A program made the position numbers and the translations under genes. Source: Candidatus Bilamarchaeum sp. (GTDB lineage Archaea > Micrarchaeota > Micrarchaeia > Anstonellales > Bilamarchaeaceae). From it: DNA of 64,000 nt. The stretch spans positions 5,959 to 69,958 of the forward strand of contig DATIFM010000024.1 in assembly GCA_035455205.1 (NCBI GenBank), in the 5' to 3' direction. This document shows, piece after piece, positions 1-64,000 of this stretch (position 1 is its first letter; every line of letters starts with the position of its first letter). The notes below the pieces were generated by a model. That model ran no database searches. It had not been told where the DNA came from and saw nothing but the letters and a program-made list of their open reading frames with translations.

Positions 1-345
1 ATGTACGCCTTCGAGCTCGGGAAGGGCGAGGCGATGCGGGCCCAGACGCTCCTCTTCGCGATATTCGTGGTATTCGAGATGGCGGCAGTCTACCTCGTCC
101 GCTGGAGGTACAAGTACAGCCTCGCCTCGAACAAATGGCTCCACATCGCCGTCGTCTCGTCGCTCGCGCTCACCCTCGCGCTCCTCTATTCGCCTTTCGG
201 GGCGTTCTTCGGCACCGTGCCGCTCACGATGGGGGACTGGGACGAGCTACTCCTCACGGTCTTCTCGTTCCTCGTCCTCGTGTGGATTGCGATGAAATTG
301 GAGCCCTTCATACTGGGGCTTGCCGGCGTCAAAAGCCGCGGCTGA
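1..345 (+). CDS. C-terminal fragment of a P-type cation-transporting ATPase (5' end outside window)
   Basis: ORF open at the window edge. Two terminal hydrophobic helices and 'NKWLHIAVVSSLALTLALLYSPFGAFFGTVPLTMGDW' resemble the Cation_ATPase_C region of Ca/Na-type P-type pumps. Confidence 0.65.
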   Translation: MYAFELGKGEAMRAQTLLFAIFVVFEMAAVYLVRWRYKYSLASNKWLHIAVVSSLALTLALLYSPFGAFFGTVPLTMGDWDELLLTVFSFLVLVWIAMKLEPFILGLAGVKSRG

Positions 346-418
346 GCTTCAGACGCCATACATCGCTTTAAAAAAGTTCTGATGGAGAATAACTCATAAC
401 TCGTTCTCCCGTGATTTT

Positions 419-1048
419 ATGGATGATGTAAAGACAAAAGGCGTTCAGACCGGCACCACTACCGTAGGCCTCGTTTGCAAGGACGGGATAGTCCTCGCGA
501 GCGACAGGAGGGCGACGATGGGATACCTCATCGCGAGCAAGGATATCGACAAGATATACCCCGTGAGCGACAGGATTGCCATGACGATAGCCGGCGGCGT
601 TGGCGACGCACAGACCCTCATCCGCTGGATGCAGGCGGAATTGAAGCTCTACGAGCTCCGCCACGAGAAGGCGCCAACGGTCGAGGCGGCCGCTACGCTC
701 CTTGCGAACATACTGACGCAGTACAAGTTCTACCCCTTCTTCGTCCAGCTCCTCATCGGGGGCACCGACGAGAGGCCTAGGCTTTTCTCGGTCGACATGC
801 TGGGCGGCATTACCGAGGAGAAGATGACCTCCACAGGGAGCGGCTCGCCGATAGCGTACGGTGTCCTGGAGGAGCTGTTCCACCCGGACCGCGACATCGC
901 GACGAACCTCCCGATAGCGGCCAAGTCGGTCGCAGCCGCGATGCGGAGGGATGCCGCGAGCGGCGAGAGGGTCGACCTCGTCACCGTGACGAGGAGCGGC
1001 TTCAGGCGCTTTGACAAGGAAGAGATATCAAAGCTCATCCACTCTTAA
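419..1048 (+). CDS. psmB: proteasome subunit beta
   Basis: 209 aa. Short propeptide followed by 'TTTVGLVCKDGIVLASDRRATMG', the Ntn-hydrolase Thr and archaeal beta-subunit signature. Confidence 0.95.
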   Translation: MDDVKTKGVQTGTTTVGLVCKDGIVLASDRRATMGYLIASKDIDKIYPVSDRIAMTIAGGVGDAQTLIRWMQAELKLYELRHEKAPTVEAAATLLANILTQYKFYPFFVQLLIGGTDERPRLFSVDMLGGITEEKMTSTGSGSPIAYGVLEELFHPDRDIATNLPIAAKSVAAAMRRDAASGERVDLVTVTRSGFRRFDKEEISKLIHS

Positions 1049-1095
1049 TTTTCCGTTTTTTCGTTTCCTCTCTTTCAAATTTTCAGGGGTGTTTC

Positions 1096-2991
1096 ATGCA
1101 CTATAAGGACATTGTGAAAAGGATTTCAGAGATAATGCCTCCGGCCTGCGAAGTAACGAAGGTCGAGCCGGAAGGGCTCTCAACCGTCATCTACATCAAG
1201 AACATCAGGGAGTTCTACTCGAACGACCGGCTCATCAAGGAGCTCGCGAGCGCGCTCAAGAAGAAGGTCACGATAAGGGTGGACCCGGCGGGCCTCACGA
1301 ACATGGACGAGGCGAAGGCGATGATAGAGACGCTCGTCCCCAAGGAGGCCGAGATAAAGGGCATCACCTTCGTCCCCGAGATGTGCGAGGTGCGCATCGA
1401 GGCCATAAAGCCGGGCCTCGTTATAGGGAAGGGCGGCTCAATCCTGAAGGAAATCATGCTCAAGACGAACTGGGCTCCCGTGACGCTCCGCGCGCCCACG
1501 ATGCCCTCGGCCACCCTCGACGGCATCCGCAAGATAAACGCGATGGAGGCCGGCGAGCGCAAGAAGTTCCTCGTCAACATAGGCAAGAAGATATGCCAGC
1601 CGTCCCCGCCGGGCGACTGGATACGCGTGATGGCCCTCGGAGGGTTCCGCGAAGTCGGCCGCTCCTGCCTGCTCGTCCAGACTCCGAACAGCAAGGTGCT
1701 GATAGACGTCGGCGTCAACCCGGCGACGGGCGACCCGACCAAGGCATACCCGTACCTGAACCTGACCGGATTCTCGCTTTCCGAGATAGACGCCGTGGTG
1801 ATCAGCCACGGCCACATGGACCACATGGGCTTCCTGCCCTATTTGTTCGCATACGGATACGACGGCCCGGTCTACTGCACGCCGCCGACGCGCGACCTGA
1901 TGGTGCTCCTCCAGCAGGACTACCTGAACCTGTGCAAGAAGGCGTTCAACGTCGAGCCCCCGTACACCAAGAAGGACGTGTACAAGGAGCTCCGGAACGT
2001 CATAACGGTCGATTACGAGGAAGTGGTGGACATCACCCCGGAAATCAAGATGACGCTCTACAACGCCGGTCACATGCTCGGGAGCGCGTCCGTGCACCTC
2101 CACATCGGGGAGGGCGCGCACAACCTCGTGTACTCGGGGGACATCAAGTTCGGCTTCACCCGGCTCTTCGACCCGGCGACCACGCACTTCCCGAGGCTAG
2201 AGACATTGTTCATAGAGAGCACTTACGGAGGAAGGAACGACATCTCCGTCAACCGCTTCGACAGCGAAAAGAGGCTCTTCGACCTGATTAAGGAGACCAC
2301 CGCCAAGCGCGGCAAGGTCCTCATCCCGGTGTTCGCCGTAGGGCGCGCGCAGGAGATGATGCTTGTCCTCGAGGAGCTCGCGAGGCGCGAGCAGGACTTC
2401 AACGTCCCGATATACATTGACGGCATGATTCTCGAGGCCTCGGCAATCCACACGGCCTACCCCGAATACCTGAGGGAGCAGCTCCAGAGGCGCATTCTCT
2501 CGGACCGCAGCCCCTTCGAGTCGCCCCTCATCAAGGTCGCGAAGGGCATGTCGAGGGAGGAGATAGTGAACGGCGAGCCCGCGATTATCCTCGCGCCCTC
2601 GGGCATGCTTACTGGCGGGCCGTCGTACGAATACCTCAAGCTCATGGCCGACAATCCGAGCAACGCCCTCCTCTTCGTCGGATACCAGAGCGCTCTCTCG
2701 CTGGGCAGCAAGCTCCAGCGGGGCATGAAGGAGCTCCCGATACTCGGTGACGACGGCAAGATGAAGACGCTCAACATAAACATGCGCGTCGAGACCGTAG
2801 AGGGCTTCTCCGGCCACTCGGACCGGGCGCAGCTGATGGCGTACATCAAGAACCTGCGCCCGACGCCCGAGCGCGTCATGACGATGCACGGGGACTGGGG
2901 CAAGACCGAGGAATTCGCGCGCTCGATAGGGATGATGATGCGCAAGGACTCGCGCGCCCTTGCAGACCTCGAGGCAGTGCGGCTGAAGTAA
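1096..2991 (+). CDS. aCPSF1-type KH-domain / metallo-beta-lactamase / beta-CASP ribonuclease
   Basis: 631 aa. KH-like 'GLVIGKGGSILKEI', MBL motif 'VISHGHMDHMG', beta-CASP C-terminal motifs 'GFSGHSD' and 'MHGD'. Length and order are typical of archaeal CPSF1. Confidence 0.92.
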   Translation: MHYKDIVKRISEIMPPACEVTKVEPEGLSTVIYIKNIREFYSNDRLIKELASALKKKVTIRVDPAGLTNMDEAKAMIETLVPKEAEIKGITFVPEMCEVRIEAIKPGLVIGKGGSILKEIMLKTNWAPVTLRAPTMPSATLDGIRKINAMEAGERKKFLVNIGKKICQPSPPGDWIRVMALGGFREVGRSCLLVQTPNSKVLIDVGVNPATGDPTKAYPYLNLTGFSLSEIDAVVISHGHMDHMGFLPYLFAYGYDGPVYCTPPTRDLMVLLQQDYLNLCKKAFNVEPPYTKKDVYKELRNVITVDYEEVVDITPEIKMTLYNAGHMLGSASVHLHIGEGAHNLVYSGDIKFGFTRLFDPATTHFPRLETLFIESTYGGRNDISVNRFDSEKRLFDLIKETTAKRGKVLIPVFAVGRAQEMMLVLEELARREQDFNVPIYIDGMILEASAIHTAYPEYLREQLQRRILSDRSPFESPLIKVAKGMSREEIVNGEPAIILAPSGMLTGGPSYEYLKLMADNPSNALLFVGYQSALSLGSKLQRGMKELPILGDDGKMKTLNINMRVETVEGFSGHSDRAQLMAYIKNLRPTPERVMTMHGDWGKTEEFARSIGMMMRKDSRALADLEAVRLK

Positions 2992-3040
2992 TCGCCGTAT
3001 TTGCCCCTATTTTTAAACCTTTTATTCTATCTACTACCAC

Positions 3041-3520
3041 ATGCCTTCTATAATCCACGCAGGCCCAGCCTCCGCTCCACGGCCCCGCAAGGGCATCAAC
3101 GCCCAGGTGCTCGTGGACGGGTTCTCGCCCGGCCCGGCGAGGGACATATTCAACATAGAGCGGGAAATGCACCTTTTGGCAGACTACCTCCTCGAGCGCG
3201 ACCGCGGGTTCAGCCGGATACGCATCACGCAGTCTCCAGACCCTGAATTCATTCTCATATGCAGCACCCCCCTGCGCCTCGACCAGTACAGGCTGGCATT
3301 CGGCATGTCGCTTCTCGAGGATGTCCGGGTCCTCGGCGGCAGGATGGGGTTCAGGCTGCACATGGAAGGCCGCACCGCGGGCAGGTTCGTCCAGCCTGCG
3401 GAGCCCCCCTCATGCATCCGCTTCCTCGAAGCGATAGAAGGCGTCGATGACCTGGAAATCCGGTTCCGCTACCGGGAGCATTTTTCGAACCTGCTTGTCC
3501 GGGGCAGCATCTCAATCTGA
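3041..3520 (+). CDS. hypothetical protein
   Basis: 159-aa ORF with balanced composition filling the gap between flanking genes. No motif recognised. Confidence 0.45.
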   Translation: MPSIIHAGPASAPRPRKGINAQVLVDGFSPGPARDIFNIEREMHLLADYLLERDRGFSRIRITQSPDPEFILICSTPLRLDQYRLAFGMSLLEDVRVLGGRMGFRLHMEGRTAGRFVQPAEPPSCIRFLEAIEGVDDLEIRFRYREHFSNLLVRGSISI

Positions 3521-3982
3521 TTTCCTGAGCTCCCGCTCTATCTCGTGCCTTTCCCAGGGGTAGGCGACCCATGAGGTGGTCGTCATCATGTAGTAGTCGG
3601 GCCTGAACGAGGAGCCCGGCTTGTAGTGTATGGTCGCTATCCTTATCTCCCCGGCGCCCTTTGCGCGCAGGTATTCCTTTGCAGCAGTGAGGCTCCTCCC
3701 GGAGTCGGCCACGTCGTCCACGAGGAGTATCCTCTTCCCCCGGACGTCCATCGAGAGCTCCTGGAATATCACCGGCTTCTCGAGCCTCCTCATGCCCTTG
3801 TAGAAGCTCATGCCGATGATGCCCACCGTTTCCACCGCGAGTATGTCGGACATTATCCTCGAGAGGACCAGGCCGCCCCGGGACAGCCCGACTATCATGT
3901 CCGGCTTGAAATCCGCGCTTTTGTGCGCAAGCGACTCGCAATATCCTATCGTCGCGTCCCAGCTTATCCGAAGAAGGTCCAT
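3512..3982 (-). CDS. purine (hypoxanthine/guanine-type) phosphoribosyltransferase
   Basis: PRPP-binding motif 'ILLVDDVADSGRSL' and typical type I PRT layout. The track ORF starts at TTG 4045, but ATG at 3982 ('MDLLRISW') gives the usual ~156-aa length. Confidence 0.85.
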   Translation of the reverse strand: MDLLRISWDATIGYCESLAHKSADFKPDMIVGLSRGGLVLSRIMSDILAVETVGIIGMSFYKGMRRLEKPVIFQELSMDVRGKRILLVDDVADSGRSLTAAKEYLRAKGAGEIRIATIHYKPGSSFRPDYYMMTTTSWVAYPWERHEIERELRKSD

Positions 3983-4004
3983 GACAGCGTTGCATTCGAG
4001 TATC

Positions 4005-4012
4005 TTTATAAA
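4005..4012 (+). promoter_or_regulatory. TATA-box-like element upstream of the acidic micro-ORF trio
   Basis: TTTATAAA about 35 nt upstream of ATG 4045, compatible with an archaeal promoter giving a short-leader transcript. Confidence 0.35.
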
Positions 4013-4044
4013 TTTTTTGTGTCTAAGCAACGTTCGTGAATCCA

Positions 4045-4137
4045 ATGGACCCGCTTAGAATTGACGAGGACGAAGACACTGATGAAGAGGACACGGACGA
4101 GGATGATTCGTGGGAAGAAGAGGATGATGACGAGTGA
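4045..4137 (+). CDS. hyper-acidic micro-protein 1 (30 aa, MDPLRIDEDEDTDEEDTDEDDSWEEEDDDE)
   Basis: ATG-to-TGA ORF below the track's length cut-off. The N-terminus is conserved with two downstream ORFs, and the stop overlaps the next start (GTGA). Confidence 0.4.
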   Translation: MDPLRIDEDEDTDEEDTDEDDSWEEEDDDE

Positions 4138-4214
4138 AGCCCCTCGGGCTGGATGAAGAGGAAGACCAGGAAGAAGGGGATTTCGAGGAAGACGACTGGG
4201 AAGAGGAGGAATAA
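4134..4214 (+). CDS. hyper-acidic micro-protein 2 (26 aa, (M)KPLGLDEEEDQEEGDFEEDDWEEEE)
   Basis: GTG start overlapping the stop of micro-ORF 1. Its TAA stop overlaps the ATG of micro-ORF 3 (TAATG). Homologous to its neighbours. Confidence 0.35.
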   Translation: MKPLGLDEEEDQEEGDFEEDDWEEEE

Positions 4215-4303
4215 TGATGGACCCGCTACGGATAGACGAGGAGGAAGACTGGGAAGACGAGGATTCCGAAGACGAAGAATGGGAGGAAGAAGAGGACGAG
4301 TAG
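4214..4303 (+). CDS. hyper-acidic micro-protein 3 (29 aa, MMDPLRIDEEEDWEDEDSEDEEWEEEEDE)
   Basis: ATG start overlapping the previous stop, with the same 'MDPLRIDE' N-terminus as micro-ORF 1. Followed by a T-rich tract at 4304-4314. Confidence 0.4.
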   Translation: MMDPLRIDEEEDWEDEDSEDEEWEEEEDE

Positions 4304-4367
4304 TTAATTTTTTAACCAATCTAATTCTATTTAATACGTCGAAGCAATTTGGGCTCGTAGCTCAGTC

Positions 4368-4400
4368 GCACCTTTTTAGGAAAAAGGTGCGCCCAAAAAC
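4368..4400. repeat. intron module copy a (inverted orientation)
   Basis: GCACCTTTTTAGGAAAAAGGTGCGCCCAAAAAC is the reverse complement of the GTTTTTGGGCGC-TTTTTCCTAAAAA-GCGC consensus. Confidence 0.8.
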
Positions 4401-4409
4401 TGCCTGTTT

Positions 4410-4430
4410 GCAAACCCTCGGAGGGTTTGC
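4410..4430. repeat. AACCC-loop-GGGTT hairpin (copy 1, inside the tRNA-Arg D-loop intron)
   Basis: GCAAACCCTCGGAGGGTTTGC, a perfect palindromic stem. Confidence 0.75.
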
Positions 4431-4439
4431 CGACAATCT

Positions 4440-4523
4440 GTTTTGGGGCGCCTCCCTATTGTCCGGCTTTCCGGACAATGGGGCACAAGGAGCATCTGCT
4501 CCTTGTTGTTTTCTAAAAGGCGC
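4440..4523. repeat. intron module copy b (forward, split by a 56-nt insert carrying two further hairpins)
   Basis: GTTTTGGGGCGCC at 4440-4452 and TTTTCTAAAAGGCGC at 4509-4523. The insert contains ATTGTCCGG-CTTT-CCGGACAAT (4458-4479) and ACAAGGAGC-ATCT-GCTCCTTGT (4485-4506). Confidence 0.75.
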
Positions 4524-4574
4524 GGAGCAGCTTGGATAGAGCGGCAGCCTTCTACTTTCGGGAATGGAATCCCC

Positions 4575-4603
4575 GTTTTGGGGCGCCTTTTCCCAAAAGG
4601 CGC
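4575..4603. repeat. intron module copy c (forward, in the 37/38 intron)
   Basis: GTTTTGGGGCGCCTTTTCCCAAAAGGCGC. Confidence 0.85.
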
Positions 4604-4640
4604 AAGCTGTAGGCCGGGGGTTCAAATCCCCCCGGGCCCG

Positions 4641-4675
4641 TTTTTGTCATTCGGCGAACCCTCGGAGGGTTCGCC
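4641..4675 (+). terminator. conserved tRNA 3' trailer: T-run plus GGCGAACCC-TCGGA-GGGTTCGCC hairpin
   Basis: TTTTTGTCATTCGGCGAACCCTCGGAGGGTTCGCC lies directly after the discriminator base. A near-identical trailer follows the Arg-CCT tRNA at 19815-19849 on the minus strand. Confidence 0.5.
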
Positions 4676-4742
4676 AACTGACAGTTTAAATTACTTTACC
4701 CCCACATAATAGCGAGAGCCAAATTCTGCCAGTGGTGGTCAT

Positions 4743-4994
4743 ATGTCGATGGATATTCCCCAGATAAGCACGATGATAGAGGACCTGGTCAACGATACCA
4801 GCATCCCCAAGAACATCCGCCGGGCGCTTTCCGAGGCCAAGACCCGGCTCGACAGCAAGGAGGACAAGTCCGTCAAGATAAGCGCGGCCATATACGTCAT
4901 AGAATCCATAACCGAGGACATAAACATGCCAGCCCACGCGCGGACCCAGATATGGGCCATAATGAGCGCGCTGGAGGCGCTCAACGAGAGGTAA
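4743..4994 (+). CDS. UPF0147 family protein
   Basis: 83 aa. 'DTSIPKNIRRALSEA...KISAAIYVIESITEDINMPAHARTQIWAIMSALE' matches the conserved archaeal UPF0147 helical protein as I remember it. Confidence 0.8.
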   Translation: MSMDIPQISTMIEDLVNDTSIPKNIRRALSEAKTRLDSKEDKSVKISAAIYVIESITEDINMPAHARTQIWAIMSALEALNER

Positions 4995-4995
4995 G

Positions 4996-6414
4996 ATGAA
5001 CTTTGCCGAAAAGGGCATCCGTCTCACAATGGAGGCCGAGGAACTCCTGAAAGCCCACACCTCGGATGAGCTGGTCCAGAAGATAATCCTGCTCGACAAG
5101 GCTTTCATATCGAAAGAGGACATCGAGCCCCTGATCAAGCCCCCCGAAACGGCCCAGGTGAGCCGCCCCTCGGGGTTCTCACCGGTGGCCAAGGACTACG
5201 AGTCCAACATCAAGCTCTACCACTCCCTGGACGTCACTGGCAAGTCGCGCACAAAGGGCGAGGTGGACAACTTCATCGCCCACTTCCGCAACCGCTTCGA
5301 GCGCCTCTCGAGGATGCTCAGGCGGAGCAATTCGGTTCCCGGCATGGAGCTTGCTGACGCGAAGCGCCACCTGAACGAGAAGGTCCGAGTCGTCGTCCTG
5401 ATTTCGGACAAGAAGGTCACGAAGAAGGGCAACCTGCTTTTCGAGGTCGAGGACCTGAGCGGCACGTTCAAGGTGGTCATCTCCAACTCGAAATTCAACG
5501 AGAAAATAGTCGAGAAATCGAAGGGCATACTGATTGACGACGTCGTGGCGATAACCGGGAAAGTCCTCGAGCCCTACATAATCGCGGAGGACATAGAGTG
5601 GCCGGACCTGCCGGTCATCCGCGAGAAGAAGCAGGCCGAGACCGACGTTGCGACAGTATACCTTTCCGACCTGCACTTCGGGAGCCGCTATTTCCTCGGA
5701 AAGCCGCTCAAGGCCTTCACCGACTGGCTCCACGGGCGGGGCGAGATGAAGGAGCTTGCCGGGAAAGTGAAATACATCTGCATCGCCGGCGACATCGTGG
5801 ACGGCATAGGAATCTACCCGAACCAGGAGAAAGAGCTCGTGGTGAAGGACATCTACCAGCAGTATAAGATGTTCGAGGACTTCGTGGAAGACATCCCCGA
5901 CTACATCGACATAATAGTGGCGCCGGGAAACCACGACGCGGTGAGGCGTGGCGAGCCCCAGCCGGCCATTCCTAAGGACCTGATAGCTTCCGAAATTATC
6001 CGGGTGGGAAACCCCTCGACGCTTTCCATCGAGGGCATAAAGCACCTGATGTACCACGGGACGTCGATGGACTCGATGATAGCGAGCCTGCCGGGAGCCT
6101 CGTACATGCACCCGGAGAAAGTCATGGTCGAATACCTCAAGCGGAGGCACCTCTCGCCCCTCTACGGAGGCAACCTCATCATACCCGAAAATGTCGACTA
6201 CATGGTCATCGAGGAGCCCCCGGACATTTTCCATGCCGGGCACGTCCACAAGAACGGCTACACCCAGTATCGCGGGACGCTCGTAATCAACTCCGGGACG
6301 TTCCAGGACCGGACGGATTTCCAGGTCAAGCAGGGCCACATACCGACGCCCGCGCTCGTCCCGGTCTATGAAATGAAATACAACCGCCTCCACACCCTCG
6401 ACTTCAAATCATGA
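4996..6414 (+). CDS. polB: DNA polymerase II (PolD) small subunit DP1
   Basis: 472 aa. OB-fold region followed by calcineurin-like phosphoesterase motifs 'YLSDLHFGS', 'IAGDIVDGIG', 'GNHD' and 'HAGHVH'. Confidence 0.9.
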   Translation: MNFAEKGIRLTMEAEELLKAHTSDELVQKIILLDKAFISKEDIEPLIKPPETAQVSRPSGFSPVAKDYESNIKLYHSLDVTGKSRTKGEVDNFIAHFRNRFERLSRMLRRSNSVPGMELADAKRHLNEKVRVVVLISDKKVTKKGNLLFEVEDLSGTFKVVISNSKFNEKIVEKSKGILIDDVVAITGKVLEPYIIAEDIEWPDLPVIREKKQAETDVATVYLSDLHFGSRYFLGKPLKAFTDWLHGRGEMKELAGKVKYICIAGDIVDGIGIYPNQEKELVVKDIYQQYKMFEDFVEDIPDYIDIIVAPGNHDAVRRGEPQPAIPKDLIASEIIRVGNPSTLSIEGIKHLMYHGTSMDSMIASLPGASYMHPEKVMVEYLKRRHLSPLYGGNLIIPENVDYMVIEEPPDIFHAGHVHKNGYTQYRGTLVINSGTFQDRTDFQVKQGHIPTPALVPVYEMKYNRLHTLDFKS

Positions 6415-6492
6415 CGGAGAGCGCCCCGTCGTCGTAGCAATCTTTATAAATTTAGACTGACAATCGGCTAACGACAGCAATCAGGTGATAAG

Positions 6493-6750
6493 ATGGCTAA
6501 GTACCTCATAGCACGACAACTTTCTGGAAAAAAATTAGTGACAAATGACGGTGAAGACTTCGGTAGGCTCGTTGACATAGAAGTCAATGAAGTCAGCGGA
6601 AAAATCGAGAGCCTTGTTGTAGAACCGAACCCGGACAGCTCTTCGGCATCAAAGATGAAAAAAGACGACGGGATGATTCACATTCCATACGAGAGCGTTC
6701 TTGCCGTCGGCGATTTCATCATCGTTGACAGAAGGAACATGGCCTCCTAA
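6493..6750 (+). CDS. PRC-barrel domain protein
   Basis: 85 aa. 'LSGKKLVTNDGEDFGRLVDIEVNEVSGKIESLVVE...IHIPYESVLAVGDFIIVD' has the typical PRC-barrel pattern. Confidence 0.75.
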   Translation: MAKYLIARQLSGKKLVTNDGEDFGRLVDIEVNEVSGKIESLVVEPNPDSSSASKMKKDDGMIHIPYESVLAVGDFIIVDRRNMAS

Positions 6751-7688
6751 TTCTCAATTTTATCCGTTTTTATGAGTGGCGGCGCAATGCCGCATATCTC
6801 CCTTATTGTCCTGTATACCAGGTCGTTCAGCACAGGGTCCTTCGTTCCGATTTTCCCCAGTGCCGCGTATGCCGCCTCTTCTATCCCCCTGTTGCCCGGG
6901 TTCTGCTCCCACAGTTCCCTGAGGAGCTCGAGGGCGTTGGACACAACGCTGAATGCCGGGTGAACTGCCCTGAGGAGGAGAAGCGACCGGCCCGCCGGGT
7001 TGCCCCCGCTCCTTATGCCCTCGATTATTTCGCGGTCCACCCCGATATCCTCAAGAGCGCGTATCTTCCGGCAGAGCATCGGGACGGCTTCGAGAAGCTC
7101 CGGGTTCCCGGGGTTGCCGGCCGCGATGTCCGAAATCATGACTATCGCGCAGTCCTGGAACGCCGGCTCGTCATGGGCATCGGCGATGCGTATCAGTTCG
7201 GGAACGGCGGCAAGGCCCATCTCATCTATTACGATGCCCCTGACCCTCTCGGCAAGCTCGTAGCCCGTCGAAACGTCCGAGAACAGCCCGACAATCTGGC
7301 CCACCGCCGAAACATCACCGGCCTTGGCCCTCGCGCTGTAGTGCAGATAGGATACCTCGGCAGCAAGCTCCCTCGCGCAGCTCTTGTGCTGCGGATGGGG
7401 CGATTCGGCCTCTATCCTGGCGAGGCTGCCCGCCGCGTCCATGCCGAATGAAAGGACGGCCTCCCTTGCGGCTTCGGCGAGCTCCTCGTCCCCGGATTCC
7501 GCGGCGATGCGGACAAGTGCGGGGATTGCCGCTGCATCCCGCTCCGCGGCGCACTCTGCAATCAGCTCTTGCGGCGTGGAAGACCGCTTCAGTTTCTCGT
7601 GCAGTCCGGCGCCCTCCTCGGCGAGGGGCTCCCCCCTGAAACCGGCAGGCTTGTTCGCGGCCGGCAACCCTTTCTTTTTCTGCTCCAT
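6747..7688 (-). CDS. HEAT/ARM-like repeat protein (hypothetical)
   Basis: 313-aa helical-repeat-looking sequence, with 'IPALVRIAAESGDEELAEAAREAV' and 'AVPELIRIADAHDEPAFQDCAIVMI'. Best-composed frame in this interval. Confidence 0.55.
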   Translation of the reverse strand: MEQKKKGLPAANKPAGFRGEPLAEEGAGLHEKLKRSSTPQELIAECAAERDAAAIPALVRIAAESGDEELAEAAREAVLSFGMDAAGSLARIEAESPHPQHKSCARELAAEVSYLHYSARAKAGDVSAVGQIVGLFSDVSTGYELAERVRGIVIDEMGLAAVPELIRIADAHDEPAFQDCAIVMISDIAAGNPGNPELLEAVPMLCRKIRALEDIGVDREIIEGIRSGGNPAGRSLLLLRAVHPAFSVVSNALELLRELWEQNPGNRGIEEAAYAALGKIGTKDPVLNDLVYRTIREICGIAPPLIKTDKIEN

Positions 7689-7774
7689 GTTATAGTTAAT
7701 GGATGATTACGCTTAAAAACCGCTCCGAAGCCCCCATAAACTCCATTTAAATTGAAATTCGCTGATATCCCCCT

Positions 7775-8416
7775 ATGGACCTGATAGCGGGAGTCGACGA
7801 GGCAGGCCGGGGCCCGGTCATAGGCCCGCTCGTCATTTGCCTTGCTTTCTGCAAGAGGGATGACGAGAAGGCCCTGCGGAAACTCGCTTCCAAGGACTCC
7901 AAGCAGCTCTCGCCCAAGCAGCGCGAGGAAGCCTACGCCGAGCTGAAGAAGTTCGTCACTTTCCGCTGGATTGAGATATCCGCCTCCGACCTCAACACGC
8001 TCATGGCTACGATGTCCCTCAACGACATCGAGGCCAAGGTCATGGCCGACCTGATAAAGAAGCTCGGCGACGGCGACATCATGATAGACATGCCCGACCG
8101 GTACTCCTGGACGTTCAGGAAGCGGATGGAGAAGTTCGGCGTGCGCCGCTTCGAGGCCGAGCACAAGGCGGACGAAAAATACCCCATCGTCGCCGCTGCC
8201 TCGATATGCGCCAAGGTCCACCGCGACCTGAAGATCGAGGAGATAAAAAAGGCGACGTGCGACTTCGGGAGCGGCTATTCCTCGGACCAGAAGACGATAG
8301 ACGCCCTCAAGGACAAGCCGCGCAGGGCGATGCTGGAGCCTTTCATCAGGCAGCGGTGGAAGACACTGGAAAACATAAAGCAGACGAAGCTTTTCCAAGG
8401 TGGCAACGATGGCTAA
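7775..8416 (+). CDS. rnhB: ribonuclease HII
   Basis: N-terminal 'GVDEAGRGPVIGPLV' catalytic motif, 'ADEKYPIVAAASICAK' and 'GSGYSSD'. Confidence 0.93.
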   Translation: MDLIAGVDEAGRGPVIGPLVICLAFCKRDDEKALRKLASKDSKQLSPKQREEAYAELKKFVTFRWIEISASDLNTLMATMSLNDIEAKVMADLIKKLGDGDIMIDMPDRYSWTFRKRMEKFGVRRFEAEHKADEKYPIVAAASICAKVHRDLKIEEIKKATCDFGSGYSSDQKTIDALKDKPRRAMLEPFIRQRWKTLENIKQTKLFQGGNDG

Positions 8417-8690
8417 GGTGATAGTGAAGAACGACGGAGTCACCCTCGAGGTTCCGGACGGGGCCCGCCTGCTCCCCTACCTCTGGGAGAGCACATCCTT
8501 CCCGCAGGGCTGCGAAGACGGCACGACTTCCATCTGCGCCTGCGTCATACTCCGGGGCGAGGAGAACGTGAACCAGAAGAACCACAACGAGATTGTCACG
8601 CTCCAGAAAGCCGGCCAGCCCAATTCCTCGCGAAACCGCCTGGCCTGCCAGATATACGTGAAAAAGGGGGAAATAGAAATAGAATATTGA
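8400..8690 (+). CDS. small 2Fe-2S ferredoxin-like (beta-grasp) protein, putative
   Basis: 96 aa. Cys cluster 'GCEDGTTSICACV' plus a distal 'LACQI'. The beta-grasp-like start 'KVIVKNDGVTLEVPDG' is consistent but not diagnostic. Confidence 0.45.
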   Translation: MATMAKVIVKNDGVTLEVPDGARLLPYLWESTSFPQGCEDGTTSICACVILRGEENVNQKNHNEIVTLQKAGQPNSSRNRLACQIYVKKGEIEIEY

Positions 8691-8807
8691 AAGGAACCGA
8701 GGTTGTCCCTGAACGACGCATCGTTCATGAACATGCTCGCGTTCGGTGCGTCGAACGCGACAGGACAGTCAAGAAACGCGCGCGTTTCTTGCCATCCTCC
8801 TGCTACT

Positions 8808-9557
8808 TTACTGCCCGCCCTGGGCGACGTCGTAGTCGTTCGGCTCGACCTTGATGCTGCCGACCATCAGCTTGTGGGTGGTCGAGTAGTATTCACACTC
8901 GAACGTTTCGTTGAGCTGGATGGTCGCGCTCTTGCCGGGCCCGAGAATCGTGGTGTCGAAAACCTGCTTCCCTGCTATGAAGCATGTTGCCGACCTCGGG
9001 AACGCGCCGGTGTTCTGGAACGTCACGTAGTCGGTCCTCTTGACAGTGATGCTCGAGGGCTCGTAAGTGAAGTCGTGCATCGTTATCGTGTAGGTCTGCG
9101 GCTCGTAGACTTTGGGCTTCTCCTTCTCTATCGTGAATGTCACTTCCTTCGATATGGCCGGGGAGTAGGGAGTCTTGTCATTGTTCATCAGCTCGACTTT
9201 TATCGTGTGCCCGCCCACCGTGAGGCCGCTAAGGACTATGTTCTTGGTCGAGAATACCTGCGGAGCGCCTCCGTCGACAGTGACGCTGAAGTGGCCTTCG
9301 CCGACCTTCTTGGCCCCCGCGGGGGCCTTGAGTATGAGGTTCTGCGTAGTGAGCGTGAGAGTCACGTCGGTTGTGTCTCCCGGGACTACCATCACTTCGC
9401 CTGCGCCCGGGCTCGCTATCGAGAACGACGGCGTCTTCGGGGGCGGCGGTGGCGGCGGAGGCGCAGTGGTATTGTTAGTCACATTCGTCTCGGACTGGAA
9501 AATACAGCCCAATGAAAGCATCGAAACCAGGATAAGCCCTAAAACGAGCGTTCTCAT
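8808..9557 (-). CDS. secreted lipobox protein with poly-Pro linker, a 'GEGHFSVTVDGG' domain and a C-terminal cupredoxin-like domain
   Basis: Signal with lipobox 'LVSMLSLGC' and a PPPPPPPP linker. The C-terminal 'VTFQNTG...CEYYSTTHKLMVGSIKV' has a Cys-x7-His-x2-Met arrangement like type-1 copper sites. Confidence 0.6.
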   Translation of the reverse strand: MRTLVLGLILVSMLSLGCIFQSETNVTNNTTAPPPPPPPPKTPSFSIASPGAGEVMVVPGDTTDVTLTLTTQNLILKAPAGAKKVGEGHFSVTVDGGAPQVFSTKNIVLSGLTVGGHTIKVELMNNDKTPYSPAISKEVTFTIEKEKPKVYEPQTYTITMHDFTYEPSSITVKRTDYVTFQNTGAFPRSATCFIAGKQVFDTTILGPGKSATIQLNETFECEYYSTTHKLMVGSIKVEPNDYDVAQGGQ

Positions 9558-9610
9558 GGGATTCTTCTAATTGATTACTTATTTTAAAGGTTGGCAATAG
9601 TTTTCCACTC

Positions 9611-10252
9611 ATGGCACGGGCGATACTTTTCGATTTCGACGGCGTGGTCGTGCAGTCCGAGCTCCTGCACAAGGAGACGTTCCTCGAGCTGCTCTCTCCA
9701 TACGGCATCCGGGTAACTGACGAGAGGTGGTACCGCGAGTTCGCCGGCACAGGCTCGAGGCATATCTTCGAGGTCCTCACGAAGGAAAACGGCATCCATG
9801 AAAGCCTTGACGCCCTCGTTGAGCGGCGGAAGCGGGTTTACGAGGGCTACGTGCGCTCGGGGCGCCTGAAAGAGACTCCGGGAGTCCGTGGGTTCATAGG
9901 AAAGGCCCGGGCAAGGGGGCTCAAGACGGCGATAGTCTCCGGGAGCCACCGGACGAATGTGCGGGCCGCGCTGGAAACCCTCGGCCTCGCCGGGAACTTC
10001 GACCTGATTGTGAGCGGCGACGACCTGAAGGAGCGCAAGCCCGACCCGAAGCCGTTCCTCGTTGCGGCCGAAAAGCTCGGAATACCCGCCTCCGAGTGCC
10101 TTGTCTTCGAGGATTCTTTCGCCGGCGCCGAGGCGGCGCGGAAAGCCGGCGCGAGGCTCATAGTGCTCGATTCCCCCATCGGGAAGATAATCGCGGGAAA
10201 AGACCTGCTCATCCGGGATTTCAACGACCCCCGCCTCGACTCCGTCCTCTGA
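9611..10252 (+). CDS. HAD-superfamily hydrolase (beta-phosphoglucomutase-like subfamily IA)
   Basis: Motif I 'ILFDFDGVVVQSE', motif II 'AIVSGS', motif IV 'LVFEDSFAGAEAARKAG'. Confidence 0.88.
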   Translation: MARAILFDFDGVVVQSELLHKETFLELLSPYGIRVTDERWYREFAGTGSRHIFEVLTKENGIHESLDALVERRKRVYEGYVRSGRLKETPGVRGFIGKARARGLKTAIVSGSHRTNVRAALETLGLAGNFDLIVSGDDLKERKPDPKPFLVAAEKLGIPASECLVFEDSFAGAEAARKAGARLIVLDSPIGKIIAGKDLLIRDFNDPRLDSVL

Positions 10253-10312
10253 CCGCTTTAAATAACGTTCCGGGCCATCCTTGTCAATACGGAAATCCGC
10301 TCGGGGTGTTTT

Positions 10313-11488
10313 ATGATAAAACTTGAGCTGGACCGGAAAAAGCGAACTCTCTCGGTGAAGGAGCCGTCCGACGTCTCCTCGCTGCAGAACGGCTTTTACG
10401 GCCAGATGAAAAAAGGGGTAATCTCGCTCTATCCGGAAGAAGCCCTCTATGTCATGGATATCCGGAACGGGAAAACCTACGATTCCTCGGGAAACGAGTA
10501 CCAGTTCAACGAGGTCGCCTCGCTTTTCCTGCGGAACAAAAAGCTCCTCGCCCGATATCTCACGTACAAGGACTATCGCGACAAGGGTCTCATCCCAAGG
10601 CCGATGAGCGAAGCCGAGGGAAATTACGGCCGCAGCGTCAGCGTCAAGTACCAAAGCTCGGACTTCAGCCTCGACTCGTATTCCTTCCAGGGGCTGTTCT
10701 TCCCGAACGACCTCATCACGCTCGTGGATGACGAGCGCTCGGGCAAGGAGCTTTACGAGCGGTTCTGGATAGGCCAGTTCGGCACGTACAAGGCGGCGCA
10801 CCGCGGAAAGCTTTCAAAGCTGGACATTTTCGAGACTATCTTCCTCCTCAAGCACGGCGACCTGCACCTCAAGGGGAACAGCCTCGCCGACGTCGAGAAG
10901 AAGGCGCACAAGCGGATAAAGTTCTTCGGCGACATGTACCTGGTTTACGAGGACTGGCGCAAGCGCGGATACGTGGTCAAGACCGGCTTCAAGTTCGGGA
11001 CGCACTTCAGGATATACCTCCCCGGGGCCTCCCCGGTCCGGAGCGAGGACGAGTGGATGCACTCGAAGCACGTCATACACGTTTTCCCGAGGAAGCACAA
11101 GCTGATAATTTCCGAGTGGGCCCGGGCTATACGCGTCGCTCATAGCGTGAAAAAGACGTTTATCCTCGCGATACCCGGCAAGAAGACTGCAATCCAAATC
11201 AACCCGAAAAAGCCGCGCCTGGATTTCCTGCTCTACCACCGCAAGAAGGGAGGGATAGAGACCCCGAAGGAAGGCGCGCCACAATACCTGATGTACTCGC
11301 TCACCGAGGATGAGTACATCGGCGGCGAAGAGCTCGCCGGCGCGCTCGCGGAGTGCGAGCATTTCGGGCTGGAAATGCTCATGGCGATTTCAGACCGCGA
11401 GAGCAGCGTCACCTATTACGTGATAAAGGCGATAGACCTGCCCGGAAGCGAATACGAATATTACGAAATCGAATGGGTGCAACCGTAG
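10313..11488 (+). CDS. endA: tRNA-splicing endonuclease, single-chain three-unit type
   Basis: 391 aa, about twice a homotetrameric EndA.
- N-terminal EndA_N-like unit ('ALYVMD', 'YLTYKDYRDKGLIPRP').
- Central full catalytic unit ('YEDWRKRGYVVKTGFKFGTHFRIY', 'HSKHVIHV', 'AHSVKKTFILAI', giving the Tyr/His/Lys triad).
- Extra C-terminal structural unit. Confidence 0.85.
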   Translation: MIKLELDRKKRTLSVKEPSDVSSLQNGFYGQMKKGVISLYPEEALYVMDIRNGKTYDSSGNEYQFNEVASLFLRNKKLLARYLTYKDYRDKGLIPRPMSEAEGNYGRSVSVKYQSSDFSLDSYSFQGLFFPNDLITLVDDERSGKELYERFWIGQFGTYKAAHRGKLSKLDIFETIFLLKHGDLHLKGNSLADVEKKAHKRIKFFGDMYLVYEDWRKRGYVVKTGFKFGTHFRIYLPGASPVRSEDEWMHSKHVIHVFPRKHKLIISEWARAIRVAHSVKKTFILAIPGKKTAIQINPKKPRLDFLLYHRKKGGIETPKEGAPQYLMYSLTEDEYIGGEELAGALAECEHFGLEMLMAISDRESSVTYYVIKAIDLPGSEYEYYEIEWVQP

Positions 11489-11545
11489 CACCCATTCTCG
11501 CCAAAAGCGCGGCTTTTGTCGATTGAGTGGGTTCAGCCCTGATTT

Positions 11546-12145
11546 TCAGCCCTTTGGCGGAGAGTCTTCCTGCAGGTGAAAGACGAAATAGCTCCTGTCA
11601 TAAACCACGTCTATCCTCGTCTTTATGCTGAACTCCAATCCCAGGGATTCCGGCACTATCCGGTGGAGGACATCGTTCATGAACCTGGGGTCTGCCTTCA
11701 GCTCCGCAAGGGCATCTGCGAGCATTTCCTGCGGAAGCCTGAGCGCGAGGGTGGCAAGGCCGCAAGTTTCATCACCATCCCTCATTATGCCGTGAAATGC
11801 AAGGAACGAGAGCGCGCCAGAGCTCCTCAGTATGGCATAGGAATCCCCGGTCCCGTACGCTTCGCGCGAGATGTCGAACTTGAGGGGCATCAATTCAAGC
11901 GAAACCGCCTTGGCTTCCGCCTCGGGGTCCCTTTCGTGGGCGTGGTGGAGGGCGAGCTCGTCGGAGCACCTGCCTCCCTGGAAGCCGGCTGAGAACGCCC
12001 TGCCTTTGAATCTGGCGACCGACATTTCCGACAGGGACCGAAGGAGCATTTCCCTCCCCGAAACCGGCTCCTCCACTAGGGGAGCGCCGTTCGCCTTGCC
12101 TTTTGCAGTGGTTTCCCTGGGATTGTGCAATAGTTCCTGCGCCAT
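11546..12145 (-). CDS. hypothetical protein
   Basis: 199-aa ORF with normal composition. The opposite-strand ORFs are shorter and low-complexity. Confidence 0.5.
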   Translation of the reverse strand: MAQELLHNPRETTAKGKANGAPLVEEPVSGREMLLRSLSEMSVARFKGRAFSAGFQGGRCSDELALHHAHERDPEAEAKAVSLELMPLKFDISREAYGTGDSYAILRSSGALSFLAFHGIMRDGDETCGLATLALRLPQEMLADALAELKADPRFMNDVLHRIVPESLGLEFSIKTRIDVVYDRSYFVFHLQEDSPPKG

Positions 12146-12205
12146 GTTTGCACTATGGCCTCCAAGTTTTTTTAAATGTTTATAGCGGTATAACTATGTG
12201 ATTAA

Positions 12206-12478
12206 ATGATCAGGGCCAGCCATATCCTTGTGGAAGACGAAAAGACGGCATTGAAGCTATATGCGCAAATCCAGGAAGGCGCGGATTTTGCCAAAACGGC
12301 GAAGAAAAACTCAATCTGCCCCAGCTCGGAAGCCGGCGGGGACCTGGGGTTCTTCGGGAAAGGCCAGATGGTCAGGGAGTTCGAGGACGCGGCGTTCTCC
12401 CTTCCCGTGGGCGTCACCTCGAAGCCCGTCAGGACGGAGTTCGGATACCACCTCATCCTCGTCACCGCGAAGCGGTGA
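12206..12478 (+). CDS. parvulin-type peptidyl-prolyl cis-trans isomerase
   Basis: 90 aa. 'ASHILV', 'GGDLGFFGKGQMVREFEDAAF' and 'SKPVRTEFGYHLILV' are hallmark PpiC/parvulin motifs. Confidence 0.92.
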   Translation: MIRASHILVEDEKTALKLYAQIQEGADFAKTAKKNSICPSSEAGGDLGFFGKGQMVREFEDAAFSLPVGVTSKPVRTEFGYHLILVTAKR

Positions 12479-12527
12479 GCCGGAAAACCTCCCTTTTTAA
12501 TCTATTTGTTTCATAACTTGTATTGGT

Positions 12528-13181
12528 GTGTATATGGGGTGGGTTAGGTATCTTTCAGTTCTACTTATGCTTTCGGCAAGCTTCGCCGTAACCATAATCG
12601 AATCGGGTGACGGCGGTGCAGCTTTCGTGAATGAGACTGCTGCGGCCAAGTGCCAGGAGCCGGACGTCCAGGCAGTATACAAGTGCCTCGGCAACGTCGT
12701 AAGGGTGGTTTCCTCGGTGCCGGGCCAAGGGAGCGCGTTCTACTGGCCCGACGGCAGGGTGGCTTACTGCCCCGTCGTCGAACCTAAGGACATGGGAGCC
12801 GAGTGCCTGGCCATGATGGGCCCGAACTACTGTCCCACGCAGGCCGAATGCGGCGCCGCACCGGTCCCGCAGGTATTCCCGGGCCAGAACGACACCGCGG
12901 AGCAGGTCGGAGACTCCGACTACTACATAATCGAAGGGCAGGCGGCAGCCGCCAACGAGAGCGCCCAAATCGCGCCTCCCCCGCCCCCGGTGAAGACGGA
13001 GCCGAAGAAATCCACGGTCCCGATGAAGAACGAGCTCGAAGTCCCGACGTCATCGAAAGCGCCGGCAGGGAACCTCGACAGCCCCCTTAACTACCTCGTA
13101 TACATAGTCCTTCTGCTAGGGGTAGGGTCGGTCGGAGTGCTCTTCTTCCTGTTCAAGAACAGCATGGCAGAAGACGCCTAA
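12528..13181 (+). CDS. type I membrane / surface protein, Cys-rich ectodomain (hypothetical)
   Basis: N-terminal hydrophobic signal 'YLSVLLMLSASFAV', eight Cys in the first 110 aa, a Pro-rich spacer, and a C-terminal TM 'LVYIVLLLGVGSVGVLFFLF'. Confidence 0.55.
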   Translation: MYMGWVRYLSVLLMLSASFAVTIIESGDGGAAFVNETAAAKCQEPDVQAVYKCLGNVVRVVSSVPGQGSAFYWPDGRVAYCPVVEPKDMGAECLAMMGPNYCPTQAECGAAPVPQVFPGQNDTAEQVGDSDYYIIEGQAAAANESAQIAPPPPPVKTEPKKSTVPMKNELEVPTSSKAPAGNLDSPLNYLVYIVLLLGVGSVGVLFFLFKNSMAEDA

Positions 13182-14560
13182 GAAAGAAGCTTCCTGTACG
13201 CTTTTTCTATTCTTTCCGCTTCGGCAGCAGCGCCCGGCCCCTTCAGGGCGGCGCTGCGCCTGAGCCTCTCTCTTTCCAGCGAAACGAGCGCAGCCCATTT
13301 TTCTTTCGCGATAACGATGCCGAGCATTTTCCCGGCTTCGCCGGCAGGGAGCTTCGAGAGCGTCGTGCCGCGCTCCTCGCAGTATTTCACGAGCTTCCCC
13401 GACTTCTCGTGGGCCTCCCGGAAGGGCATCCCTTCCATGGCAAGGAAATCCGCGATTTCCGTTGCCTGGGCGAAGCCGGAGTCGAGCTCCTCCTCAATCC
13501 GCCTGCGGTCGAATCCGAGGCCCATTACGAGCCCCGGCAGTATCTCCAGGCTTTCCCGGGACTGCTCCAGCCCTGACATGACCGCGTATTTCGTCTCCTG
13601 CATATCCGAGTGGTAACCCGAGATAAGCCCCTTGAGGATGACTAGGCAATGGGTGAGGTTGGAATATACCCTCGCGCACCGGCCCCGGACGAGCTCGAGT
13701 ATGTCCGGGTTCTTCTTGTTCGGCATTATGCTGCTCCCTGTGGTGTGCTCCTCGGAAATCGAGAGAAGCCCCTTTTGCGACAGCCATATCAGCTCCTCGG
13801 AAAGGCGCGAGAGCCGGCACATCAGCAGGGAGAGCGCTGAAAGCACCTCGGCCTCGCACTCGCCCCGCGAGCTGATGGCGTCAAGCTCGTTTTCCTGCAC
13901 TTTGCCGAACGCGAGCATCCTCGCGGTTTCGGCCCGGTCTATCTTCCACGGGGTGCCGGCGATTGCGCAGGCTCCGAGGGGGTTCGAGTTTATCCTTTTG
14001 TAGGCGTCGAGAAGCCTCTCCTTGTCCCGCGAAAGGCCGTCTATCCATGCCTGGCACCAGAACGAGACGGTTATGGGCTGGGCGACGCGCGTGTGCGTGT
14101 ATGATGCCATGGGCCCGTCCTTTTTCGCGAGCGATGCGAATGCTGCCTGGAGCGCCTCGATTGCCCCGATTGCGCGGAGTACTTCATCACGCATGTAGAG
14201 GCGCATGTCGAGGAGGACCTGGTCGTTCCGGGAGCGGGCGGTGTGCATTTTTTTGCCATTTTTTGTCAGTTCGGTGACCGCGGCCTCCACGTTCATGTGA
14301 ACGTCTTCCAGCTCGGCCTTGAGCCTGAACTCCCCCCTTTCCCATCTGGAATAGACCGCCTTCAATGCCGTAACTATCTCCCCGGCCTCGCCCCCGCCCA
14401 GTATGCCCTGTTTTTCGAGCATCTTCACGTGGGCGATGCTGCCCAGTATGTCGTAGGGAATGAGTTTTTCGTCGAGCTGGACGTTCTCTCTGCTGTTGAA
14501 TTCTATCGTCTTGCCGGCCGGGCCCTTGCCGAACCTTCCGCCCCACAGCATTTTCTTCAT
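13178..14560 (-). CDS. argH: argininosuccinate lyase
   Basis: 460 aa. Fumarate-lyase signature 'GSSIMPNKKNPD' and N-terminal 'LWGGRF'. Confidence 0.95.
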   Translation of the reverse strand: MKKMLWGGRFGKGPAGKTIEFNSRENVQLDEKLIPYDILGSIAHVKMLEKQGILGGGEAGEIVTALKAVYSRWERGEFRLKAELEDVHMNVEAAVTELTKNGKKMHTARSRNDQVLLDMRLYMRDEVLRAIGAIEALQAAFASLAKKDGPMASYTHTRVAQPITVSFWCQAWIDGLSRDKERLLDAYKRINSNPLGACAIAGTPWKIDRAETARMLAFGKVQENELDAISSRGECEAEVLSALSLLMCRLSRLSEELIWLSQKGLLSISEEHTTGSSIMPNKKNPDILELVRGRCARVYSNLTHCLVILKGLISGYHSDMQETKYAVMSGLEQSRESLEILPGLVMGLGFDRRRIEEELDSGFAQATEIADFLAMEGMPFREAHEKSGKLVKYCEERGTTLSKLPAGEAGKMLGIVIAKEKWAALVSLERERLRRSAALKGPGAAAEAERIEKAYRKLLS

Positions 14561-14632
14561 GCGAGTCCCTCAGCGGGAAAAATTATGAAACCTGCCGTCA
14601 TCGGCTTTAGCCTCCAGCAGGGGCCTCGAGCG

Positions 14633-15862
14633 CTATTTCTTCTTCCTGTGGGTTATCGCGTGGTGGGCCATCAGGCGGATTGCGTTTATCCTGATGAATC
14701 CGACGGAATCCTTCTGGTTGAACCCGCCCTCGATATCCATGCTCGCGAGGTCCTTGTTGTAGAGCGAGCTCGGCGATTCCCTGCCCTTTATCGTGATGTT
14801 GCCCTTGTAGAGCGAGAGCCAGACCGTGCCGTCAATCAGCTCCTGGCTCTTGTTTATCGCGGCCATGAGGAAGTCCATTTCCGGGCTGAACCAGAATCCG
14901 TAATACACAATCTCGGCGAACTTCGGCGCGAGCATGTCACGGAGGCGCATCACTTCCCTGTCCATCGCCACGGCCTCCACGTCCATGTGGGCCGCGCGCA
15001 GTATCGTCGCCCCCGGAGTCTCGTACACTCCGCGCGACTTGATGCCGACGAACCTGTTCTCGACGATGTCGATGCGGCCCACGCCGTTCTCGGCGCCGAC
15101 CTTGTTGAGGTGCATGTAGAGCTTCAGCGGGTCGGTCTCCGTCACGCCGTTCGTCTTGTCCACGACCTTGACCGGGATGCCGTCCTTGAACTGGATCTCG
15201 AGCTCGGTCTCCTTGTCCGGCGCGTCCTGCGGGGCCTTGGTCCATTCGAACATGTCATGGCCAGGGGGGGACTTGGGGTCCTCGAGCACCCCGGACTCGT
15301 AGCTGATGTGCATGAGGTTCGCGTCCGTGCTGTACGGCTTCGCGTGCGTCGCCTTTATCGGGATGCCCTTCTCCTTGGCGTAGTTTATGAGGTCAGTCCT
15401 GCCCTTGAAGCGGGAAAGGAACTCCTCGTCCTTCCACGGCGCGATGACCTTTATCTTGGGGTTCAGCGCGAAGTAGGTTAGCTCGAAGCGGACCTGGTCA
15501 TTCCCCTTCCCGGTCGCCCCGTGCGAGACATATTCGGCGCCCTCCCTTGCCGCAATCTCCATCTGCTTCTTGGCGATGACCGGCCGCGCGAGCGAGGTGC
15601 CCAAAAGATATCTTCCCTCGTAAATCGCGTTCGCCTTTATCGCGGGGAATATGAAATCCGTGACGAACTCCTTCTTCAGGTCCTCCACGTAGACTTTCGA
15701 CGCCCCGCACTTGAGTGCCTTCTCCTTCGCGGCCTCGAGGTCCTCCTGCTGGCCGACGTCCGCTATGAACGCGACGACCTCGTAACCCTTTTCTATGAGC
15801 CACTTCAGGATGCACGAAGTGTCGAGACCGCCCGAATATGCCAGAACTACCTTTGATTTCAT
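14633..15862 (-). CDS. argG: argininosuccinate synthase
   Basis: 409 aa. '[12 protein letters not shown]' PP-loop, '[15 protein letters not shown]' and '[22 protein letters not shown]'. Confidence 0.95.
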
Positions 15863-15875
15863 AAAAAATCCTCCA

Positions 15876-16418
15876 TTACCTGATAATCGTCATCGGGAGG
15901 GCCGCGGCCTTTTCCGCAAGCGCCTCCGCCTTCTCCCTTCCCAGCCCGTACCAGTAGACTATCCACGGCACGATTGCGAGCGAGCCTTCGCTGTTCTTCT
16001 CATACCAGCATTTGCAGGGGTTTTCTGCAAAAGCGCGCCAGACCAAAGACTCATGCTGGCTTTTAATTGATTCCCAGATTTGCCTCCCCACCCCCCTGCC
16101 CTGCATTTCCGGGTCCACCGCGAACTTGTCAAGGTACGGGACGTTGTCGATACTCTTGATTATCGCTATGCCGCTGAATCCGGGGGCGACGATGGCCATG
16201 CTGAACGGGGCGTCCAAATAGCCTGCGCGAAGCGGCCTGCCGAAGCTGCGCTCGATGAGCTCCCTGGCTTTCGCCTTTTCGGCATCGCTGAAGGAGGAGC
16301 GGAACTCGAGTGCCTTGCCCTGCAGGGGCTCCTCGAGGGGCTTGCCCGAAAATCCGGCATGGAGCGCGGGGGGCGGAATCTTCGCCACTAGGTGCCGGGT
16401 AACCTGCCTCTCAACCAT
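15876..16418 (-). CDS. N-acetyltransferase of the NAGS-type (DUF619-like) family, putative short N-acetylglutamate synthase
   Basis: 180 aa. '[22 protein letters not shown]...[22 protein letters not shown]' resembles the NAT domain of N-acetylglutamate synthases. Sits in the arg cluster. Confidence 0.65.
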
Positions 16419-16422
16419 GTTT

Positions 16423-17355
16423 TCAGTCCTCGCGCAGAATCGGCGCTGTGCAGCATCTCGGGGCCCCCTCGCCCGTCAGGATGCCGTCGAAGCTAAGCGG
16501 AATTACCTTGAAGCCTATGTCCGAGAGCCGTGCGTTAACTTCGTGCGCCGCGGTCGTGGATATCACGGTCTCGGGGTTGACATAGAACAGGTTCGTCCAG
16601 CCCTTGTCGTGCTTGTCGTGGGGCACGAGTATAAGGTGCTCCACTCCCATGCGCTTGGCGAGCTTGTCCACCTGCGCAGTGTCCTGATAAAGCTCCGGGC
16701 ATGCGACCATCGTGCGCATCTTGCCCCGGCCGCCTATCGTGGTGGCGTAATCGAGGTGGAGCGTGCCGGGAACGAGCGGGACCGGGATTATCTCCTTGTT
16801 CCCGATGACGCCCCGGAGCGTCTCCACCGCCATCATGTTAGTCCGGTCGCCGAGCCCGACGAGGACCGCATCAGGGAAAACGAGGACATCGCCGTATTCG
16901 ATTATGTCGCCGGCCTTCCAGGGGTTCCGCGCACCGCAAATCACTCCTGTCTCGGGCGCGCGCTTGCCGTGCTTGAACCGGGCGGCGTAGGCTTCGGAGC
17001 CTATCACCGCAAACGAGTCGCGCTGGTAGACTCCTTCGCTCATTTCCTTGCGCGGCTTCACCGAGACCACCTCGGCCCCCTCGGAAACGAGCGCATTCAC
17101 GAGCATGCCGTGCTCTTCCTTTACCTGGCTGATGGGCGGCGGGAGGTGCGTTCTCTGGACCTCGTTGATCGCTGTCTCCTTGGTCCATGTGAGGTAATCC
17201 GGCGCATGGACCGCCACTTTCCTGAGCTGTCCGTCCTCGGAGTTGCACTTGGCCCCGAGCGCCTTGAGGTCAACGTAGTCGACCAGGGCCGCCTTGCCCT
17301 TGAATCCCGATGCCGTCTGGGCTTCGGGTTTTTTTATCGTCGTCAATTGCTGCAT
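16423..17355 (-). CDS. amidinotransferase-fold (guanidino-group modifying) enzyme, DDAH / arginine-deiminase-like
   Basis: 310 aa. The C-terminal 'GEGAPRCCTAPILRED' places a nucleophile Cys as in DDAH/ADI/amidinotransferases, with an internal 'LHLDYATT' His motif. Confidence 0.7.
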   Translation of the reverse strand: MQQLTTIKKPEAQTASGFKGKAALVDYVDLKALGAKCNSEDGQLRKVAVHAPDYLTWTKETAINEVQRTHLPPPISQVKEEHGMLVNALVSEGAEVVSVKPRKEMSEGVYQRDSFAVIGSEAYAARFKHGKRAPETGVICGARNPWKAGDIIEYGDVLVFPDAVLVGLGDRTNMMAVETLRGVIGNKEIIPVPLVPGTLHLDYATTIGGRGKMRTMVACPELYQDTAQVDKLAKRMGVEHLILVPHDKHDKGWTNLFYVNPETVISTTAAHEVNARLSDIGFKVIPLSFDGILTGEGAPRCCTAPILRED

Positions 17356-17416
17356 CTTGTGCCACTCTCTGTGACACTATCGCGGCGAATCACGCTTATA
17401 AACATTTCGTGAAATA

Positions 17417-17450
17417 TGTTACAAATAGATACCAAGTTGTTACAAATAGA
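17417..17450. promoter_or_regulatory. 13-nt direct repeat TGTTACAAATAGA x2 (21-nt phase) in a divergent intergenic region
   Basis: Exact copies at 17417-17429 and 17438-17450, between the arg-cluster start (17355, minus strand) and the HTH/ACT gene start (17465, plus strand). Confidence 0.4.
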
Positions 17451-17464
17451 ACAAAGGTGGCGCA

Positions 17465-18064
17465 TTGGACAACATCTCACAGCTCGTATGGCTTTACGTG
17501 AAGCAGAGGCCCTTCCTCAAGGAGATACTGCGGGAAAGGATAGTGAATTTCTCGGCGCTCTCGCGCAAGATATCCTCCGAGGCCCTCGGCAGCCCCCGGC
17601 ACGCCAACGCCGTGAAGATGGCCCTCGTGCGCCTCTCGCACAGGATGGAGAGGAGCGAGGACGACCTCGAGGGCAAGATACTCGACGTCCTGCGCCGCAG
17701 CTCTCTTTCCATCCGGACGAAGGTCGCCGTGGTCATCAGCTCCCGCGAGATCGAGGGCCTGAAATACCTCTCTTACGCCGAAAGCCGGGGCGTCATCACT
17801 TACGTGATAGAGGAAAAGGAGCTGGAGAAGGTCGGCCGCTCCCGCACCATACTCAGCACAGAGACGAACCTCAACCTGATTTCAATACACAGCCCGCTCG
17901 AGCTGGAGGGCACGCCCGGCGTGATAGCCCACGTGCTCGACGCGTTCGCGGCCGAGGGCATCAACATAGCCGAGTTCCTCTCGTGCTACACGGACACCCT
18001 CCTCGTGGTGAAGCAGGCGGATACCGAAAGAGTCTACAAGATACTTTCAAGCATCATGGCTTGA
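17465..18064 (+). CDS. ACT-domain protein with N-terminal HTH-like region (putative small-molecule-responsive regulator)
   Basis: 199 aa. The C-terminal 'LEGTPGVIAHVLDAFAAEGINIAEFLSCYTDTLLVV' is an ACT-like beta-alpha-beta-beta-alpha-beta pattern. The N-terminal 'LKEILRERIVNFSALSRKIS' is helix-turn-helix-like. Confidence 0.5.
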   Translation: MDNISQLVWLYVKQRPFLKEILRERIVNFSALSRKISSEALGSPRHANAVKMALVRLSHRMERSEDDLEGKILDVLRRSSLSIRTKVAVVISSREIEGLKYLSYAESRGVITYVIEEKELEKVGRSRTILSTETNLNLISIHSPLELEGTPGVIAHVLDAFAAEGINIAEFLSCYTDTLLVVKQADTERVYKILSSIMA

Positions 18065-18947
18065 AGGGTATCTGCATCTGGACCTTCTTGCCGCTCGTGC
18101 CGCCGTTTTCCCATATTTCGAGCTCCAGGTAAAGCGTCGCATCCGCACCGGCTTCGCCCACATCGTAGAAAGTCAGCGTCTTCGAAACCGCCGCCCCGGG
18201 ATAGACATTGCCCAGTTCCAGCCCGTAGAGCGAAGAGGCCTCGTACTGCCTGCCGTCCATTACAAGCGCGGCATCGGTAATCGTAATCTCCTTCTTGAGC
18301 GAGCCGGCGTTCTTGACGTCCAGGTCGATTTCGTAGTCATTGTAGTATCCGTAGGTGCCGCCCTTGACCAGCTTAACCTGCACGTCGCCCACGGTTGAGC
18401 TTCCAGTGAGATTGTGGAGCTCGCCATCATAGACGTCCGAATAGTTGTAGGTGTAGTTGACGAGGTCGTAGGCCAGGAAGACCGAGCGGTTCTGCTTTAT
18501 GGTTTTCCCGCCGGAGGAAGTGTAGGTGACCTCGAGGTCGGCATAATCCGTCTGCGACTTGGCTATGCCGCTGAACATGACCTTGTGGGTGAACACCTTG
18601 TTGTCATAGAACGGGTAGCCGCTGCTCTTGTCGAAGTCGGCATCCGAGACGGCGGCGCTCCCGGAGTAAAGGATTTTGTCCTCGTCATCCTTCAGCGTGA
18701 TCTCCGCTGTGCCGTTATCCGTGACCACGTTGCCATCGGCATCCTCGAGCGTGAACTGGACGTCGTACCAGTCCTGCGACGCTGCCGCTCCGTACCCCTG
18801 CTTGATATAGAGGTAGCCTATCTTCTCGGCGCTGCCGGAGCTTTCCGTGCCGTTAGCGGCGGAGTCCCCGGGCTGGGCGACCGTCTTCCACGCCCCCGTG
18901 CATCCGAACATCAAAATGAAAACCGCAAAAAGTGCAACAAGTCTCAT
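18054..18947 (-). CDS. secreted lipobox protein (hypothetical)
   Basis: ATG at 18947 gives 'MRLVALFAVFILMFGC', a signal plus lipobox. The body is beta-rich and rich in Tyr/Asp/Gly/Thr. Confidence 0.6.
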   Translation of the reverse strand: MRLVALFAVFILMFGCTGAWKTVAQPGDSAANGTESSGSAEKIGYLYIKQGYGAAASQDWYDVQFTLEDADGNVVTDNGTAEITLKDDEDKILYSGSAAVSDADFDKSSGYPFYDNKVFTHKVMFSGIAKSQTDYADLEVTYTSSGGKTIKQNRSVFLAYDLVNYTYNYSDVYDGELHNLTGSSTVGDVQVKLVKGGTYGYYNDYEIDLDVKNAGSLKKEITITDAALVMDGRQYEASSLYGLELGNVYPGAAVSKTLTFYDVGEAGADATLYLELEIWENGGTSGKKVQMQIPFKP

Positions 18948-18949
18948 AT

Positions 18950-19735
18950 TCACACCTGCCTCGGCTTGAGCATGCCTATGGCTATGAATGCCGCTACGAG
19001 AAGCAGTGCGAACCCGGCTACCCCCGCGAAAATCAGGAGCGGGGCATTGGCCTCCTCGCTCGTCACCACAATCGCCTTCCTCTTCTCCATCATCGTCACG
19101 ACGTCGAAAGTCGCGCTGCTCCCGTTGGTCTCTAATGCGTCCTCAGCCGATGTAATCGACCCGGGCATCACTACGGTGTAAGCAGACTCGACCTTCGCCT
19201 GCCTCAGTATGGCGGCCGAAGCCTTCGCAGAAGTGTCCGTAAATTTGGTTTCCTCGTTGTCGAGGTAATTGCCGAAGGTGTTCCCGTAGGAGCCCTCCGA
19301 GCTGCTCCCGTAGGGCGTGTCGTAATAGTCCCCGTAATAATCATCGTAAGAGCCTGACGAGGAGCCGCCGAAGATTTCGCTGCTCTTGTCCAGGTTCTCG
19401 GTGAAATCAGGCATGCGGTCTATTGTGAGCCTGTACCTCTTGAAGAATATGTCGTCCTTCGTCTCGAACGTATAGAACGCGTCGGAAGGCTTGAACGTCT
19501 TCTTGATTGTGACGATGCCGTCCTCTTCCATGCACACGACGCCTACGTAGGCGCCGCAAATGTTTTCGAGCGTGTCGCTGCCGCCGTATGCGCTCCCGGA
19601 AGCAAGCAGTATGGAGAGGTCCGTGACCTGGGTTATCTCCGCGCTCCCGTCAGCGTTCTGCTTGTGGGTGGTTTCCACCGACAGGCAGCCGGACAGCATT
19701 AATCCCAATGCCAGAACTAGCCATGCCCCCCTCAT
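18950..19735 (-). CDS. surface protein with lipobox signal and C-terminal TM anchor (paralogue of 25185-25913)
   Basis: 'LALGLMLSGC' lipobox and C-terminal 'LLIFAGVAGFALLLVAAFIAIGML' followed by KPRQV. Shares 'ILRQ...YTVVMP...TFDVV...IVVTSEE' with the 25185-25913 protein. Confidence 0.6.
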   Translation of the reverse strand: MRGAWLVLALGLMLSGCLSVETTHKQNADGSAEITQVTDLSILLASGSAYGGSDTLENICGAYVGVVCMEEDGIVTIKKTFKPSDAFYTFETKDDIFFKRYRLTIDRMPDFTENLDKSSEIFGGSSSGSYDDYYGDYYDTPYGSSSEGSYGNTFGNYLDNEETKFTDTSAKASAAILRQAKVESAYTVVMPGSITSAEDALETNGSSATFDVVTMMEKRKAIVVTSEEANAPLLIFAGVAGFALLLVAAFIAIGMLKPRQV

Positions 19736-19814
19736 ACTCGTTCATTTGCCTAAAAATGTTTTTAAACGTGTCTAGAATTGGTAAAGTAACTTACTTTTCA
19801 GTTATTGGCTGTTT

Positions 19815-19835
19815 GCGAACCCCCGGAGGGTTCGC
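19815..19835. repeat. AACCC-loop-GGGTT hairpin (copy 3, in the 3' trailer of tRNA-Arg-CCT)
   Basis: GCGAACCCCCGGAGGGTTCGC. Confidence 0.7.
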
Positions 19836-19849
19836 CGAATGAACAAAAA

Positions 19850-19975
19850 CGGGCCAGGTGAGATTTGAACTCACGACCTTCACCTTCCGCCTTTTGGGAA
19901 AAGGCGGCCCAAAACTGCCTCTCCATTTCCCGAAAATAGGACGGTGCCGCTCTATCCAAGCTGAGCTACAGGCCC
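19850..19975 (-). tRNA. tRNA-Arg (anticodon CCT) with one ~50-nt intron at 37/38
   Basis: Reverse complement reads GGGCCTGTAGCTCAGCTTGGATAGAGCGGCACCGTCCTA-[intron]-AGGTGAAGGTCGTGAGTTCAAATCTCACCTGGCCCG. One U-U mismatch in the acceptor stem and one in the anticodon stem. Confidence 0.8.
19887..19915. repeat. intron module copy d (forward relative to its minus-strand tRNA)
   Basis: The minus strand reads GTTTTGGGCCGCCTTTTCCCAAAAGGCGG. Confidence 0.85.
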
Positions 19976-20076
19976 AAATTTTCCCACAATCTGACTAGGA
20001 AAATGCCCCGAGGGTTACCTCAGAATATCGGATATGTCCCCATGAGTTTAAAAACCGTTTTTCGCATTTTTGAAGC

Positions 20077-20838
20077 ATGATCCTGCAACTCTCCGGGCTT
20101 ATCAGCCGTGCTGTCGAGCAGACCCTCGAAGACCGGATAGCTGTATCATTCTCGGGCGGACTGGACTCGACAGTTATCGCCGCGATAGCCAAAAAACACG
20201 CCGAGGTCGAGCTTTTCACAGCCGGCGTGGCCGGAAGCGAGGACATGGAATATGCCGAAAAGGCCGCCTCCGAGCTCGGGCTCCCGCTCCACAAGGCAAT
20301 AATCGGGGAAAGCGACGCGATAGCAGCATACGGAAAGATACACTCGCTCCTACCAATGGACTTGCTGAAGCTCGAAATACTCGTCCCCGTCTACTTCGTG
20401 GCCGAGGCCGCCGCGAGGCGCGGGCACAAGACCGTGCTTTTCGGGGCTGCGGCGGAGGAGCTGTTCGTCGGCTACGAGCGCTACTACCAGTACAGGGACG
20501 AGGGCAAGGACGTCGACTCGATACTCCGCGAGGAGTTCCGCACGCTCCCCCAGCGCGACATGGCTTACGTGAAGCGCGTCTGCAGGAGCTTCGACATCGA
20601 ATCCCGCTTCCCCCTATACAACAAGGAGCTGGCCGACATAATGTTCTCGGTTCCCCTCGAGGAGAGGATGGACGACCGGGAAATGAAAAAAGGCATCCTC
20701 CGCGAGGCTGCCAAGTATCTCGGCACGCCGTCATTGGTGCTCAGGAGGAAAAAGCGGGCGATGCAGTACGGCTCGGGCGTGCACAAGGTCCTATTGAAGA
20801 AGGCAGACGAGATAAACCGGACCTATCCGGCTTCCTGA
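20077..20838 (+). CDS. asparagine-synthetase-like PP-loop ATPase (synthetase domain only, no glutaminase domain)
   Basis: 253 aa. 'VSFSGGLDSTVIAAIA' PP-loop, 'GAAAEELFVGYERY' and 'ESRFPLYNKEL' match the AsnB C-terminal domain. Confidence 0.8.
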   Translation: MILQLSGLISRAVEQTLEDRIAVSFSGGLDSTVIAAIAKKHAEVELFTAGVAGSEDMEYAEKAASELGLPLHKAIIGESDAIAAYGKIHSLLPMDLLKLEILVPVYFVAEAAARRGHKTVLFGAAAEELFVGYERYYQYRDEGKDVDSILREEFRTLPQRDMAYVKRVCRSFDIESRFPLYNKELADIMFSVPLEERMDDREMKKGILREAAKYLGTPSLVLRRKKRAMQYGSGVHKVLLKKADEINRTYPAS

Positions 20839-21656
20839 GCCGCGCGGACGACGTTCGTTATCAGCATGGCGACGGTCATCGGCCCGACGCCGCCCGGCAC
20901 GGGCGAGCAGTGCGCTTTCTTTATGACGTTCTCGAAATCCACGTCCCCTACGGTCTTGTCGCCGACCCTCGTAGTCCCGACGTCGATGACATAAGCGCCT
21001 TCCTTGACCATTTCCGCCCTGACGAGCTTCGGGACCCCGGCGGCCGCTATGAGTATGTCCGCGTTTTTTGTGTGCTCCCCGAGGTCGCTCGTCCGGGAAT
21101 GGCATATCGTGACTGTGGCGTTCCTCTGGAGAAGCATGAACGCGAGGGGCTTTCCCACGACGTTCCCCCGGCCTATCACAGTCGCGTTCTTCCCTGCAAA
21201 ATCGACTCCGTAATATTCGAGCATCCTGATTATGCCCATCGGCGTGGCCGGCATGAACTTCTCCGATATCCCGAGGAACATCCTGCCTATGTTTGTGGAC
21301 GTCCACCCGTCCACGTCCTTGTCCGGGTGGATTGCCTCGACGATTTTATTGTAGTCGATGTGCTTCGGGAGCGGCGACTGGACTATGAAGCCGTGCACGG
21401 CCTTGTCCATGTTGAGCCTGCCAACGAGCGCGAGAAGCTCTTCCTCCCCGGTCTTCTCATCGAGCCGCTCCAGCCTCGACTCCACGCCTACGGATGCGGC
21501 CTTCTCCATCTTCTTCCTTACGTACAGCTCGGATGCAGGGTCGTTCCCGACGAGAACTATGACGAGAACCGGCTTCCTGCCCATCCTGCTCACCGCGGCC
21601 CTCGCCTCCTCGACGATTGCCGCGGCAGGCTCCCTGCCAGAAAGAGTCTTGTACAT
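20823..21656 (-). CDS. folD: bifunctional methylenetetrahydrofolate dehydrogenase / methenyl-THF cyclohydrolase
   Basis: 277 aa. 'GFIVQSPLP', 'PATPMGI', 'VIGRGNVVGKPLAFML' and 'PVPGGVGPMTVAML'. Confidence 0.93.
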   Translation of the reverse strand: MYKTLSGREPAAAIVEEARAAVSRMGRKPVLVIVLVGNDPASELYVRKKMEKAASVGVESRLERLDEKTGEEELLALVGRLNMDKAVHGFIVQSPLPKHIDYNKIVEAIHPDKDVDGWTSTNIGRMFLGISEKFMPATPMGIIRMLEYYGVDFAGKNATVIGRGNVVGKPLAFMLLQRNATVTICHSRTSDLGEHTKNADILIAAAGVPKLVRAEMVKEGAYVIDVGTTRVGDKTVGDVDFENVIKKAHCSPVPGGVGPMTVAMLITNVVRAAQEAG

Positions 21657-21811
21657 GATTGGTTCAGGCCGCCAAGTCTTTTAAATTGTTTATCGGCAAA
21701 TCAATTCGATTGGGCCTGTAGCTCAGCTAGGTTAGAGCGACGGTCTTATATGACACGATCTAATACAGTCATACTAGACTGAGTGCCTATGAAAGCCGTA
21801 GGTCCGGAGTT

Positions 21812-21840
21812 GCGCCTTTTCAAAAAAGGCGCCCCAAAAC
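21812..21840. repeat. intron module copy e (inverted orientation)
   Basis: GCGCCTTTTCAAAAAAGGCGCCCCAAAAC. Confidence 0.8.
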
Positions 21841-21848
21841 AGGCTGTT

Positions 21849-21870
21849 GAAAAACCCTTTCGGGTTTTTC
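21849..21870. repeat. AACCC-loop-GGGTT hairpin (copy 6, inside a tRNA T-loop intron)
   Basis: GAAAAACCCTTTCGGGTTTTTC. Confidence 0.7.
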
Positions 21871-21915
21871 GGTGAAAACCATTTTGCGAGCGAAGCGAGC
21901 AAAATTAGCAGGCCG

Positions 21916-21944
21916 GTTTTTGGGCGCTTTTTCCTAAAAAGCGC
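21916..21944. repeat. intron module copy f (forward)
   Basis: GTTTTTGGGCGCTTTTTCCTAAAAAGCGC. Confidence 0.85.
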
Positions 21945-22082
21945 ATCGGAATTCAAAATGGACCTCCTGTCTTTTTTTGAATACAGGATGACCATGCGGC
22001 TCTCCGCAGGCCCAATCTATTGCCCTGTGCCAGCCCTGGCCCTGCCTCACGTGTTAATAACAATGCCTGCCAGATTCGGACT

Positions 22083-23675
22083 GTGTGCGGCATAGGCGCG
22101 GTCTTCGGCAAGTCTATCGGCGACGGCGAATCGACGGTCAAAAAAAGCCTGGATGCAATCAGGCACCGGGGCTACAGCCACGATGAAATCGCGGCCGGTG
22201 AGGATTGCGCACTGGGCGCCAACCGGCTCGAAATCGTGGATTCCCCGAATGCGCGCCAGCCCCAGACGAACGAGGACCGGACAATCTTCGCGGTCTTCAA
22301 TGGCGAGATATTCAACCACAACGCCCTCAGGCAGGGGCTGGCCGCCCGGGGCCACGTCTTCAGGACGGCTTCGGATACCGAAGTCCTTGCCCATCTCTAT
22401 GAAGAGCACGGGCCCGGGATGGTGAAGATGCTCGATTCGGAGATGTTCGCGTTCTTCATCTATGACAGGCGAAGAAACTCGTTTTTCGCGGCGCGCGACC
22501 GCTATGGGGTAAAGCCGCTCTACCACGCTCTCGACTCATCCGGAAACCGCCATTTCGCATCTGAAATCAAGCAGCTTTCCCAGTTCGGAGATATCCGGAG
22601 GATAGACTTCTTCCCCCCGGGCCATTTCATGCTTGATGGCAGGCTTACACGCTATTACAGCATTCCCGGGCCCGGGGACAAGATGCCGCAAAGGAGCGAG
22701 GCGATAATCCCGCGCCTCCGGTCCCTGTTCGATTCGGCGGTGAAAAAGCGCGCCGACACGGACCTTCCGCTTTGCGTGTTCCTGAGCGGCGGGGTGGACA
22801 GCACATCCGTGCTCGCGACGGCGAGGAAATTCCATGATTCGGTCACTGCGATAACCGTCGGGCTTCCCGGCTCGCAGGACCTCGCGGTTTCGAAAAAATA
22901 CTGCTCCGAGAACGGCATACGCCATCTCACTTTCAGGCCCCCTTCGGAGAAGGAGCTGGTCCTGATGCTCCCGAAGTTCGTGCGCATCACGGAGAGCTTC
23001 GAACCTCACGTCCTCCGCTATGCGGCGGTGAACTACTTCATCGCCGAGTTTGCCGCAAAGAGCGGCTTCAGGGTAGTGCTCTCAGGGGACGGGGCCGAGG
23101 AGATATTCGCCGGCTATACTGCCTTCGACCGCGCAAAGGATTATGCGGAGGTGTCGAGGATGCTCTATTTGCTCGAAACCGGCCTCCACCGCATGCAGTT
23201 CCAGCGCGTGGACCGGATATCCATGTTCCATACCCTTGAAGTCCGGGTGCCCTTTTTCGACACGGATTTTGCAGATTACGCGATAAGGATTCCGAGCGAG
23301 CTCAAGATAAGGGACTGCGGCGGAAGGAGAGTGGAAAAATGGATATGGCGGGAGGCCATGCGGGACCGGCTTCCGAGCTACATAGCGGACCGCGGGAAAA
23401 GCGTCCTCACCGAGGGCGCCGGATACGGCATAGGCGAGGCCTCGGCCGGGATGTTCCACGAAGCCGCGAACGAATCGATAAGCGACCGGGAGCTTGCCGG
23501 ATTGAGGAGGGCGTACCCCGACTGGAACATAACCGACAAGGAGACTGCATATTACTTCCGCATGTTCCTCGATAACGGCTATGCCAAGGCCGAATTCAGC
23601 AAGGACCGGCCTTATATCCACCGCTCAAGGCTCAGCAGGCTGCAGGCGCTCGTTTCACGCGTACTCCGGCTCTAG
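22083..23675 (+). CDS. asnB: asparagine synthase (glutamine-hydrolysing)
   Basis: GTG at 22083 gives 'MCGIGAVFG', the class II amidotransferase N-terminal Cys. The track start at 22020 would overlap the tRNA. Also 'HRGYSHDE', 'FNGEIFNH', PP-loop 'VFLSGGVDST' and 'SGDGAEEIFAGY'. Confidence 0.9.
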   Translation: MCGIGAVFGKSIGDGESTVKKSLDAIRHRGYSHDEIAAGEDCALGANRLEIVDSPNARQPQTNEDRTIFAVFNGEIFNHNALRQGLAARGHVFRTASDTEVLAHLYEEHGPGMVKMLDSEMFAFFIYDRRRNSFFAARDRYGVKPLYHALDSSGNRHFASEIKQLSQFGDIRRIDFFPPGHFMLDGRLTRYYSIPGPGDKMPQRSEAIIPRLRSLFDSAVKKRADTDLPLCVFLSGGVDSTSVLATARKFHDSVTAITVGLPGSQDLAVSKKYCSENGIRHLTFRPPSEKELVLMLPKFVRITESFEPHVLRYAAVNYFIAEFAAKSGFRVVLSGDGAEEIFAGYTAFDRAKDYAEVSRMLYLLETGLHRMQFQRVDRISMFHTLEVRVPFFDTDFADYAIRIPSELKIRDCGGRRVEKWIWREAMRDRLPSYIADRGKSVLTEGAGYGIGEASAGMFHEAANESISDRELAGLRRAYPDWNITDKETAYYFRMFLDNGYAKAEFSKDRPYIHRSRLSRLQALVSRVLRL

Positions 23676-24067
23676 AGCCACTCCGCCGGCTTCTGCGATA
23701 TCCCCCTCATCATGCTCTCCACGAGGGGATTCTCTATGTCAAACAGCGGGAGCAGCGAATGCATGCAGCATACGGTGAAGGATGCGTCCCTGCCCCCGCT
23801 CCCGAAGCGGACGACGGTGCCCGGGCGCTCCAGCATCCCGAAATCCCCGCCGCTTGCCCGGAACTCGAAATTCTCCTCCTCGCTCGACTCTAACTGCCGC
23901 TCCTTCCTGTGGAGGATGAGGTAAAGAGAGAAATTCCTGGAGTTGCAAAGGACCCTGAGCCGAACGCGCCGGGAAATGAGAAGGCGCGCTATCGTTCCGC
24001 TATCGACTTCTATGAATAGTTCTGCCCGGCCCGCCTCCCCCGAGGGAGTATCGCCGTCAGACTGCAC
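23672..24067 (-). CDS. hypothetical protein
   Basis: 131-aa ORF downstream of the HMG-CoA synthase gene. No motif, and in particular no DUF35-type zinc ribbon. Confidence 0.35.
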   Translation of the reverse strand: MQSDGDTPSGEAGRAELFIEVDSGTIARLLISRRVRLRVLCNSRNFSLYLILHRKERQLESSEEENFEFRASGGDFGMLERPGTVVRFGSGGRDASFTVCCMHSLLPLFDIENPLVESMMRGISQKPAEWL

Positions 24068-24091
24068 GCTACTTTATTTTCCTGAACTTTC

Positions 24092-25132
24092 TTAATCCTT
24101 TATCTTCTTCCTGAATTTTATGTAAGTAGCGTAATCGATGTACCTCTTTTTCGCAATGTAGTCCTTTGTCTTGGGCGCCCTGTCCCTTGCCGCCTCGATT
24201 TTGTCCGTCACGGTCATGGCGAAGGAGTCGCTCCCTGCACCCGAGCCGTAAGACGTAACGAGTATCCTGCTTCCGGCCTTGGCTTCGTCCAGCACGGCGC
24301 TGAGCCCGAGCATCGAGGCACCGGAATATGTGTTGCCGATTATCGGGGTAAGCAGGCCGGCCTTCAGCTTCTCTATCGGGACGCCGAGCTTCTTCCCGAC
24401 TTCGACCGGGAACCGGCCGTTCGGCTGGTGGAAGACCACGTAATCGTAATCCGCCACCTTCGTGCCTGTCTTTTGCAAAAGGCCCATGGTGGCGTTCGTC
24501 ACGTGCTTGAAGTATGCCGGCTTGCCGGTGAATCGGCCGCCGTGCGACGGGTATTCGGCATGCTGCCTCCTCCAGAAGTCCGGAGTGTCCGTCGTGTATG
24601 AGAATGTCGCCTCGACCGTGGCCAGGGATTCCCTGTCCGGCCCGGCTATGAATGCCGCCCCCCCTGAGGCCGCCGAATACTCTAGCGCGTCTCCGGGCCT
24701 TCCCTGGGCCGTGTCTGCGCCGATTGTCATGCCGTACTCTATCATCTTTGCATCGACCATGGCAAGGACAATCTGGAGTCCTGCCGTGCCTGCCTTGCAG
24801 GCGAATTCTAGGTCCGCGCTTGTGAGGTTCGGCGTGGCTCCGAGCGCTTCCGCGACTATCGTGCCCGTGGGCTTGACGGCATACGGGTGGGACTCGCTCC
24901 CCACGTAGAGGGCGCCCATTTTCTTGGGGTTTATTCCAGCCCTCGCCAGGGCGTTCCTGGCTGCTTCGACCGATATGGTCGCCGTGTCCTCGTCCACCCC
25001 GCCGACGGCCTTCTCGATTATGCCGAGGCCGTTCTCGATGCGCTCCGGCTCCTCGCCCCACACCTTTGCGATCTCCCCGCTCTTTATCCTGTAGACCGGG
25101 ACGTAAGAACCGTAACCGACAATACCTGCCAT
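24092..25132 (-). CDS. hydroxymethylglutaryl-CoA synthase (archaeal type)
   Basis: 346 aa. '[16 protein letters not shown]', thiolase-fold '[12 protein letters not shown]' (active-site Cys), '[11 protein letters not shown]' and '[10 protein letters not shown]'. Confidence 0.9.
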
Positions 25133-25184
25133 AAGAGTTTCACCCTCGTTAAAAGTATGGAAACTATGCTGTCTGCTCCCTCTT

Positions 25185-25913
25185 TTAACCCTTCTTTTTC
25201 TTCATCGGCTTCGACCAGAAGAACGAGAAGGCGAGTGCCGCGACGGCTATCAGGCCGATGAAAAGCACGATGTAGCCGAGGTTCAGCTCCCGGCTCCTGA
25301 CCACTATCGGCTTCGACTCCTGCAGGAGCGAGACGAGGTCGAAAGTGACGGTTTTCCCGCTGACCGTGCCGGTGATATTCCCGGCATGGGCCTCGTCGAC
25401 GTCGAAAGGCATGACTATCGTGTATGTGAGGTTGGCCCGTATCTGGCGGAGGATGCCCGCGGCCTCGCGGTTGTTGGCCTCATCCTCGAAGTCTATGGGG
25501 TTGACCGAGCCGGCTCCCTCCGCGGCGCCGCTTATGTTGGCCGCTATGAGGAGCTTCGAAAGGGAGCTTGCGAACTTGTCGTTCGGTATCTTGTTTATGG
25601 TAAGCGTGTAGGCGACCTCGGGTATTCCGTATTCCGAGGAGTATGTGTAGTATCCGCCCGGAGAGAAGCTCTCGGTAATCGTGACCGTCTTGGCCTTGAC
25701 GTCCACAATGCAGTCGAGGTTCTTTCCGGATTCGCAGGCCTGCTTCATCGAGGCGAACGACTTGTTGGTAAGAACCGTCGTGAAGAGCGTGAGCTCCGAG
25801 GTCTTCGATATCGTCGAGGTGCCGTCGCGCGAAACGCTCTGGATGTATGACTGGTCCAGTGCCGCGCACGAAACCGCGAGTAGCGCAAGCAGGATTAATG
25901 CTTCCCGTCTCAT
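25185..25913 (-). CDS. surface protein with lipobox-like signal and C-terminal TM anchor (paralogue of 18950-19735)
   Basis: '[10 protein letters not shown]' signal and C-terminal '[20 protein letters not shown]' followed by SKPMKKKKG. Shares blocks with the 18950-19735 protein. Confidence 0.6.
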
Positions 25914-25943
25914 GCTATCCTCTGGGGGTGCAACAAATAAAAA

Positions 25944-26441
25944 TCAAAGCTCCATGCCGGTAGGCGTGTCGGGAAGCCTGAATGCGGGCCCCTCCTCGCG
26001 CGCGCCGAGGGCAGGCACGGGGATGACCATCTGGAAAGTGCACGAATCCCTCCTTGGAATCATCCCGAACTCGTTCACGACCAGCCTCCCGATTATCTCA
26101 GGAAGCTCGCTCTCGCCGCTGCACATGGCGCAGGAAACGCGTGCGGATTTGAGGCCGAGCCTTCCATCCTCGCTCACGGCTATCGAATAGCTTATCTGCA
26201 GGTCGTCGATTATCCCGGCCTTCAGCTCGTGGCGGAGCTCGAATGCGCTCTTGCGCACCGCCCTCATCGCTATCAGCTCTACGAATCTCGCGGACTCGCT
26301 CTCGGCCTCCGAAAGCCGGCATGTCCCGCTCTCCCTCACGATTTCCTCGGTGGCCGGGCAGTGCCTTCCGGCGACGAAACTAGCGGCCATGGCCGCGCAA
26401 ATGGCCCCGGTCCTGATAAAGCTGGCGCTCCTTGGATTCAT
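25944..26441 (-). CDS. hypothetical protein
   Basis: 165-aa ORF with balanced composition. No motif recognised. Confidence 0.45.
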   Translation of the reverse strand: MNPRSASFIRTGAICAAMAASFVAGRHCPATEEIVRESGTCRLSEAESESARFVELIAMRAVRKSAFELRHELKAGIIDDLQISYSIAVSEDGRLGLKSARVSCAMCSGESELPEIIGRLVVNEFGMIPRRDSCTFQMVIPVPALGAREEGPAFRLPDTPTGMEL

Positions 26442-26451
26442 GTTTCAATAA

Positions 26452-27381
26452 TTAGATATTAGTGTTTTTAACGTTTCCCGATGCCCGTTTCCTGTATTCG
26501 GCGGCCATCTCCCTTATGCCGTCGGCGAGCGGCCTCGGGGCGAAGCCGAGCTCGCTTTTGGCCTTCGTGCAGTCGAAGATGCGGTCGTTCCCGAGGACCG
26601 CGACGTGCTCGCGCGTCATCCTGGGCTTCTTTCCGACGGCCCGGGAGGCGCCCTCCCAGATTCCGGCCGCGAGGCCGGCGAATGCAAGAGGTATGCTTTT
26701 CTTCGGGGGCTCGACGCCGAGCTCCTTGCACGCGACGGAATAGATTTCCATCTGGCTAAGGGGCTCGCCTGCGACTACGTATGTCCCCTGCCCCTTCTCC
26801 AGCGCAGATGCGATGACGGCGGCGACGTCGTCCGCGTGGACGAACGGTATCCTGTTCTTCCCGTCGCCGACTACCCTCATCTTCCCGGCCTTGAGCCTGT
26901 CGAAAATCATGAAATAGTCCTCGAACTGGGGCCCGTAGAGAGTCCCTATCCTGAGGATGACGTGCTGCTTCTGCTTCCGCACGACGCCCTCGGCCTCGAG
27001 CTTCGTCCTCGCGTAGTCCGTGTCGGGCGCGGTTTTCGTGTTCTCATCGGCCGGCTTTTTCGCGAGCTTCTTCCCGTAGACGGATATCGAGCTCGAGAAG
27101 ACGACCTTGCACCCCTCTGGGACGGCGTTCACTATCCTCCACGTGAGGCCGACGTTCGACTCGTGGATGGTCTTGCTGTCCCGGGCGTCTATCGAGCCGG
27201 CGAGGTGGATGACCGCCCTCGCGTCGCCAAGGATGCTCCTCAGCTGGTCCACCGAGAAATCGGTGACTATCTCGCCCTTGAGGCCGGAGGCTCTCCGGAC
27301 GAGCGGGACCGCATTCACCTTCGAAAGGACCGCGGAGGCGAGCCTTCCGCCCGCTCCCGTTACGTAGACCTTACCTGCCAT
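26452..27381 (-). CDS. NAD(P)-dependent epimerase/dehydratase (extended SDR)
   Basis: Rossmann motif 'VYVTGAGGRLASAV', 'VFSSSISVYG' and 'YARTKLEAE' (YxxxK). Confidence 0.85.
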   Translation of the reverse strand: MAGKVYVTGAGGRLASAVLSKVNAVPLVRRASGLKGEIVTDFSVDQLRSILGDARAVIHLAGSIDARDSKTIHESNVGLTWRIVNAVPEGCKVVFSSSISVYGKKLAKKPADENTKTAPDTDYARTKLEAEGVVRKQKQHVILRIGTLYGPQFEDYFMIFDRLKAGKMRVVGDGKNRIPFVHADDVAAVIASALEKGQGTYVVAGEPLSQMEIYSVACKELGVEPPKKSIPLAFAGLAAGIWEGASRAVGKKPRMTREHVAVLGNDRIFDCTKAKSELGFAPRPLADGIREMAAEYRKRASGNVKNTNI

Positions 27382-28984
27382 ATTTCTCAGAAATCTCCTC
27401 GAGCTTCCGGTCGATGCGCTTCTCGGCTTCGAGCCTCTCGAGTGCGTATTCCTTCATGTCCATGAACTTCATGCCCGATGCGAGGGCGGGGTGGACGCGC
27501 TCTATTTCGCGGAACATCTGCTGGGCGACCTCGCGGTAGTCCGCATGCCCCTGCATGCCGCTCCGGAGCTCGAGCATGTGGTAGGCCTCCCTCAGGTTCA
27601 TCGTCATGTACCAGCGGATGTTGTACGCGAGCGGGATTACATACTGCGCCTCGCGGGGGTATTTTTCCGCTATCGCTTCGTAGGCATTTTTCGCGCCTTC
27701 CATGACGTCGGTGAACTCCTTCCCGTAGCCTGCCTCGACTATCTCGCGCGGCATCTTGAACCCTAGGTGCGGGGAAAGGTACTGCCGCTCCTGCGTCAGC
27801 ACCCTGTGGCGGTGCAGGTCCCTGTACGCGCCGTAATTGGCGCAGATGTCGAACGTGTAGGAAATGTGCTCGAACGCGCGGCCGGGCTTGTGCCTCCTGT
27901 TTTCCCGCTGGTTCACGTACGCGCGGATAACCGCATCCCTCTCCTGCTTCCCCATCCGCCCGACCTTTTCGAGCACCTCGGAAAGGGGGCAGTTCATCTG
28001 CGGGTAGAGCGCGAAGGCCGCGGCCTTCCGCTCGGCGTCCTCTTCGTACTCGACGAGCTCAACGAGCGGGCCTTTCGCGACCGAGTCGTGCCTGCGGGCC
28101 TCGGCGCCGACGTCCTTCCGGACGCGCCTGAAATACTCCTGCATCGAGGTGCCGTACTTGTCGTTCGCCCTCTTAACGAAGGACGGTATGACTTTGGCCA
28201 GCTCGCCCTGCATCAATGCCGCGATTCCGCGCATCTCTGCAAGGTCGTCCGAGTAAAGTTTTGTAAGCAGGTATTCGTAGGCCCGGCCGTCCCCGAAGAA
28301 CCCCATGTTCGTGATTGTGGATGCCGGAAGGAGGCCGCGCAGTATGTCGCACGTCTTTGCCCTTATCGTGGACTTGTACGCGCGGTCGCTCGTGTCCGCG
28401 TCCTTGGGCGTGCGCTCCGTTACGTAAGCTGAAATCTTCGGAATCAACTCGGCATAGGTCTGGAAGCAGCGGTCGCACGTCTTTACGTAAAGCTCCGCGA
28501 ACTCGGAATCCATGAGGGTCTTCTCGCGGTGGTAGCGCCATGTGCCGTCCTCGCGCTTGTTGTCGAAATACACGTACCTCGTGGATTTTTCGAGGGGCGA
28601 GAGCCCGAGGCGCGAGTCCTGGAGGGTCTTTGTTGCGAGTATCGATATGTCCTCCACCGCCACGTGGCATCCGGCAAGTTCAGCGACCGAGTCGTCGCCA
28701 TAGCCGACAAGGACCCTTTCGTAGAACTCCTCGGCTTTCCTCGTCTGCACCGGCCCGGCCTGGTTTTTGGGAAGGGCGCCGAGGATTTCGGCCATCCCGG
28801 TCTCTGGGGCAAGCATGAACTCATCAAGGAGCACCCGCCTCAGGCTTTTCGCGCTCCTTGAATATCTCGAGAAAAGCGCGCCCTTCACTACTTCTGGAAG
28901 GTTGGTCAGTGCAAAAATCGGCTTGTCGAGGTTGCTCACAAAAGGCTCAAGGAGCTGCCTCTCCCTCTCGCTGAATTCCTCCAT
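27371..28984 (-). CDS. long ThyX-like (Thy1 family) FAD-dependent thymidylate synthase homologue
   Basis: 537 aa. The C-terminal half has the ThyX signature region 'YRDLHRHRVLTQERQ'. The N-terminal half carries 'ALFSRYSRSAKSLR', a second degenerate ThyX-like unit. Confidence 0.7.
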   Translation of the reverse strand: MEEFSERERQLLEPFVSNLDKPIFALTNLPEVVKGALFSRYSRSAKSLRRVLLDEFMLAPETGMAEILGALPKNQAGPVQTRKAEEFYERVLVGYGDDSVAELAGCHVAVEDISILATKTLQDSRLGLSPLEKSTRYVYFDNKREDGTWRYHREKTLMDSEFAELYVKTCDRCFQTYAELIPKISAYVTERTPKDADTSDRAYKSTIRAKTCDILRGLLPASTITNMGFFGDGRAYEYLLTKLYSDDLAEMRGIAALMQGELAKVIPSFVKRANDKYGTSMQEYFRRVRKDVGAEARRHDSVAKGPLVELVEYEEDAERKAAAFALYPQMNCPLSEVLEKVGRMGKQERDAVIRAYVNQRENRRHKPGRAFEHISYTFDICANYGAYRDLHRHRVLTQERQYLSPHLGFKMPREIVEAGYGKEFTDVMEGAKNAYEAIAEKYPREAQYVIPLAYNIRWYMTMNLREAYHMLELRSGMQGHADYREVAQQMFREIERVHPALASGMKFMDMKEYALERLEAEKRIDRKLEEISEKYGR

Positions 28985-29035
28985 GCACCCCTTCTACCTG
29001 CCAACCTTTAAAATTGATTTCAACCTTTTCAGCGT

Positions 29036-29554
29036 ATGCGGAAAGTCATACTTTTCATAGCATCCAGCCTCGACATGTTCATAGCGAGGAAAGACGGCTC
29101 GGTGGACTGGCTTTTCACCGATGGCGACTACGGCTACCGGAAATTCTACGAATCCGTGGACACGGTCCTCATGGGCAGGAAGACATACGAGCTTGCGCTT
29201 AAGCTCGGCGACAGCTTCGGGGGAAAGAACTGCGTCGTCTTCTCGCGCTCGGCCGGGAGAAAGGCAAAGGGCAACGTGAAGTTCGCGAGTGACCCCGCAT
29301 CTTTCACCGAAAAGCTCCGCGCCGCTCCAGGAAAGGACATTTACCTCGTGGGCGGCGGGCAGATAGTCTCGGCCCTGCTGAATGCCGGGCTCGTGGACGA
29401 GATAGTCCTTTCAATCCACCCGATAATACTCGGCACCGGAATCCCGCTTTTCGATTCCATCGGAAAGTCCGTCAAGCTCAGCCTCGAAGGCTCTGAAAAA
29501 TTCCCGAGCGGACTCGTCCAGCTGAAATACTCTGTCGCAAAAGCCGCTTTTTAA
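29036..29554 (+). CDS. RibD_C-type dihydrofolate-reductase-like protein
   Basis: 172 aa. 'KVILFIASSLDMFIARKDGSVDWL', 'VDTVLMGRKTYE' and 'IYLVGGGQIVSALLNAGLVDEIVLSIHPIILGTGIPLF'. Confidence 0.85.
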   Translation: MRKVILFIASSLDMFIARKDGSVDWLFTDGDYGYRKFYESVDTVLMGRKTYELALKLGDSFGGKNCVVFSRSAGRKAKGNVKFASDPASFTEKLRAAPGKDIYLVGGGQIVSALLNAGLVDEIVLSIHPIILGTGIPLFDSIGKSVKLSLEGSEKFPSGLVQLKYSVAKAAF

Positions 29555-29577
29555 ATTGTTTTATTTTAAGTAAATTC

Positions 29578-30099
29578 ATGAGGGAAGGGGGGACAAGGTT
29601 TTTGCATGCACGGAGGGCCGCGCCGCTCGTGCTCTCGGCACTGATTTCCGCGTGCGCGCGCCCCAGTTATCCGGCTCCGGCCCGACCGATGGAGGAGCCC
29701 CGCATCTTTTCCGAGTGGTCCGGCGGGACCTGCGAATTTTCTTCACAGTCCCTGACCTATTCGGATTCGACGAGCGGAGCGCACTCGAGCCGGACGCTCG
29801 ATGTCCCCGACTGCTCGCCCTCGCGCATCCTGTGCGGGGAAGAGTACACCGTCCTCTTCAGCGGCACGCGGGCGGTCGTGGCCCTCGGCGCCCGGTCAGT
29901 CCTCAACGGGACGGAGATGCTCGGGTTCATCGGCGGCCGTTTCACGCCAGCAAACTCCTATTCGATAAACATCAGGGACCCGGCATCCGAGCGCATCCTG
30001 TCTGCCCGCGTCGAGCGCCGCGAGCTCTGCATTGAAACCGGCAAAGGGAACAGCTGGTGCATAGACCTCTCGGACCCGCGGGAATGGAATATTTATTAG
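29578..30099 (+). CDS. putative lipoprotein (hypothetical)
   Basis: Signal plus lipobox 'LVLSALISAC', followed by a ~140-aa Cys-containing domain. Confidence 0.45.
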   Translation: MREGGTRFLHARRAAPLVLSALISACARPSYPAPARPMEEPRIFSEWSGGTCEFSSQSLTYSDSTSGAHSSRTLDVPDCSPSRILCGEEYTVLFSGTRAVVALGARSVLNGTEMLGFIGGRFTPANSYSINIRDPASERILSARVERRELCIETGKGNSWCIDLSDPREWNIY

Positions 30100-30725
30100 A
30101 TTGGATTGAGAATCCGTTTCGTGATATTATGGCAGGACCAAGGAGACGACCGGCAGAAACGCAGACTCCCCAGCTGAGCGAGGATGAAGTACGGAACAGG
30201 GCGCAGAGGAGCTTCGACTCCTCCCTGAACGCAGTGATACAGGCCCGCTTCAGCGCAAGGCCCCCCGCGGCCGAGATAGCGGCCGTGCGCCGCATGATAG
30301 ACGAGTCGGGCGCGAGCGACATCACCCCCGCGGTCAGGCGCTACTCCGAAGAGAATCCCAACTCCGTGATTGCAAGATACTTCAGCTACACTAGCTCGAC
30401 GGGCTGGCTTCTAACGCCGACTGGCACCGTCGGCTTCAACCCGGCCCAGCTTGCCGCGGACGTCCGGGCCATCGCGGGCGCCGCGAGGCAGCAGGTGGCG
30501 AGCTCCTTCGTTTCCCTCTTCCAGCAGTCGAGGAGGCAGAACCCGGACTTCACGTTCGCGGACGTCCCGCTCACAAACCTCGATTACGTGGGCACGGACA
30601 TCGCGCGGTCAATGGTCAATAGCACGAATGGAGGCCCGAACGCAGTCCCGGTTTTCATAGCGAGCGAGAGGGACGCCGGCACTTTCAGGATTGCGCTGAA
30701 GGAATCCACGCAGGGCCCCGGATGA
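30084..30725 (+). CDS. hypothetical protein
   Basis: ATG at 30084 ('MEYLLDWIENPF') overlaps the previous stop by 16 nt. 213 aa with no recognised motif. Confidence 0.45.
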   Translation: MEYLLDWIENPFRDIMAGPRRRPAETQTPQLSEDEVRNRAQRSFDSSLNAVIQARFSARPPAAEIAAVRRMIDESGASDITPAVRRYSEENPNSVIARYFSYTSSTGWLLTPTGTVGFNPAQLAADVRAIAGAARQQVASSFVSLFQQSRRQNPDFTFADVPLTNLDYVGTDIARSMVNSTNGGPNAVPVFIASERDAGTFRIALKESTQGPG

Positions 30726-30726
30726 A

Positions 30727-31947
30727 TCAGGAGGGGAGAAGCCCCCTCAATATCCCGATTAGCTGAGGCCGCCCGGCGAGCGTCTTGGCGACCGATGGCG
30801 CGAAATTCCCGGCCATGATGTCTGCAAGGTCCTTCTGCCCTATGCAGTCGAAAATGTGGTTCAGGTCGTCGTCGCTCACTTTTTCCAGCACCTTGCGCAA
30901 AAGCAGCCTCTTCCCCATCGTGGGGCCAGGGGCAGCCCTCCATTTCTTTTCGTATTCGTAGAGCGTCTCCTTCCTGAAGTCCTTCTTCGCGTGCGCCTTG
31001 AGCGCGACATCCGCCGCCATCACGCCCGATTCCATCCCGAGGCCGATTCCGCCCCCGTGTATCGGGTCGACCTGCTTGGCGGCGGTTCCCACGACCATGC
31101 AGTTGTCCTTCACGAATTCGTTGATGGGCGCGCCCACCGATATGACGCCGCCGAAATCCAGCAGCGTGCTCGCGTCCTTCAATTGACCGTTGCTTTTGAT
31201 GAACTCGTCAAGGAGCGGCTTGGGCGCGGCCCCCGGCATCCCCCCGAGCTTCTGCCCGCTCGAGACGAGTCCGCCTATCCCTATCCCGACGTTCGCCTTC
31301 CTGTCCGCCTTGGGGAAAATCCATACGTAGCCCCTCGGGGCGATTTTGTTGCCGAAATAAAGCTCGATGAGGTTCTCGTGCTCGTAAGGCTTCATCTCGT
31401 ACTCGTAGCATGTGTCGACGTCGTAAAGGGCGTGGACGGTCTTGAACCCCATCTGCCTCGCCATCAGCGACTCCATGCCCTCGGCCGAGACGATGAGAGG
31501 CGCGCGCACCTCGAAAGGGTCCCTCCCGCCGTGGCTCACCACGAGGCCCTCGGGCCTCCCTTTCTCGTCCTTGAGCACGGAAAGCGCCCGTGTGTAGGTC
31601 CGGACGTGCGCGCCTTTCTCGACCGCAAGCTCGCAGAGCCACTTGTCGAAGAACTTCCTTTCAAGGATATAGCCGCGCGTTCCCTCGTCCTTCCAGACGA
31701 TGGACTTTCCGCCCGGGGCGATTATCTTGGCCCCCTCGACCTCTATCGAATATGCCCATTTCGGGACTTCGAGGGATTCCCTCGCCGGTTCGCTCAGCCC
31801 AAGGGCCTCGCCGCACCTCACCGGCACGCCGATTTCCTTGCGCTTGTCTATCACGAGCACGTCGAGCCCGCCGGCTGCCGCCACCCTCGCGAATGTGGCC
31901 CCGGTCGGTCCGCCCCCGATTACTATAACGTCGTGGTCGTATTCCAT
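30727..31947 (-). CDS. geranylgeranyl reductase (digeranylgeranylglycerophospholipid reductase family)
   Basis: 406 aa. FAD motif 'DVIVIGGGPTGATFA', 'RCGE' and 'PRGYVWIFPK' are typical of archaeal GGR. Confidence 0.9.
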   Translation of the reverse strand: MEYDHDVIVIGGGPTGATFARVAAAGGLDVLVIDKRKEIGVPVRCGEALGLSEPARESLEVPKWAYSIEVEGAKIIAPGGKSIVWKDEGTRGYILERKFFDKWLCELAVEKGAHVRTYTRALSVLKDEKGRPEGLVVSHGGRDPFEVRAPLIVSAEGMESLMARQMGFKTVHALYDVDTCYEYEMKPYEHENLIELYFGNKIAPRGYVWIFPKADRKANVGIGIGGLVSSGQKLGGMPGAAPKPLLDEFIKSNGQLKDASTLLDFGGVISVGAPINEFVKDNCMVVGTAAKQVDPIHGGGIGLGMESGVMAADVALKAHAKKDFRKETLYEYEKKWRAAPGPTMGKRLLLRKVLEKVSDDDLNHIFDCIGQKDLADIMAGNFAPSVAKTLAGRPQLIGILRGLLPS

Positions 31948-31956
31948 CCGCTCACG

Positions 31957-32175
31957 CTATCCGTATTCCGCCCCGGGAGGGAGGTCCTTGGGCCCCTTCA
32001 CTCCCTTGTACATCTGTATCACGTTGGCCGGGCACGCCTTCACGCAGAGGCCGCAGTCTATGCACTTATCCGCAAAATGCTCCATCCTCGTGCCTACGAC
32101 CTCGATTGCGTTCGTCGGGCAGACCGATGAGCACCCGACGCACAATATGCACCCGTCATGCTTTATCGTTATCAT
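31957..32175 (-). CDS. 2x[4Fe-4S] ferredoxin
   Basis: 72 aa. 'CILCVGCSSVCP' and 'CIDCGLCVKACP'. Located directly upstream of the GGR gene in the same operon. Confidence 0.9.
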   Translation of the reverse strand: MITIKHDGCILCVGCSSVCPTNAIEVVGTRMEHFADKCIDCGLCVKACPANVIQMYKGVKGPKDLPPGAEYG

Positions 32176-32178
32176 GTT

Positions 32179-32697
32179 TCACCTTCTTTTTAGCATCGAG
32201 GCAAGCTCGGCGCCGAACATCCCCGCGCTCTGCGGCCCGTCCGCTGTGACGACGAGGCCGTCGACCACGACCGGCTCGTTCCTGTAATTGCATTCCGTGT
32301 TCCGCAGGAGCGCGATGGCGCTCCTTGACGGCCAGACTGTCGCATTCTTCCCCGCAAGGATGCCGGCCTTGGCAAGAGTCATCGGGCCGAGGCAGATTGC
32401 AGATGTGAGCTTCTTCTTCGCGCCCATTGCTATCACGAAGTCTATGACTTCGCGCGTTTCAGAGAGGGCCGGCGAGCCCGGGCCGCCCACTACGACGACT
32501 GCGTCGAAGAAGTCTGCATTGGCCTCATAGACCGCCATGTCCGGCTGGACGACCGCTCCCTTGCTTCCCGAGGCCTTCATGCGCGTGATGCTCGCCACCT
32601 TCACGCTGTGCCCCTCCCGCTCGAGAATCTCCTTCGGGATGAGCAGCTCCTCGTCCCTGAAGCCCTGCTGTGCGATAATCATGAGGACTTTTGCCAT
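32179..32697 (-). CDS. DJ-1/PfpI family protein
   Basis: 172 aa. 'VVVVGGPG' and the nucleophile elbow 'LTSAICLGPMTLA'. Confidence 0.88.
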   Translation of the reverse strand: MAKVLMIIAQQGFRDEELLIPKEILEREGHSVKVASITRMKASGSKGAVVQPDMAVYEANADFFDAVVVVGGPGSPALSETREVIDFVIAMGAKKKLTSAICLGPMTLAKAGILAGKNATVWPSRSAIALLRNTECNYRNEPVVVDGLVVTADGPQSAGMFGAELASMLKRR

Positions 32698-32731
32698 GGG
32701 TGTCTGATGATTAGATTATTTTTTATTGGAT

Positions 32732-33706
32732 TCACTTGTCGGCCATGTCAAGGAACTTGGGGCCCCACCTTTCGTATCCCAGCACCGCGAGTCCGGTAAT
32801 CAGCTGGGGGACCATCCTGTCCCTGTTCGCGCGCAGGTAGGCTGAGACTGCCACTGCTTCGAGCGGCACTGTGTCGATGACGGGAACCTCCTCGTAGTGC
32901 CTCGAATTTTTCCTGTGCTGCTCTATCTGGGCCGGGCTGAGCATCGTCCTGAGCTCTCCGAGAATGCCCACCGCCCCCCTGAACATCAGGGGGTCCAGCA
33001 TTAGGCCCAGGTACCGGACCGAGTGCCTCAATGCGTATCCGAGGGTTCCCAGCTCGCTTACGCTGCTAATGGCCCATGCCTCCATTTCCGACCCGGACGA
33101 GAGCAGATTCGCCCCGACCATGGAGCTCGTGGCGAGCGTCAGCTGCGCGGCTCCTTCTGCCGGCGCGAGGAAAACCTCGCTTCCCATCTTCGGCTCGCTC
33201 GGCTTCCTGCCCCTCTGCCCTATGATGAGAACCTCGTGTCCGCCTTCCATGGCCGTCAGGTGGGTGTTGGTGTCCAGCTTGAAGGCCCCGCGCGCCGATA
33301 TATCCGCGAACGTGTCGTCCCTCATGGCCGCAATCTGGCTGAACTGCATCCTCTTTACCAGGATGGAAAGCGTGCTCCTGAAGCTGAGCGCCGAAACCAC
33401 GGCAAGCTTCTCGCCGTCTATCCAGCTCCCCCCCACCGCCGCATTCTCCCTGGCCGAGATTGCCGCCGCATAGTCCATGACCTCTTTGGGAAGCTCCAGC
33501 CTCGGGGGCGGGTATCCGTTGGCCGGACCTATTATGACCGTCGTCGGGCGGCCGGTCTTGCTCTCGTCGCTGATATGCACCGGGACGCAGCCCCCCTCTA
33601 TGACGCTTTTGAATTTCTGGAACGTTTTCTTCTCGAACATCTCCCTCAGCCGCTTCATCGGAAGGATATCCTTCGGGCTGAGGCTGACGAACCTGCTGTC
33701 TTGCAT
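32732..33706 (-). CDS. hypothetical protein
   Basis: 324-aa ORF with balanced composition. No motif recognised. Confidence 0.5.
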   Translation of the reverse strand: MQDSRFVSLSPKDILPMKRLREMFEKKTFQKFKSVIEGGCVPVHISDESKTGRPTTVIIGPANGYPPPRLELPKEVMDYAAAISARENAAVGGSWIDGEKLAVVSALSFRSTLSILVKRMQFSQIAAMRDDTFADISARGAFKLDTNTHLTAMEGGHEVLIIGQRGRKPSEPKMGSEVFLAPAEGAAQLTLATSSMVGANLLSSGSEMEAWAISSVSELGTLGYALRHSVRYLGLMLDPLMFRGAVGILGELRTMLSPAQIEQHRKNSRHYEEVPVIDTVPLEAVAVSAYLRANRDRMVPQLITGLAVLGYERWGPKFLDMADK

Positions 33707-33801
33707 GAACCGACTTTGCGATGAAGCTGTTTAAAATGTTTCTTTTTTAGGGATTTTGTGTAATCCTCCATTTTTTTAACCTCACCTGGCAATAAAATAA
33801 C

Positions 33802-34638
33802 ATGAAGCTCGCTTCGCCGACTTTTTCCGACCTGATGGAACCCAACATCGAGTTCAAGACCTTCCCGGACGGGGACAACTACGTCCGGATAAAGGACATA
33901 AAATCTTGCCAGGGCGAGGATGTGTTCCTTTTCCACAGGCTCTACCCGGACCAGAACAGCTCCATATTCAACGCGGTCCTGCTCCTTGATACCCTCAAGC
34001 GCGTGGGGGCGCGAGTCACGCTCGTCTGCCCCTATCTCCCGTACTCGCGGCAGGACAAGACGTTCCTCGAGGGCGAGGCGCTCTCGGCGCAAATCCTATG
34101 CCGCCTGCTGGCTGAAGCCGGCGCTGAGCGCCTCATCACGCTCGACTGCCATTTCCTCAAGAAGGAGGGCGATTTCGAGTACAGCGGCCTGAAGATACGC
34201 AACATCAGCGCGAACAAGGTCCTCGTGGAGCATGCCCGCAGGAAGGTCGCCCTCGAGCCCCTCGAGGTTATTTCGCCCGACCAGGGCGCAAGCTACCTCG
34301 TGAGCGAGTTCGGCGGCAAGGCAATGAGCAAGGTCCGTGGCCAGTACGAGAAGGGCAAGGAGGCATACCGCGCCATCGAGAAGGTGGAACGCGGCTTCGA
34401 TGTGAGCGGAAAGAACGTGCTCATAATAGACGACATGATTTCAACCGGCGGCACGATGATCAAGGCCGTCGAGAACGTGAAGAAGGGCGGGGCAAAGAAG
34501 GTCTTCTGCGCCGCCACCCACGGCTTCTTCCTGAAGGGCTCCTTCGACTCGCTGCGAAAGATGTGCGACGGCCTCTTCACCACGAATTCAGTGCCGAACC
34601 TCGCGGCGGAGGTCGACATCCGGAGCCTCATCCAGTAG
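33802..34638 (+). CDS. prs: ribose-phosphate pyrophosphokinase
   Basis: 278 aa. 'PYLPYSRQDK' and the PRPP-binding 'VLIIDDMISTGGTM'. Confidence 0.92.
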   Translation: MKLASPTFSDLMEPNIEFKTFPDGDNYVRIKDIKSCQGEDVFLFHRLYPDQNSSIFNAVLLLDTLKRVGARVTLVCPYLPYSRQDKTFLEGEALSAQILCRLLAEAGAERLITLDCHFLKKEGDFEYSGLKIRNISANKVLVEHARRKVALEPLEVISPDQGASYLVSEFGGKAMSKVRGQYEKGKEAYRAIEKVERGFDVSGKNVLIIDDMISTGGTMIKAVENVKKGGAKKVFCAATHGFFLKGSFDSLRKMCDGLFTTNSVPNLAAEVDIRSLIQ

Positions 34639-35980
34639 CTATCTTTTTGTATTCGTCCGCAAGCTTCCGCGCTTCCTCCGGCGTTTTGGCTTCTGCGAAA
34701 ACCCGAACGTAGTTTTCCGTTCCGGAGGCGCGGACTATGACCCAGCCGGAATTGAAGTCCATGCGCACCCCGTCCACGGTTACATGCGCGAGCTTCTCCT
34801 TTTTCGCGTGCGCCAGCACGCGTCCGACGATTTCCTTTTTCCCCTTCTCGTCCGCCTCGATTTTCGTCTTGACGTTGTAATACTCCGGAACTTCCTCCAG
34901 CCACTCGCTGAGGGGCCTTTGGCAGAGCGCCTCGGCCATCTTCGCGGCAGTCAGGAACCCGTCCTTGGCAAGCGAAAGCTCGGGCCAGATGACTCCGCCC
35001 ACTTCCTCGCCGCCCATCGCCGCGGGCTTTTTCAGCATCTCCTCGCAGAGGTATGGGGCGCCTATCGCAGTGAACCTGACCTTTGACCCGAATTTTTTCG
35101 CGACATCCTCGGCGCACCTGCTCGTCGCAACCGTGGTCACCATGTCCCCGCCGAGCTTCCCGCCCCTTCCGAGGGCCTTCCACATTATTGAAAGCGCGAA
35201 GACCTTGTCGCCTATCACGTAGTTCCCTTTCTCATCGACGAATATCACGCGGTCCCCGTCCCCGTCCCAGGCCACGCCTGCGTCCGCACCGCTGGATTTC
35301 ACGAGGGCGATAAGCTCCTTCACGTTCGCTTCCGCAGGCTCGCTCGGCCGCCCGGGGAAGCGGCCGTCCATGTGCGCGTTGAGGCTGAGGATTTGGCAGC
35401 CGAGGTTCTTGAAAAGGCCCGGCGCCACCATTGCGCCGGCCCCGTTCCCGCAGTCTATGACTATCTTCGGCTTTTTTTGCCTGATGGCCCCTCCATTGAC
35501 AAGGCCCGCGATGGCCCGGATGTGCTCGGCGGCCGCCATGTCATTCTTGGTTATTTTCCCCGCCCTGTCCCACCGCGCCAGCTCCGGTTTTTGTTTTTCT
35601 ATCTCCGCACCACGCTCTTTCGAGATTGCGGCCCCGTTTCCGTCCACTACCTTGAGCGCGTTCCACTCCGGGGGGTTGTGCGACGCGCTGACTATGACGC
35701 ACCCCGCGGCCTTCTCCTTCCTTATCATCCATTCCGCGGTCGGGGAGCTTGCGACATCCAGGTCGACAACCTGGCAGCCTACGCTCGCGAGGCCCGCGAT
35801 GACGCTGTTCTTGAGTATCTCCCCGGTGAGCCTGCAGTCGCGGGCTGCGATGACTTTTCCTCCCTTGAAGTAGGTCCCGGTTTTCTGCGCAAGGGCCAGC
35901 GCCTCGGCCGGGCCCAGCTCGCCGAAAAGGCCCCTCGCCCCGTTAGTGCCGAAATGAACCATGGGGAAAATCCTCGCCAA
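34628..35980 (-). CDS. phosphoglucosamine mutase / phosphomannomutase family (alpha-D-phosphohexomutase)
   Basis: 450 aa. Active-site 'VSASHNPPEWNALK', Mg-binding 'AWDGDGDRVIF' and 'GGEEVGGVIW'. Confidence 0.9.
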   Translation of the reverse strand: MARIFPMVHFGTNGARGLFGELGPAEALALAQKTGTYFKGGKVIAARDCRLTGEILKNSVIAGLASVGCQVVDLDVASSPTAEWMIRKEKAAGCVIVSASHNPPEWNALKVVDGNGAAISKERGAEIEKQKPELARWDRAGKITKNDMAAAEHIRAIAGLVNGGAIRQKKPKIVIDCGNGAGAMVAPGLFKNLGCQILSLNAHMDGRFPGRPSEPAEANVKELIALVKSSGADAGVAWDGDGDRVIFVDEKGNYVIGDKVFALSIMWKALGRGGKLGGDMVTTVATSRCAEDVAKKFGSKVRFTAIGAPYLCEEMLKKPAAMGGEEVGGVIWPELSLAKDGFLTAAKMAEALCQRPLSEWLEEVPEYYNVKTKIEADEKGKKEIVGRVLAHAKKEKLAHVTVDGVRMDFNSGWVIVRASGTENYVRVFAEAKTPEEARKLADEYKKIATG

Positions 35981-35988
35981 TTGTTTAA

Positions 35989-36747
35989 CTAGCTTTCTAT
36001 CCTGCTGAAAAGGTAGGCGCCGGCAAAGGTCGTGAGGACGAAGAATCCCGCGAGCACTGCTATGCTGAGCGTGAGGGGCATCGTGGAGCTCCCGATTATG
36101 AGCGCCCTGAGGGCCTCGACCGCGTAGGTCAGCGGGTCGACATAGGAAATGTACCTGACGATTTCAGGCGCGTCGCCGATGGGGAAGAGCGCGCCCGATA
36201 GGAAGAACATCGGCATCACGAGGAAATTCATCACGAGCTGGAATCCCTGCATGTCCTCCATGAGCGAGCCGAACGCGATTCCCATAGACACGAAGGACAT
36301 CGATATCAGGGCCATGACCGCGAGTATGAGCGGGAGGTTCGCGAGGTCGATTGTCGCCCCGAGGGCGAGCGCGAGGGCCATCATTATGAGGCCCTGGAAT
36401 ACCGCCGTGGTAGCGCCCCCGAGCGACTTCCCGATTACTATGCTCGTGCGCGAGACCGGGGCGACGAGCGTCTCCTTTAGGAATCCGAACTGCCTGTCCA
36501 TTATCACGATTATGCCGCTGAATATCGAGCCGAAAAGCAGGACCATGCCGAGGATTCCGGGCATGATGAACTCGAGGTAGCTCCCGTTCCCGGAAGGGAG
36601 GCTCATCGCACCGTTCAGGCTGGTCCCGAGTATCGCGAGGTAGAAGAACGGCATCCCGAGGCTGCCGATGATGCGGCTCTTCGAGCGGAAGAAGCGAATC
36701 AGCTCCCGCTTCCACATGAAATAGACTGCAGTAAGCTCGCTGTTCAT
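35989..36747 (-). CDS. ABC-2 type transporter permease
   Basis: ATG at 36747 ('MNSELTAVYFMWKRELIRFFR') overlaps the ATPase stop (ATGA). Six hydrophobic segments. The longer track ORF N-terminus is an Arg/Gly-rich artefact. Confidence 0.85.
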   Translation of the reverse strand: MNSELTAVYFMWKRELIRFFRSKSRIIGSLGMPFFYLAILGTSLNGAMSLPSGNGSYLEFIMPGILGMVLLFGSIFSGIIVIMDRQFGFLKETLVAPVSRTSIVIGKSLGGATTAVFQGLIMMALALALGATIDLANLPLILAVMALISMSFVSMGIAFGSLMEDMQGFQLVMNFLVMPMFFLSGALFPIGDAPEIVRYISYVDPLTYAVEALRALIIGSSTMPLTLSIAVLAGFFVLTTFAGAYLFSRIES

Positions 36748-37760
36748 CTTGCCCTGCCCCTCCCCCACGCCTTCATCCTCATCCTGTTGGAGTCCTTCAC
36801 CGACGCCCCCTCGGCCCGGATGTCCCGCCCGGTGTAGTAGAGGAAAACGTCGTCCAGAGTCGGCTTGTGCATCCCGACCGAGAGCACCTGCACCCCGCTC
36901 TTTCCGGCAAGCTCCACGAGCTCGGCGACCCTTTTTTCGCCCTGGGTCACGTTTATGTTTATCGCGCCGTCGTCCATCTTCGCGCCCTTGACCCATTTGA
37001 TGCCTTTCACAGCATCCTTCATCTTCAGCGCCTCTTTCGACTTTATCACGACTATGTCCCCGCCCAGGGAGTCCTTCAGCTCGGACGGCGTGCCGTCCGC
37101 GATTATCTTCCCGTGGTCTATAATCGCGATGCGGTCGCAGAGGCTGTCCGCTTCCTCCATGTAATGAGTGGTCATCACTACCGTTATCCCGTGCTCGTCC
37201 TTCAGCTTCTTTATGTAGTCCCAGACGTGCTTCCGGGTCTGGGGGTCGAGGCCGATTGTGGGCTCGTCGAGGAAGAGGATTTTCGGGTAGTGCAGGAGGC
37301 CGCGCGCTATCTCCAGCCTCCGCCTCATGCCGCCGGAGAAAGTCTTGACTAGGTCGCGCAGGCGGTCGGTAAGCTCGACTGTTTCGGCGACTTCGCGAAT
37401 CCTCCGGCCGCGCTCGGAAGGCGGAAGGCCGTACATCGCCGCATGGAGCTCGAGGTTCTCGTACGCGGTCAGTTCCTCGTCGAGCGAGGGGTCCTGGAAG
37501 ACTATCCCGATGCTGCGCCTCGTGCTGTCGGCGTCCCTGACCACGTCGAAGCCGTTCACGGTCGCGCTCCCGGCGGTCGGCTTCCTCATCGTGACGAGCA
37601 TGGAAATCGTCGTGGTCTTCCCGGCGCCGTTCGGCCCCAGCAGGCCGAAAATCTCGCCCTCCTTTATCTCAAGCGAAATGCCGTCCACTGCCGTGAGCGT
37701 GCCGAATTTCTTCGTGAGGTTCCTGATTGAGATTATCGCCACGCGTCTTTCACTCATCAT
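36744..37760 (-). CDS. ABC transporter ATP-binding protein (DrrA/ABC-2 exporter type)
   Basis: Walker A 'GLLGPNGAGKTT', signature 'FSGGMRRRLEIA' and Walker B 'ILFLDEPT'. Confidence 0.93.
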   Translation of the reverse strand: MMSERRVAIISIRNLTKKFGTLTAVDGISLEIKEGEIFGLLGPNGAGKTTTISMLVTMRKPTAGSATVNGFDVVRDADSTRRSIGIVFQDPSLDEELTAYENLELHAAMYGLPPSERGRRIREVAETVELTDRLRDLVKTFSGGMRRRLEIARGLLHYPKILFLDEPTIGLDPQTRKHVWDYIKKLKDEHGITVVMTTHYMEEADSLCDRIAIIDHGKIIADGTPSELKDSLGGDIVVIKSKEALKMKDAVKGIKWVKGAKMDDGAININVTQGEKRVAELVELAGKSGVQVLSVGMHKPTLDDVFLYYTGRDIRAEGASVKDSNRMRMKAWGRGRAR

Positions 37761-37795
37761 AACGTTAAAAAGAAAACCCTAACCAAGAAGTTACC

Positions 37796-38347
37796 ATGGA
37801 AATCTCGGTCCTCAGGCTCGGCCACCGCTTGCCGCGAGACGAGCGGATATCCACGCACGTCGCGCTCGTCGCGAGGGCGTTCGGCGCGCAATCCGTGGCG
37901 TACTCGGGCCAGCACGATTCGGGCCTCGAGGAAAGCGTGAAACGAATCTGCCAGAACTGGGGGGAGCGCAGCGCGTCCGGCTCCCCGTTCTCCATCGAAT
38001 ACCAGAAGAGCGCGGTGCCTTTCATCAGGGCCAGGAAGCGCGAAGGCTTTGCAGTCGTCCACCTTACGATGTACGGCCTCCCCATCTCCGCGCCGCTCCC
38101 CGAGATCCGTTCGAAAGGGAAGCTTCTGATCGTGGTCGGCTCAGAGGCAGTCCCGGGGGAAATCTACCAGCTTGCCGACTTCAACATCGCAATCACAAAC
38201 CAGCCCCACAGCGAAGTTGCCGCGCTCGCAGTCGCCCTGGACCGGATACTCGACGGGCAGGCGCTAAGGGGCATCGACCACTCGGGCAAAAAGCGCATCG
38301 AGCCGATGCCCCGGGGTAAAAAGGTCGTCGAAACAGGTCAATCGTGA
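37796..38347 (+). CDS. trm56: tRNA (cytidine56-2'-O)-methyltransferase aTrm56
   Basis: 183 aa. 'ISVLRLGHRLPRDERISTHVALVARAFGA' and 'LLIVVGSEAVPGEIYQLADFNIAITNQPHSEVAALAV' show the SPOUT knot. Confidence 0.85.
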   Translation: MEISVLRLGHRLPRDERISTHVALVARAFGAQSVAYSGQHDSGLEESVKRICQNWGERSASGSPFSIEYQKSAVPFIRARKREGFAVVHLTMYGLPISAPLPEIRSKGKLLIVVGSEAVPGEIYQLADFNIAITNQPHSEVAALAVALDRILDGQALRGIDHSGKKRIEPMPRGKKVVETGQS

Positions 38348-38451
38348 CAATCCATTTATATTTCTTTCCGCACACAATTCTTTAGGTAAGAAAAGTCCAG
38401 TGTCATTCAGGTAATCCTGCTCATCCCGGGGGATGGTAAGGAACCGGTACG

Positions 38452-41400
38452 ATGACCAGCGAAACTCGAAATCAGGAAAAAAAGGGGGCAGAGGGAGGCC
38501 AATCGCTTTCTCCGGCCCTTTCCCGCGCGAGGACTTTCAGCAGGCATTTCCGTCTTGTGGAATCCATTCTCCTCAGCGTTAGCTATATTAACGCCATTGG
38601 CCAGAATCAAGCCATGGCGGAGCCGATTCCCAGGCAACTCGATTCAGAAAGGATAAACCAGCTCAACCAGCTTGCCGAACAGGCTTTCGAGGCTTTCCGC
38701 TCGTACGTGATAAGCGGCTCCCAGTCGAGCAAGGACAAGTTCCTGCGCATCTGGAACGCCAACAAGGATGACGACGCGTTCTTCAACCGCTTCCAGGCAG
38801 GCATCACCGGGAGCCCGGAGGTTTTCCGCACGCTCCTCAACGCGTACAAGGCGCAGAAGGGCGGATACCCCTCGCCGGAGGAATTCATCGCCGCCATCCA
38901 GGCGTGCTATGCCGAGCTGCTGCGCCCGAGGAGCGAAAGGAACGTTTCGCAGATCACGCAGGACTACGGCCCGGCATTCGTGGCCGAGCTGGACCGGATG
39001 GTCACCGCCCGCTCAGTGCCGGTCCGCGTCCCGACGCAGGTCGATGACAGCACGATAAACGCGTTCCTCAACATGCTGCAGGTCAGCGGGACGAGGCCGA
39101 ACGCCCCGGCGCAGGAGCGCCTGCAGTTCATCATTGATGCAATCGACCAGCAGTTCGCCCTCCACAGCCGCGAGAACGCCTCAGGCATAGCGCAGGCCCT
39201 GCTCTATGCATATACGCTCATGAATGCCGAGGACCGCTCCCGCTTCTCCACCTGGCTCCGGACGATGAAGAGCGCCGACCGCACGGCCCTCGCGAACCAG
39301 ATAGTGACTTCCGTGGCGTCGAGGCAGATACGCCTTCCCTACGAACTCGTGCGGACTTCGTTCGAGGCATGGAAGCAGAACACCGAGAGGCAGAGGGCCG
39401 AAGTGGCGCGCCTCGAGGCCGAGCTGAGGCTCTATCCGCCGCATATCCGCGAGGGGACTCTCATTTCCCTGTCGCACTCGTTCGCGCAGGCGCCGACCGA
39501 CTATGCCCTCGAGAACATCGGGAGGCGCGTGGAATATGTCCGCAAAAGGATTGACATGCTTACGATGATGGCGACGCCACAGAGCAGGCAGCAGGCAGAG
39601 CAGCTCCGCGAGGAGCTCGGCCTGCTCACCACGTGGCTGGGCGGCCTCGGCATAACCGCGACAAGGCCCGAGGACGGCCTCAGCCGCCTCGCGGCAGGAA
39701 TCAACGCGCTCCAGAACTTCTACTATGCGATGAACCCCGAGCGCCCCGAGCTTGCCGACTACCTTTCGGCAGTCCAGTCGAACGGGACGCTTTCGGCAAT
39801 CTACCGTCGCTTCATACTCGCCGTGGATGCGCGCACTTCGAGGATATTTTCCGGCCTAAATGCCGACTCGCCCACCTTCGTTGTCCAGATGCAGGAGCGC
39901 ATTTCCAGCCGGGTGAGCGCGGCGCGCGTCCGGCGCGGGCAGGCGCAGTGGAACTCGGATTACTACCCGCTCCTCTCGCCCCTTTTTGCCCCCCCGCCCA
40001 CGACTTCCGGTGCGGTCCCGTCGAGCACATCATTCGACGCGCAGATGTACAACCGGACGTCCACGCTGGAGCCCCTGCTTGCGGTCGCGTTCCTCGATTA
40101 CCTCGAGGTCGCCGCCCGGAACGGCCTCACGGGCGCCCAGGAGCACCGGATTGTAGCGGCCACGGTGTCCCGCCTCTACGCGGTCAACCCGCTCCTCGTG
40201 GTGAAATATTTCGCGGCAGCAAAGAACCTCGCCACTATCTGCGAGGACAATTCCGAGGCGTTCCTCCGGGCGCTCACGGACATAGCCGCGAGGATATCGG
40301 TCGAGGCGGCCCCTGTCATATCCGGGGTTTCCCCCACGCAGATACTCCCGCTGAACGTCCGCCGCATCATCACGCGCCTCGCAAGCTCGATGGAAGCGAT
40401 AGCGCAGATTCCGAGGAGCTCGGTTGCCCAGTACGACCGGCTCAACCTCCTTGACGAGCGCCTCCAGATACAGCCGTACGCGCCGCACTCGATTGAGCAG
40501 AGGCCCTCAGGCTACATGCCGAACCTCCTTGTGAACCCGAACCAGCCCGCGACGCTCCTTCCGCCGTACCCGTTCCCGCAGTACCTCGTGACGCCCACGC
40601 CGACTTCGCCATTCACGGCAGGCGGGCTGTTCACTTCCCCGCCGACATACTCGGGCAACATCACGCTCCCGACTTTCTCGCCCATCGAGGTCTTCACCGG
40701 CGCGGCCTCGGTCGGAACTTCGATGCGCTATTACCTGAATCCCGAGCACCCCGTGGTCTCGATTTCGCAGTACCTTCCGGGCGTGAACATAAACGGCCTT
40801 AGCATGACGAGGCTCCTCAACGAGATACAGCGCGCCTTCATCCCGACGGACCGCCCCGACTACAGCAGGCAGATAATTTCCGGCGGAGGCGCGGGCGGGG
40901 TTATGGGCACGAAGCCCTCGGAAACCGACCCGTGGAATGTGGGCGGCGCCGGAATGGGGACGCTCATCACGCCTACGGGCGGGGCCTCGCTCGGCGGAGG
41001 GCGGCAGGACACGACGACTTTCGGAGGGCTCTCTGCGGTCGCGGTCCCGGTAGGCATCCCCGTGCTCGGCGGCCCATCGGCCGGCAGGAAAGTCACCGGC
41101 ATAGACAGCGCTGTCGCGGGAGTGCAGAGGCTGGACGACGGGACGCAGCAGGTCCTCCTAAGCGCAGTCCAGACCATGTGGGACCCGAACAACCCCAGCC
41201 AGATGCTCCTCTCGCTCAACCAGCAGCAGGATGCCCTCGGGACGAAATACATGACCGCGCGTTACTTCTTCATCGACAAGCAGGGCACGATTTTCGAGCT
41301 AAAGGGCGGGCAGAACGACCTCGTGGACGTGCTGAATTTCGCCGCGGGCTACGCCGACAACCTGTTCATGACGCCGACCACGAGCGCCTGGAACTACGAG

Positions 41401-43548
41401 CCCACGATACAGCGTGGAGGAGGCGTCCTCGCCGTAGATATCGGCAAGAGCCCATTCCTCGTGCACGCCCAGGCCGTGCCGTTCTTCCTCCCCGAGGGAA
41501 CCCCCCAGCCTTTCCTCCTCGAGTGGACAGGCGCGGGCGCGACCACGGTGGAAAACGCGTCGCCGCGCAGGACGACGATTTTCGAGGTCGGCCTCCCGGG
41601 CAAGATAATGCGCTTCCAGAACCCGATAGACCCCACGAGGACGGACAACTTCACGATGCAGGAAGTGGACTTCATGCTCAGGCGCGTGCAGAGGCCCGAC
41701 GCATGGGAGCTCAGAGTCGGCGGGGGCGGCGCGCAGACGCCCGTCGGCCCGGCGGCCAAGGGGGGAATATTCATAAGGACGCAGAGGCTGGAGCCGCCCA
41801 AGTCGTGGTTCGGCGGCGGCGCCTTCTACGAGGGCGGGGCGACGAACATGCAGGCAATCGCTCTCCTTTCCCAGTCTGCCGACGCCGCGGCTTACATCGA
41901 AAGCCTGCACCGCATCGGGGCGACTCTCTACGGGAGCCGTGAGAACTCGGACCGCCTCCTCGTGGGAGCGCTCGCCCATGTCGTTGCCCAGCTCCGCCAG
42001 GATGCGACGACAGACCCTGCGACCGGGCAGGTGACGCTCGGAAAGCTCAGGTACGACCAGACGTTCTACCGGTTCGTCGGCCTCCTCATCGGGCTGCGGA
42101 ACGCCGCGCGCCTCGACGTCGGGCGGTATTCCGGGCTCGACCAGATGATAAACGACTACCAGGCCATGGCGTCGCAGGTCGCGAACGACCCGTCGCAGGC
42201 GGCGGCGCTCACCCAGCAGTTCCAGGCGACTTACGCATCGCTGCTCCAGCAGGTCTTCGACAACTACCAGCTCGGCATCCAGATTAACCGCGACTTCTCG
42301 CTCGAGGCGACGCTCCTCATGCGCGAGCAGGCGAACAAGTGGACCGACCAGGTGCCTGACACGATTTCCGGGCGCGTCCTCTTCACGTGGAGCACAGGCT
42401 TCTGGCGCGCGTTCGCCTCGGTCCCGCTCCTTGGAGGGAGCACTTTCGGCTCTGCCGGAGCCCAGAGCCCCCTCGGGTATGTGCCGCCCGTACAGACCTC
42501 CACCACAACCACCGGGACCACGGGAACTGTGGCCCCTGTTACAACTGCCCCCCCGACGAGCGCGGGCATCATCGGAACCGGCCTCGGGGTGGACCTCGTG
42601 AACGACGTCTTCATGCAGAGGGCCGCGGCGGATGTCGGCCTCCTCGTTGCAAGGTATGAAGTTGCGCAGGCTGCAACGACCACCACGACCGGGGCCCCGC
42701 CTACGACCGGAGTCACATCCCCCACCGCGCCTACAGTGACAAACGCCCTCACCCCCGTCCAGCCCTGGTTCAAGGCGGGCTGGTTCGTGCAGGGCGCGGT
42801 CAGAATCTTCTCGAACGTGATGGAGGACTCCAACCAGTACCGGCGCCTCGTCACCGACTACGAAGGATACCTCGAGCGCATCCGCGACGGGCGCACCGAC
42901 GACATCACCGAAGCCGTGCGTTCGAAGATGTGCGACGCGATAGACACGAGCGCGTTCCCCCCCGAACTCGTACGGCGTATACGCTCCGGAGCGAGGGTTA
43001 CCCTCACGGCCGACCAGACGAGGCAGCTCGAGAGGGCACTCTGGAACGGCTGGTTCTACGACCGGAAATTCGAAGTCCAGCGCAAGTTCAACGGCCACCT
43101 CCGCGCGTTCCTTGCGGCGAGCGGATACGTTTACAACGACCGCACCTACTGGGACATAGGCACTTTCATCGAGAGCGTCGACCGCTTCAAGGCATACCTG
43201 ATAACCGCCCAGCGCGAGGAGCTCGGCGTGTTCGCGGGTGCCGAGGTCACCTCCGGGCGCGTGCGCGTCGCGGCCATGGGAGGCGGAACGAAAAGCGGAT
43301 TCGGGGCGGCCGCGTCAATCGGCTACAAAATTGGCACCCACACTGTCCCGGTAGAGATCGGCCTCTCGGGCTACGGGCGGAGCGCGGTCATACCGGATTA
43401 CTCCGCGCCATTCTTCATACCCCCCCAGCGCACGGGGACGCCGGAATTCGGCTCGCTGTTCTTCTACACCATCGGGAGCACGCGGGGAGTGTCGGGCCTG
43501 GCGCCGCCGAACCCGAACATCGCCCCCCCGATGAGATACAATTATTAG
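38452..43548 (+). CDS. giant protein A (1698 aa), predicted exported; paralogue of B; no recognised domain family
   Basis: - 5.1-kb uninterrupted frame with balanced composition.
- Leader ending 'NQAMA|EP'.
- 'AFRSYVISG' module, Gly-rich core and Thr-rich linkers.
- Beta-rich C-terminus ending 'PPMRYNY'. Confidence 0.88.
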   Translation: MTSETRNQEKKGAEGGQSLSPALSRARTFSRHFRLVESILLSVSYINAIGQNQAMAEPIPRQLDSERINQLNQLAEQAFEAFRSYVISGSQSSKDKFLRIWNANKDDDAFFNRFQAGITGSPEVFRTLLNAYKAQKGGYPSPEEFIAAIQACYAELLRPRSERNVSQITQDYGPAFVAELDRMVTARSVPVRVPTQVDDSTINAFLNMLQVSGTRPNAPAQERLQFIIDAIDQQFALHSRENASGIAQALLYAYTLMNAEDRSRFSTWLRTMKSADRTALANQIVTSVASRQIRLPYELVRTSFEAWKQNTERQRAEVARLEAELRLYPPHIREGTLISLSHSFAQAPTDYALENIGRRVEYVRKRIDMLTMMATPQSRQQAEQLREELGLLTTWLGGLGITATRPEDGLSRLAAGINALQNFYYAMNPERPELADYLSAVQSNGTLSAIYRRFILAVDARTSRIFSGLNADSPTFVVQMQERISSRVSAARVRRGQAQWNSDYYPLLSPLFAPPPTTSGAVPSSTSFDAQMYNRTSTLEPLLAVAFLDYLEVAARNGLTGAQEHRIVAATVSRLYAVNPLLVVKYFAAAKNLATICEDNSEAFLRALTDIAARISVEAAPVISGVSPTQILPLNVRRIITRLASSMEAIAQIPRSSVAQYDRLNLLDERLQIQPYAPHSIEQRPSGYMPNLLVNPNQPATLLPPYPFPQYLVTPTPTSPFTAGGLFTSPPTYSGNITLPTFSPIEVFTGAASVGTSMRYYLNPEHPVVSISQYLPGVNINGLSMTRLLNEIQRAFIPTDRPDYSRQIISGGGAGGVMGTKPSETDPWNVGGAGMGTLITPTGGASLGGGRQDTTTFGGLSAVAVPVGIPVLGGPSAGRKVTGIDSAVAGVQRLDDGTQQVLLSAVQTMWDPNNPSQMLLSLNQQQDALGTKYMTARYFFIDKQGTIFELKGGQNDLVDVLNFAAGYADNLFMTPTTSAWNYEPTIQRGGGVLAVDIGKSPFLVHAQAVPFFLPEGTPQPFLLEWTGAGATTVENASPRRTTIFEVGLPGKIMRFQNPIDPTRTDNFTMQEVDFMLRRVQRPDAWELRVGGGGAQTPVGPAAKGGIFIRTQRLEPPKSWFGGGAFYEGGATNMQAIALLSQSADAAAYIESLHRIGATLYGSRENSDRLLVGALAHVVAQLRQDATTDPATGQVTLGKLRYDQTFYRFVGLLIGLRNAARLDVGRYSGLDQMINDYQAMASQVANDPSQAAALTQQFQATYASLLQQVFDNYQLGIQINRDFSLEATLLMREQANKWTDQVPDTISGRVLFTWSTGFWRAFASVPLLGGSTFGSAGAQSPLGYVPPVQTSTTTTGTTGTVAPVTTAPPTSAGIIGTGLGVDLVNDVFMQRAAADVGLLVARYEVAQAATTTTTGAPPTTGVTSPTAPTVTNALTPVQPWFKAGWFVQGAVRIFSNVMEDSNQYRRLVTDYEGYLERIRDGRTDDITEAVRSKMCDAIDTSAFPPELVRRIRSGARVTLTADQTRQLERALWNGWFYDRKFEVQRKFNGHLRAFLAASGYVYNDRTYWDIGTFIESVDRFKAYLITAQREELGVFAGAEVTSGRVRVAAMGGGTKSGFGAAASIGYKIGTHTVPVEIGLSGYGRSAVIPDYSAPFFIPPQRTGTPEFGSLFFYTIGSTRGVSGLAPPNPNIAPPMRYNY

Positions 43549-43569
43549 CTTGACCTGAGGCTTTAGCTT

Positions 43570-44001
43570 ATGAAAGTCGAATCCATCGACATACTTTCCG
43601 GGGATTTCAGGAAGGCCGGCCGCCAGGCCCAGCAGACGATGAACATGAACATAAACCTCGTCGGCGCTCGGGCCGAGGGCAGCCTCCTCGACATCGATTT
43701 CGAATTCGTCGCCACTTACTATCCGGACGGCAGCCACATACGCATTCTCGGCAAGGCATTCCTCCGTGGGACCGAGGAGGAAGCGGCCGGGGCGGCCGCG
43801 GAGTGGGCTTCCTCGGGAAAGGTGGGCGGCGAGGCCGGGGAGCTGATAATCAACGCGATAAACTATTCGTGCTCGATAAACTCGGTTCTCGTTTCAAGGG
43901 CCATCAACATCGCCCCGCCAATCGTCCTTCCCACGCTGACTCTCGGGGAAACCGCTTCCGAGCCGGCAAAGAAAGCCCCGAAGCCCCCGAGAAAAAAATG
44001 A
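43570..44001 (+). CDS. small protein, SecB-like pattern (paralogue 1)
   Basis: 143 aa, 21 nt after A. Strand-rich first half ('LLDIDFEFVATYY', 'HIRILGKAFL'), then a helix 'GELIINAINYSCSINSVLVSRAINIAPPIVLPTLTL' and a Lys/Pro tail. Confidence 0.7.
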   Translation: MKVESIDILSGDFRKAGRQAQQTMNMNINLVGARAEGSLLDIDFEFVATYYPDGSHIRILGKAFLRGTEEEAAGAAAEWASSGKVGGEAGELIINAINYSCSINSVLVSRAINIAPPIVLPTLTLGETASEPAKKAPKPPRKK

Positions 44002-44051
44002 CGTTTCGATAGATTTTTATTAGATGCCCGATTTTACTCATCGGGATTCTT

Positions 44052-44471
44052 ATGCTGGAACTTATGCAGGTAATGCTGAATGGCGCAGAAGTAAAGAAGC
44101 TCTCAAACGACGTCCCGAAAGAAGTCTCGGTCAACCTCGATGTCGAGAAGCTGACCGCACGCACCCCCGACACCCTCATTGTCGAGTTCGTCTATTCAAT
44201 CGAATACAAGCCCAGCGTAGGCATGATGAAGTTCATGGGCGAAGCGCTCTGCCGGGACAGCCCGGACAACGTGAAGAAGATACTCGCAGAATACAAGAAG
44301 ACCAAGATGATTTCTTACGAGATGGGAGCGAACGCGATAAACATGATAAACGCGAACGTCGGCATGAACGCGATTTTCGTTTTGAGGCCGTTCGGGCTCA
44401 TCCCGCACTTCCTTCCGCCGCCGATTTCGGTCCCTCCGGTCGAGGAAAAGGCCCCGGCGAAGAAAAAGTAG
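44052..44471 (+). CDS. small protein, SecB-like pattern (paralogue 2)
   Basis: 139 aa. Collinear with paralogue 1 ('LIVEFVYSIEY', 'MMKFMGEALC', 'GANAINMINANVGMNAIFVLRPFGLIPHFLPPPISV', Lys/Pro tail). Confidence 0.7.
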   Translation: MLELMQVMLNGAEVKKLSNDVPKEVSVNLDVEKLTARTPDTLIVEFVYSIEYKPSVGMMKFMGEALCRDSPDNVKKILAEYKKTKMISYEMGANAINMINANVGMNAIFVLRPFGLIPHFLPPPISVPPVEEKAPAKKK

Positions 44472-44481
44472 CTGCCAGTTT

Positions 44482-44517
44482 GTCAACCCCTTCGGGGTTG
44501 ACCATGTCCTTTTTTTT
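44482..44517 (+). terminator. hairpin plus T8 terminator of the A / small-paralogue operon
   Basis: GTCAACCCC-TTCG-GGGTTGAC at 44482-44502, followed by TTTTTTTT at 44510-44517. Confidence 0.6.
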
Positions 44518-44583
44518 AATAATTATTTGTTCCTACTGCTGCCAAAAAAATTAATTAAAAAAAGACCGGTCAGTATGAACCCC

Positions 44584-44636
44584 GTTTGGTCAGTTTGTCA
44601 ACCCGAAGGGTTGACCGACTCACCAACTGACCAAAC
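44584..44636. repeat. compound palindrome downstream of giant gene B
   Basis: Outer 12-bp arms GTTTGGTCAGTT (44584-44595) and AACTGACCAAAC (44625-44636) enclose the inner hairpin GTCAACCC-GAA-GGGTTGAC (44597-44615). A/T runs at 44541-44565 give oligo-T on the minus strand. Confidence 0.6.
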
Positions 44637-44687
44637 CGGACAGTATGTTTGGTGAAGCTTTGACGTTCTCTTCTCTTGGCAAAGCTT

Positions 44688-47600
44688 CTACCACTGGAAC
44701 TGGCCGTAGAGCATGAAGCCCCAGCCCCCCGGGAACGTCCGTATCTGGTCGCGCCATGACGGGAGCGCCTCTGGCCTCGAAGTCTCGCCCGGAAGCACCG
44801 GCCAGCTGCCCGTGTACGCGGTTCCCGTAAGCTGGTAGCGCTGCGGAAGGATGCTCGTGCGGGGCTGCCTCGTGTATTCCCAGCTGATGCCGGCGCGGCC
44901 GATGAAGTCGGTCCGCTCGCCTGCCGGGGAAGTCGTTCCGCCCACCGTAGTTGACGTGAATTCCCTGCGCTGCTCGGCGCCACCCTCGAAGAAGAAGTGG
45001 ACCGCCATCCTGTCCCCGGCCACGAGGTCCGCCCTTGCCCAGGTTATGCCCGCGCCGCCCGTGGTCCTCGAAAGAGTCCCGAGGTCCGAGCACTGCCCGC
45101 CGCTTAGCGTCTGGCAGACGCGCGAAAGCTCGTCGGGGTTGTTGAACACGCTGTCGGAGGCGAAAACCACCTGCCTCGTGGCCCTGTTGAAGAACACGTA
45201 AGAGAACAGCTGGTCGCTCATCGTTGCGGTGTTTATCGCCTGGAACCTGTGCGAGAGCGTTATCGTCCACTGGTCCCACCTCTCGTTCCCGTACTCCCTC
45301 ACGCCATAGAACGCCCCCGCGAGGAGGTCGTGCCTGTGGTCCTGGAGCACCTGGAGCAGTCCTCCGACGCTCCAGTTCCCCGCCGGGTTCCAGATGTCGA
45401 GGCCCGAGCCGGTCAATGGGAGCGTCACGCCGCCCATGAACCTTACTGCCGTGAGCGCGCGCAGCCTCCTGTCGCCCGAGCATACGAGGCTGTACTGGTC
45501 CCCGTCCTGCCTGACTTCGACCCTCGTCACTCCCCGGCCTATCGTGTGGCCCTGCTGCTGCCACTCCGCGTAATCGTCGTCGTCGCCGATGACGAGCGAG
45601 CCCCTCGCTTCAGGGCGGTCGGCGACCGGAGTGTGGAGGACATAATATGTGGTCCTTCTCTGGGTGCGGCCCTCCGGGCTGGCAAGGTGCGTGCCGAGCA
45701 GGACGTCATACCTTTCGGGGCTGAGGCCTATCCTTGAATCTGAATTCGTCACCGAGACGAGGACGTCCAGCATGTTCTGCTCGAATATCCTCTGGAGCTC
45801 GGGGCCGGTCACATCCGCCCGTGCAGGGGGCTGGGTGATGCTGGCGCCGGCTATGCGGTTCTCCGCGCTCCCGCTCCTCTGCCCGCGGGTGCCAAGCTCG
45901 CGCTCAAGCCGGTCCTGAGGAAGCAGTATCCAGTCCAGGTCCGTGCTCCTCCTTTCGACTAGGTCCACGAGGTCCCTCGTGTACTGGCGCTCGAGGCGCG
46001 CCCTGTCGGGCGACGCGCGCCGGAGCTCGGTGAATATGTCTATCACGGCCGAGGCCGCGCCGCTTCTCCTGAGGTTGAGTATCTGCGTCGCCACTGCATC
46101 ATCCTGCCCGCGCCTCCTCGTTAGCTCTGCCGTGACTTCGCTCTCTGGCCGGATTGCCCAGCTGAGGCCGTCCCTTGCCGCGAGCACCGAGTCAACGGCT
46201 TCCCTGCCGTACACGCGTGCGAGCCTCTGCCTGTCGAATGCGGTGCTTCCGAGGTCGCGGTAAATGTTGCGCAGCGCGTCGCCCTGCGTCACCGTCCGCC
46301 TCACCGTCGCGGTCCTTTCATAGCGCTGGAGGTCTATCGAAGGCCAGTCCAGGATCCCGAATCCGGTGTAGAGGTCGACGTACGGCCTGTACTGGCCCCT
46401 GTTCACCTCGAAGCCCCCGGTCGTTCCCGGGTTCTCGCTGATGACGAGGGGCGAGTAGCCGTATGCGTGGCTCATTATGTCCGCGTACCACCTCGTCGGC
46501 CTTCCGAAGAGGAAGAGCGCGTAGAGGTTGCCGTACGAGGTCTGGTCCCCGGTCCACTGGCCGGCCCCGACGACGTATGCCCTGAGCCTCTCGCCGTCAT
46601 AGCCATATGCAATCGAGAACCTCCAGATGTCCCTGTTGAGGTCGTCGCGCAGGGAGCGGGAAAGGTTCTGCAGTATCTGGGCCTCGTTCGCCGGGTTCCT
46701 CTGGATTTCGAGCATGGCCTGGTCTATCCTCTCGTAGAGCCTGCTGAAGCCCGGGACGCGCTGGGCGCCCACGAGTATGCCGTGGCGCTGGGCCCAGTAC
46801 ATGAACATGGCCGATGCAAAGTGCTGCTCCGGGTTTCCGCCCGGGCCGCTCGCCTCCTGCCTGTAGCCGGTGGGCGAAGTCGGGTCGCGGACTGTCCAGT
46901 CCTCCATCCTCGCGTACATGTAGCTTCCCGCCACGAGGTAGCCCGTGTCCCTCGCGTCGTCTTCCGACCAGTGGTAGAAGCTCGCGAGCACGGTGTGCAT
47001 CCTCGCGTATATCTGGTCGGCCTGCGTGTCCACTGCGCGGAATTCGCGCAGAAGGTCAATATCGTTGTACGCGCCTGCGAGGCCGTAACCGACTCTCCTG
47101 TATCTAGACTGCGGAATCTCGTGCCTCCACCTGGCGCCGACTATGGGCGTCGCGCCGTCCCTGGACCTCTGCGCGCCTCCGACCACGCGGAGCTCCATCT
47201 GGTGCTCCATCGGGTCGATGCGCATCCTTCTCCACATCAGCTCTCCGGTCGCCGTTGCCCAGCGGACGTCGCTTATGTGCGTCCTGTCCGCGGGGTCGAC
47301 GGTGGTGAGCTGGGCCCCCCTGTAGAAAGCCGCATAGACGTCCCTCGCCCTTCTGTCCCGGACGAGGTCTGTGACGGCAGTCCCGACTGCCTGTTCTATG
47401 TGCACCGGGTCCATCGTGCTCATGTTGCGGACTAACTGGCCAAGGGCGAGCGCCGAGAAGCTGTCGCCGCCTGTTCTTGGAACGGTGAACCCCACTGCCG
47501 CGCCGTCGAAACCGCCGGCGGCCGAGTCGCCGCTAAGCATCCCGCGTCCGACGGTCCTTGCCCCTGCCAGCACCTGCTGGGTGTTCACGCCGCCGTAAAG

Positions 47601-50600
47601 GTAGTTCAGGAGCTGGGCGTTGCTGTCGAAGCCGTAAGCAAGCTGGTATATGTTGCCTTCGGCGGTGACGAAATACAGCCTCGAGCGCAGCGCGTCCCTG
47701 GGCTGCTGGACGACGTTTCCTCCCGCGTCCCTGAGCTCCGGAAGGTGCTCGCCAGTAACGAAGAGGAGCATGTCCGTGGAGTTCTGCCTCGCTATCCTCG
47801 AATACGTTTCGAGGAGGCCTGCGGTCCTTTCGCGCGTTACCGTGTCCGTGGTGGTGGTCGGGCCGCCGGGCGTCTGCGTGGTGTCCGTCCGTGTGTCGGC
47901 CCTCTCGTAATGGAACTCGTTCCTGTGCCTGATTATGCCCCTCGCCTCGTCGGCTCCGCCTATCGGGATGACGCCCGCAACCGGATACGGGAGGCCCGCG
48001 GCCTGGCCCGTGACATCGACCTGGTCGGTCGTGGTCGTCTGCCTGTTGCCTTCTGGCCCCGCCGCCGTAGATGCGCGCTGCCATGTCCCGAGCCCTCTCG
48101 CGCCTCCGCTAAGTGTGCGCCCGCCTGCTGCGGCCCCGAGGCCGCCGCGCTGGGTGACTGCGGTGCCCGAGCCCTCTGCGCCATACATGAAGCCGGCTTC
48201 GCCGAACGCGCTCAGCCAGTAGTCGCTGTAGTTGATGGGCATCGGCCCGAACAGCTCGTTTATCCTCCTGATTATCGTGGAAGGCCCGAGCGTCCCTATC
48301 CTGTACTGGGGCGGGACCCTCTGCCTGAACATCCTTGCCGCGGGGGGCCGGAGGCCGTCGTACATCCTGCTGAACAGGTCGTCGGCGCCCGAAAGGACGC
48401 TCAACCCGCCCGGCACCGGGAGCCTGAGCCTCGTGTCCGAGAACGGCCTCGGGAGGAGGGACGGGAATCCGCCCTGCTGGCCGTAAAGCTGGGGAAGCGG
48501 GTCGAGCCCCTCGCCGTTCCACCATCCGGGCCTGTACCTGTAGAGCCTCGGGTCGAGGTATCCTTCATCGGTCCTCGGCTCGGGAACCAGCCTCAATTCG
48601 TCCTCGAGCTGGTTGTGGTCGAAAGAACTTACGATTTCAGGCAGCCGATCGCCAATCGCCTGGAAGACGCGCAGGAAATACTGCCTGTTGAGGAGCGTGC
48701 TGTACGCGATTTCCCTCAGGCCGGATTCGTACCTCTGCACGAAGATTGCGTTGAATGCCTCCATCGCCGCGACGAGCGTACGCTCGTCGTGCGAAGCCGC
48801 GATGAACGCCGGGAGCACCTGCGTGAGGTACGGCCCCACGAGGTAAGGGTCCCTCTGCGAGATGATGAGAATCGAGTTCATCATCGCCTGCGCGGCCCGC
48901 CTGTTGAACGCGGACGCGCCCCCTCCGATTTCAGGTATCGCGATTCCCATGTAGAGCGCGTCGAGTATCGAGAGGTTCTGCCTCAGCCCCGTGACCGCGG
49001 CGTCCGTGTAGTCGCCCGTAGTCGGGTGGAAGTTCGCGTCCTGCCTCGCCTGAAGATACTCGGTCTCGACCTGGTTGTAGAATTCCCTTCCCCTCTGGAT
49101 GAGCTGCCTGCCGGCCTCGGAATTGAAGAACCTCGCGAGCTCCTCGGGGCTGTCGATTCCGTCAGCCGCCCACGCAGGGAGGTCTATGCCCCTGTACCTG
49201 CGTGCAAGCTCCCGGAGCCTCTGGCTGAAGAGCGGCAGGTTGATGTACTGGTTGAAGAGGTAGTCGTTCGAGCCGAACAGCTGGCGGTAGAGCGTGACCG
49301 CCTGCGTGAAGTTCGTGCCGAGCGTGTCCGTTGCGCTCGCAAGGCCGAGCGAGCTCCGGAGCGTCCCGAAAATCCTCGGCAGGTTGTCGGCCATGAAGCC
49401 GAAGTTCGTCATGAACGTCGCCCTGCCCGCGCCCGGGCCTGCCTCGTATCCGGCATTCAGCTGCTCAAGGAGCGGCGCGGGGAGCGCGAGCATGTCGTCG
49501 AGCCTCGCAGACGGGCTTTCAAGGAACCCGAGCTGGGTCATGTTGGCCGAGACCCTGTCCACGAATGCCCTTCCGTATGCGCCGCGGAGCTCGTTCAGCC
49601 TCTGCTCGAAATTCTCAAGGTCCGCGCGCTGGGCACCGCGCGCCGGCCTCGTGCGGAGCACGGCGTAGACCTGCCCCATGTCGCGGAACATCGCGTCGTC
49701 CTGGCGCCTGTAAGCCCTCTGAAGTGCGAGCACGGTCCGGGAATATGCCCCGGGGTATGCGGCGGTGATTGCGCTCCTCACGGCCTGCGGAAGGCGGAGC
49801 ACGTCCTCCACGTTCGCGCCCGAAGTCCCGAGCGCCGTGAGGTTTGCCCTCTGCGCTTCCACGGCCGCAACGAAGTCCGCTCCGAAAAGCGCGACCATCG
49901 TTTCACGGTCCTCGCCCGGCTGGGGGTTCGTTATGGCCCTGTAGCACCTGATGACTATGCCCGCGTAAAGCGCGTTCTCCCCCTGGCGCAGGTCGCGGAC
50001 TGTAATGGATGGGGAATCAAGGAACCTGAAGTTCGGGGCCTGCCTCTCCATGAGGGAAACGAACCTTTCGCCGTAAAGGCCGACCAGGACAGCCCGCGTG
50101 TCGGTCCCCCTGCGCTGCGTGAAAGTGTAAGTGCGCTGGACGCCGGCGAAGAAATTCGGCTCGTCCATGCTGACAATCATGTCATAGAGGTTCGAGTCCG
50201 CGCGCCTGAGCACGGCCGAGACGACGTCGCCGACGACCTGCTGCTTCTCGGGGAAGCGCGACATGCCCCTGTACCATGTGAGGAGCGTGTTCATAGTGCC
50301 CTGGTCGGTTCCGCTCGTGGTCGCCCCGGGCGGAGCCCTCGCGAGGTCGCCGCCGGTCTCGGCAAGGTGGATCATGGCGAATGCCATCTCGACCGACCTG
50401 CGCAGGTCGGCGGGGCTCAGCATCTGGTCCATCAGCCTCTGCTGCTCGTCAACGAGCCTCTGGAGTTCCCCGGGGTCCGAAGTTTCTGCGGCCCTCAGCC
50501 TGATGTCCTGGTTCCTCCTGCTCCACTCGGTTATCCACCGCTCGAGCAAGGGGCGCACCGGCTCCATCGCGCTGTGGCGCAGCTGGCCCCTGAGGTTCTC

Positions 50601-53090
50601 GAGGTCGCCCTCGTACCTTCTTGCCCTCGACTCGATCTCGGCCCTGCGCGCGAGCGCGGCTTCCGGAGCTATCGATGGCACTGTGCCGGCCTGCCTCACG
50701 GCGACCGGTGCAGTGAATATGGTGCCGAGCGAGTCCCTCGCGTCCGCCTGCGCGATGCCGCCCCTGCTCGAGGCCTGCCTCGCGCGCGCAACCGCGTAAA
50801 CGAACTGCACCGGAGTGTATGGATAGAACCTGCCGCGGAGCGCCCTCGCGTATTCGTCTGTCCTGTCGACGAGCTCGCGCTCGATATCGGCCTGGCTCCC
50901 GGAGAGCCACTGGAGGTTGCTCCTGTTGGTCTGCACGTACTGGACGAGCTCTGCCCCGTATGCTGCCTCGAGCCTCGAGCGGTCGGCGCTCGGGCGTCCG
51001 AGCTCGGCGTAAATGTCGCGGAGGGCCGCTGAAAGCGTGCCGACGCTGAAGCCGAACGTCCTCGTGATAGACCTGACCGTCTGGTCGCTTCCCATCCTCG
51101 ATGTCATCTGGCTCTCTATGTCCTCCACCGGGCGCAGCAGCCAGCTGAACCCGTCGAGGTTGCGCGATACGTGGTCGAACAGCTCCTGCCCGTAATTCTG
51201 AACGAGCTGCTGGCGCCTTGCGCGGAGTGCCTGTATCTCCGTGTATGCCCTCGAAAGGACCGCGCCGCCGTTTGTCGGCACTCTCGCGCGGAGCGAAACC
51301 GCTATCGGGTCCGGCGTCCTTCCGCCGGCCCTCCTGTCCAGCTCGCGCTGGACGTCCGCAGGCGTGCCTGCGAGCCATCCCAATGAGTCGAAATTCGCCT
51401 CGATGATGTCGAGCGGGGCGTCCGCGAGCGCCCTCCTCCTGACTCTCTCGTCTACGAGCGCGGAATACGTTTCCGAGACCGCCCTGCTCATCGGCGGGGG
51501 CCTGTCCGTTCCCTGGACGTTGGGAAGCCTTATCCTCGAAAGCCCGGCCGCCGTCGGGTCCTCGAGCCTCGCCCTCCGCGTTATCTCGGTGCTGATGTCG
51601 GCCTCGGGGCGCAGCAGCCAGCTGAGGTTCCTCATGTTCTGCTGGACGAGAGTCACGAGAGCGCTGTCATAATCCGAATTGAGCCTGGTCATGTTCGGGC
51701 TCTGCCTGCTCAATTCGACGTAGATGTCGCGGAGCGCGATGGGGAGGATATTCCGCTGGTAGCTCCTCGAGAGCGATAAAAGCGTCCTGTTCTGCGTGAT
51801 TTCCTGCGTGTAGAGCCTCTGGAACTCGGTCCAGAAGACGGTGTTGTTCTCGACTGTCGGGACCGAGAGAGTCCCGTTCGTGACCATCGCCAGCCTGCCG
51901 CCCAGAATCTGCGAGAAGTTGTCCGCGGCGCTCTGGCTTCCAGTGGAAAGTACGTCGCGCACGAGGCGCACCGCCCGCCCTGCCATTCCGCGCGCCACTA
52001 TCTGGAGCAGCGGGTCCACGACGTCCGCTCCCTCGCGGTCCCTCAGCCTCTGAATCTCGTCGACATTTCCGCTCTGCGCCGCGCGGTAGATGTCGCTCAC
52101 CGCCCGGGCGAACTCGTTCGGGTCCGTCCCGTGGTGGCGCGTGTTGTAGGCCTGCGCCACCGTCGCGAGGCCTGAGCCGCTGTCGCGGAATATCCTCGCT
52201 GTGAATTCCCTCGTGAATGCGGTAGTGAAAGTCTGGGACGTGTTCGCGTCGAAAATCCCCCTGAAGGCGTCCATCATCTGGGTGTCGCCGCTCAGCATGA
52301 ATTCCCGCAGGAACACGACCGACCTCCTTGCGAGCTCGTTCGGCATGTTCTCGGACACGACCTGCGTGAGCCTCTCGCCGTACCTCGCGACGGTCTCCTC
52401 CCTCGCGGTCCTTTCGAGCTCGGTGCGCGCGGCATCCTCTATGGACATGCCGCCCGTGACCGACTGCCTCATCCTCGCGAGGTCGGAGTCGCGCTGGGGC
52501 TCGCGCCTCCCGAGGTCGCGGTACCTTTGCGCCAGAGCCTGCACCCTCTCGTCCGATGCCGTCGCGGTCTGGAGCCTCGAGCGGACATTGAACACCGCCT
52601 CGATGAAGTCCGTCATCACCACGGGCTCCATCTGCACTCCCCATATGCGGTCGCGGTCCCTCGTGTAAGCGTCGAGATAAACCCTGAACTGCCTGTTTCC
52701 TGAGAGCGAGTCCATCTGGCTGAACAATTCGCTCATGAATTCGCGGTTCTCGCTGAGGCCGACCCCCCTGTACTGGCGGTTGTAGATTTCCCAGAAACGC
52801 GTCCTGTTCGCGGGGTCCCCGCTGATGACATAATCCCTGAAGGCGTTCGCAGCTTCCCTCGCCTGTCTTTGCAGTCCCTGTACATCCTCCCGTTCAGCTG
52901 GTGGTCGCGGCTGTGCCATAGCAACACTTCCTCCGAGATTGTTTAAATTCGTTCCGCTCGTTAACGTCAGGATTCCGGCGACAGCCGATGCTGTGAACTC
53001 GTTGAAGTATCTCCTGAAAACCGAGCGCCTCCTCAACTCGAAGCTGCTGCGGCGCTCGTGTTCGGTCTCTTTCTGCCTCTGGCCGGACAT
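44688..53090 (-). CDS. giant protein B (2800 aa), predicted exported; paralogue of A; internal ~55-aa repeats
   Basis: - 8.4-kb uninterrupted frame; ATG preceded by GGAGGAG.
- Leader ending 'SVAMA|QP'.
- Three 'FR(D/E)(Y/F)(V/M)(I/L)SG' modules and nine ~55-aa repeats.
- Beta-rich C-terminus ending 'MLYGQFQW'. Confidence 0.88.
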   Translation of the reverse strand: MSGQRQKETEHERRSSFELRRRSVFRRYFNEFTASAVAGILTLTSGTNLNNLGGSVAMAQPRPPAEREDVQGLQRQAREAANAFRDYVISGDPANRTRFWEIYNRQYRGVGLSENREFMSELFSQMDSLSGNRQFRVYLDAYTRDRDRIWGVQMEPVVMTDFIEAVFNVRSRLQTATASDERVQALAQRYRDLGRREPQRDSDLARMRQSVTGGMSIEDAARTELERTAREETVARYGERLTQVVSENMPNELARRSVVFLREFMLSGDTQMMDAFRGIFDANTSQTFTTAFTREFTARIFRDSGSGLATVAQAYNTRHHGTDPNEFARAVSDIYRAAQSGNVDEIQRLRDREGADVVDPLLQIVARGMAGRAVRLVRDVLSTGSQSAADNFSQILGGRLAMVTNGTLSVPTVENNTVFWTEFQRLYTQEITQNRTLLSLSRSYQRNILPIALRDIYVELSRQSPNMTRLNSDYDSALVTLVQQNMRNLSWLLRPEADISTEITRRARLEDPTAAGLSRIRLPNVQGTDRPPPMSRAVSETYSALVDERVRRRALADAPLDIIEANFDSLGWLAGTPADVQRELDRRAGGRTPDPIAVSLRARVPTNGGAVLSRAYTEIQALRARRQQLVQNYGQELFDHVSRNLDGFSWLLRPVEDIESQMTSRMGSDQTVRSITRTFGFSVGTLSAALRDIYAELGRPSADRSRLEAAYGAELVQYVQTNRSNLQWLSGSQADIERELVDRTDEYARALRGRFYPYTPVQFVYAVARARQASSRGGIAQADARDSLGTIFTAPVAVRQAGTVPSIAPEAALARRAEIESRARRYEGDLENLRGQLRHSAMEPVRPLLERWITEWSRRNQDIRLRAAETSDPGELQRLVDEQQRLMDQMLSPADLRRSVEMAFAMIHLAETGGDLARAPPGATTSGTDQGTMNTLLTWYRGMSRFPEKQQVVGDVVSAVLRRADSNLYDMIVSMDEPNFFAGVQRTYTFTQRRGTDTRAVLVGLYGERFVSLMERQAPNFRFLDSPSITVRDLRQGENALYAGIVIRCYRAITNPQPGEDRETMVALFGADFVAAVEAQRANLTALGTSGANVEDVLRLPQAVRSAITAAYPGAYSRTVLALQRAYRRQDDAMFRDMGQVYAVLRTRPARGAQRADLENFEQRLNELRGAYGRAFVDRVSANMTQLGFLESPSARLDDMLALPAPLLEQLNAGYEAGPGAGRATFMTNFGFMADNLPRIFGTLRSSLGLASATDTLGTNFTQAVTLYRQLFGSNDYLFNQYINLPLFSQRLRELARRYRGIDLPAWAADGIDSPEELARFFNSEAGRQLIQRGREFYNQVETEYLQARQDANFHPTTGDYTDAAVTGLRQNLSILDALYMGIAIPEIGGGASAFNRRAAQAMMNSILIISQRDPYLVGPYLTQVLPAFIAASHDERTLVAAMEAFNAIFVQRYESGLREIAYSTLLNRQYFLRVFQAIGDRLPEIVSSFDHNQLEDELRLVPEPRTDEGYLDPRLYRYRPGWWNGEGLDPLPQLYGQQGGFPSLLPRPFSDTRLRLPVPGGLSVLSGADDLFSRMYDGLRPPAARMFRQRVPPQYRIGTLGPSTIIRRINELFGPMPINYSDYWLSAFGEAGFMYGAEGSGTAVTQRGGLGAAAGGRTLSGGARGLGTWQRASTAAGPEGNRQTTTTDQVDVTGQAAGLPYPVAGVIPIGGADEARGIIRHRNEFHYERADTRTDTTQTPGGPTTTTDTVTRERTAGLLETYSRIARQNSTDMLLFVTGEHLPELRDAGGNVVQQPRDALRSRLYFVTAEGNIYQLAYGFDSNAQLLNYLYGGVNTQQVLAGARTVGRGMLSGDSAAGGFDGAAVGFTVPRTGGDSFSALALGQLVRNMSTMDPVHIEQAVGTAVTDLVRDRRARDVYAAFYRGAQLTTVDPADRTHISDVRWATATGELMWRRMRIDPMEHQMELRVVGGAQRSRDGATPIVGARWRHEIPQSRYRRVGYGLAGAYNDIDLLREFRAVDTQADQIYARMHTVLASFYHWSEDDARDTGYLVAGSYMYARMEDWTVRDPTSPTGYRQEASGPGGNPEQHFASAMFMYWAQRHGILVGAQRVPGFSRLYERIDQAMLEIQRNPANEAQILQNLSRSLRDDLNRDIWRFSIAYGYDGERLRAYVVGAGQWTGDQTSYGNLYALFLFGRPTRWYADIMSHAYGYSPLVISENPGTTGGFEVNRGQYRPYVDLYTGFGILDWPSIDLQRYERTATVRRTVTQGDALRNIYRDLGSTAFDRQRLARVYGREAVDSVLAARDGLSWAIRPESEVTAELTRRRGQDDAVATQILNLRRSGAASAVIDIFTELRRASPDRARLERQYTRDLVDLVERRSTDLDWILLPQDRLERELGTRGQRSGSAENRIAGASITQPPARADVTGPELQRIFEQNMLDVLVSVTNSDSRIGLSPERYDVLLGTHLASPEGRTQRRTTYYVLHTPVADRPEARGSLVIGDDDDYAEWQQQGHTIGRGVTRVEVRQDGDQYSLVCSGDRRLRALTAVRFMGGVTLPLTGSGLDIWNPAGNWSVGGLLQVLQDHRHDLLAGAFYGVREYGNERWDQWTITLSHRFQAINTATMSDQLFSYVFFNRATRQVVFASDSVFNNPDELSRVCQTLSGGQCSDLGTLSRTTGGAGITWARADLVAGDRMAVHFFFEGGAEQRREFTSTTVGGTTSPAGERTDFIGRAGISWEYTRQPRTSILPQRYQLTGTAYTGSWPVLPGETSRPEALPSWRDQIRTFPGGWGFMLYGQFQW
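45879..46277 (-). repeat. B repeat copies R8-R9 (protein-level ~55-aa repeat)
   Basis: 'ALRNIYRDLGSTAFDRQRLARVYGREAVDSVLAARDGLSWAIRPESEVTAELTRRR' and 'AVIDIFTELRRASPDRARLERQYTRDLVDLVERRSTDLDWILLPQDRLERELGTR'. Confidence 0.8.
49476..51743 (-). repeat. B repeat copies R1-R7 (protein-level ~55-aa repeat array, aa ~450-1205)
   Basis: Examples are 'ALRDIYVELSRQSPNMTRLNSDYDSALVTLVQQNMRNLSWLLRPEADISTEITRR' and 'ALRDIYAELGRPSADRSRLEAAYGAELVQYVQTNRSNLQWLSGSQADIERELVDR'. Five further, more divergent copies follow the same pattern. Confidence 0.8.
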
Positions 53091-53095
53091 GGAAA

Positions 53096-53102
53096 CTCCT
53101 CC
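53096..53102 (-). promoter_or_regulatory. Shine-Dalgarno-like GGAGGAG 5 nt upstream of the giant gene B start
   Basis: The minus strand reads GCAGGAGGAGTTTCC-ATG. Confidence 0.45.
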
Positions 53103-53246
53103 TGCGGAGGCAGAAAGCCATTCCCCCCATCCTTTATGGCCCCCGATTTTTCTCTTTCTAACACTCGTCTCTCTGCATTTATTCTGTCGGGAAAGAAATA
53201 AAAAGAGGTGTCACAGTTAATGGCGCAGGATGATACACCGGAGCCT

Positions 53247-55619
53247 TCAGCCCGGCTGTATGACGCGCCTTCTCGAGCCCGGCTGGGGCTCGACCTGCGT
53301 CGGCGGCGGCTCCTGCCTCTGCTGCGGAGGAGCCTGCGGCCTGATGTTGATGGACTGGCCCCAGTCCCCGACGTTCGCGTTCGGGTTCGCCATCCTCCAT
53401 GAGTAGACTGCCATCGCGGCAAGGAGCCTCGGGTCCGTTACGCCGGTCGGGTCGTAGTCGTCCCTGCCCATGCTGAAGCCCTGCCTGTAGAGGAGCGCCA
53501 AATCCTGCCTGAGCCTCGTGTAGACGTCGCCGCTCCTCTGCGCCTCCTGGTTGATGAAGCGGGCCATCGCCCTCATCACCACCCGCCTGTCGGCCTCGGA
53601 AGTTGTCCCGCTGAGGCGCGTTGATTCGCGCGCGACTCCGGTGAAGTCCGAGTTGTCGCGGCAGAACTGGAGGAATGCGGTGTTCGAGTGGAGGTAGTCG
53701 TTGAAGACCCTGTCGAACGCGTCCCTGATGTCCGTGCGGTTCAGCGCTCGGAGCGCGTCCTCGATTGAAGAGTATCCCTGCGGGAGGTTGCGCATTATCG
53801 TGACAATCCCGGCCGGCCTGCCTCCCTGCACGTTCTGGTAGAGCTCGGTCGCGAGGTTGCGCCAGTTCCTGTCGGCAAAATCCTGGAGCGCGCTCCTCGA
53901 TTCGGCCGCGCCTATCGTCCTTCCGAAGGCTGCCTGCGCCACCTGCCTCGCGATGACGTCCCTTCCGGCGTCGCTCGGGTGCAGGTGGTCGGGGTCGGTC
54001 TCCCTCTCGTACTGGGCCCTGAGCCTCGGCGGGTTGCCCTCGCCGATTAGCGCGGCCGTGTCAATGAAAACTACGTTCCCGTCCGCAGTCGCCTGCTCCC
54101 TGAGCCACTGGTTGAACTGCGTCGTCCTGCGCTGGAGGTCCGAAGTGGAGGTGGACGCGCCGGCCCACGGGAGGAGCCCGAGTATGACAACGCGCATGTT
54201 CCCGTCCCTCGCTGCGCGGATGAACTGGGCGTACCTGCCTTCGAGCTGCTCGACCGTCCCGCTCCCTATCCCGTTCACTCCCGCGTGTATCACGACAACG
54301 TTGTAGGGCGGCTGGTGGCCAAGGACGTCCCGGTTGAACCTGCTCCGCACGTGCGAGAGGTCCTCCCCGGAGACCCCGTAGGAATCCACGGCCGCGTCCG
54401 GAGTCGCCCCCGCGCCCTCGCGCAAAAGCCTCTGCAATGTGGTCCCTATCCTGTTGCCGGCTATGAGCGAGTCTCCCACGACGGCAACGCGAGGCACTGT
54501 TACTGTCGGGGCCTGAGGCTGGACCGGCGCGGCGGTCCCCTCGAGGGGAACCACCTGCGGCGCTGCCCACTGGTCTATCTGGCCATCTTCCCTTCCCCGG
54601 CCGCGCTCCGGATGCTCCTGCGTCCATCTCCTTATGTAGAGCGAAGACGCGGTGACGGTGTCTGCGTCCATCGCGCCGCCGAGGTTCATGGATATGAATG
54701 CGAATCGCGTCCTTTCATCCGGCTGCCTGCCTGAAGTCGCGGTGAACGTCCGCGCCTCATGTATGCGCGCCCTCACCCTTTCGGCGTTCGGAAGCTGTGC
54801 GACTTCGGCCCTGTACCTTGCGTTCGCGTCGTTCGGCGCGACGAAGCCGAGCAGGAAATACCTGACGTACATGTCCGCCGCGCGGATTATTTCGGCGTTC
54901 GCCTGCTCGCTCAGCATCTCCGGCCTCCCCGGCTCGGTGAGGAACGACTGGAGCTGAACGAACTGCGGGAAGTATTCGGCCTGCGTCGCGGCCACCGATG
55001 AAAGGTAGAGCCTGAACGCGGGAATCTGGTAGAGCGAGTTGAATACCGCTATCGTCGTGTCCCGCTGGTTGGCGGTCCTCAATGTGCCCCTCTGCAAATC
55101 CGACGAAAGGTACTGGTTGAGGAATTCCCTGTTGGTGTGGAGCGTGGAAGCAGCGGCGACCGAGCGGCGCTCGTCCCTCGCGGCTTCGCGGAGCTGGAGC
55201 GTGACCCACGGAATCACTTCAGTCGCCTGCGTCGGGAAAGTGCGCCTCGGCGTGGCTGCGCGCACGTCGCGCCCTCTCCCCTCGTCGCGGCGCTCCTCCC
55301 TTCTTTCCCTCCTCGGGGGTGGCTCGCGCCTCGCAGGCTCGTCGCGCCTCTCTTCCCTCCGCTGGGGCTGGGCAGGCTGCGCCTCCGGATTGAGCTGGCG
55401 GTAAATCGTCCTCGCGGCTCCGTTCACGTCGGTCCGTCCGACGTCAATCCCTGCGCCGTCGAAGAAGTTGCGGACGTTGGCGAGGGCGGCGTTAATCGCG
55501 CCGCGTATGTCCGCCTCGGACATCCCTGCCCGCACCGACACTCCGGACGACCTGGAAGTGCCTCCGGCCACTATGACTATCGTGTTTCCCTGAAGCCGAA
55601 CTTCTGCCATGTTTTTCAC
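53247..55619 (-). CDS. 790-aa multidomain protein C with a central SGNH/GDSL hydrolase domain
   Basis: - SGNH blocks: I 'VAVVGDSLIAGN', II 'SYGVSGED', III 'VIHAGVNG', V 'DPDHLHPSDAG' (aa ~376-566).
- Arg/Glu-rich spacer at aa 80-125.
- Flanking helical modules related to A and B.
- The start is either GTG 55619, overlapping the D stop, or ATG 55610. Confidence 0.85.
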   Translation of the reverse strand: MKNMAEVRLQGNTIVIVAGGTSRSSGVSVRAGMSEADIRGAINAALANVRNFFDGAGIDVGRTDVNGAARTIYRQLNPEAQPAQPQRREERRDEPARREPPPRRERREERRDEGRGRDVRAATPRRTFPTQATEVIPWVTLQLREAARDERRSVAAASTLHTNREFLNQYLSSDLQRGTLRTANQRDTTIAVFNSLYQIPAFRLYLSSVAATQAEYFPQFVQLQSFLTEPGRPEMLSEQANAEIIRAADMYVRYFLLGFVAPNDANARYRAEVAQLPNAERVRARIHEARTFTATSGRQPDERTRFAFISMNLGGAMDADTVTASSLYIRRWTQEHPERGRGREDGQIDQWAAPQVVPLEGTAAPVQPQAPTVTVPRVAVVGDSLIAGNRIGTTLQRLLREGAGATPDAAVDSYGVSGEDLSHVRSRFNRDVLGHQPPYNVVVIHAGVNGIGSGTVEQLEGRYAQFIRAARDGNMRVVILGLLPWAGASTSTSDLQRRTTQFNQWLREQATADGNVVFIDTAALIGEGNPPRLRAQYERETDPDHLHPSDAGRDVIARQVAQAAFGRTIGAAESRSALQDFADRNWRNLATELYQNVQGGRPAGIVTIMRNLPQGYSSIEDALRALNRTDIRDAFDRVFNDYLHSNTAFLQFCRDNSDFTGVARESTRLSGTTSEADRRVVMRAMARFINQEAQRSGDVYTRLRQDLALLYRQGFSMGRDDYDPTGVTDPRLLAAMAVYSWRMANPNANVGDWGQSINIRPQAPPQQRQEPPPTQVEPQPGSRRRVIQPG

Positions 55620-58600
55620 CGCGGGGGCTGTGCTGCCTGACGCCTCCTATTTGTGTATTCTATTATATAATTCTGCAGTGCCTCGCCGGTGGTCCTCATG
55701 TTCGGGATTTCCACGCGGAGCGTCGGGCCCGTGCCCGAAACGGTTATTCCCCAGGACTGCCTGAGCCTCACCTCGACCGGGTTGGTGCTCGTGAGGAACC
55801 TGTAAATCTCAGCATCAATCTGGCTGATTGCTTCAGGAGGGACGACTATCTGGTTGCCTGAGTCCAGCGTAGGGATGCCGAAGACCGCGCTCAGCCTGCC
55901 GCCGTCGCTCGTCGCGCTGCTGTAGCTGACCGTGCCGTTCCGTATCGTGGCCCCGGTCTGGAACATCCTCATCAGCCTTCCCTCGATTGCAGCCCCAAGG
56001 CCCGCGGCCCTGTCGCTCTCGTAGAACTGCCTCGCCTCCTGCGTCAATTGGGGCGGAGCCTGCACCTGCGTGTCGGCCGGCGCCTCAACGCGGTCCTGCG
56101 GTGCCATCTCGAAGCCGGGCTGCCTCGGGTTCCTCTGGACCGCGCGGTCGCGAAGGAGGTCTTCCCTCGAGCGCTCCCTCTGCCCGCCGGGCCCTCCGCC
56201 CGGAGTGCCCGCCCGCCTTCTCGCGTCCTCCTCGGCCTGCTGCCTCTCGGCAGGGGTCGGCCCCCTCCACCAGCCGCTCGTCCTGAACGTCTCGACCTGC
56301 TGGGTGGCATAGTTCTCGATGTCTGTCGGGCTCATCGCAGATGCCTGCGCGTTCTGCGAAAGCGATATTATTATCGCCGAAAGGTTGACTATCTGCGTCC
56401 TGTGCCTCGTGAGCCACTGCCTCAGGCCGTGCTGGTCGTCGGAATGGCTGCGCACGAACTGCACTAGCGGCGCCGCGCTCGTTGATGAGAGGAGCGAGCG
56501 GTCTATGTCGCCCAATATCCTCGGGCCGACGAACCCCCTTTCCCTCGCCCTCGCAAGCGCGGTGTCCGGGTTCTCCACAATCAGCCTCGCGAGGGCCTCG
56601 GCGTCGCCGTAAATGGCCTCGCCGTTCTCGCCCTCCATGAGGTTGAAGCGGTTGAATGCGCGGAGCGCGTCCTGGTTTTCCCTGTATGTCGAGAGTATCC
56701 TCTCGAAAACAGGCCTGAACGTCGCGTCCTGCGATGCGCGGACGTCGAGGATTCCAAGGAACGAGTTCTGCCTGATGCCCTCGACCTGCCCCCGGACGCC
56801 TGCCGGCACCTCGAAGAAGAGGTGCTCGCGCACCAGCGTGTCGCGGAGCTGCGAGTCGAGCGTCGTCGTCCCAGTCACCCTGCTCCTGATTCCGGCGAGC
56901 ACCCCGTCCCTCTGGAGGACCGCGAGCGCGTCGTCGATGTAGTTGATGGGTATCGTCCCCTGCTGGACTCCCTGCCAGAGGAACACGAACACGTCCGTGT
57001 TCTGCGAAAGGAAGCCCGCGGCCCCCTGTCCCCTCTGCACGCTGATTCCGCAGTCGCTGAGGAACGTCTCGATGACGAAATCCCTGAACCTGAGCGCGAT
57101 TCCCCTTGCGACCCAGTCGTCCATCCTCAATTCGGCCATGTCCGTTATGTCGAGCGACGTTTTGTTCTTCCTCGCAAGGAGCCTGTCGACTGCGTCGCGG
57201 GTTATGTGGAAGCCGGTGAGTATCTCGTTCAGCCTCCGCGTTGCGTCCGCGGCGCCGTCCCCTCCAGCCCTGCTCGTCGTAAGGAGCGAGTTGATGTCGC
57301 CAAGCCTCGCGGACATCGCCCTGCCGTCGGAAAGGACGTCATCGAGCCTGCTCGGATCGATGAGAATCTCGTTGCGCTCTAGCGCCCTGCGCAGGTCCTG
57401 CACGTTGCCCGGCGGCTGGTATGTGTACGGGAACAGGTTCGGGAGGTAGTCGAAGAACGTCCTTCCGTTCCCCGCCTCGCGGACGAACCTCGCGTTCTCC
57501 TCGCTGATGCTCACTCCCCATCTCCTGCGGACTTCCTCGCGCCCCTGCTGGACCGTGCCGGAGCCTGTGAGCGCTTCCCGGATTCCGGGCCACGCGTAGC
57601 GCGAGAGCGCCCAGAACTCGGCGCCCCAGATTATCATCTGGAGGCCGATTCTTCCGTAGCCGCCCATCCTTCCGACCGACAGCGCCGATTCGCCCATCGC
57701 CGGGTTGCGGAGGATTTCCCTTCCCTGCTGCATGAACCTGTACTGTCCCCTTATGGGAATCTCGTAGAAAAGTCCGCGGAGCGCGCGCCTCGCGAAGCTT
57801 CCCTGCCACCATTCGGCTACGGCCTGCGGCGCGGTCCTCGTGGCCTGCCTGCCGACCATTCCCGCGCTGTCCATCGCCTCGCCGGCGATTGTCATCACCC
57901 TCTGGTCGAGCGCGGAGAGCACCGCGAAATGGTCCGAGAGCGATGTCCTTGCGGCCCTCGCGAAATTGGCGACGCCCGCTCCTGTCTCGCCCGGAATCTC
58001 GAGCTGGTTGAGCCTTGCAATCACGTCGTCGAGGCTGCCGCCGAGGACCGCCTGCCTGTACGAGTCGGCAGCCCTCTGGCCGTACCTTGCGCGCACGGCG
58101 CCGAACATGTCCTCGCTCCTTAGCACTCCGAGTACCGCGTCCTCTGCCGTCCCGCCTGCGCCTACCGACCTCTCGACGCCCTGCGCCATGGCCTGCACGA
58201 CCGGGTTTTCGGCTGTCGGAATCGCGCGGACCGCGCCTATCGCGGCCCGGCCGGTATCGACATATGCGCCGACGACCGCATCGTTCGGAACCACCCCTGT
58301 TTCGTTGAGCCTGAGCACCGCCTGTATCGTTTCAGGTGAGTATGTGGTCCCGGGCGGGAGTATTTCCTGCCCCACGAGCGTGCCGCCGCCCGAGGCGAAG
58401 CTCGTGCCGAGCATCCTCTGCGTGGTCGCAAGGGGCGCGTTGGCCGGGTTCCTCACGAATGAAGTGTAGCCGTCGAGCTGGCTCCTCGCGGTCGCAAGGT
58501 CTGATTCGAGCGACTCGACCCTCGCCTGCGCGCGCGTCTGGGCCCTGCCCGTGGCCGCCTGGGCCGCCCTTCTCTGGGCGGCTATCTGCTCCTGGAGCTG

Positions 58601-61600
58601 GGGAATCCTCGTCGACTCGAGCTGGTCTATCCTCGCGCGGACGTCCCGCATCGAAAGGAAGTTCCTCGGGTTTGTCGGGTCCCTCATGCCCACGTTCTTC
58701 TCAATGCCCTCTATGATGAGAAGCACTTCGTCGCTCCCCATCGGCTGCCTCGTAAGAACTTCCCGCAGGCCTGATGTCGAAAGGCCCCTTGCCCTCGCCG
58801 CGCTCGTGAGCGCCGTGTCCGCGCCCCTCATCACCCTCGCGAGCTGGGCATCCCCCTGCGCCATCTCGGTGAATGCCGCCCGGACATTCGGGTGCGACAT
58901 GATCCTTATTATCGCCCTCCAGGCGATTTCCTGCTGTGCCCTCGGCGTCTGGCGGCTCGTCGCGGTCTCGTAGAGCCCCTTCACTATGTTCGCTAGCCTC
59001 GTCGGTGCGCTCCTCACGAATGCGCCGACTTCGGCCTGCCCGTTCGCGGGCGCGGAAACTTCGGCCGCGGCCGCTATCTGGTCCATCATCCCCTGCGGAG
59101 CGACCGAGCCTATAGTGTCCTCCATTCCCCTCCTTGCCGTGGAAACGAAATCTTCTGGAACCGTCGTCGCTTCGCCCCTTGCGCTCCTGGCGGCGCGGTA
59201 CTGCCTCCAGCGCATCGATATGGAGCGCCCCCATAACGTGAGCCGGCCCGGAATCCTGCCCTGCTCTCCCGGATAAAGAAGGGTGTTCGGGTCCATCTCC
59301 CTTGGCGCAGGCTGGGGCGCTTCCCTCGGCTGCTGCTGGGGCTGGGCCTCCTGAGGCGGAGCCTGCTGGCGCGGGCCCTGCCTCGGGACACTTCCCCTCG
59401 GCGACGGGGCACCCGTGTCCCCGCCTTCCCCGCCCGGCCTCACTACGGGCGGGACGACTACTGGCGGCGGGCCCTGCCCTTCGCCTCCCCCGGATGCGCG
59501 TATCGGCGGCATCCTTCCGCCGCCGAACTGCGGCTGCGGGTTGGGAACTTCCTGCGGAACTATTTCCGGCTGGAGCGCGAGCGCGCCATCGACCTGCGCC
59601 GCGTACTGCCCGAACGCCTGCTGCTCCGCGGCGACGACGTCCGGCGGTATTATGTCCGCGAGGCGCCCCGTGGCCGTGCGGATTGCGCCGAGCGTCGCGC
59701 GCTGGGTGAATGGCGTGCTTTGCCCGCCCCCCAGTTCCTGGGAGAGGCTCGGGTTGTTGAGCAATGCGTCTATCACCGTGCCCGCATCTGGGTGCGCCGA
59801 GCGTATCGATGATAGCCTCGCCCTCGCCGCAGCCCTCTGCGCGAGCGCGGGCTGGGCTGCCGTATCGGGTATGAGAAGGTCCGAAAGGAATCCCCTTAGC
59901 CCTTCGGGGTTGAGCAGGCCCGCGGCGTCTATCTGCGGCCTCGTGCCCCTCGGTCCTCCGCCCGGCCCCTCCGGCGGCGGCATGTCGAATCCCCTAATCG
60001 CCCCTGCAAGCACTTCGTCTATGGCCCGGATGTTTATCGGCATCCTGCCTGCCGCGAGCTCGTCGGCTGCGTTCAGCACGCTGGTGTCCGCCGCGAGCCG
60101 CTCGATTATCGGGCGCATGTGGCGAGGGAGCGAGTTGAGTATCATGTCCCTTGCCGCGGGCGAGGCCCTCGCGAAGCTCCTAAGGAAACGCAGCAGGCTT
60201 CGGGGCTCTGCAATCCCCCTTGCCGCCGCGACCTCCGGAATCTCCGTCGGGCGCACCGTCGGCTGGCCTTCTACCTGCCTCGGTATGACGTTCTCGAGTA
60301 TCTGCGCGGCCTCGATTGTAGCGGCCCTCGCGCGCACCTGCACCCTGTAGTTGCTGTACGCGCTGATTCCTGCGCGGGCCATCATGAAGCCGCCGAACGC
60401 GGCCATGCCGAGGTTGAGTATGCCTTCCTCGGTCCTGCCGGCGCGGAGCGCCTGTATGCCGGTGTATGTCCCGTAGCCCATCATGCCGACGCCTATCGTG
60501 AGGTTCGTCACGTTCGCGATTGTCGCCGCGGTCCTGAATCCAGTTGCGAGCCTGCCGGCGGTCATCACCTCGCTTGCGACCCTGAACCCTGCGCCAAGGC
60601 CGCCAAGGCCGAGCGTGCCGACCGTGAGGCCGAGCATCACCCACGCCTCGGTGGATGCGTGGCCGTTCACGCGGATTTCCATCTGCACCCTGTCGACGGC
60701 GAGGTACGTGAATATCGCGCCGCTTATTGCCCAGCCTATTTTCGGTATGAACATCGCCGCGATGCCCACGCCTATCATCGTGTACATTTCGACTTTGCGG
60801 TCGTGCTCGTACCTCTGCCTCATCCACTCGAGGTCGCGCTCGGCCATCTGGAAATATCCGTCGGTCAGCTGCCTTCCGGCTTCGCCTCCGTATCCCTGCG
60901 AAACTATGCCGCGCATGTGCGCGCGCATCTCCCTCTGGCGGGGCGCGTAGTCCGTGAGAAGCATGCTCCTCACTTCCCCGGCGGGCGCGGCGAAAGTGGA
61001 AACCTCGGTAATCGCAAGCGCCCTCGCGACATCCTGCAGGCGCTGGCTTGTGAACTCGCTCGACGCGCTGGTGTTGAGGACCGCCCTCCTCCCTCCGTCC
61101 GCGTCAACGAACCCGTCCCTGTGCCCGGTAAGCAGCTGGCTGAAGACCTCGCACGAGCCGGTCCTGTAGAACTCGAACTCCTGCGTCGCGTACTGCGCGC
61201 GCAGCACCGGGAAGAACCTCAGGTCCAGGCCGGTCGGCGAAATGTCCGTGGCCCGGGGCCGCGGGAGCGGCACGAGCCTAACTACGTCGCCCATGTCGAC
61301 CTGGTCTATAGTCGGGCTGTCCTCTGCCCTGTAGAATATGAGCGCCTCCATCTTCTGGCTGACTGCATTCCTGTACTCCTGGTATGCGCCTTCCAGGTCG
61401 CCGGAAAGAAGAAGCGCCCTCGCGTTGGAGTAGTGGTTGCCCGCGTCAACGAGGTGGCGTGCGATGCCTGCGGCGCGGTCGCTCCGCTCGGAGGCCACCG
61501 CCCTCCTGAACTGCTCGTTGCTGTCTATCTGCTGGTTCAGGTATGCAAGCGTCTGGCCGATGCGGCTCTCCCTGTTGAGGTCCGAGAGTATCTGGCCGTA

Positions 61601-64000
61601 TTCGTCGATCGGGATTGCCCCGGTCGCGTTCTCGAGGGCGGCGAGCCTGCGGTCGAGGTCATCGAGCCTTGTGGTTATCGCATCGATAGCCTGCTGCCTT
61701 ATCGCCCGGCCCCTGGGATTGCCGTTGTACGCCGCACCGTCATAGTGCGCCCTAAGCTGGGCGATTGCCGCGCGCTGGTCGCGTATCTGCCCGCGAATCT
61801 GGTCGATGTTCTTCTGGCGCAGAGTCCTCGTGATTACGAGCGAGAGCCTTGCCTGGAACGCTTCCACTGCGCGGTTGTATGCTGCCATGTCGCCGCGCTC
61901 TGCCGCCCTCTGGACCCTTTCGCGGAGCTGCTCAAGTGTTGGCGCCGCGTCGCGGCCGCTTCCCCTGAGAACCGTGTCCGATGCCGCATGGTCCCTGTCG
62001 TAGTTCCTGATTTCCTCAAGCGTGACGTACTGCTGGTCCGTGACTCCGGCGGGCATCTCGAGAGGAATCCTTCCCACCGTGTCCGTCCTGCCGCTGATGA
62101 AGGCCGTGCGCCCCATGTACCTGTCGCTGAGCGCGCCGTAGTTCGCAAGGAGCGTCTCGGTGTCCTGTATCCTTGCCGCGCCGTCCTGGAACAGCATCAT
62201 GGCCGACCGCCTCGTCCGCTCGTCGGTGGCGTCTATCTCCAGCCTGATTGCCTGGAGCATGTCTCGCCTCCCGCTCTCGTAGCCCTGGACGCGCGCCGCG
62301 CCCGAGCCTGTGAATATGTCGTACCTCCATCCCTCAGACCTCGCGGCCACGGGCGGCCTTCCGCCGGATGCGGCCTGCGAAGGTGAGGCTATGCCGTAGA
62401 ATTCCCTGACGTATTCAAGGAGGATTATGGCCGCCGGGTAGTCCCCGCGCGATGCCCTCGCCCTCGCCTCTGCAATCGCCCGGTTGACGTCCTCCCTCCC
62501 GAATTCCCTGCGGGTTGCGAACCTCTCGAGCCGCTCGGATTCCCTCGCGACATAGAGGAGCTGGACTGCGTTGTAGCTCTCGGTGAAAACCTCGTATGCG
62601 TTCCTGCCCCCTGCGGTGCCCTCGCCCCCCGAGAGCGCGCGCATGGCGCTGCGCATGCCGTCGAACCCGGGCGCGTCGAGCGAGACGTATTCCCTGCCGC
62701 GCCTCACGCCGAGCCTCTGGACCGATTCGACGAACATGACCGCGAGCGTAAGGACCCTCTGCGCATCCCTGATGTTCCCTTCGCGCGCGAGCGTGTCGGC
62801 CCTCGCCAGCGCATCCTCGACAATCCTCTTGTCGTCGCTGAGCGCCCTGCCCCACGATGATAGCCCTGTGCGGAGCTGGTCCGCCCTGCCGCTCAATGTC
62901 TGGTAGCTCACCGCATTTCCGAATGCGTCGGACGCGTTCTGCCCGTTCCTTTCCTGGTCTATCGCCGCCTCCATCTGCGGGGAGCCCACCGGGTTCCTCC
63001 ACCTCGCCTGCTCCATTATGTCGATATAGACCGCGATCATCTCGATGAGCCTTCTTGCGCCGGCCATGTCGCCGCGCATCGCCCTTTCCCTCGCGACATC
63101 CATCGCGCCGGATATCCTGTCCCTGCGCTCGCGGCTGCCGAGCCTTGCCGTGTCCCTGCGTATCTTGTCCGAGTCGGCGAGAACGGTCGCGAGCTCGAGC
63201 TGGTACGAGAACCGGCTAAGCATCGCCGGCGTGAGCGTAAGCCCTGAAGTTATCGCGGTCCGTATCTCCTGGTAGTTGCCGAGGAAAGACTGCGCGCCGC
63301 CCGTGCTCCCGGCGCTTGCGCGCGTGAGGAGCGCCATGCCGAGCGCCATCCTCGCGAGGCTCACGTTGCCCGCGTCGAGCAGCGTGATTGCCTGCTGGGC
63401 GTACCATTCGGTGGAGTTGTCCGCCACGGTCCTGCCGGTGCCGCGAATCTCCCTCGCGGTAGTCATGAGCGAGTCGAACGTTTCCTGCTCGTTGGCGGGC
63501 CCGCTCCTCCCCGTAAGAATCCTGTACCTCTGCGTGAGCGACTCGATGTCCGAAACTGAAACATCCTGCCTCCTCTCGAGCCTCCGGATCACCGCGTCAA
63601 TCTCGTCCTTGAGCGCCTGCAGCATCCTCCTTGCCTGCTCGTCCCTCTCGGTCCTGATAAGCTCGGCAAGCTCGGTCGTCCACTGCCTGTAGTCCCTCAG
63701 GGTGTTCGCCCTGAACTCGGTGCGGACCTGCGTGCGTATCGTTTCGAGGTTGGCCGTGAACCTGCTGACGGTTTCCTGGTCGGCCCTGTCCTGGTCCTCG
63801 CCGTATTCGCGCCTCGCCCTGGAATCCTGGCCTTTCTGTATGACGAAAGTGAATATCCCGTCCCTCTCGGTGCGTATCCCGGGGTTGTCGGCGTTGTATA
63901 TGTTCGGGTTCTCCACGTAGAGCCTGAGCGCCCCCGTGCCGTTCGCGAACCTGCGCTGGTTGAGTATGAGCCCCTCGAGGGCATCGAACAGCGTCACCAT
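55616..64000 (-). CDS. giant membrane protein D (at least 2794 aa; N-terminus probably outside window)
   Basis: - 8.4-kb uninterrupted frame reaching the window edge.
- Helical ~100-aa repeats at aa ~196-890.
- Gly-rich TM bundle at aa ~1073-1215.
- Pro/Gln-rich linker at aa ~1484-1570.
- Long C-terminal soluble region. Confidence 0.85.
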   Translation of the reverse strand: MVTLFDALEGLILNQRRFANGTGALRLYVENPNIYNADNPGIRTERDGIFTFVIQKGQDSRARREYGEDQDRADQETVSRFTANLETIRTQVRTEFRANTLRDYRQWTTELAELIRTERDEQARRMLQALKDEIDAVIRRLERRQDVSVSDIESLTQRYRILTGRSGPANEQETFDSLMTTAREIRGTGRTVADNSTEWYAQQAITLLDAGNVSLARMALGMALLTRASAGSTGGAQSFLGNYQEIRTAITSGLTLTPAMLSRFSYQLELATVLADSDKIRRDTARLGSRERRDRISGAMDVARERAMRGDMAGARRLIEMIAVYIDIMEQARWRNPVGSPQMEAAIDQERNGQNASDAFGNAVSYQTLSGRADQLRTGLSSWGRALSDDKRIVEDALARADTLAREGNIRDAQRVLTLAVMFVESVQRLGVRRGREYVSLDAPGFDGMRSAMRALSGGEGTAGGRNAYEVFTESYNAVQLLYVARESERLERFATRREFGREDVNRAIAEARARASRGDYPAAIILLEYVREFYGIASPSQAASGGRPPVAARSEGWRYDIFTGSGAARVQGYESGRRDMLQAIRLEIDATDERTRRSAMMLFQDGAARIQDTETLLANYGALSDRYMGRTAFISGRTDTVGRIPLEMPAGVTDQQYVTLEEIRNYDRDHAASDTVLRGSGRDAAPTLEQLRERVQRAAERGDMAAYNRAVEAFQARLSLVITRTLRQKNIDQIRGQIRDQRAAIAQLRAHYDGAAYNGNPRGRAIRQQAIDAITTRLDDLDRRLAALENATGAIPIDEYGQILSDLNRESRIGQTLAYLNQQIDSNEQFRRAVASERSDRAAGIARHLVDAGNHYSNARALLLSGDLEGAYQEYRNAVSQKMEALIFYRAEDSPTIDQVDMGDVVRLVPLPRPRATDISPTGLDLRFFPVLRAQYATQEFEFYRTGSCEVFSQLLTGHRDGFVDADGGRRAVLNTSASSEFTSQRLQDVARALAITEVSTFAAPAGEVRSMLLTDYAPRQREMRAHMRGIVSQGYGGEAGRQLTDGYFQMAERDLEWMRQRYEHDRKVEMYTMIGVGIAAMFIPKIGWAISGAIFTYLAVDRVQMEIRVNGHASTEAWVMLGLTVGTLGLGGLGAGFRVASEVMTAGRLATGFRTAATIANVTNLTIGVGMMGYGTYTGIQALRAGRTEEGILNLGMAAFGGFMMARAGISAYSNYRVQVRARAATIEAAQILENVIPRQVEGQPTVRPTEIPEVAAARGIAEPRSLLRFLRSFARASPAARDMILNSLPRHMRPIIERLAADTSVLNAADELAAGRMPINIRAIDEVLAGAIRGFDMPPPEGPGGGPRGTRPQIDAAGLLNPEGLRGFLSDLLIPDTAAQPALAQRAAARARLSSIRSAHPDAGTVIDALLNNPSLSQELGGGQSTPFTQRATLGAIRTATGRLADIIPPDVVAAEQQAFGQYAAQVDGALALQPEIVPQEVPNPQPQFGGGRMPPIRASGGGEGQGPPPVVVPPVVRPGGEGGDTGAPSPRGSVPRQGPRQQAPPQEAQPQQQPREAPQPAPREMDPNTLLYPGEQGRIPGRLTLWGRSISMRWRQYRAARSARGEATTVPEDFVSTARRGMEDTIGSVAPQGMMDQIAAAAEVSAPANGQAEVGAFVRSAPTRLANIVKGLYETATSRQTPRAQQEIAWRAIIRIMSHPNVRAAFTEMAQGDAQLARVMRGADTALTSAARARGLSTSGLREVLTRQPMGSDEVLLIIEGIEKNVGMRDPTNPRNFLSMRDVRARIDQLESTRIPQLQEQIAAQRRAAQAATGRAQTRAQARVESLESDLATARSQLDGYTSFVRNPANAPLATTQRMLGTSFASGGGTLVGQEILPPGTTYSPETIQAVLRLNETGVVPNDAVVGAYVDTGRAAIGAVRAIPTAENPVVQAMAQGVERSVGAGGTAEDAVLGVLRSEDMFGAVRARYGQRAADSYRQAVLGGSLDDVIARLNQLEIPGETGAGVANFARAARTSLSDHFAVLSALDQRVMTIAGEAMDSAGMVGRQATRTAPQAVAEWWQGSFARRALRGLFYEIPIRGQYRFMQQGREILRNPAMGESALSVGRMGGYGRIGLQMIIWGAEFWALSRYAWPGIREALTGSGTVQQGREEVRRRWGVSISEENARFVREAGNGRTFFDYLPNLFPYTYQPPGNVQDLRRALERNEILIDPSRLDDVLSDGRAMSARLGDINSLLTTSRAGGDGAADATRRLNEILTGFHITRDAVDRLLARKNKTSLDITDMAELRMDDWVARGIALRFRDFVIETFLSDCGISVQRGQGAAGFLSQNTDVFVFLWQGVQQGTIPINYIDDALAVLQRDGVLAGIRSRVTGTTTLDSQLRDTLVREHLFFEVPAGVRGQVEGIRQNSFLGILDVRASQDATFRPVFERILSTYRENQDALRAFNRFNLMEGENGEAIYGDAEALARLIVENPDTALARARERGFVGPRILGDIDRSLLSSTSAAPLVQFVRSHSDDQHGLRQWLTRHRTQIVNLSAIIISLSQNAQASAMSPTDIENYATQQVETFRTSGWWRGPTPAERQQAEEDARRRAGTPGGGPGGQRERSREDLLRDRAVQRNPRQPGFEMAPQDRVEAPADTQVQAPPQLTQEARQFYESDRAAGLGAAIEGRLMRMFQTGATIRNGTVSYSSATSDGGRLSAVFGIPTLDSGNQIVVPPEAISQIDAEIYRFLTSTNPVEVRLRQSWGITVSGTGPTLRVEIPNMRTTGEALQNYIIEYTNRRRQAAQPPR

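Follow-up and report, generated by a model that had tools for sequence, protein, structure and literature searches.

An N-terminal leader of two giant archaeal proteins with a putative embedded promoter and start codon

Why do two giant proteins encoded in one archaeal genome begin with the same unusually long leader, and is it the peptide or the underlying DNA that is conserved? Proteins A and B are encoded in a 64,000-nucleotide stretch (the window) of a contig from Candidatus Bilamarchaeum sp., a tiny symbiont of the Micrarchaeota. Giant proteins are the main candidates for DPANN attachment to and exploitation of hosts. The genome (82% complete) is archaeal: it encodes FttA, the PolD small subunit, aTrm56 and a geranylgeranyl reductase, and its closest records are Ca. 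Micrarchaeia MAGs.

Anatomy and distribution of the leaders

The two leaders, read from the translation, are located as follows:

38452..38619, plus strand: leader of A, codons 1-56 of the long form, kept in orthologues P0003 and L002
52914..53090, minus strand (first codon at 53090): leader of B, codons 1-59 of the long form, conserved in the genus

The leader sequences quoted in the original prediction match the translation exactly (residues 1-56 of A and 1-59 of B), and both end in A-M-A. The proposed homology of the two N-termini is also upheld: the likeness of A and B is confined to this part of the proteins (32% identity over 102 residues by BLASTP, E 2.8e-8) and exceeds chance. The layout is as described, with a basic n-region, a weakly hydrophobic core and an AxA-type end followed by (E/Q)P. 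The n-region has approximately 30 residues and a net positive charge (4-14 K+R vs 0-8 D+E), hydropathy in the best 12-residue window averages 1.1-2.8 on the Kyte-Doolittle scale (median approximately 1.9), and the end reads (A/V/T)-M-(A/S/G/T), then mostly Q/E-P. The B leader comprises the n-region, a hydrophobic core of 12-13 residues and a 15-residue tail with A-M-A as its end. Leader length across the genus ranges from 45 to 83 aa (median 57 aa), and the only invariant columns in the leader alignment are Met1 and the Met of A-M-A.

AlphaFold2 gives residues 1-66 of B a pLDDT of approximately 50 and residue 67 onward, where a confident helical domain starts, a pLDDT above 95; in this model the leader lies outside the protein fold. 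The best Foldseek match of the N-terminal model in the PDB had an E value of 0.59. Pfam and NCBIfam scans of A and B returned no family (Pfam with the full-length proteins at E <= 0.01), and YSIRK and other known leader families were rejected for this reason. ESPR membership was likewise rejected, as neither full-length protein matched PF13018 at this threshold and the genome is archaeal, while ESPRs belong to type V proteins of diderm bacteria. N-I-N-N was rejected as an N-glycosylation sequon because S/T is absent at +2.

With a leader-only profile (A1, built from 21 sequences), the same leader is detected in 33 of the 39 genomes of this genus within the Micrarchaeota; it invariably heads a large ORF, either A-like (1578-1984 aa) or B-like (2793-3113 aa). 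Outside the genus, matches are marginal and confined to 4 of the family's 22 other genera. In the window's own genome, the profile finds the leader in full, from the n-region and core through to the NIN...AMA end, on A and B only. A profile of the n-region alone gave only noise against this genome, and a scan of genome contigs with the B N-terminus gave no match. The n-region without the rest of the leader is found at the head of an unrelated third family of large proteins in the genus, family E, which has the motif M-x-G-x-R/K-L...basic...F-x-R in common with A and B (hhalign probability 88%, E 3.1e-6).

Promoter-like DNA at the end of the leader

The following elements are present in the DNA that encodes the ends of the two leaders:

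38584..38592, plus strand: TATA-like box TATATTAAC of A, codons Y-I-N, at -30 to -22 from the internal ATG
38614..38616, plus strand: internal ATG of A, Met55, invariant; proposed short-form start M-A-E-P
52941..52949, minus strand: TATA-like box AATTTAAAC of B, codons N48-L49-N50, at -30 to -22 from the internal ATG
52917..52919, minus strand: internal ATG of B, Met58, the M of A-M-A and an invariant column; proposed short-form start M-A-Q-P
52930..52934, minus strand: GGAGG from the Gly-Gly codons of B, 15 to 11 nt before the internal ATG

In the last 12 or so leader codons, constraint acts on every one of the three codon positions. In 12 pairs, the differences per site at codon positions 1/2/3 are 0.14/0.12/0.22 in the c-region, 0.40/0.34/0.52 in the n+h region and 0.35/0.28/0.52 in the mature part; third positions differ at 0.22 per site at the N-(I/L)-N...A-M-A end vs 0.52 elsewhere. 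The n+h region (the first 45 residues or so) evolves as coding sequence, like the mature part. NAT-WTA-AAN occupies codons -10 to -8 relative to the invariant ATG in 32/32 genus homologues, all of which have ATWTAAA at -29 to -23, and 31 of the 32 have a pyrimidine at -1. Residue -10 is variable (N/Y/H/D/I), yet its codon always ends in AT. Wherever the box codon specifies Leu (10/10 cases) it is TTA, a codon used for only 0-2% of Leu residues elsewhere in the same GC-rich genes. More distant homologues swap residues at the box but retain A/T-only codons: other genera have K-F-K-N, F-I-N-N or G-I-K-K-S at the site, with promoter scores of 12-17.7.

These elements agree with the start signals of the genome as a whole. 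Archaeal promoters combine a TATA box and an A-rich BRE with a pyrimidine-purine initiator, and in leaderless mRNAs this initiator overlaps the start codon (PMC7289017). Relative to the start codons of this genome, TATA-like hexamers form a sharp peak at -30 to -27; approximately 300 of the 1214 genes have an A/T run there, and leaderless starts are the norm. The box at -29 to -23 falls at the genomic peak, and the initiator rule (pyrimidine at -1, purine at +1, ATG first; PMC7289017, PMC6161675) is obeyed, with C/T at -1 in 31/32. The TATA box is nearly symmetrical, and an antisense transcript may arise from it.

We scored these sites with a start model trained on this genome with A and B left out, using crude training starts (the first ATG of long ORFs) and a background of 7164 internal ATGs. 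The internal ATG scores 7.6 in A (72nd percentile of annotated starts, matched by 0.24% of internal ATGs) and 9.7 in B (78th percentile, matched by 0.18%), with a median of 11.4 in 31 homologues. The first ATG scores -15.5 in A and -5.9 in B (homologue median -5.1).

The leader is missing from three intact homologues, whose first residue is the Met equivalent to that of A-M-A: L195 (1755 aa), L203 (1590 aa) and L021 (1700 aa). In L203, a stop codon and then AAGGTGAT precede this Met. Gene callers also select it: 11 of 71 family members in a public library are called from the internal Met, including the window's own A (P0002, 1644 aa). In all likelihood the start codon that the family conserves is the M of A-M-A, and the leader is an added N-terminal extension. 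N-(I/L)-N...A-M-A, the best-conserved stretch of the leader, is conserved as DNA, not as a peptide targeting motif. The original prediction had named differing true starts as a ground for its refutation; this is half the case, as there is a second conserved start at the Met of A-M-A.

Genome-wide, GGAGG before starts peaks at -12 and a GGTG-type Shine-Dalgarno peaks at -9 (the 16S 3' end is ...GATCACCTCC). The internal GGAGG/GGGGG lies at -15, 3 nt past the optimum, and is absent in A-type and approximately half of B-type homologues. In B it is either a weak internal Shine-Dalgarno or merely the helix-breaking Gly-Gly of the c-region. On these grounds an internal Shine-Dalgarno was rejected as the chief cause of the invariant Met in A and B, though it may be a minor contributor. 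Family E, which also has an invariant Met at the leader end, differs in this respect: GGT-GYT-NNT precedes the Met in 17/17 sequences, placing GGTG at -9, the genome's Shine-Dalgarno peak. Family E thus appears to carry its own internal start signal. That a second family reaches the same layout via another initiation signal suggests selection for two forms.

A two-form model and its alternatives

Given the observed layout of the sequence, the constraint on its nucleotides, its agreement with the start signals of the genome and the leaderless homologues that begin at this Met, we think it fairly probable that the leader is composite: an extended Sec signal with an embedded promoter and start, giving a long targeted form and a short signal-less form. 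Residues 1 to approximately 45 would be a translated extension like an extended Sec signal peptide, in the order M-x-G-x-R/K-L start, acidic or Gly-rich stretch, basic cluster with Phe, and core. The long form would be made from a leadered mRNA, which in B carries a canonical GGAGG at -12. The final dozen or so codons would double as an archaeal promoter, and the short transcript would start, leaderless, at the invariant ATG; this codon would be the family's ancestral start. The long pre-protein would be Sec-targeted and probably cut after (A/V)-M-(A/S/G), leaving Q/E-P, while the short protein would begin M-A-Q/E-P. Each gene can probably make one form with the export signal and one without; on this model the two promoters would both be active, the long form would be exported and then cleaved, and the short form would have a role. 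A counterpoint to two forms is that a signal-less version of a giant, presumably surface-located protein has no obvious role.

The claim that the leader is a dedicated targeting signal and not a generic Sec signal survives in part. The evidence supports a leader that is real, translated and not a generic signal: it is conserved past the h-region, and its n-region recurs in family E. The part that does not stand is the NIN...AMA end, where the low third-position divergence and the fixed rare codons point to conservation as DNA.

A more ambitious reading, possible but in our judgement rather unlikely, is that the genus uses a dedicated promoter-selected two-form system for its giants. The M-G-G-x-R-L leader would then mark a special export route, perhaps via the neighbouring SecB-fold proteins, and the internal start (on a TATA-driven leaderless mRNA in A and B, Shine-Dalgarno-led in family E) would give a signal-less form with a separate role or route. 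In that case the choice of start would decide the destination of a 1700-2800 aa protein, for example at host contact.

We regard as improbable the view that the leader is only a plain extended Sec signal cut after A-M-A, with the fixed A/T-rich codons serving translational pausing or an mRNA structure that aids targeting of the giant nascent chain. It accounts for the n/h/c architecture, in which a net-positive n-region is followed by a core within the 7-15 residues of Sec signals, and for the small or neutral -3 and -1 residues without Pro at +1 in all genus homologues ((A/V/T)-M-(A/S/G/T), then Q/E/G/S/T); a few distant homologues break this rule, with D or P at -3 or P at -1 or +1. The n-region in common with family E is also in its favour, as are the SecY and the weak match to archaeal signal peptidase I in the genome. 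Other candidate signals in the genome end in A-x-A followed by Q, and one ordinary signal ends in F-A-M-A followed by Q without promoter-like DNA (score -26.6), so that A-M-A can be a plain cleavage site. The c-region is not short (approximately 3-7 residues) as in Sec signals: the mode of the core-to-site distance is 15 vs 0-10 in the genome's other candidate signals. Against this view, pausing leaves fixed bases with varying residues unexplained, and ATA is not a rare codon in this genome. Equally unexplained are the exact TATA-peak position, the -1 pyrimidine, the homologues starting at the Met, and G080, where an AxA site lies upstream of the Met, which there is consequently not at -2 of a cleavage site.

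A cut just after the core (S-G-S/T) was rejected, since its -1 residue is often N, M or I and the site is not conserved. Two counterpoints concern the composite reading: residues -3 and -1 are small or aliphatic in all genus members, so a protein-level signal-peptidase signature could add to the conservation, and A-M-A lies approximately 15 residues from the core, which is long for signal peptidase I.

The DNA before the first ATGs contains the following elements:

38354..38363, plus strand: upstream TATA-like ATTTATATTT of A, 98 nt before the first ATG; candidate long-transcript promoter
53196..53204, minus strand: upstream TATA-like TTTTTATTT of B, 114 nt before the first ATG; candidate long-transcript promoter
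53098..53102, minus strand: GGAGG Shine-Dalgarno of B, 12 to 8 nt before the first ATG (53088-53090)

The opposite view is that only the short form is made and the upstream open frame is untranslated promoter-upstream DNA that is open by chance. In its favour, start signals in most homologues are far stronger at the internal than at the first ATG, gene callers often pick the internal one and leaderless homologues are known, but we give this view a low probability. In 31 homologues the upstream frame is open from an M-x-G-x-R/K start, its length changes (45-83 aa) are in-frame, it has codon periodicity (0.34 at position 2 vs 0.52 at position 3, 498 codons) with a leader dN/dS below 1, its basic-then-hydrophobic order is kept despite divergence, and at profile level it resembles the leader of family E. 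GGAGG also stands at optimal spacing before the first ATG of B.

An uncleaved signal anchor tethering the giant protein to the cell membrane is similarly improbable. AlphaFold2 does show a single helix at residues 17-44, and for signal peptidase the stretch between core and A-M-A is long, but the uncharged hydrophobic core has only 12-13 residues against the 18-20 or so of a signal anchor. Summed over the best 19-residue windows, the Hessa scale (without position weighting) gives +3.3 to +9 kcal/mol, far from a stable membrane helix, and the strict small-x-small site is retained. A Tat signal, suggested by the long n-region and the R-R-x-F of B (R-R-R-S-V-F; several homologues have R-R then F), is barely credible, given that the R-R pair is not conserved (R-A-R in A, K-R-S-R or R-P-S-R in several homologues), that neither A nor B matches Pfam TAT_signal, and that TatC was not found in the window's genome (82% complete) and occurs in only 3/40 genus genomes and 0/16 high-quality ones, vs the leader in 33/39.

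Implications and comparison with known systems

The start calls of this family are inconsistent, gene A included, so that the signal peptides of DPANN giant proteins are missed at random. Under the composite reading, the conserved promoter and start embedded in an export signal could serve as a switch that sets whether the exported or the non-exported form is made. More generally, peptide motifs beside an invariant Met can be DNA signals, which may be recognized by fixed rare codons and by residue changes within A/T-only codons. The classic eukaryotic parallel to a long and a short form from one gene is yeast invertase, whose SUC2 gene produces long and short mRNAs for the secreted and the cytoplasmic enzyme.

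Ordinary archaeal Sec signals, cut by a Sec11-type signal peptidase I, resemble the leader in their positive n-region, short core, small -3/-1 residues and Q/E at +1, as seen in other signals of this genome, and SecY is present. Here, in contrast, the n-region has approximately 30 residues with motifs, the tail is approximately 15 residues vs 0-10, and Met is invariant at -2. The long signals (ESPR, PF13018) of autotransporters and two-partner secretion proteins (PMC2805444) also exceed 50 residues, have a conserved additional N-terminal segment before n/h/c, are restricted to very large secreted proteins and are common to unrelated passenger families. Unlike these, the leader described here has no sequence match to ESPR and no second hydrophobic segment, occurs in an archaeon and not in a diderm bacterium, has the motif M-x-G-x-R/K-L and contains an embedded start site.

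The closest likeness is to the intraRNAs of Halobacterium salinarum, which have a promoter within the coding region, an in-frame ATG at the transcript 5' end and a short form that lacks the export signal (PMC6161675), as well as the same pyrimidine at -1 and BRE/TATA layout. In that organism 10 of 103 proteins with a signal would lose it through internal start sites; leaderless transcripts make up only 9% of the internal ones, and no signal-dropping case was followed up (PMC6161675). The element described here differs in that it is predicted from sequence alone and in that its nucleotides are conserved across the genus and in other genera, exactly at the signal end of DPANN proteins of 1700-3100 aa.

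Genes A and B and the distribution of their leader

The window is part of contig C24 in a genome bin of 1.39 Mb (59% GC, 82% complete). It encodes archaeal FttA, the PolD small subunit, aTrm56 and geranylgeranyl reductase, and its FttA shows 93% identity to the FttA of Candidatus Micrarchaeia MAGs; the organism is therefore a DPANN archaeon. The two giant proteins are encoded as follows:

38452-43548, forward strand: gene A (1698 aa)
53090-44688, reverse strand: gene B (2800 aa)

Translation of both genes agrees with the leaders quoted in the original prediction, which are 56-59 residues long and end in A-M-A followed by E/Q-P. Similarity between A and B is confined to the first ~100 residues (BLASTP; 32% identity, E = 2.8e-8), and neither protein matches any Pfam or NCBIfam model. 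A third giant ORF (approximately 2958 aa; 55616-64000, reverse strand, extending beyond the window to approximately 64489) begins M-A-Q-R-Q-G-E-R-R with GAGGTG upstream, and has neither the leader nor BLASTP similarity to A or B. Its stop codon is overlapped by the GTG start of an SGNH/GDSL hydrolase gene (790 aa; 53247-55619, reverse strand).

The proposed search for further ORFs with the same leader was productive across the genus, but within the window's genome the complete leader is found on A and B only. Profile A1, built from 21 leader sequences and nothing downstream, identified the leader in 33 of 39 genus genomes, always heading ORFs of approximately 1600-2000 aa or 2800-3100 aa, and gave only marginal matches in the family's other genera. 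When the first domain was added to the leader (profile A2), 71 of 1.84 billion representative proteins were returned, indicating a narrow family. Elsewhere in the window's genome (G000), repetitive Gly/Asp-rich proteins are encoded on the forward strand at C33:22492-23172, C28:26745-27516, C29:3706-4948 and C31:36470-37103. Their signals have lipobox-like ends (L-G-A-C, V-S-A-C, P-G-C), the n-regions of some resemble the A/B leader (M-A-P-R-L ... G-Q-S ... F-S-R-F), and the C33 protein is matched by the A1 profile (E = 0.002).

Translation and signal character of the leader

On sequence grounds, the leader is a translated segment with the features of a signal. In 31 homologues the upstream frame stays open and starts M-x-G-x-R/K-(L/I), and although leader length ranges from 45 to 83 aa, the changes are in frame. 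In 12 sequence pairs, differences per site by codon position are 0.40/0.34/0.52 for the first ~45 codons and 0.35/0.28/0.52 for the mature part; leader dN/dS is below 1. The n-region has a net positive charge, the hydrophobic core comprises 12-13 residues and the leader end conforms to the small-x-small rule. A membrane span is not supported, the core being too short and too weakly hydrophobic. AlphaFold2 (31-sequence alignment) gives a pLDDT of ~50 for residues 1-66 and a confident all-helical domain from residue 67:

52311-52892, reverse strand: first mature domain of B (residues 67-260), predicted all-helical, pLDDT > 95

Foldseek gave no PDB match for this domain (best E = 0.59); in B-like proteins it recurs two or three times.

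The window's genome encodes SecY and a weak match to archaeal signal peptidase I. No TatC was detected in this genome (82% complete) or in 37 of 40 genus genomes, although textbook twin-arginine signals occur on two of its proteins (G000:C8:227233-227953, forward strand, S-R-R-G-F-L-K; G000:C8:3770-4169, reverse strand, T-R-R-E-F-L).

The leader tail and the proposed internal start codon

Based on the 16S 3' end (...GATCACCTCC, on contig C4) and genome-wide statistics in which gene starts were taken as the first ATG of long ORFs, start contexts in the window's genome are of two kinds. A minority have a Shine-Dalgarno site, either GGAGG starting at -12 or GGTGA at -9. In most, a TATA-like box begins 30 to 27 nt before the ATG (strict counting gives approximately one quarter to one third of genes), which means leaderless mRNAs. 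Boxes at exactly this position are embedded in both leaders, relative to the Met of A-M-A (the internal Met):

38584-38592, forward strand: embedded box in A
52949-52941, reverse strand: embedded box in B

Judged by its pattern of constraint, the leader tail is a DNA signal. The only invariant leader columns are Met1 and the internal Met, and the 12 codons before the latter show constraint at first, second and third positions alike (0.14/0.12/0.22 differences per site). The pattern NAT-WTA-AAN occupies codons -10 to -8 in 32/32 homologues: the codon for residue -10 invariably has AT as its last two bases, whether it encodes N, Y, H, D or I, and the Leu within the box is always TTA, a codon used for 0-2% of Leu elsewhere in these GC-rich genes. 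The last base before the internal ATG is C or T in 31 of the 32. Because the homologues are related, such counts do not represent independent events.

When ATGs were scored with a position matrix derived from the remaining starts of the genome, the internal ATGs of A and B scored 7.6 and 9.7 (72nd and 78th percentiles among annotated starts), values reached by 0.24% and 0.18%, respectively, of 7164 internal in-frame ATGs. Their first ATGs scored -15.5 and -5.9. Median scores among 31 homologues were 11.4 for the internal ATG versus -5.1 for the first. A control signal from the same genome, also ending F-A-M-A|Q, has GC-rich codons and scored -26.6.

In distant homologues outside the genus, residues -10 to -8 are F-I-N, F-L-K, F-K-N, N-K-N or I-K-S, all with A/T-only codons, and the box is present (scores 12-17.7) in the readable DNA of genomes G103, G104 and G080. 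The G080 homologue has an S-F-A|Q site after the box and before the Met, which places the Met outside any cleavage site. Three intact homologues lack the leader and start at the internal Met. That of G066 (L195, 1755 aa) shows nothing resembling a signal in any of its upstream frames; that of G076 (L203, 1590 aa) has a stop codon, then AAGGTGAT, before the Met; and that of G018 (L021, 1700 aa) has the TATA box and Met only, being the second of two tandem A-like paralogues (G018:C10:6801 and 12428) of which the first (L124) has a full leader. In one homologue, L204 (also from G076), a leader is present and the internal Met is missing. A divergent paralogue from the same genus (L202, G012:C28:6800-7500, 1924 aa) has an N-I-N box only 15 to 7 nt before a Met, with the spacing lost (score 1.1), followed by a second motif, I-M-A-P.

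Gene callers begin 11 of 71 library members, including the window's A (P0002), at the internal Met. Together with the box retained where residues have changed and the leaderless homologues, this argues that the start codon of the family is most likely the internal Met, with the leader added upstream as an extension subject to gain and loss. As to whether the predicted starts were the true ones, the long frame does behave as translated, but a second conserved start lies at the Met of A-M-A. The claim of a dedicated targeting signal spanning the whole leader holds for the n-region, which family E (below) has in common, but not for the tail, which is conserved as DNA with all codon positions constrained.

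Family E and a proposed two-form model

Family E is a third large protein family of the genus, unrelated to the A/B passengers and with its own leader; it is present in 26 of 40 genus genomes and has no Pfam match. The window's genome encodes one at:

G000:C28:34623-38649 (locus L136:625-4650), reverse strand: family E member (1341 aa)

Its leader reads M-G-G-x-R-L ... L-N-S ... basic/F ... core ... G-x-x-M-(A/G)-(Q/G)-P ... A-x-A|Q-E. The n-region aligns with that of A/B (hhalign; probability 88%, E = 3.1e-6, 32 columns); the extended n-region is therefore common to unrelated large proteins, bearing out its suspected wider use. Family E, too, has an invariant Met, located where the core ends. 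This Met has no TATA box (matrix scores are mostly negative, about -7); instead, the bases before its ATG read GGT-GYT-NNT in 17/17 sequences, putting GGTG at -9, the optimum for a Shine-Dalgarno site. Family E thus seems to provide another, independent example of a signal peptide with a start codon at its end, and an internal start at the leader's end would be kept via two mechanisms: a TATA box in A/B and a Shine-Dalgarno site in E.

We propose that A and B are each made in two forms. The long form, starting at the first ATG, would be translated from a leadered mRNA, for which candidate promoters are:

38354-38363, forward strand: TATA-like candidate long-form promoter of A, 98 nt before the first ATG
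53196-53204, reverse strand: TATA-like candidate long-form promoter of B, 114 nt before the first ATG

Each box is followed by TTCTTTCC. Their position, ~100 nt before the first ATG, implies 5' UTRs of ~70 nt in a genome of mostly leaderless mRNAs; among homologues the distance varies from about -45 to -160. GGAGG is found at -12 from the first ATG of B. The long form would bear an extended Sec-type signal and is probably cut after A-M-A, exposing Gln or Glu at the new N-terminus, as is also the case for other candidate signals of the window's genome. The short form would arise from a leaderless mRNA beginning at the invariant internal ATG; with its Met removed, it would equal the cleaved long form plus one Ala, and it may stay unexported or take another route. 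The leader tail of A/B has the same layout as published archaeal promoters: a TATA box, an A-rich BRE and a pyrimidine-purine initiator overlapping the start codon (PMC7289017; PMC6161675).
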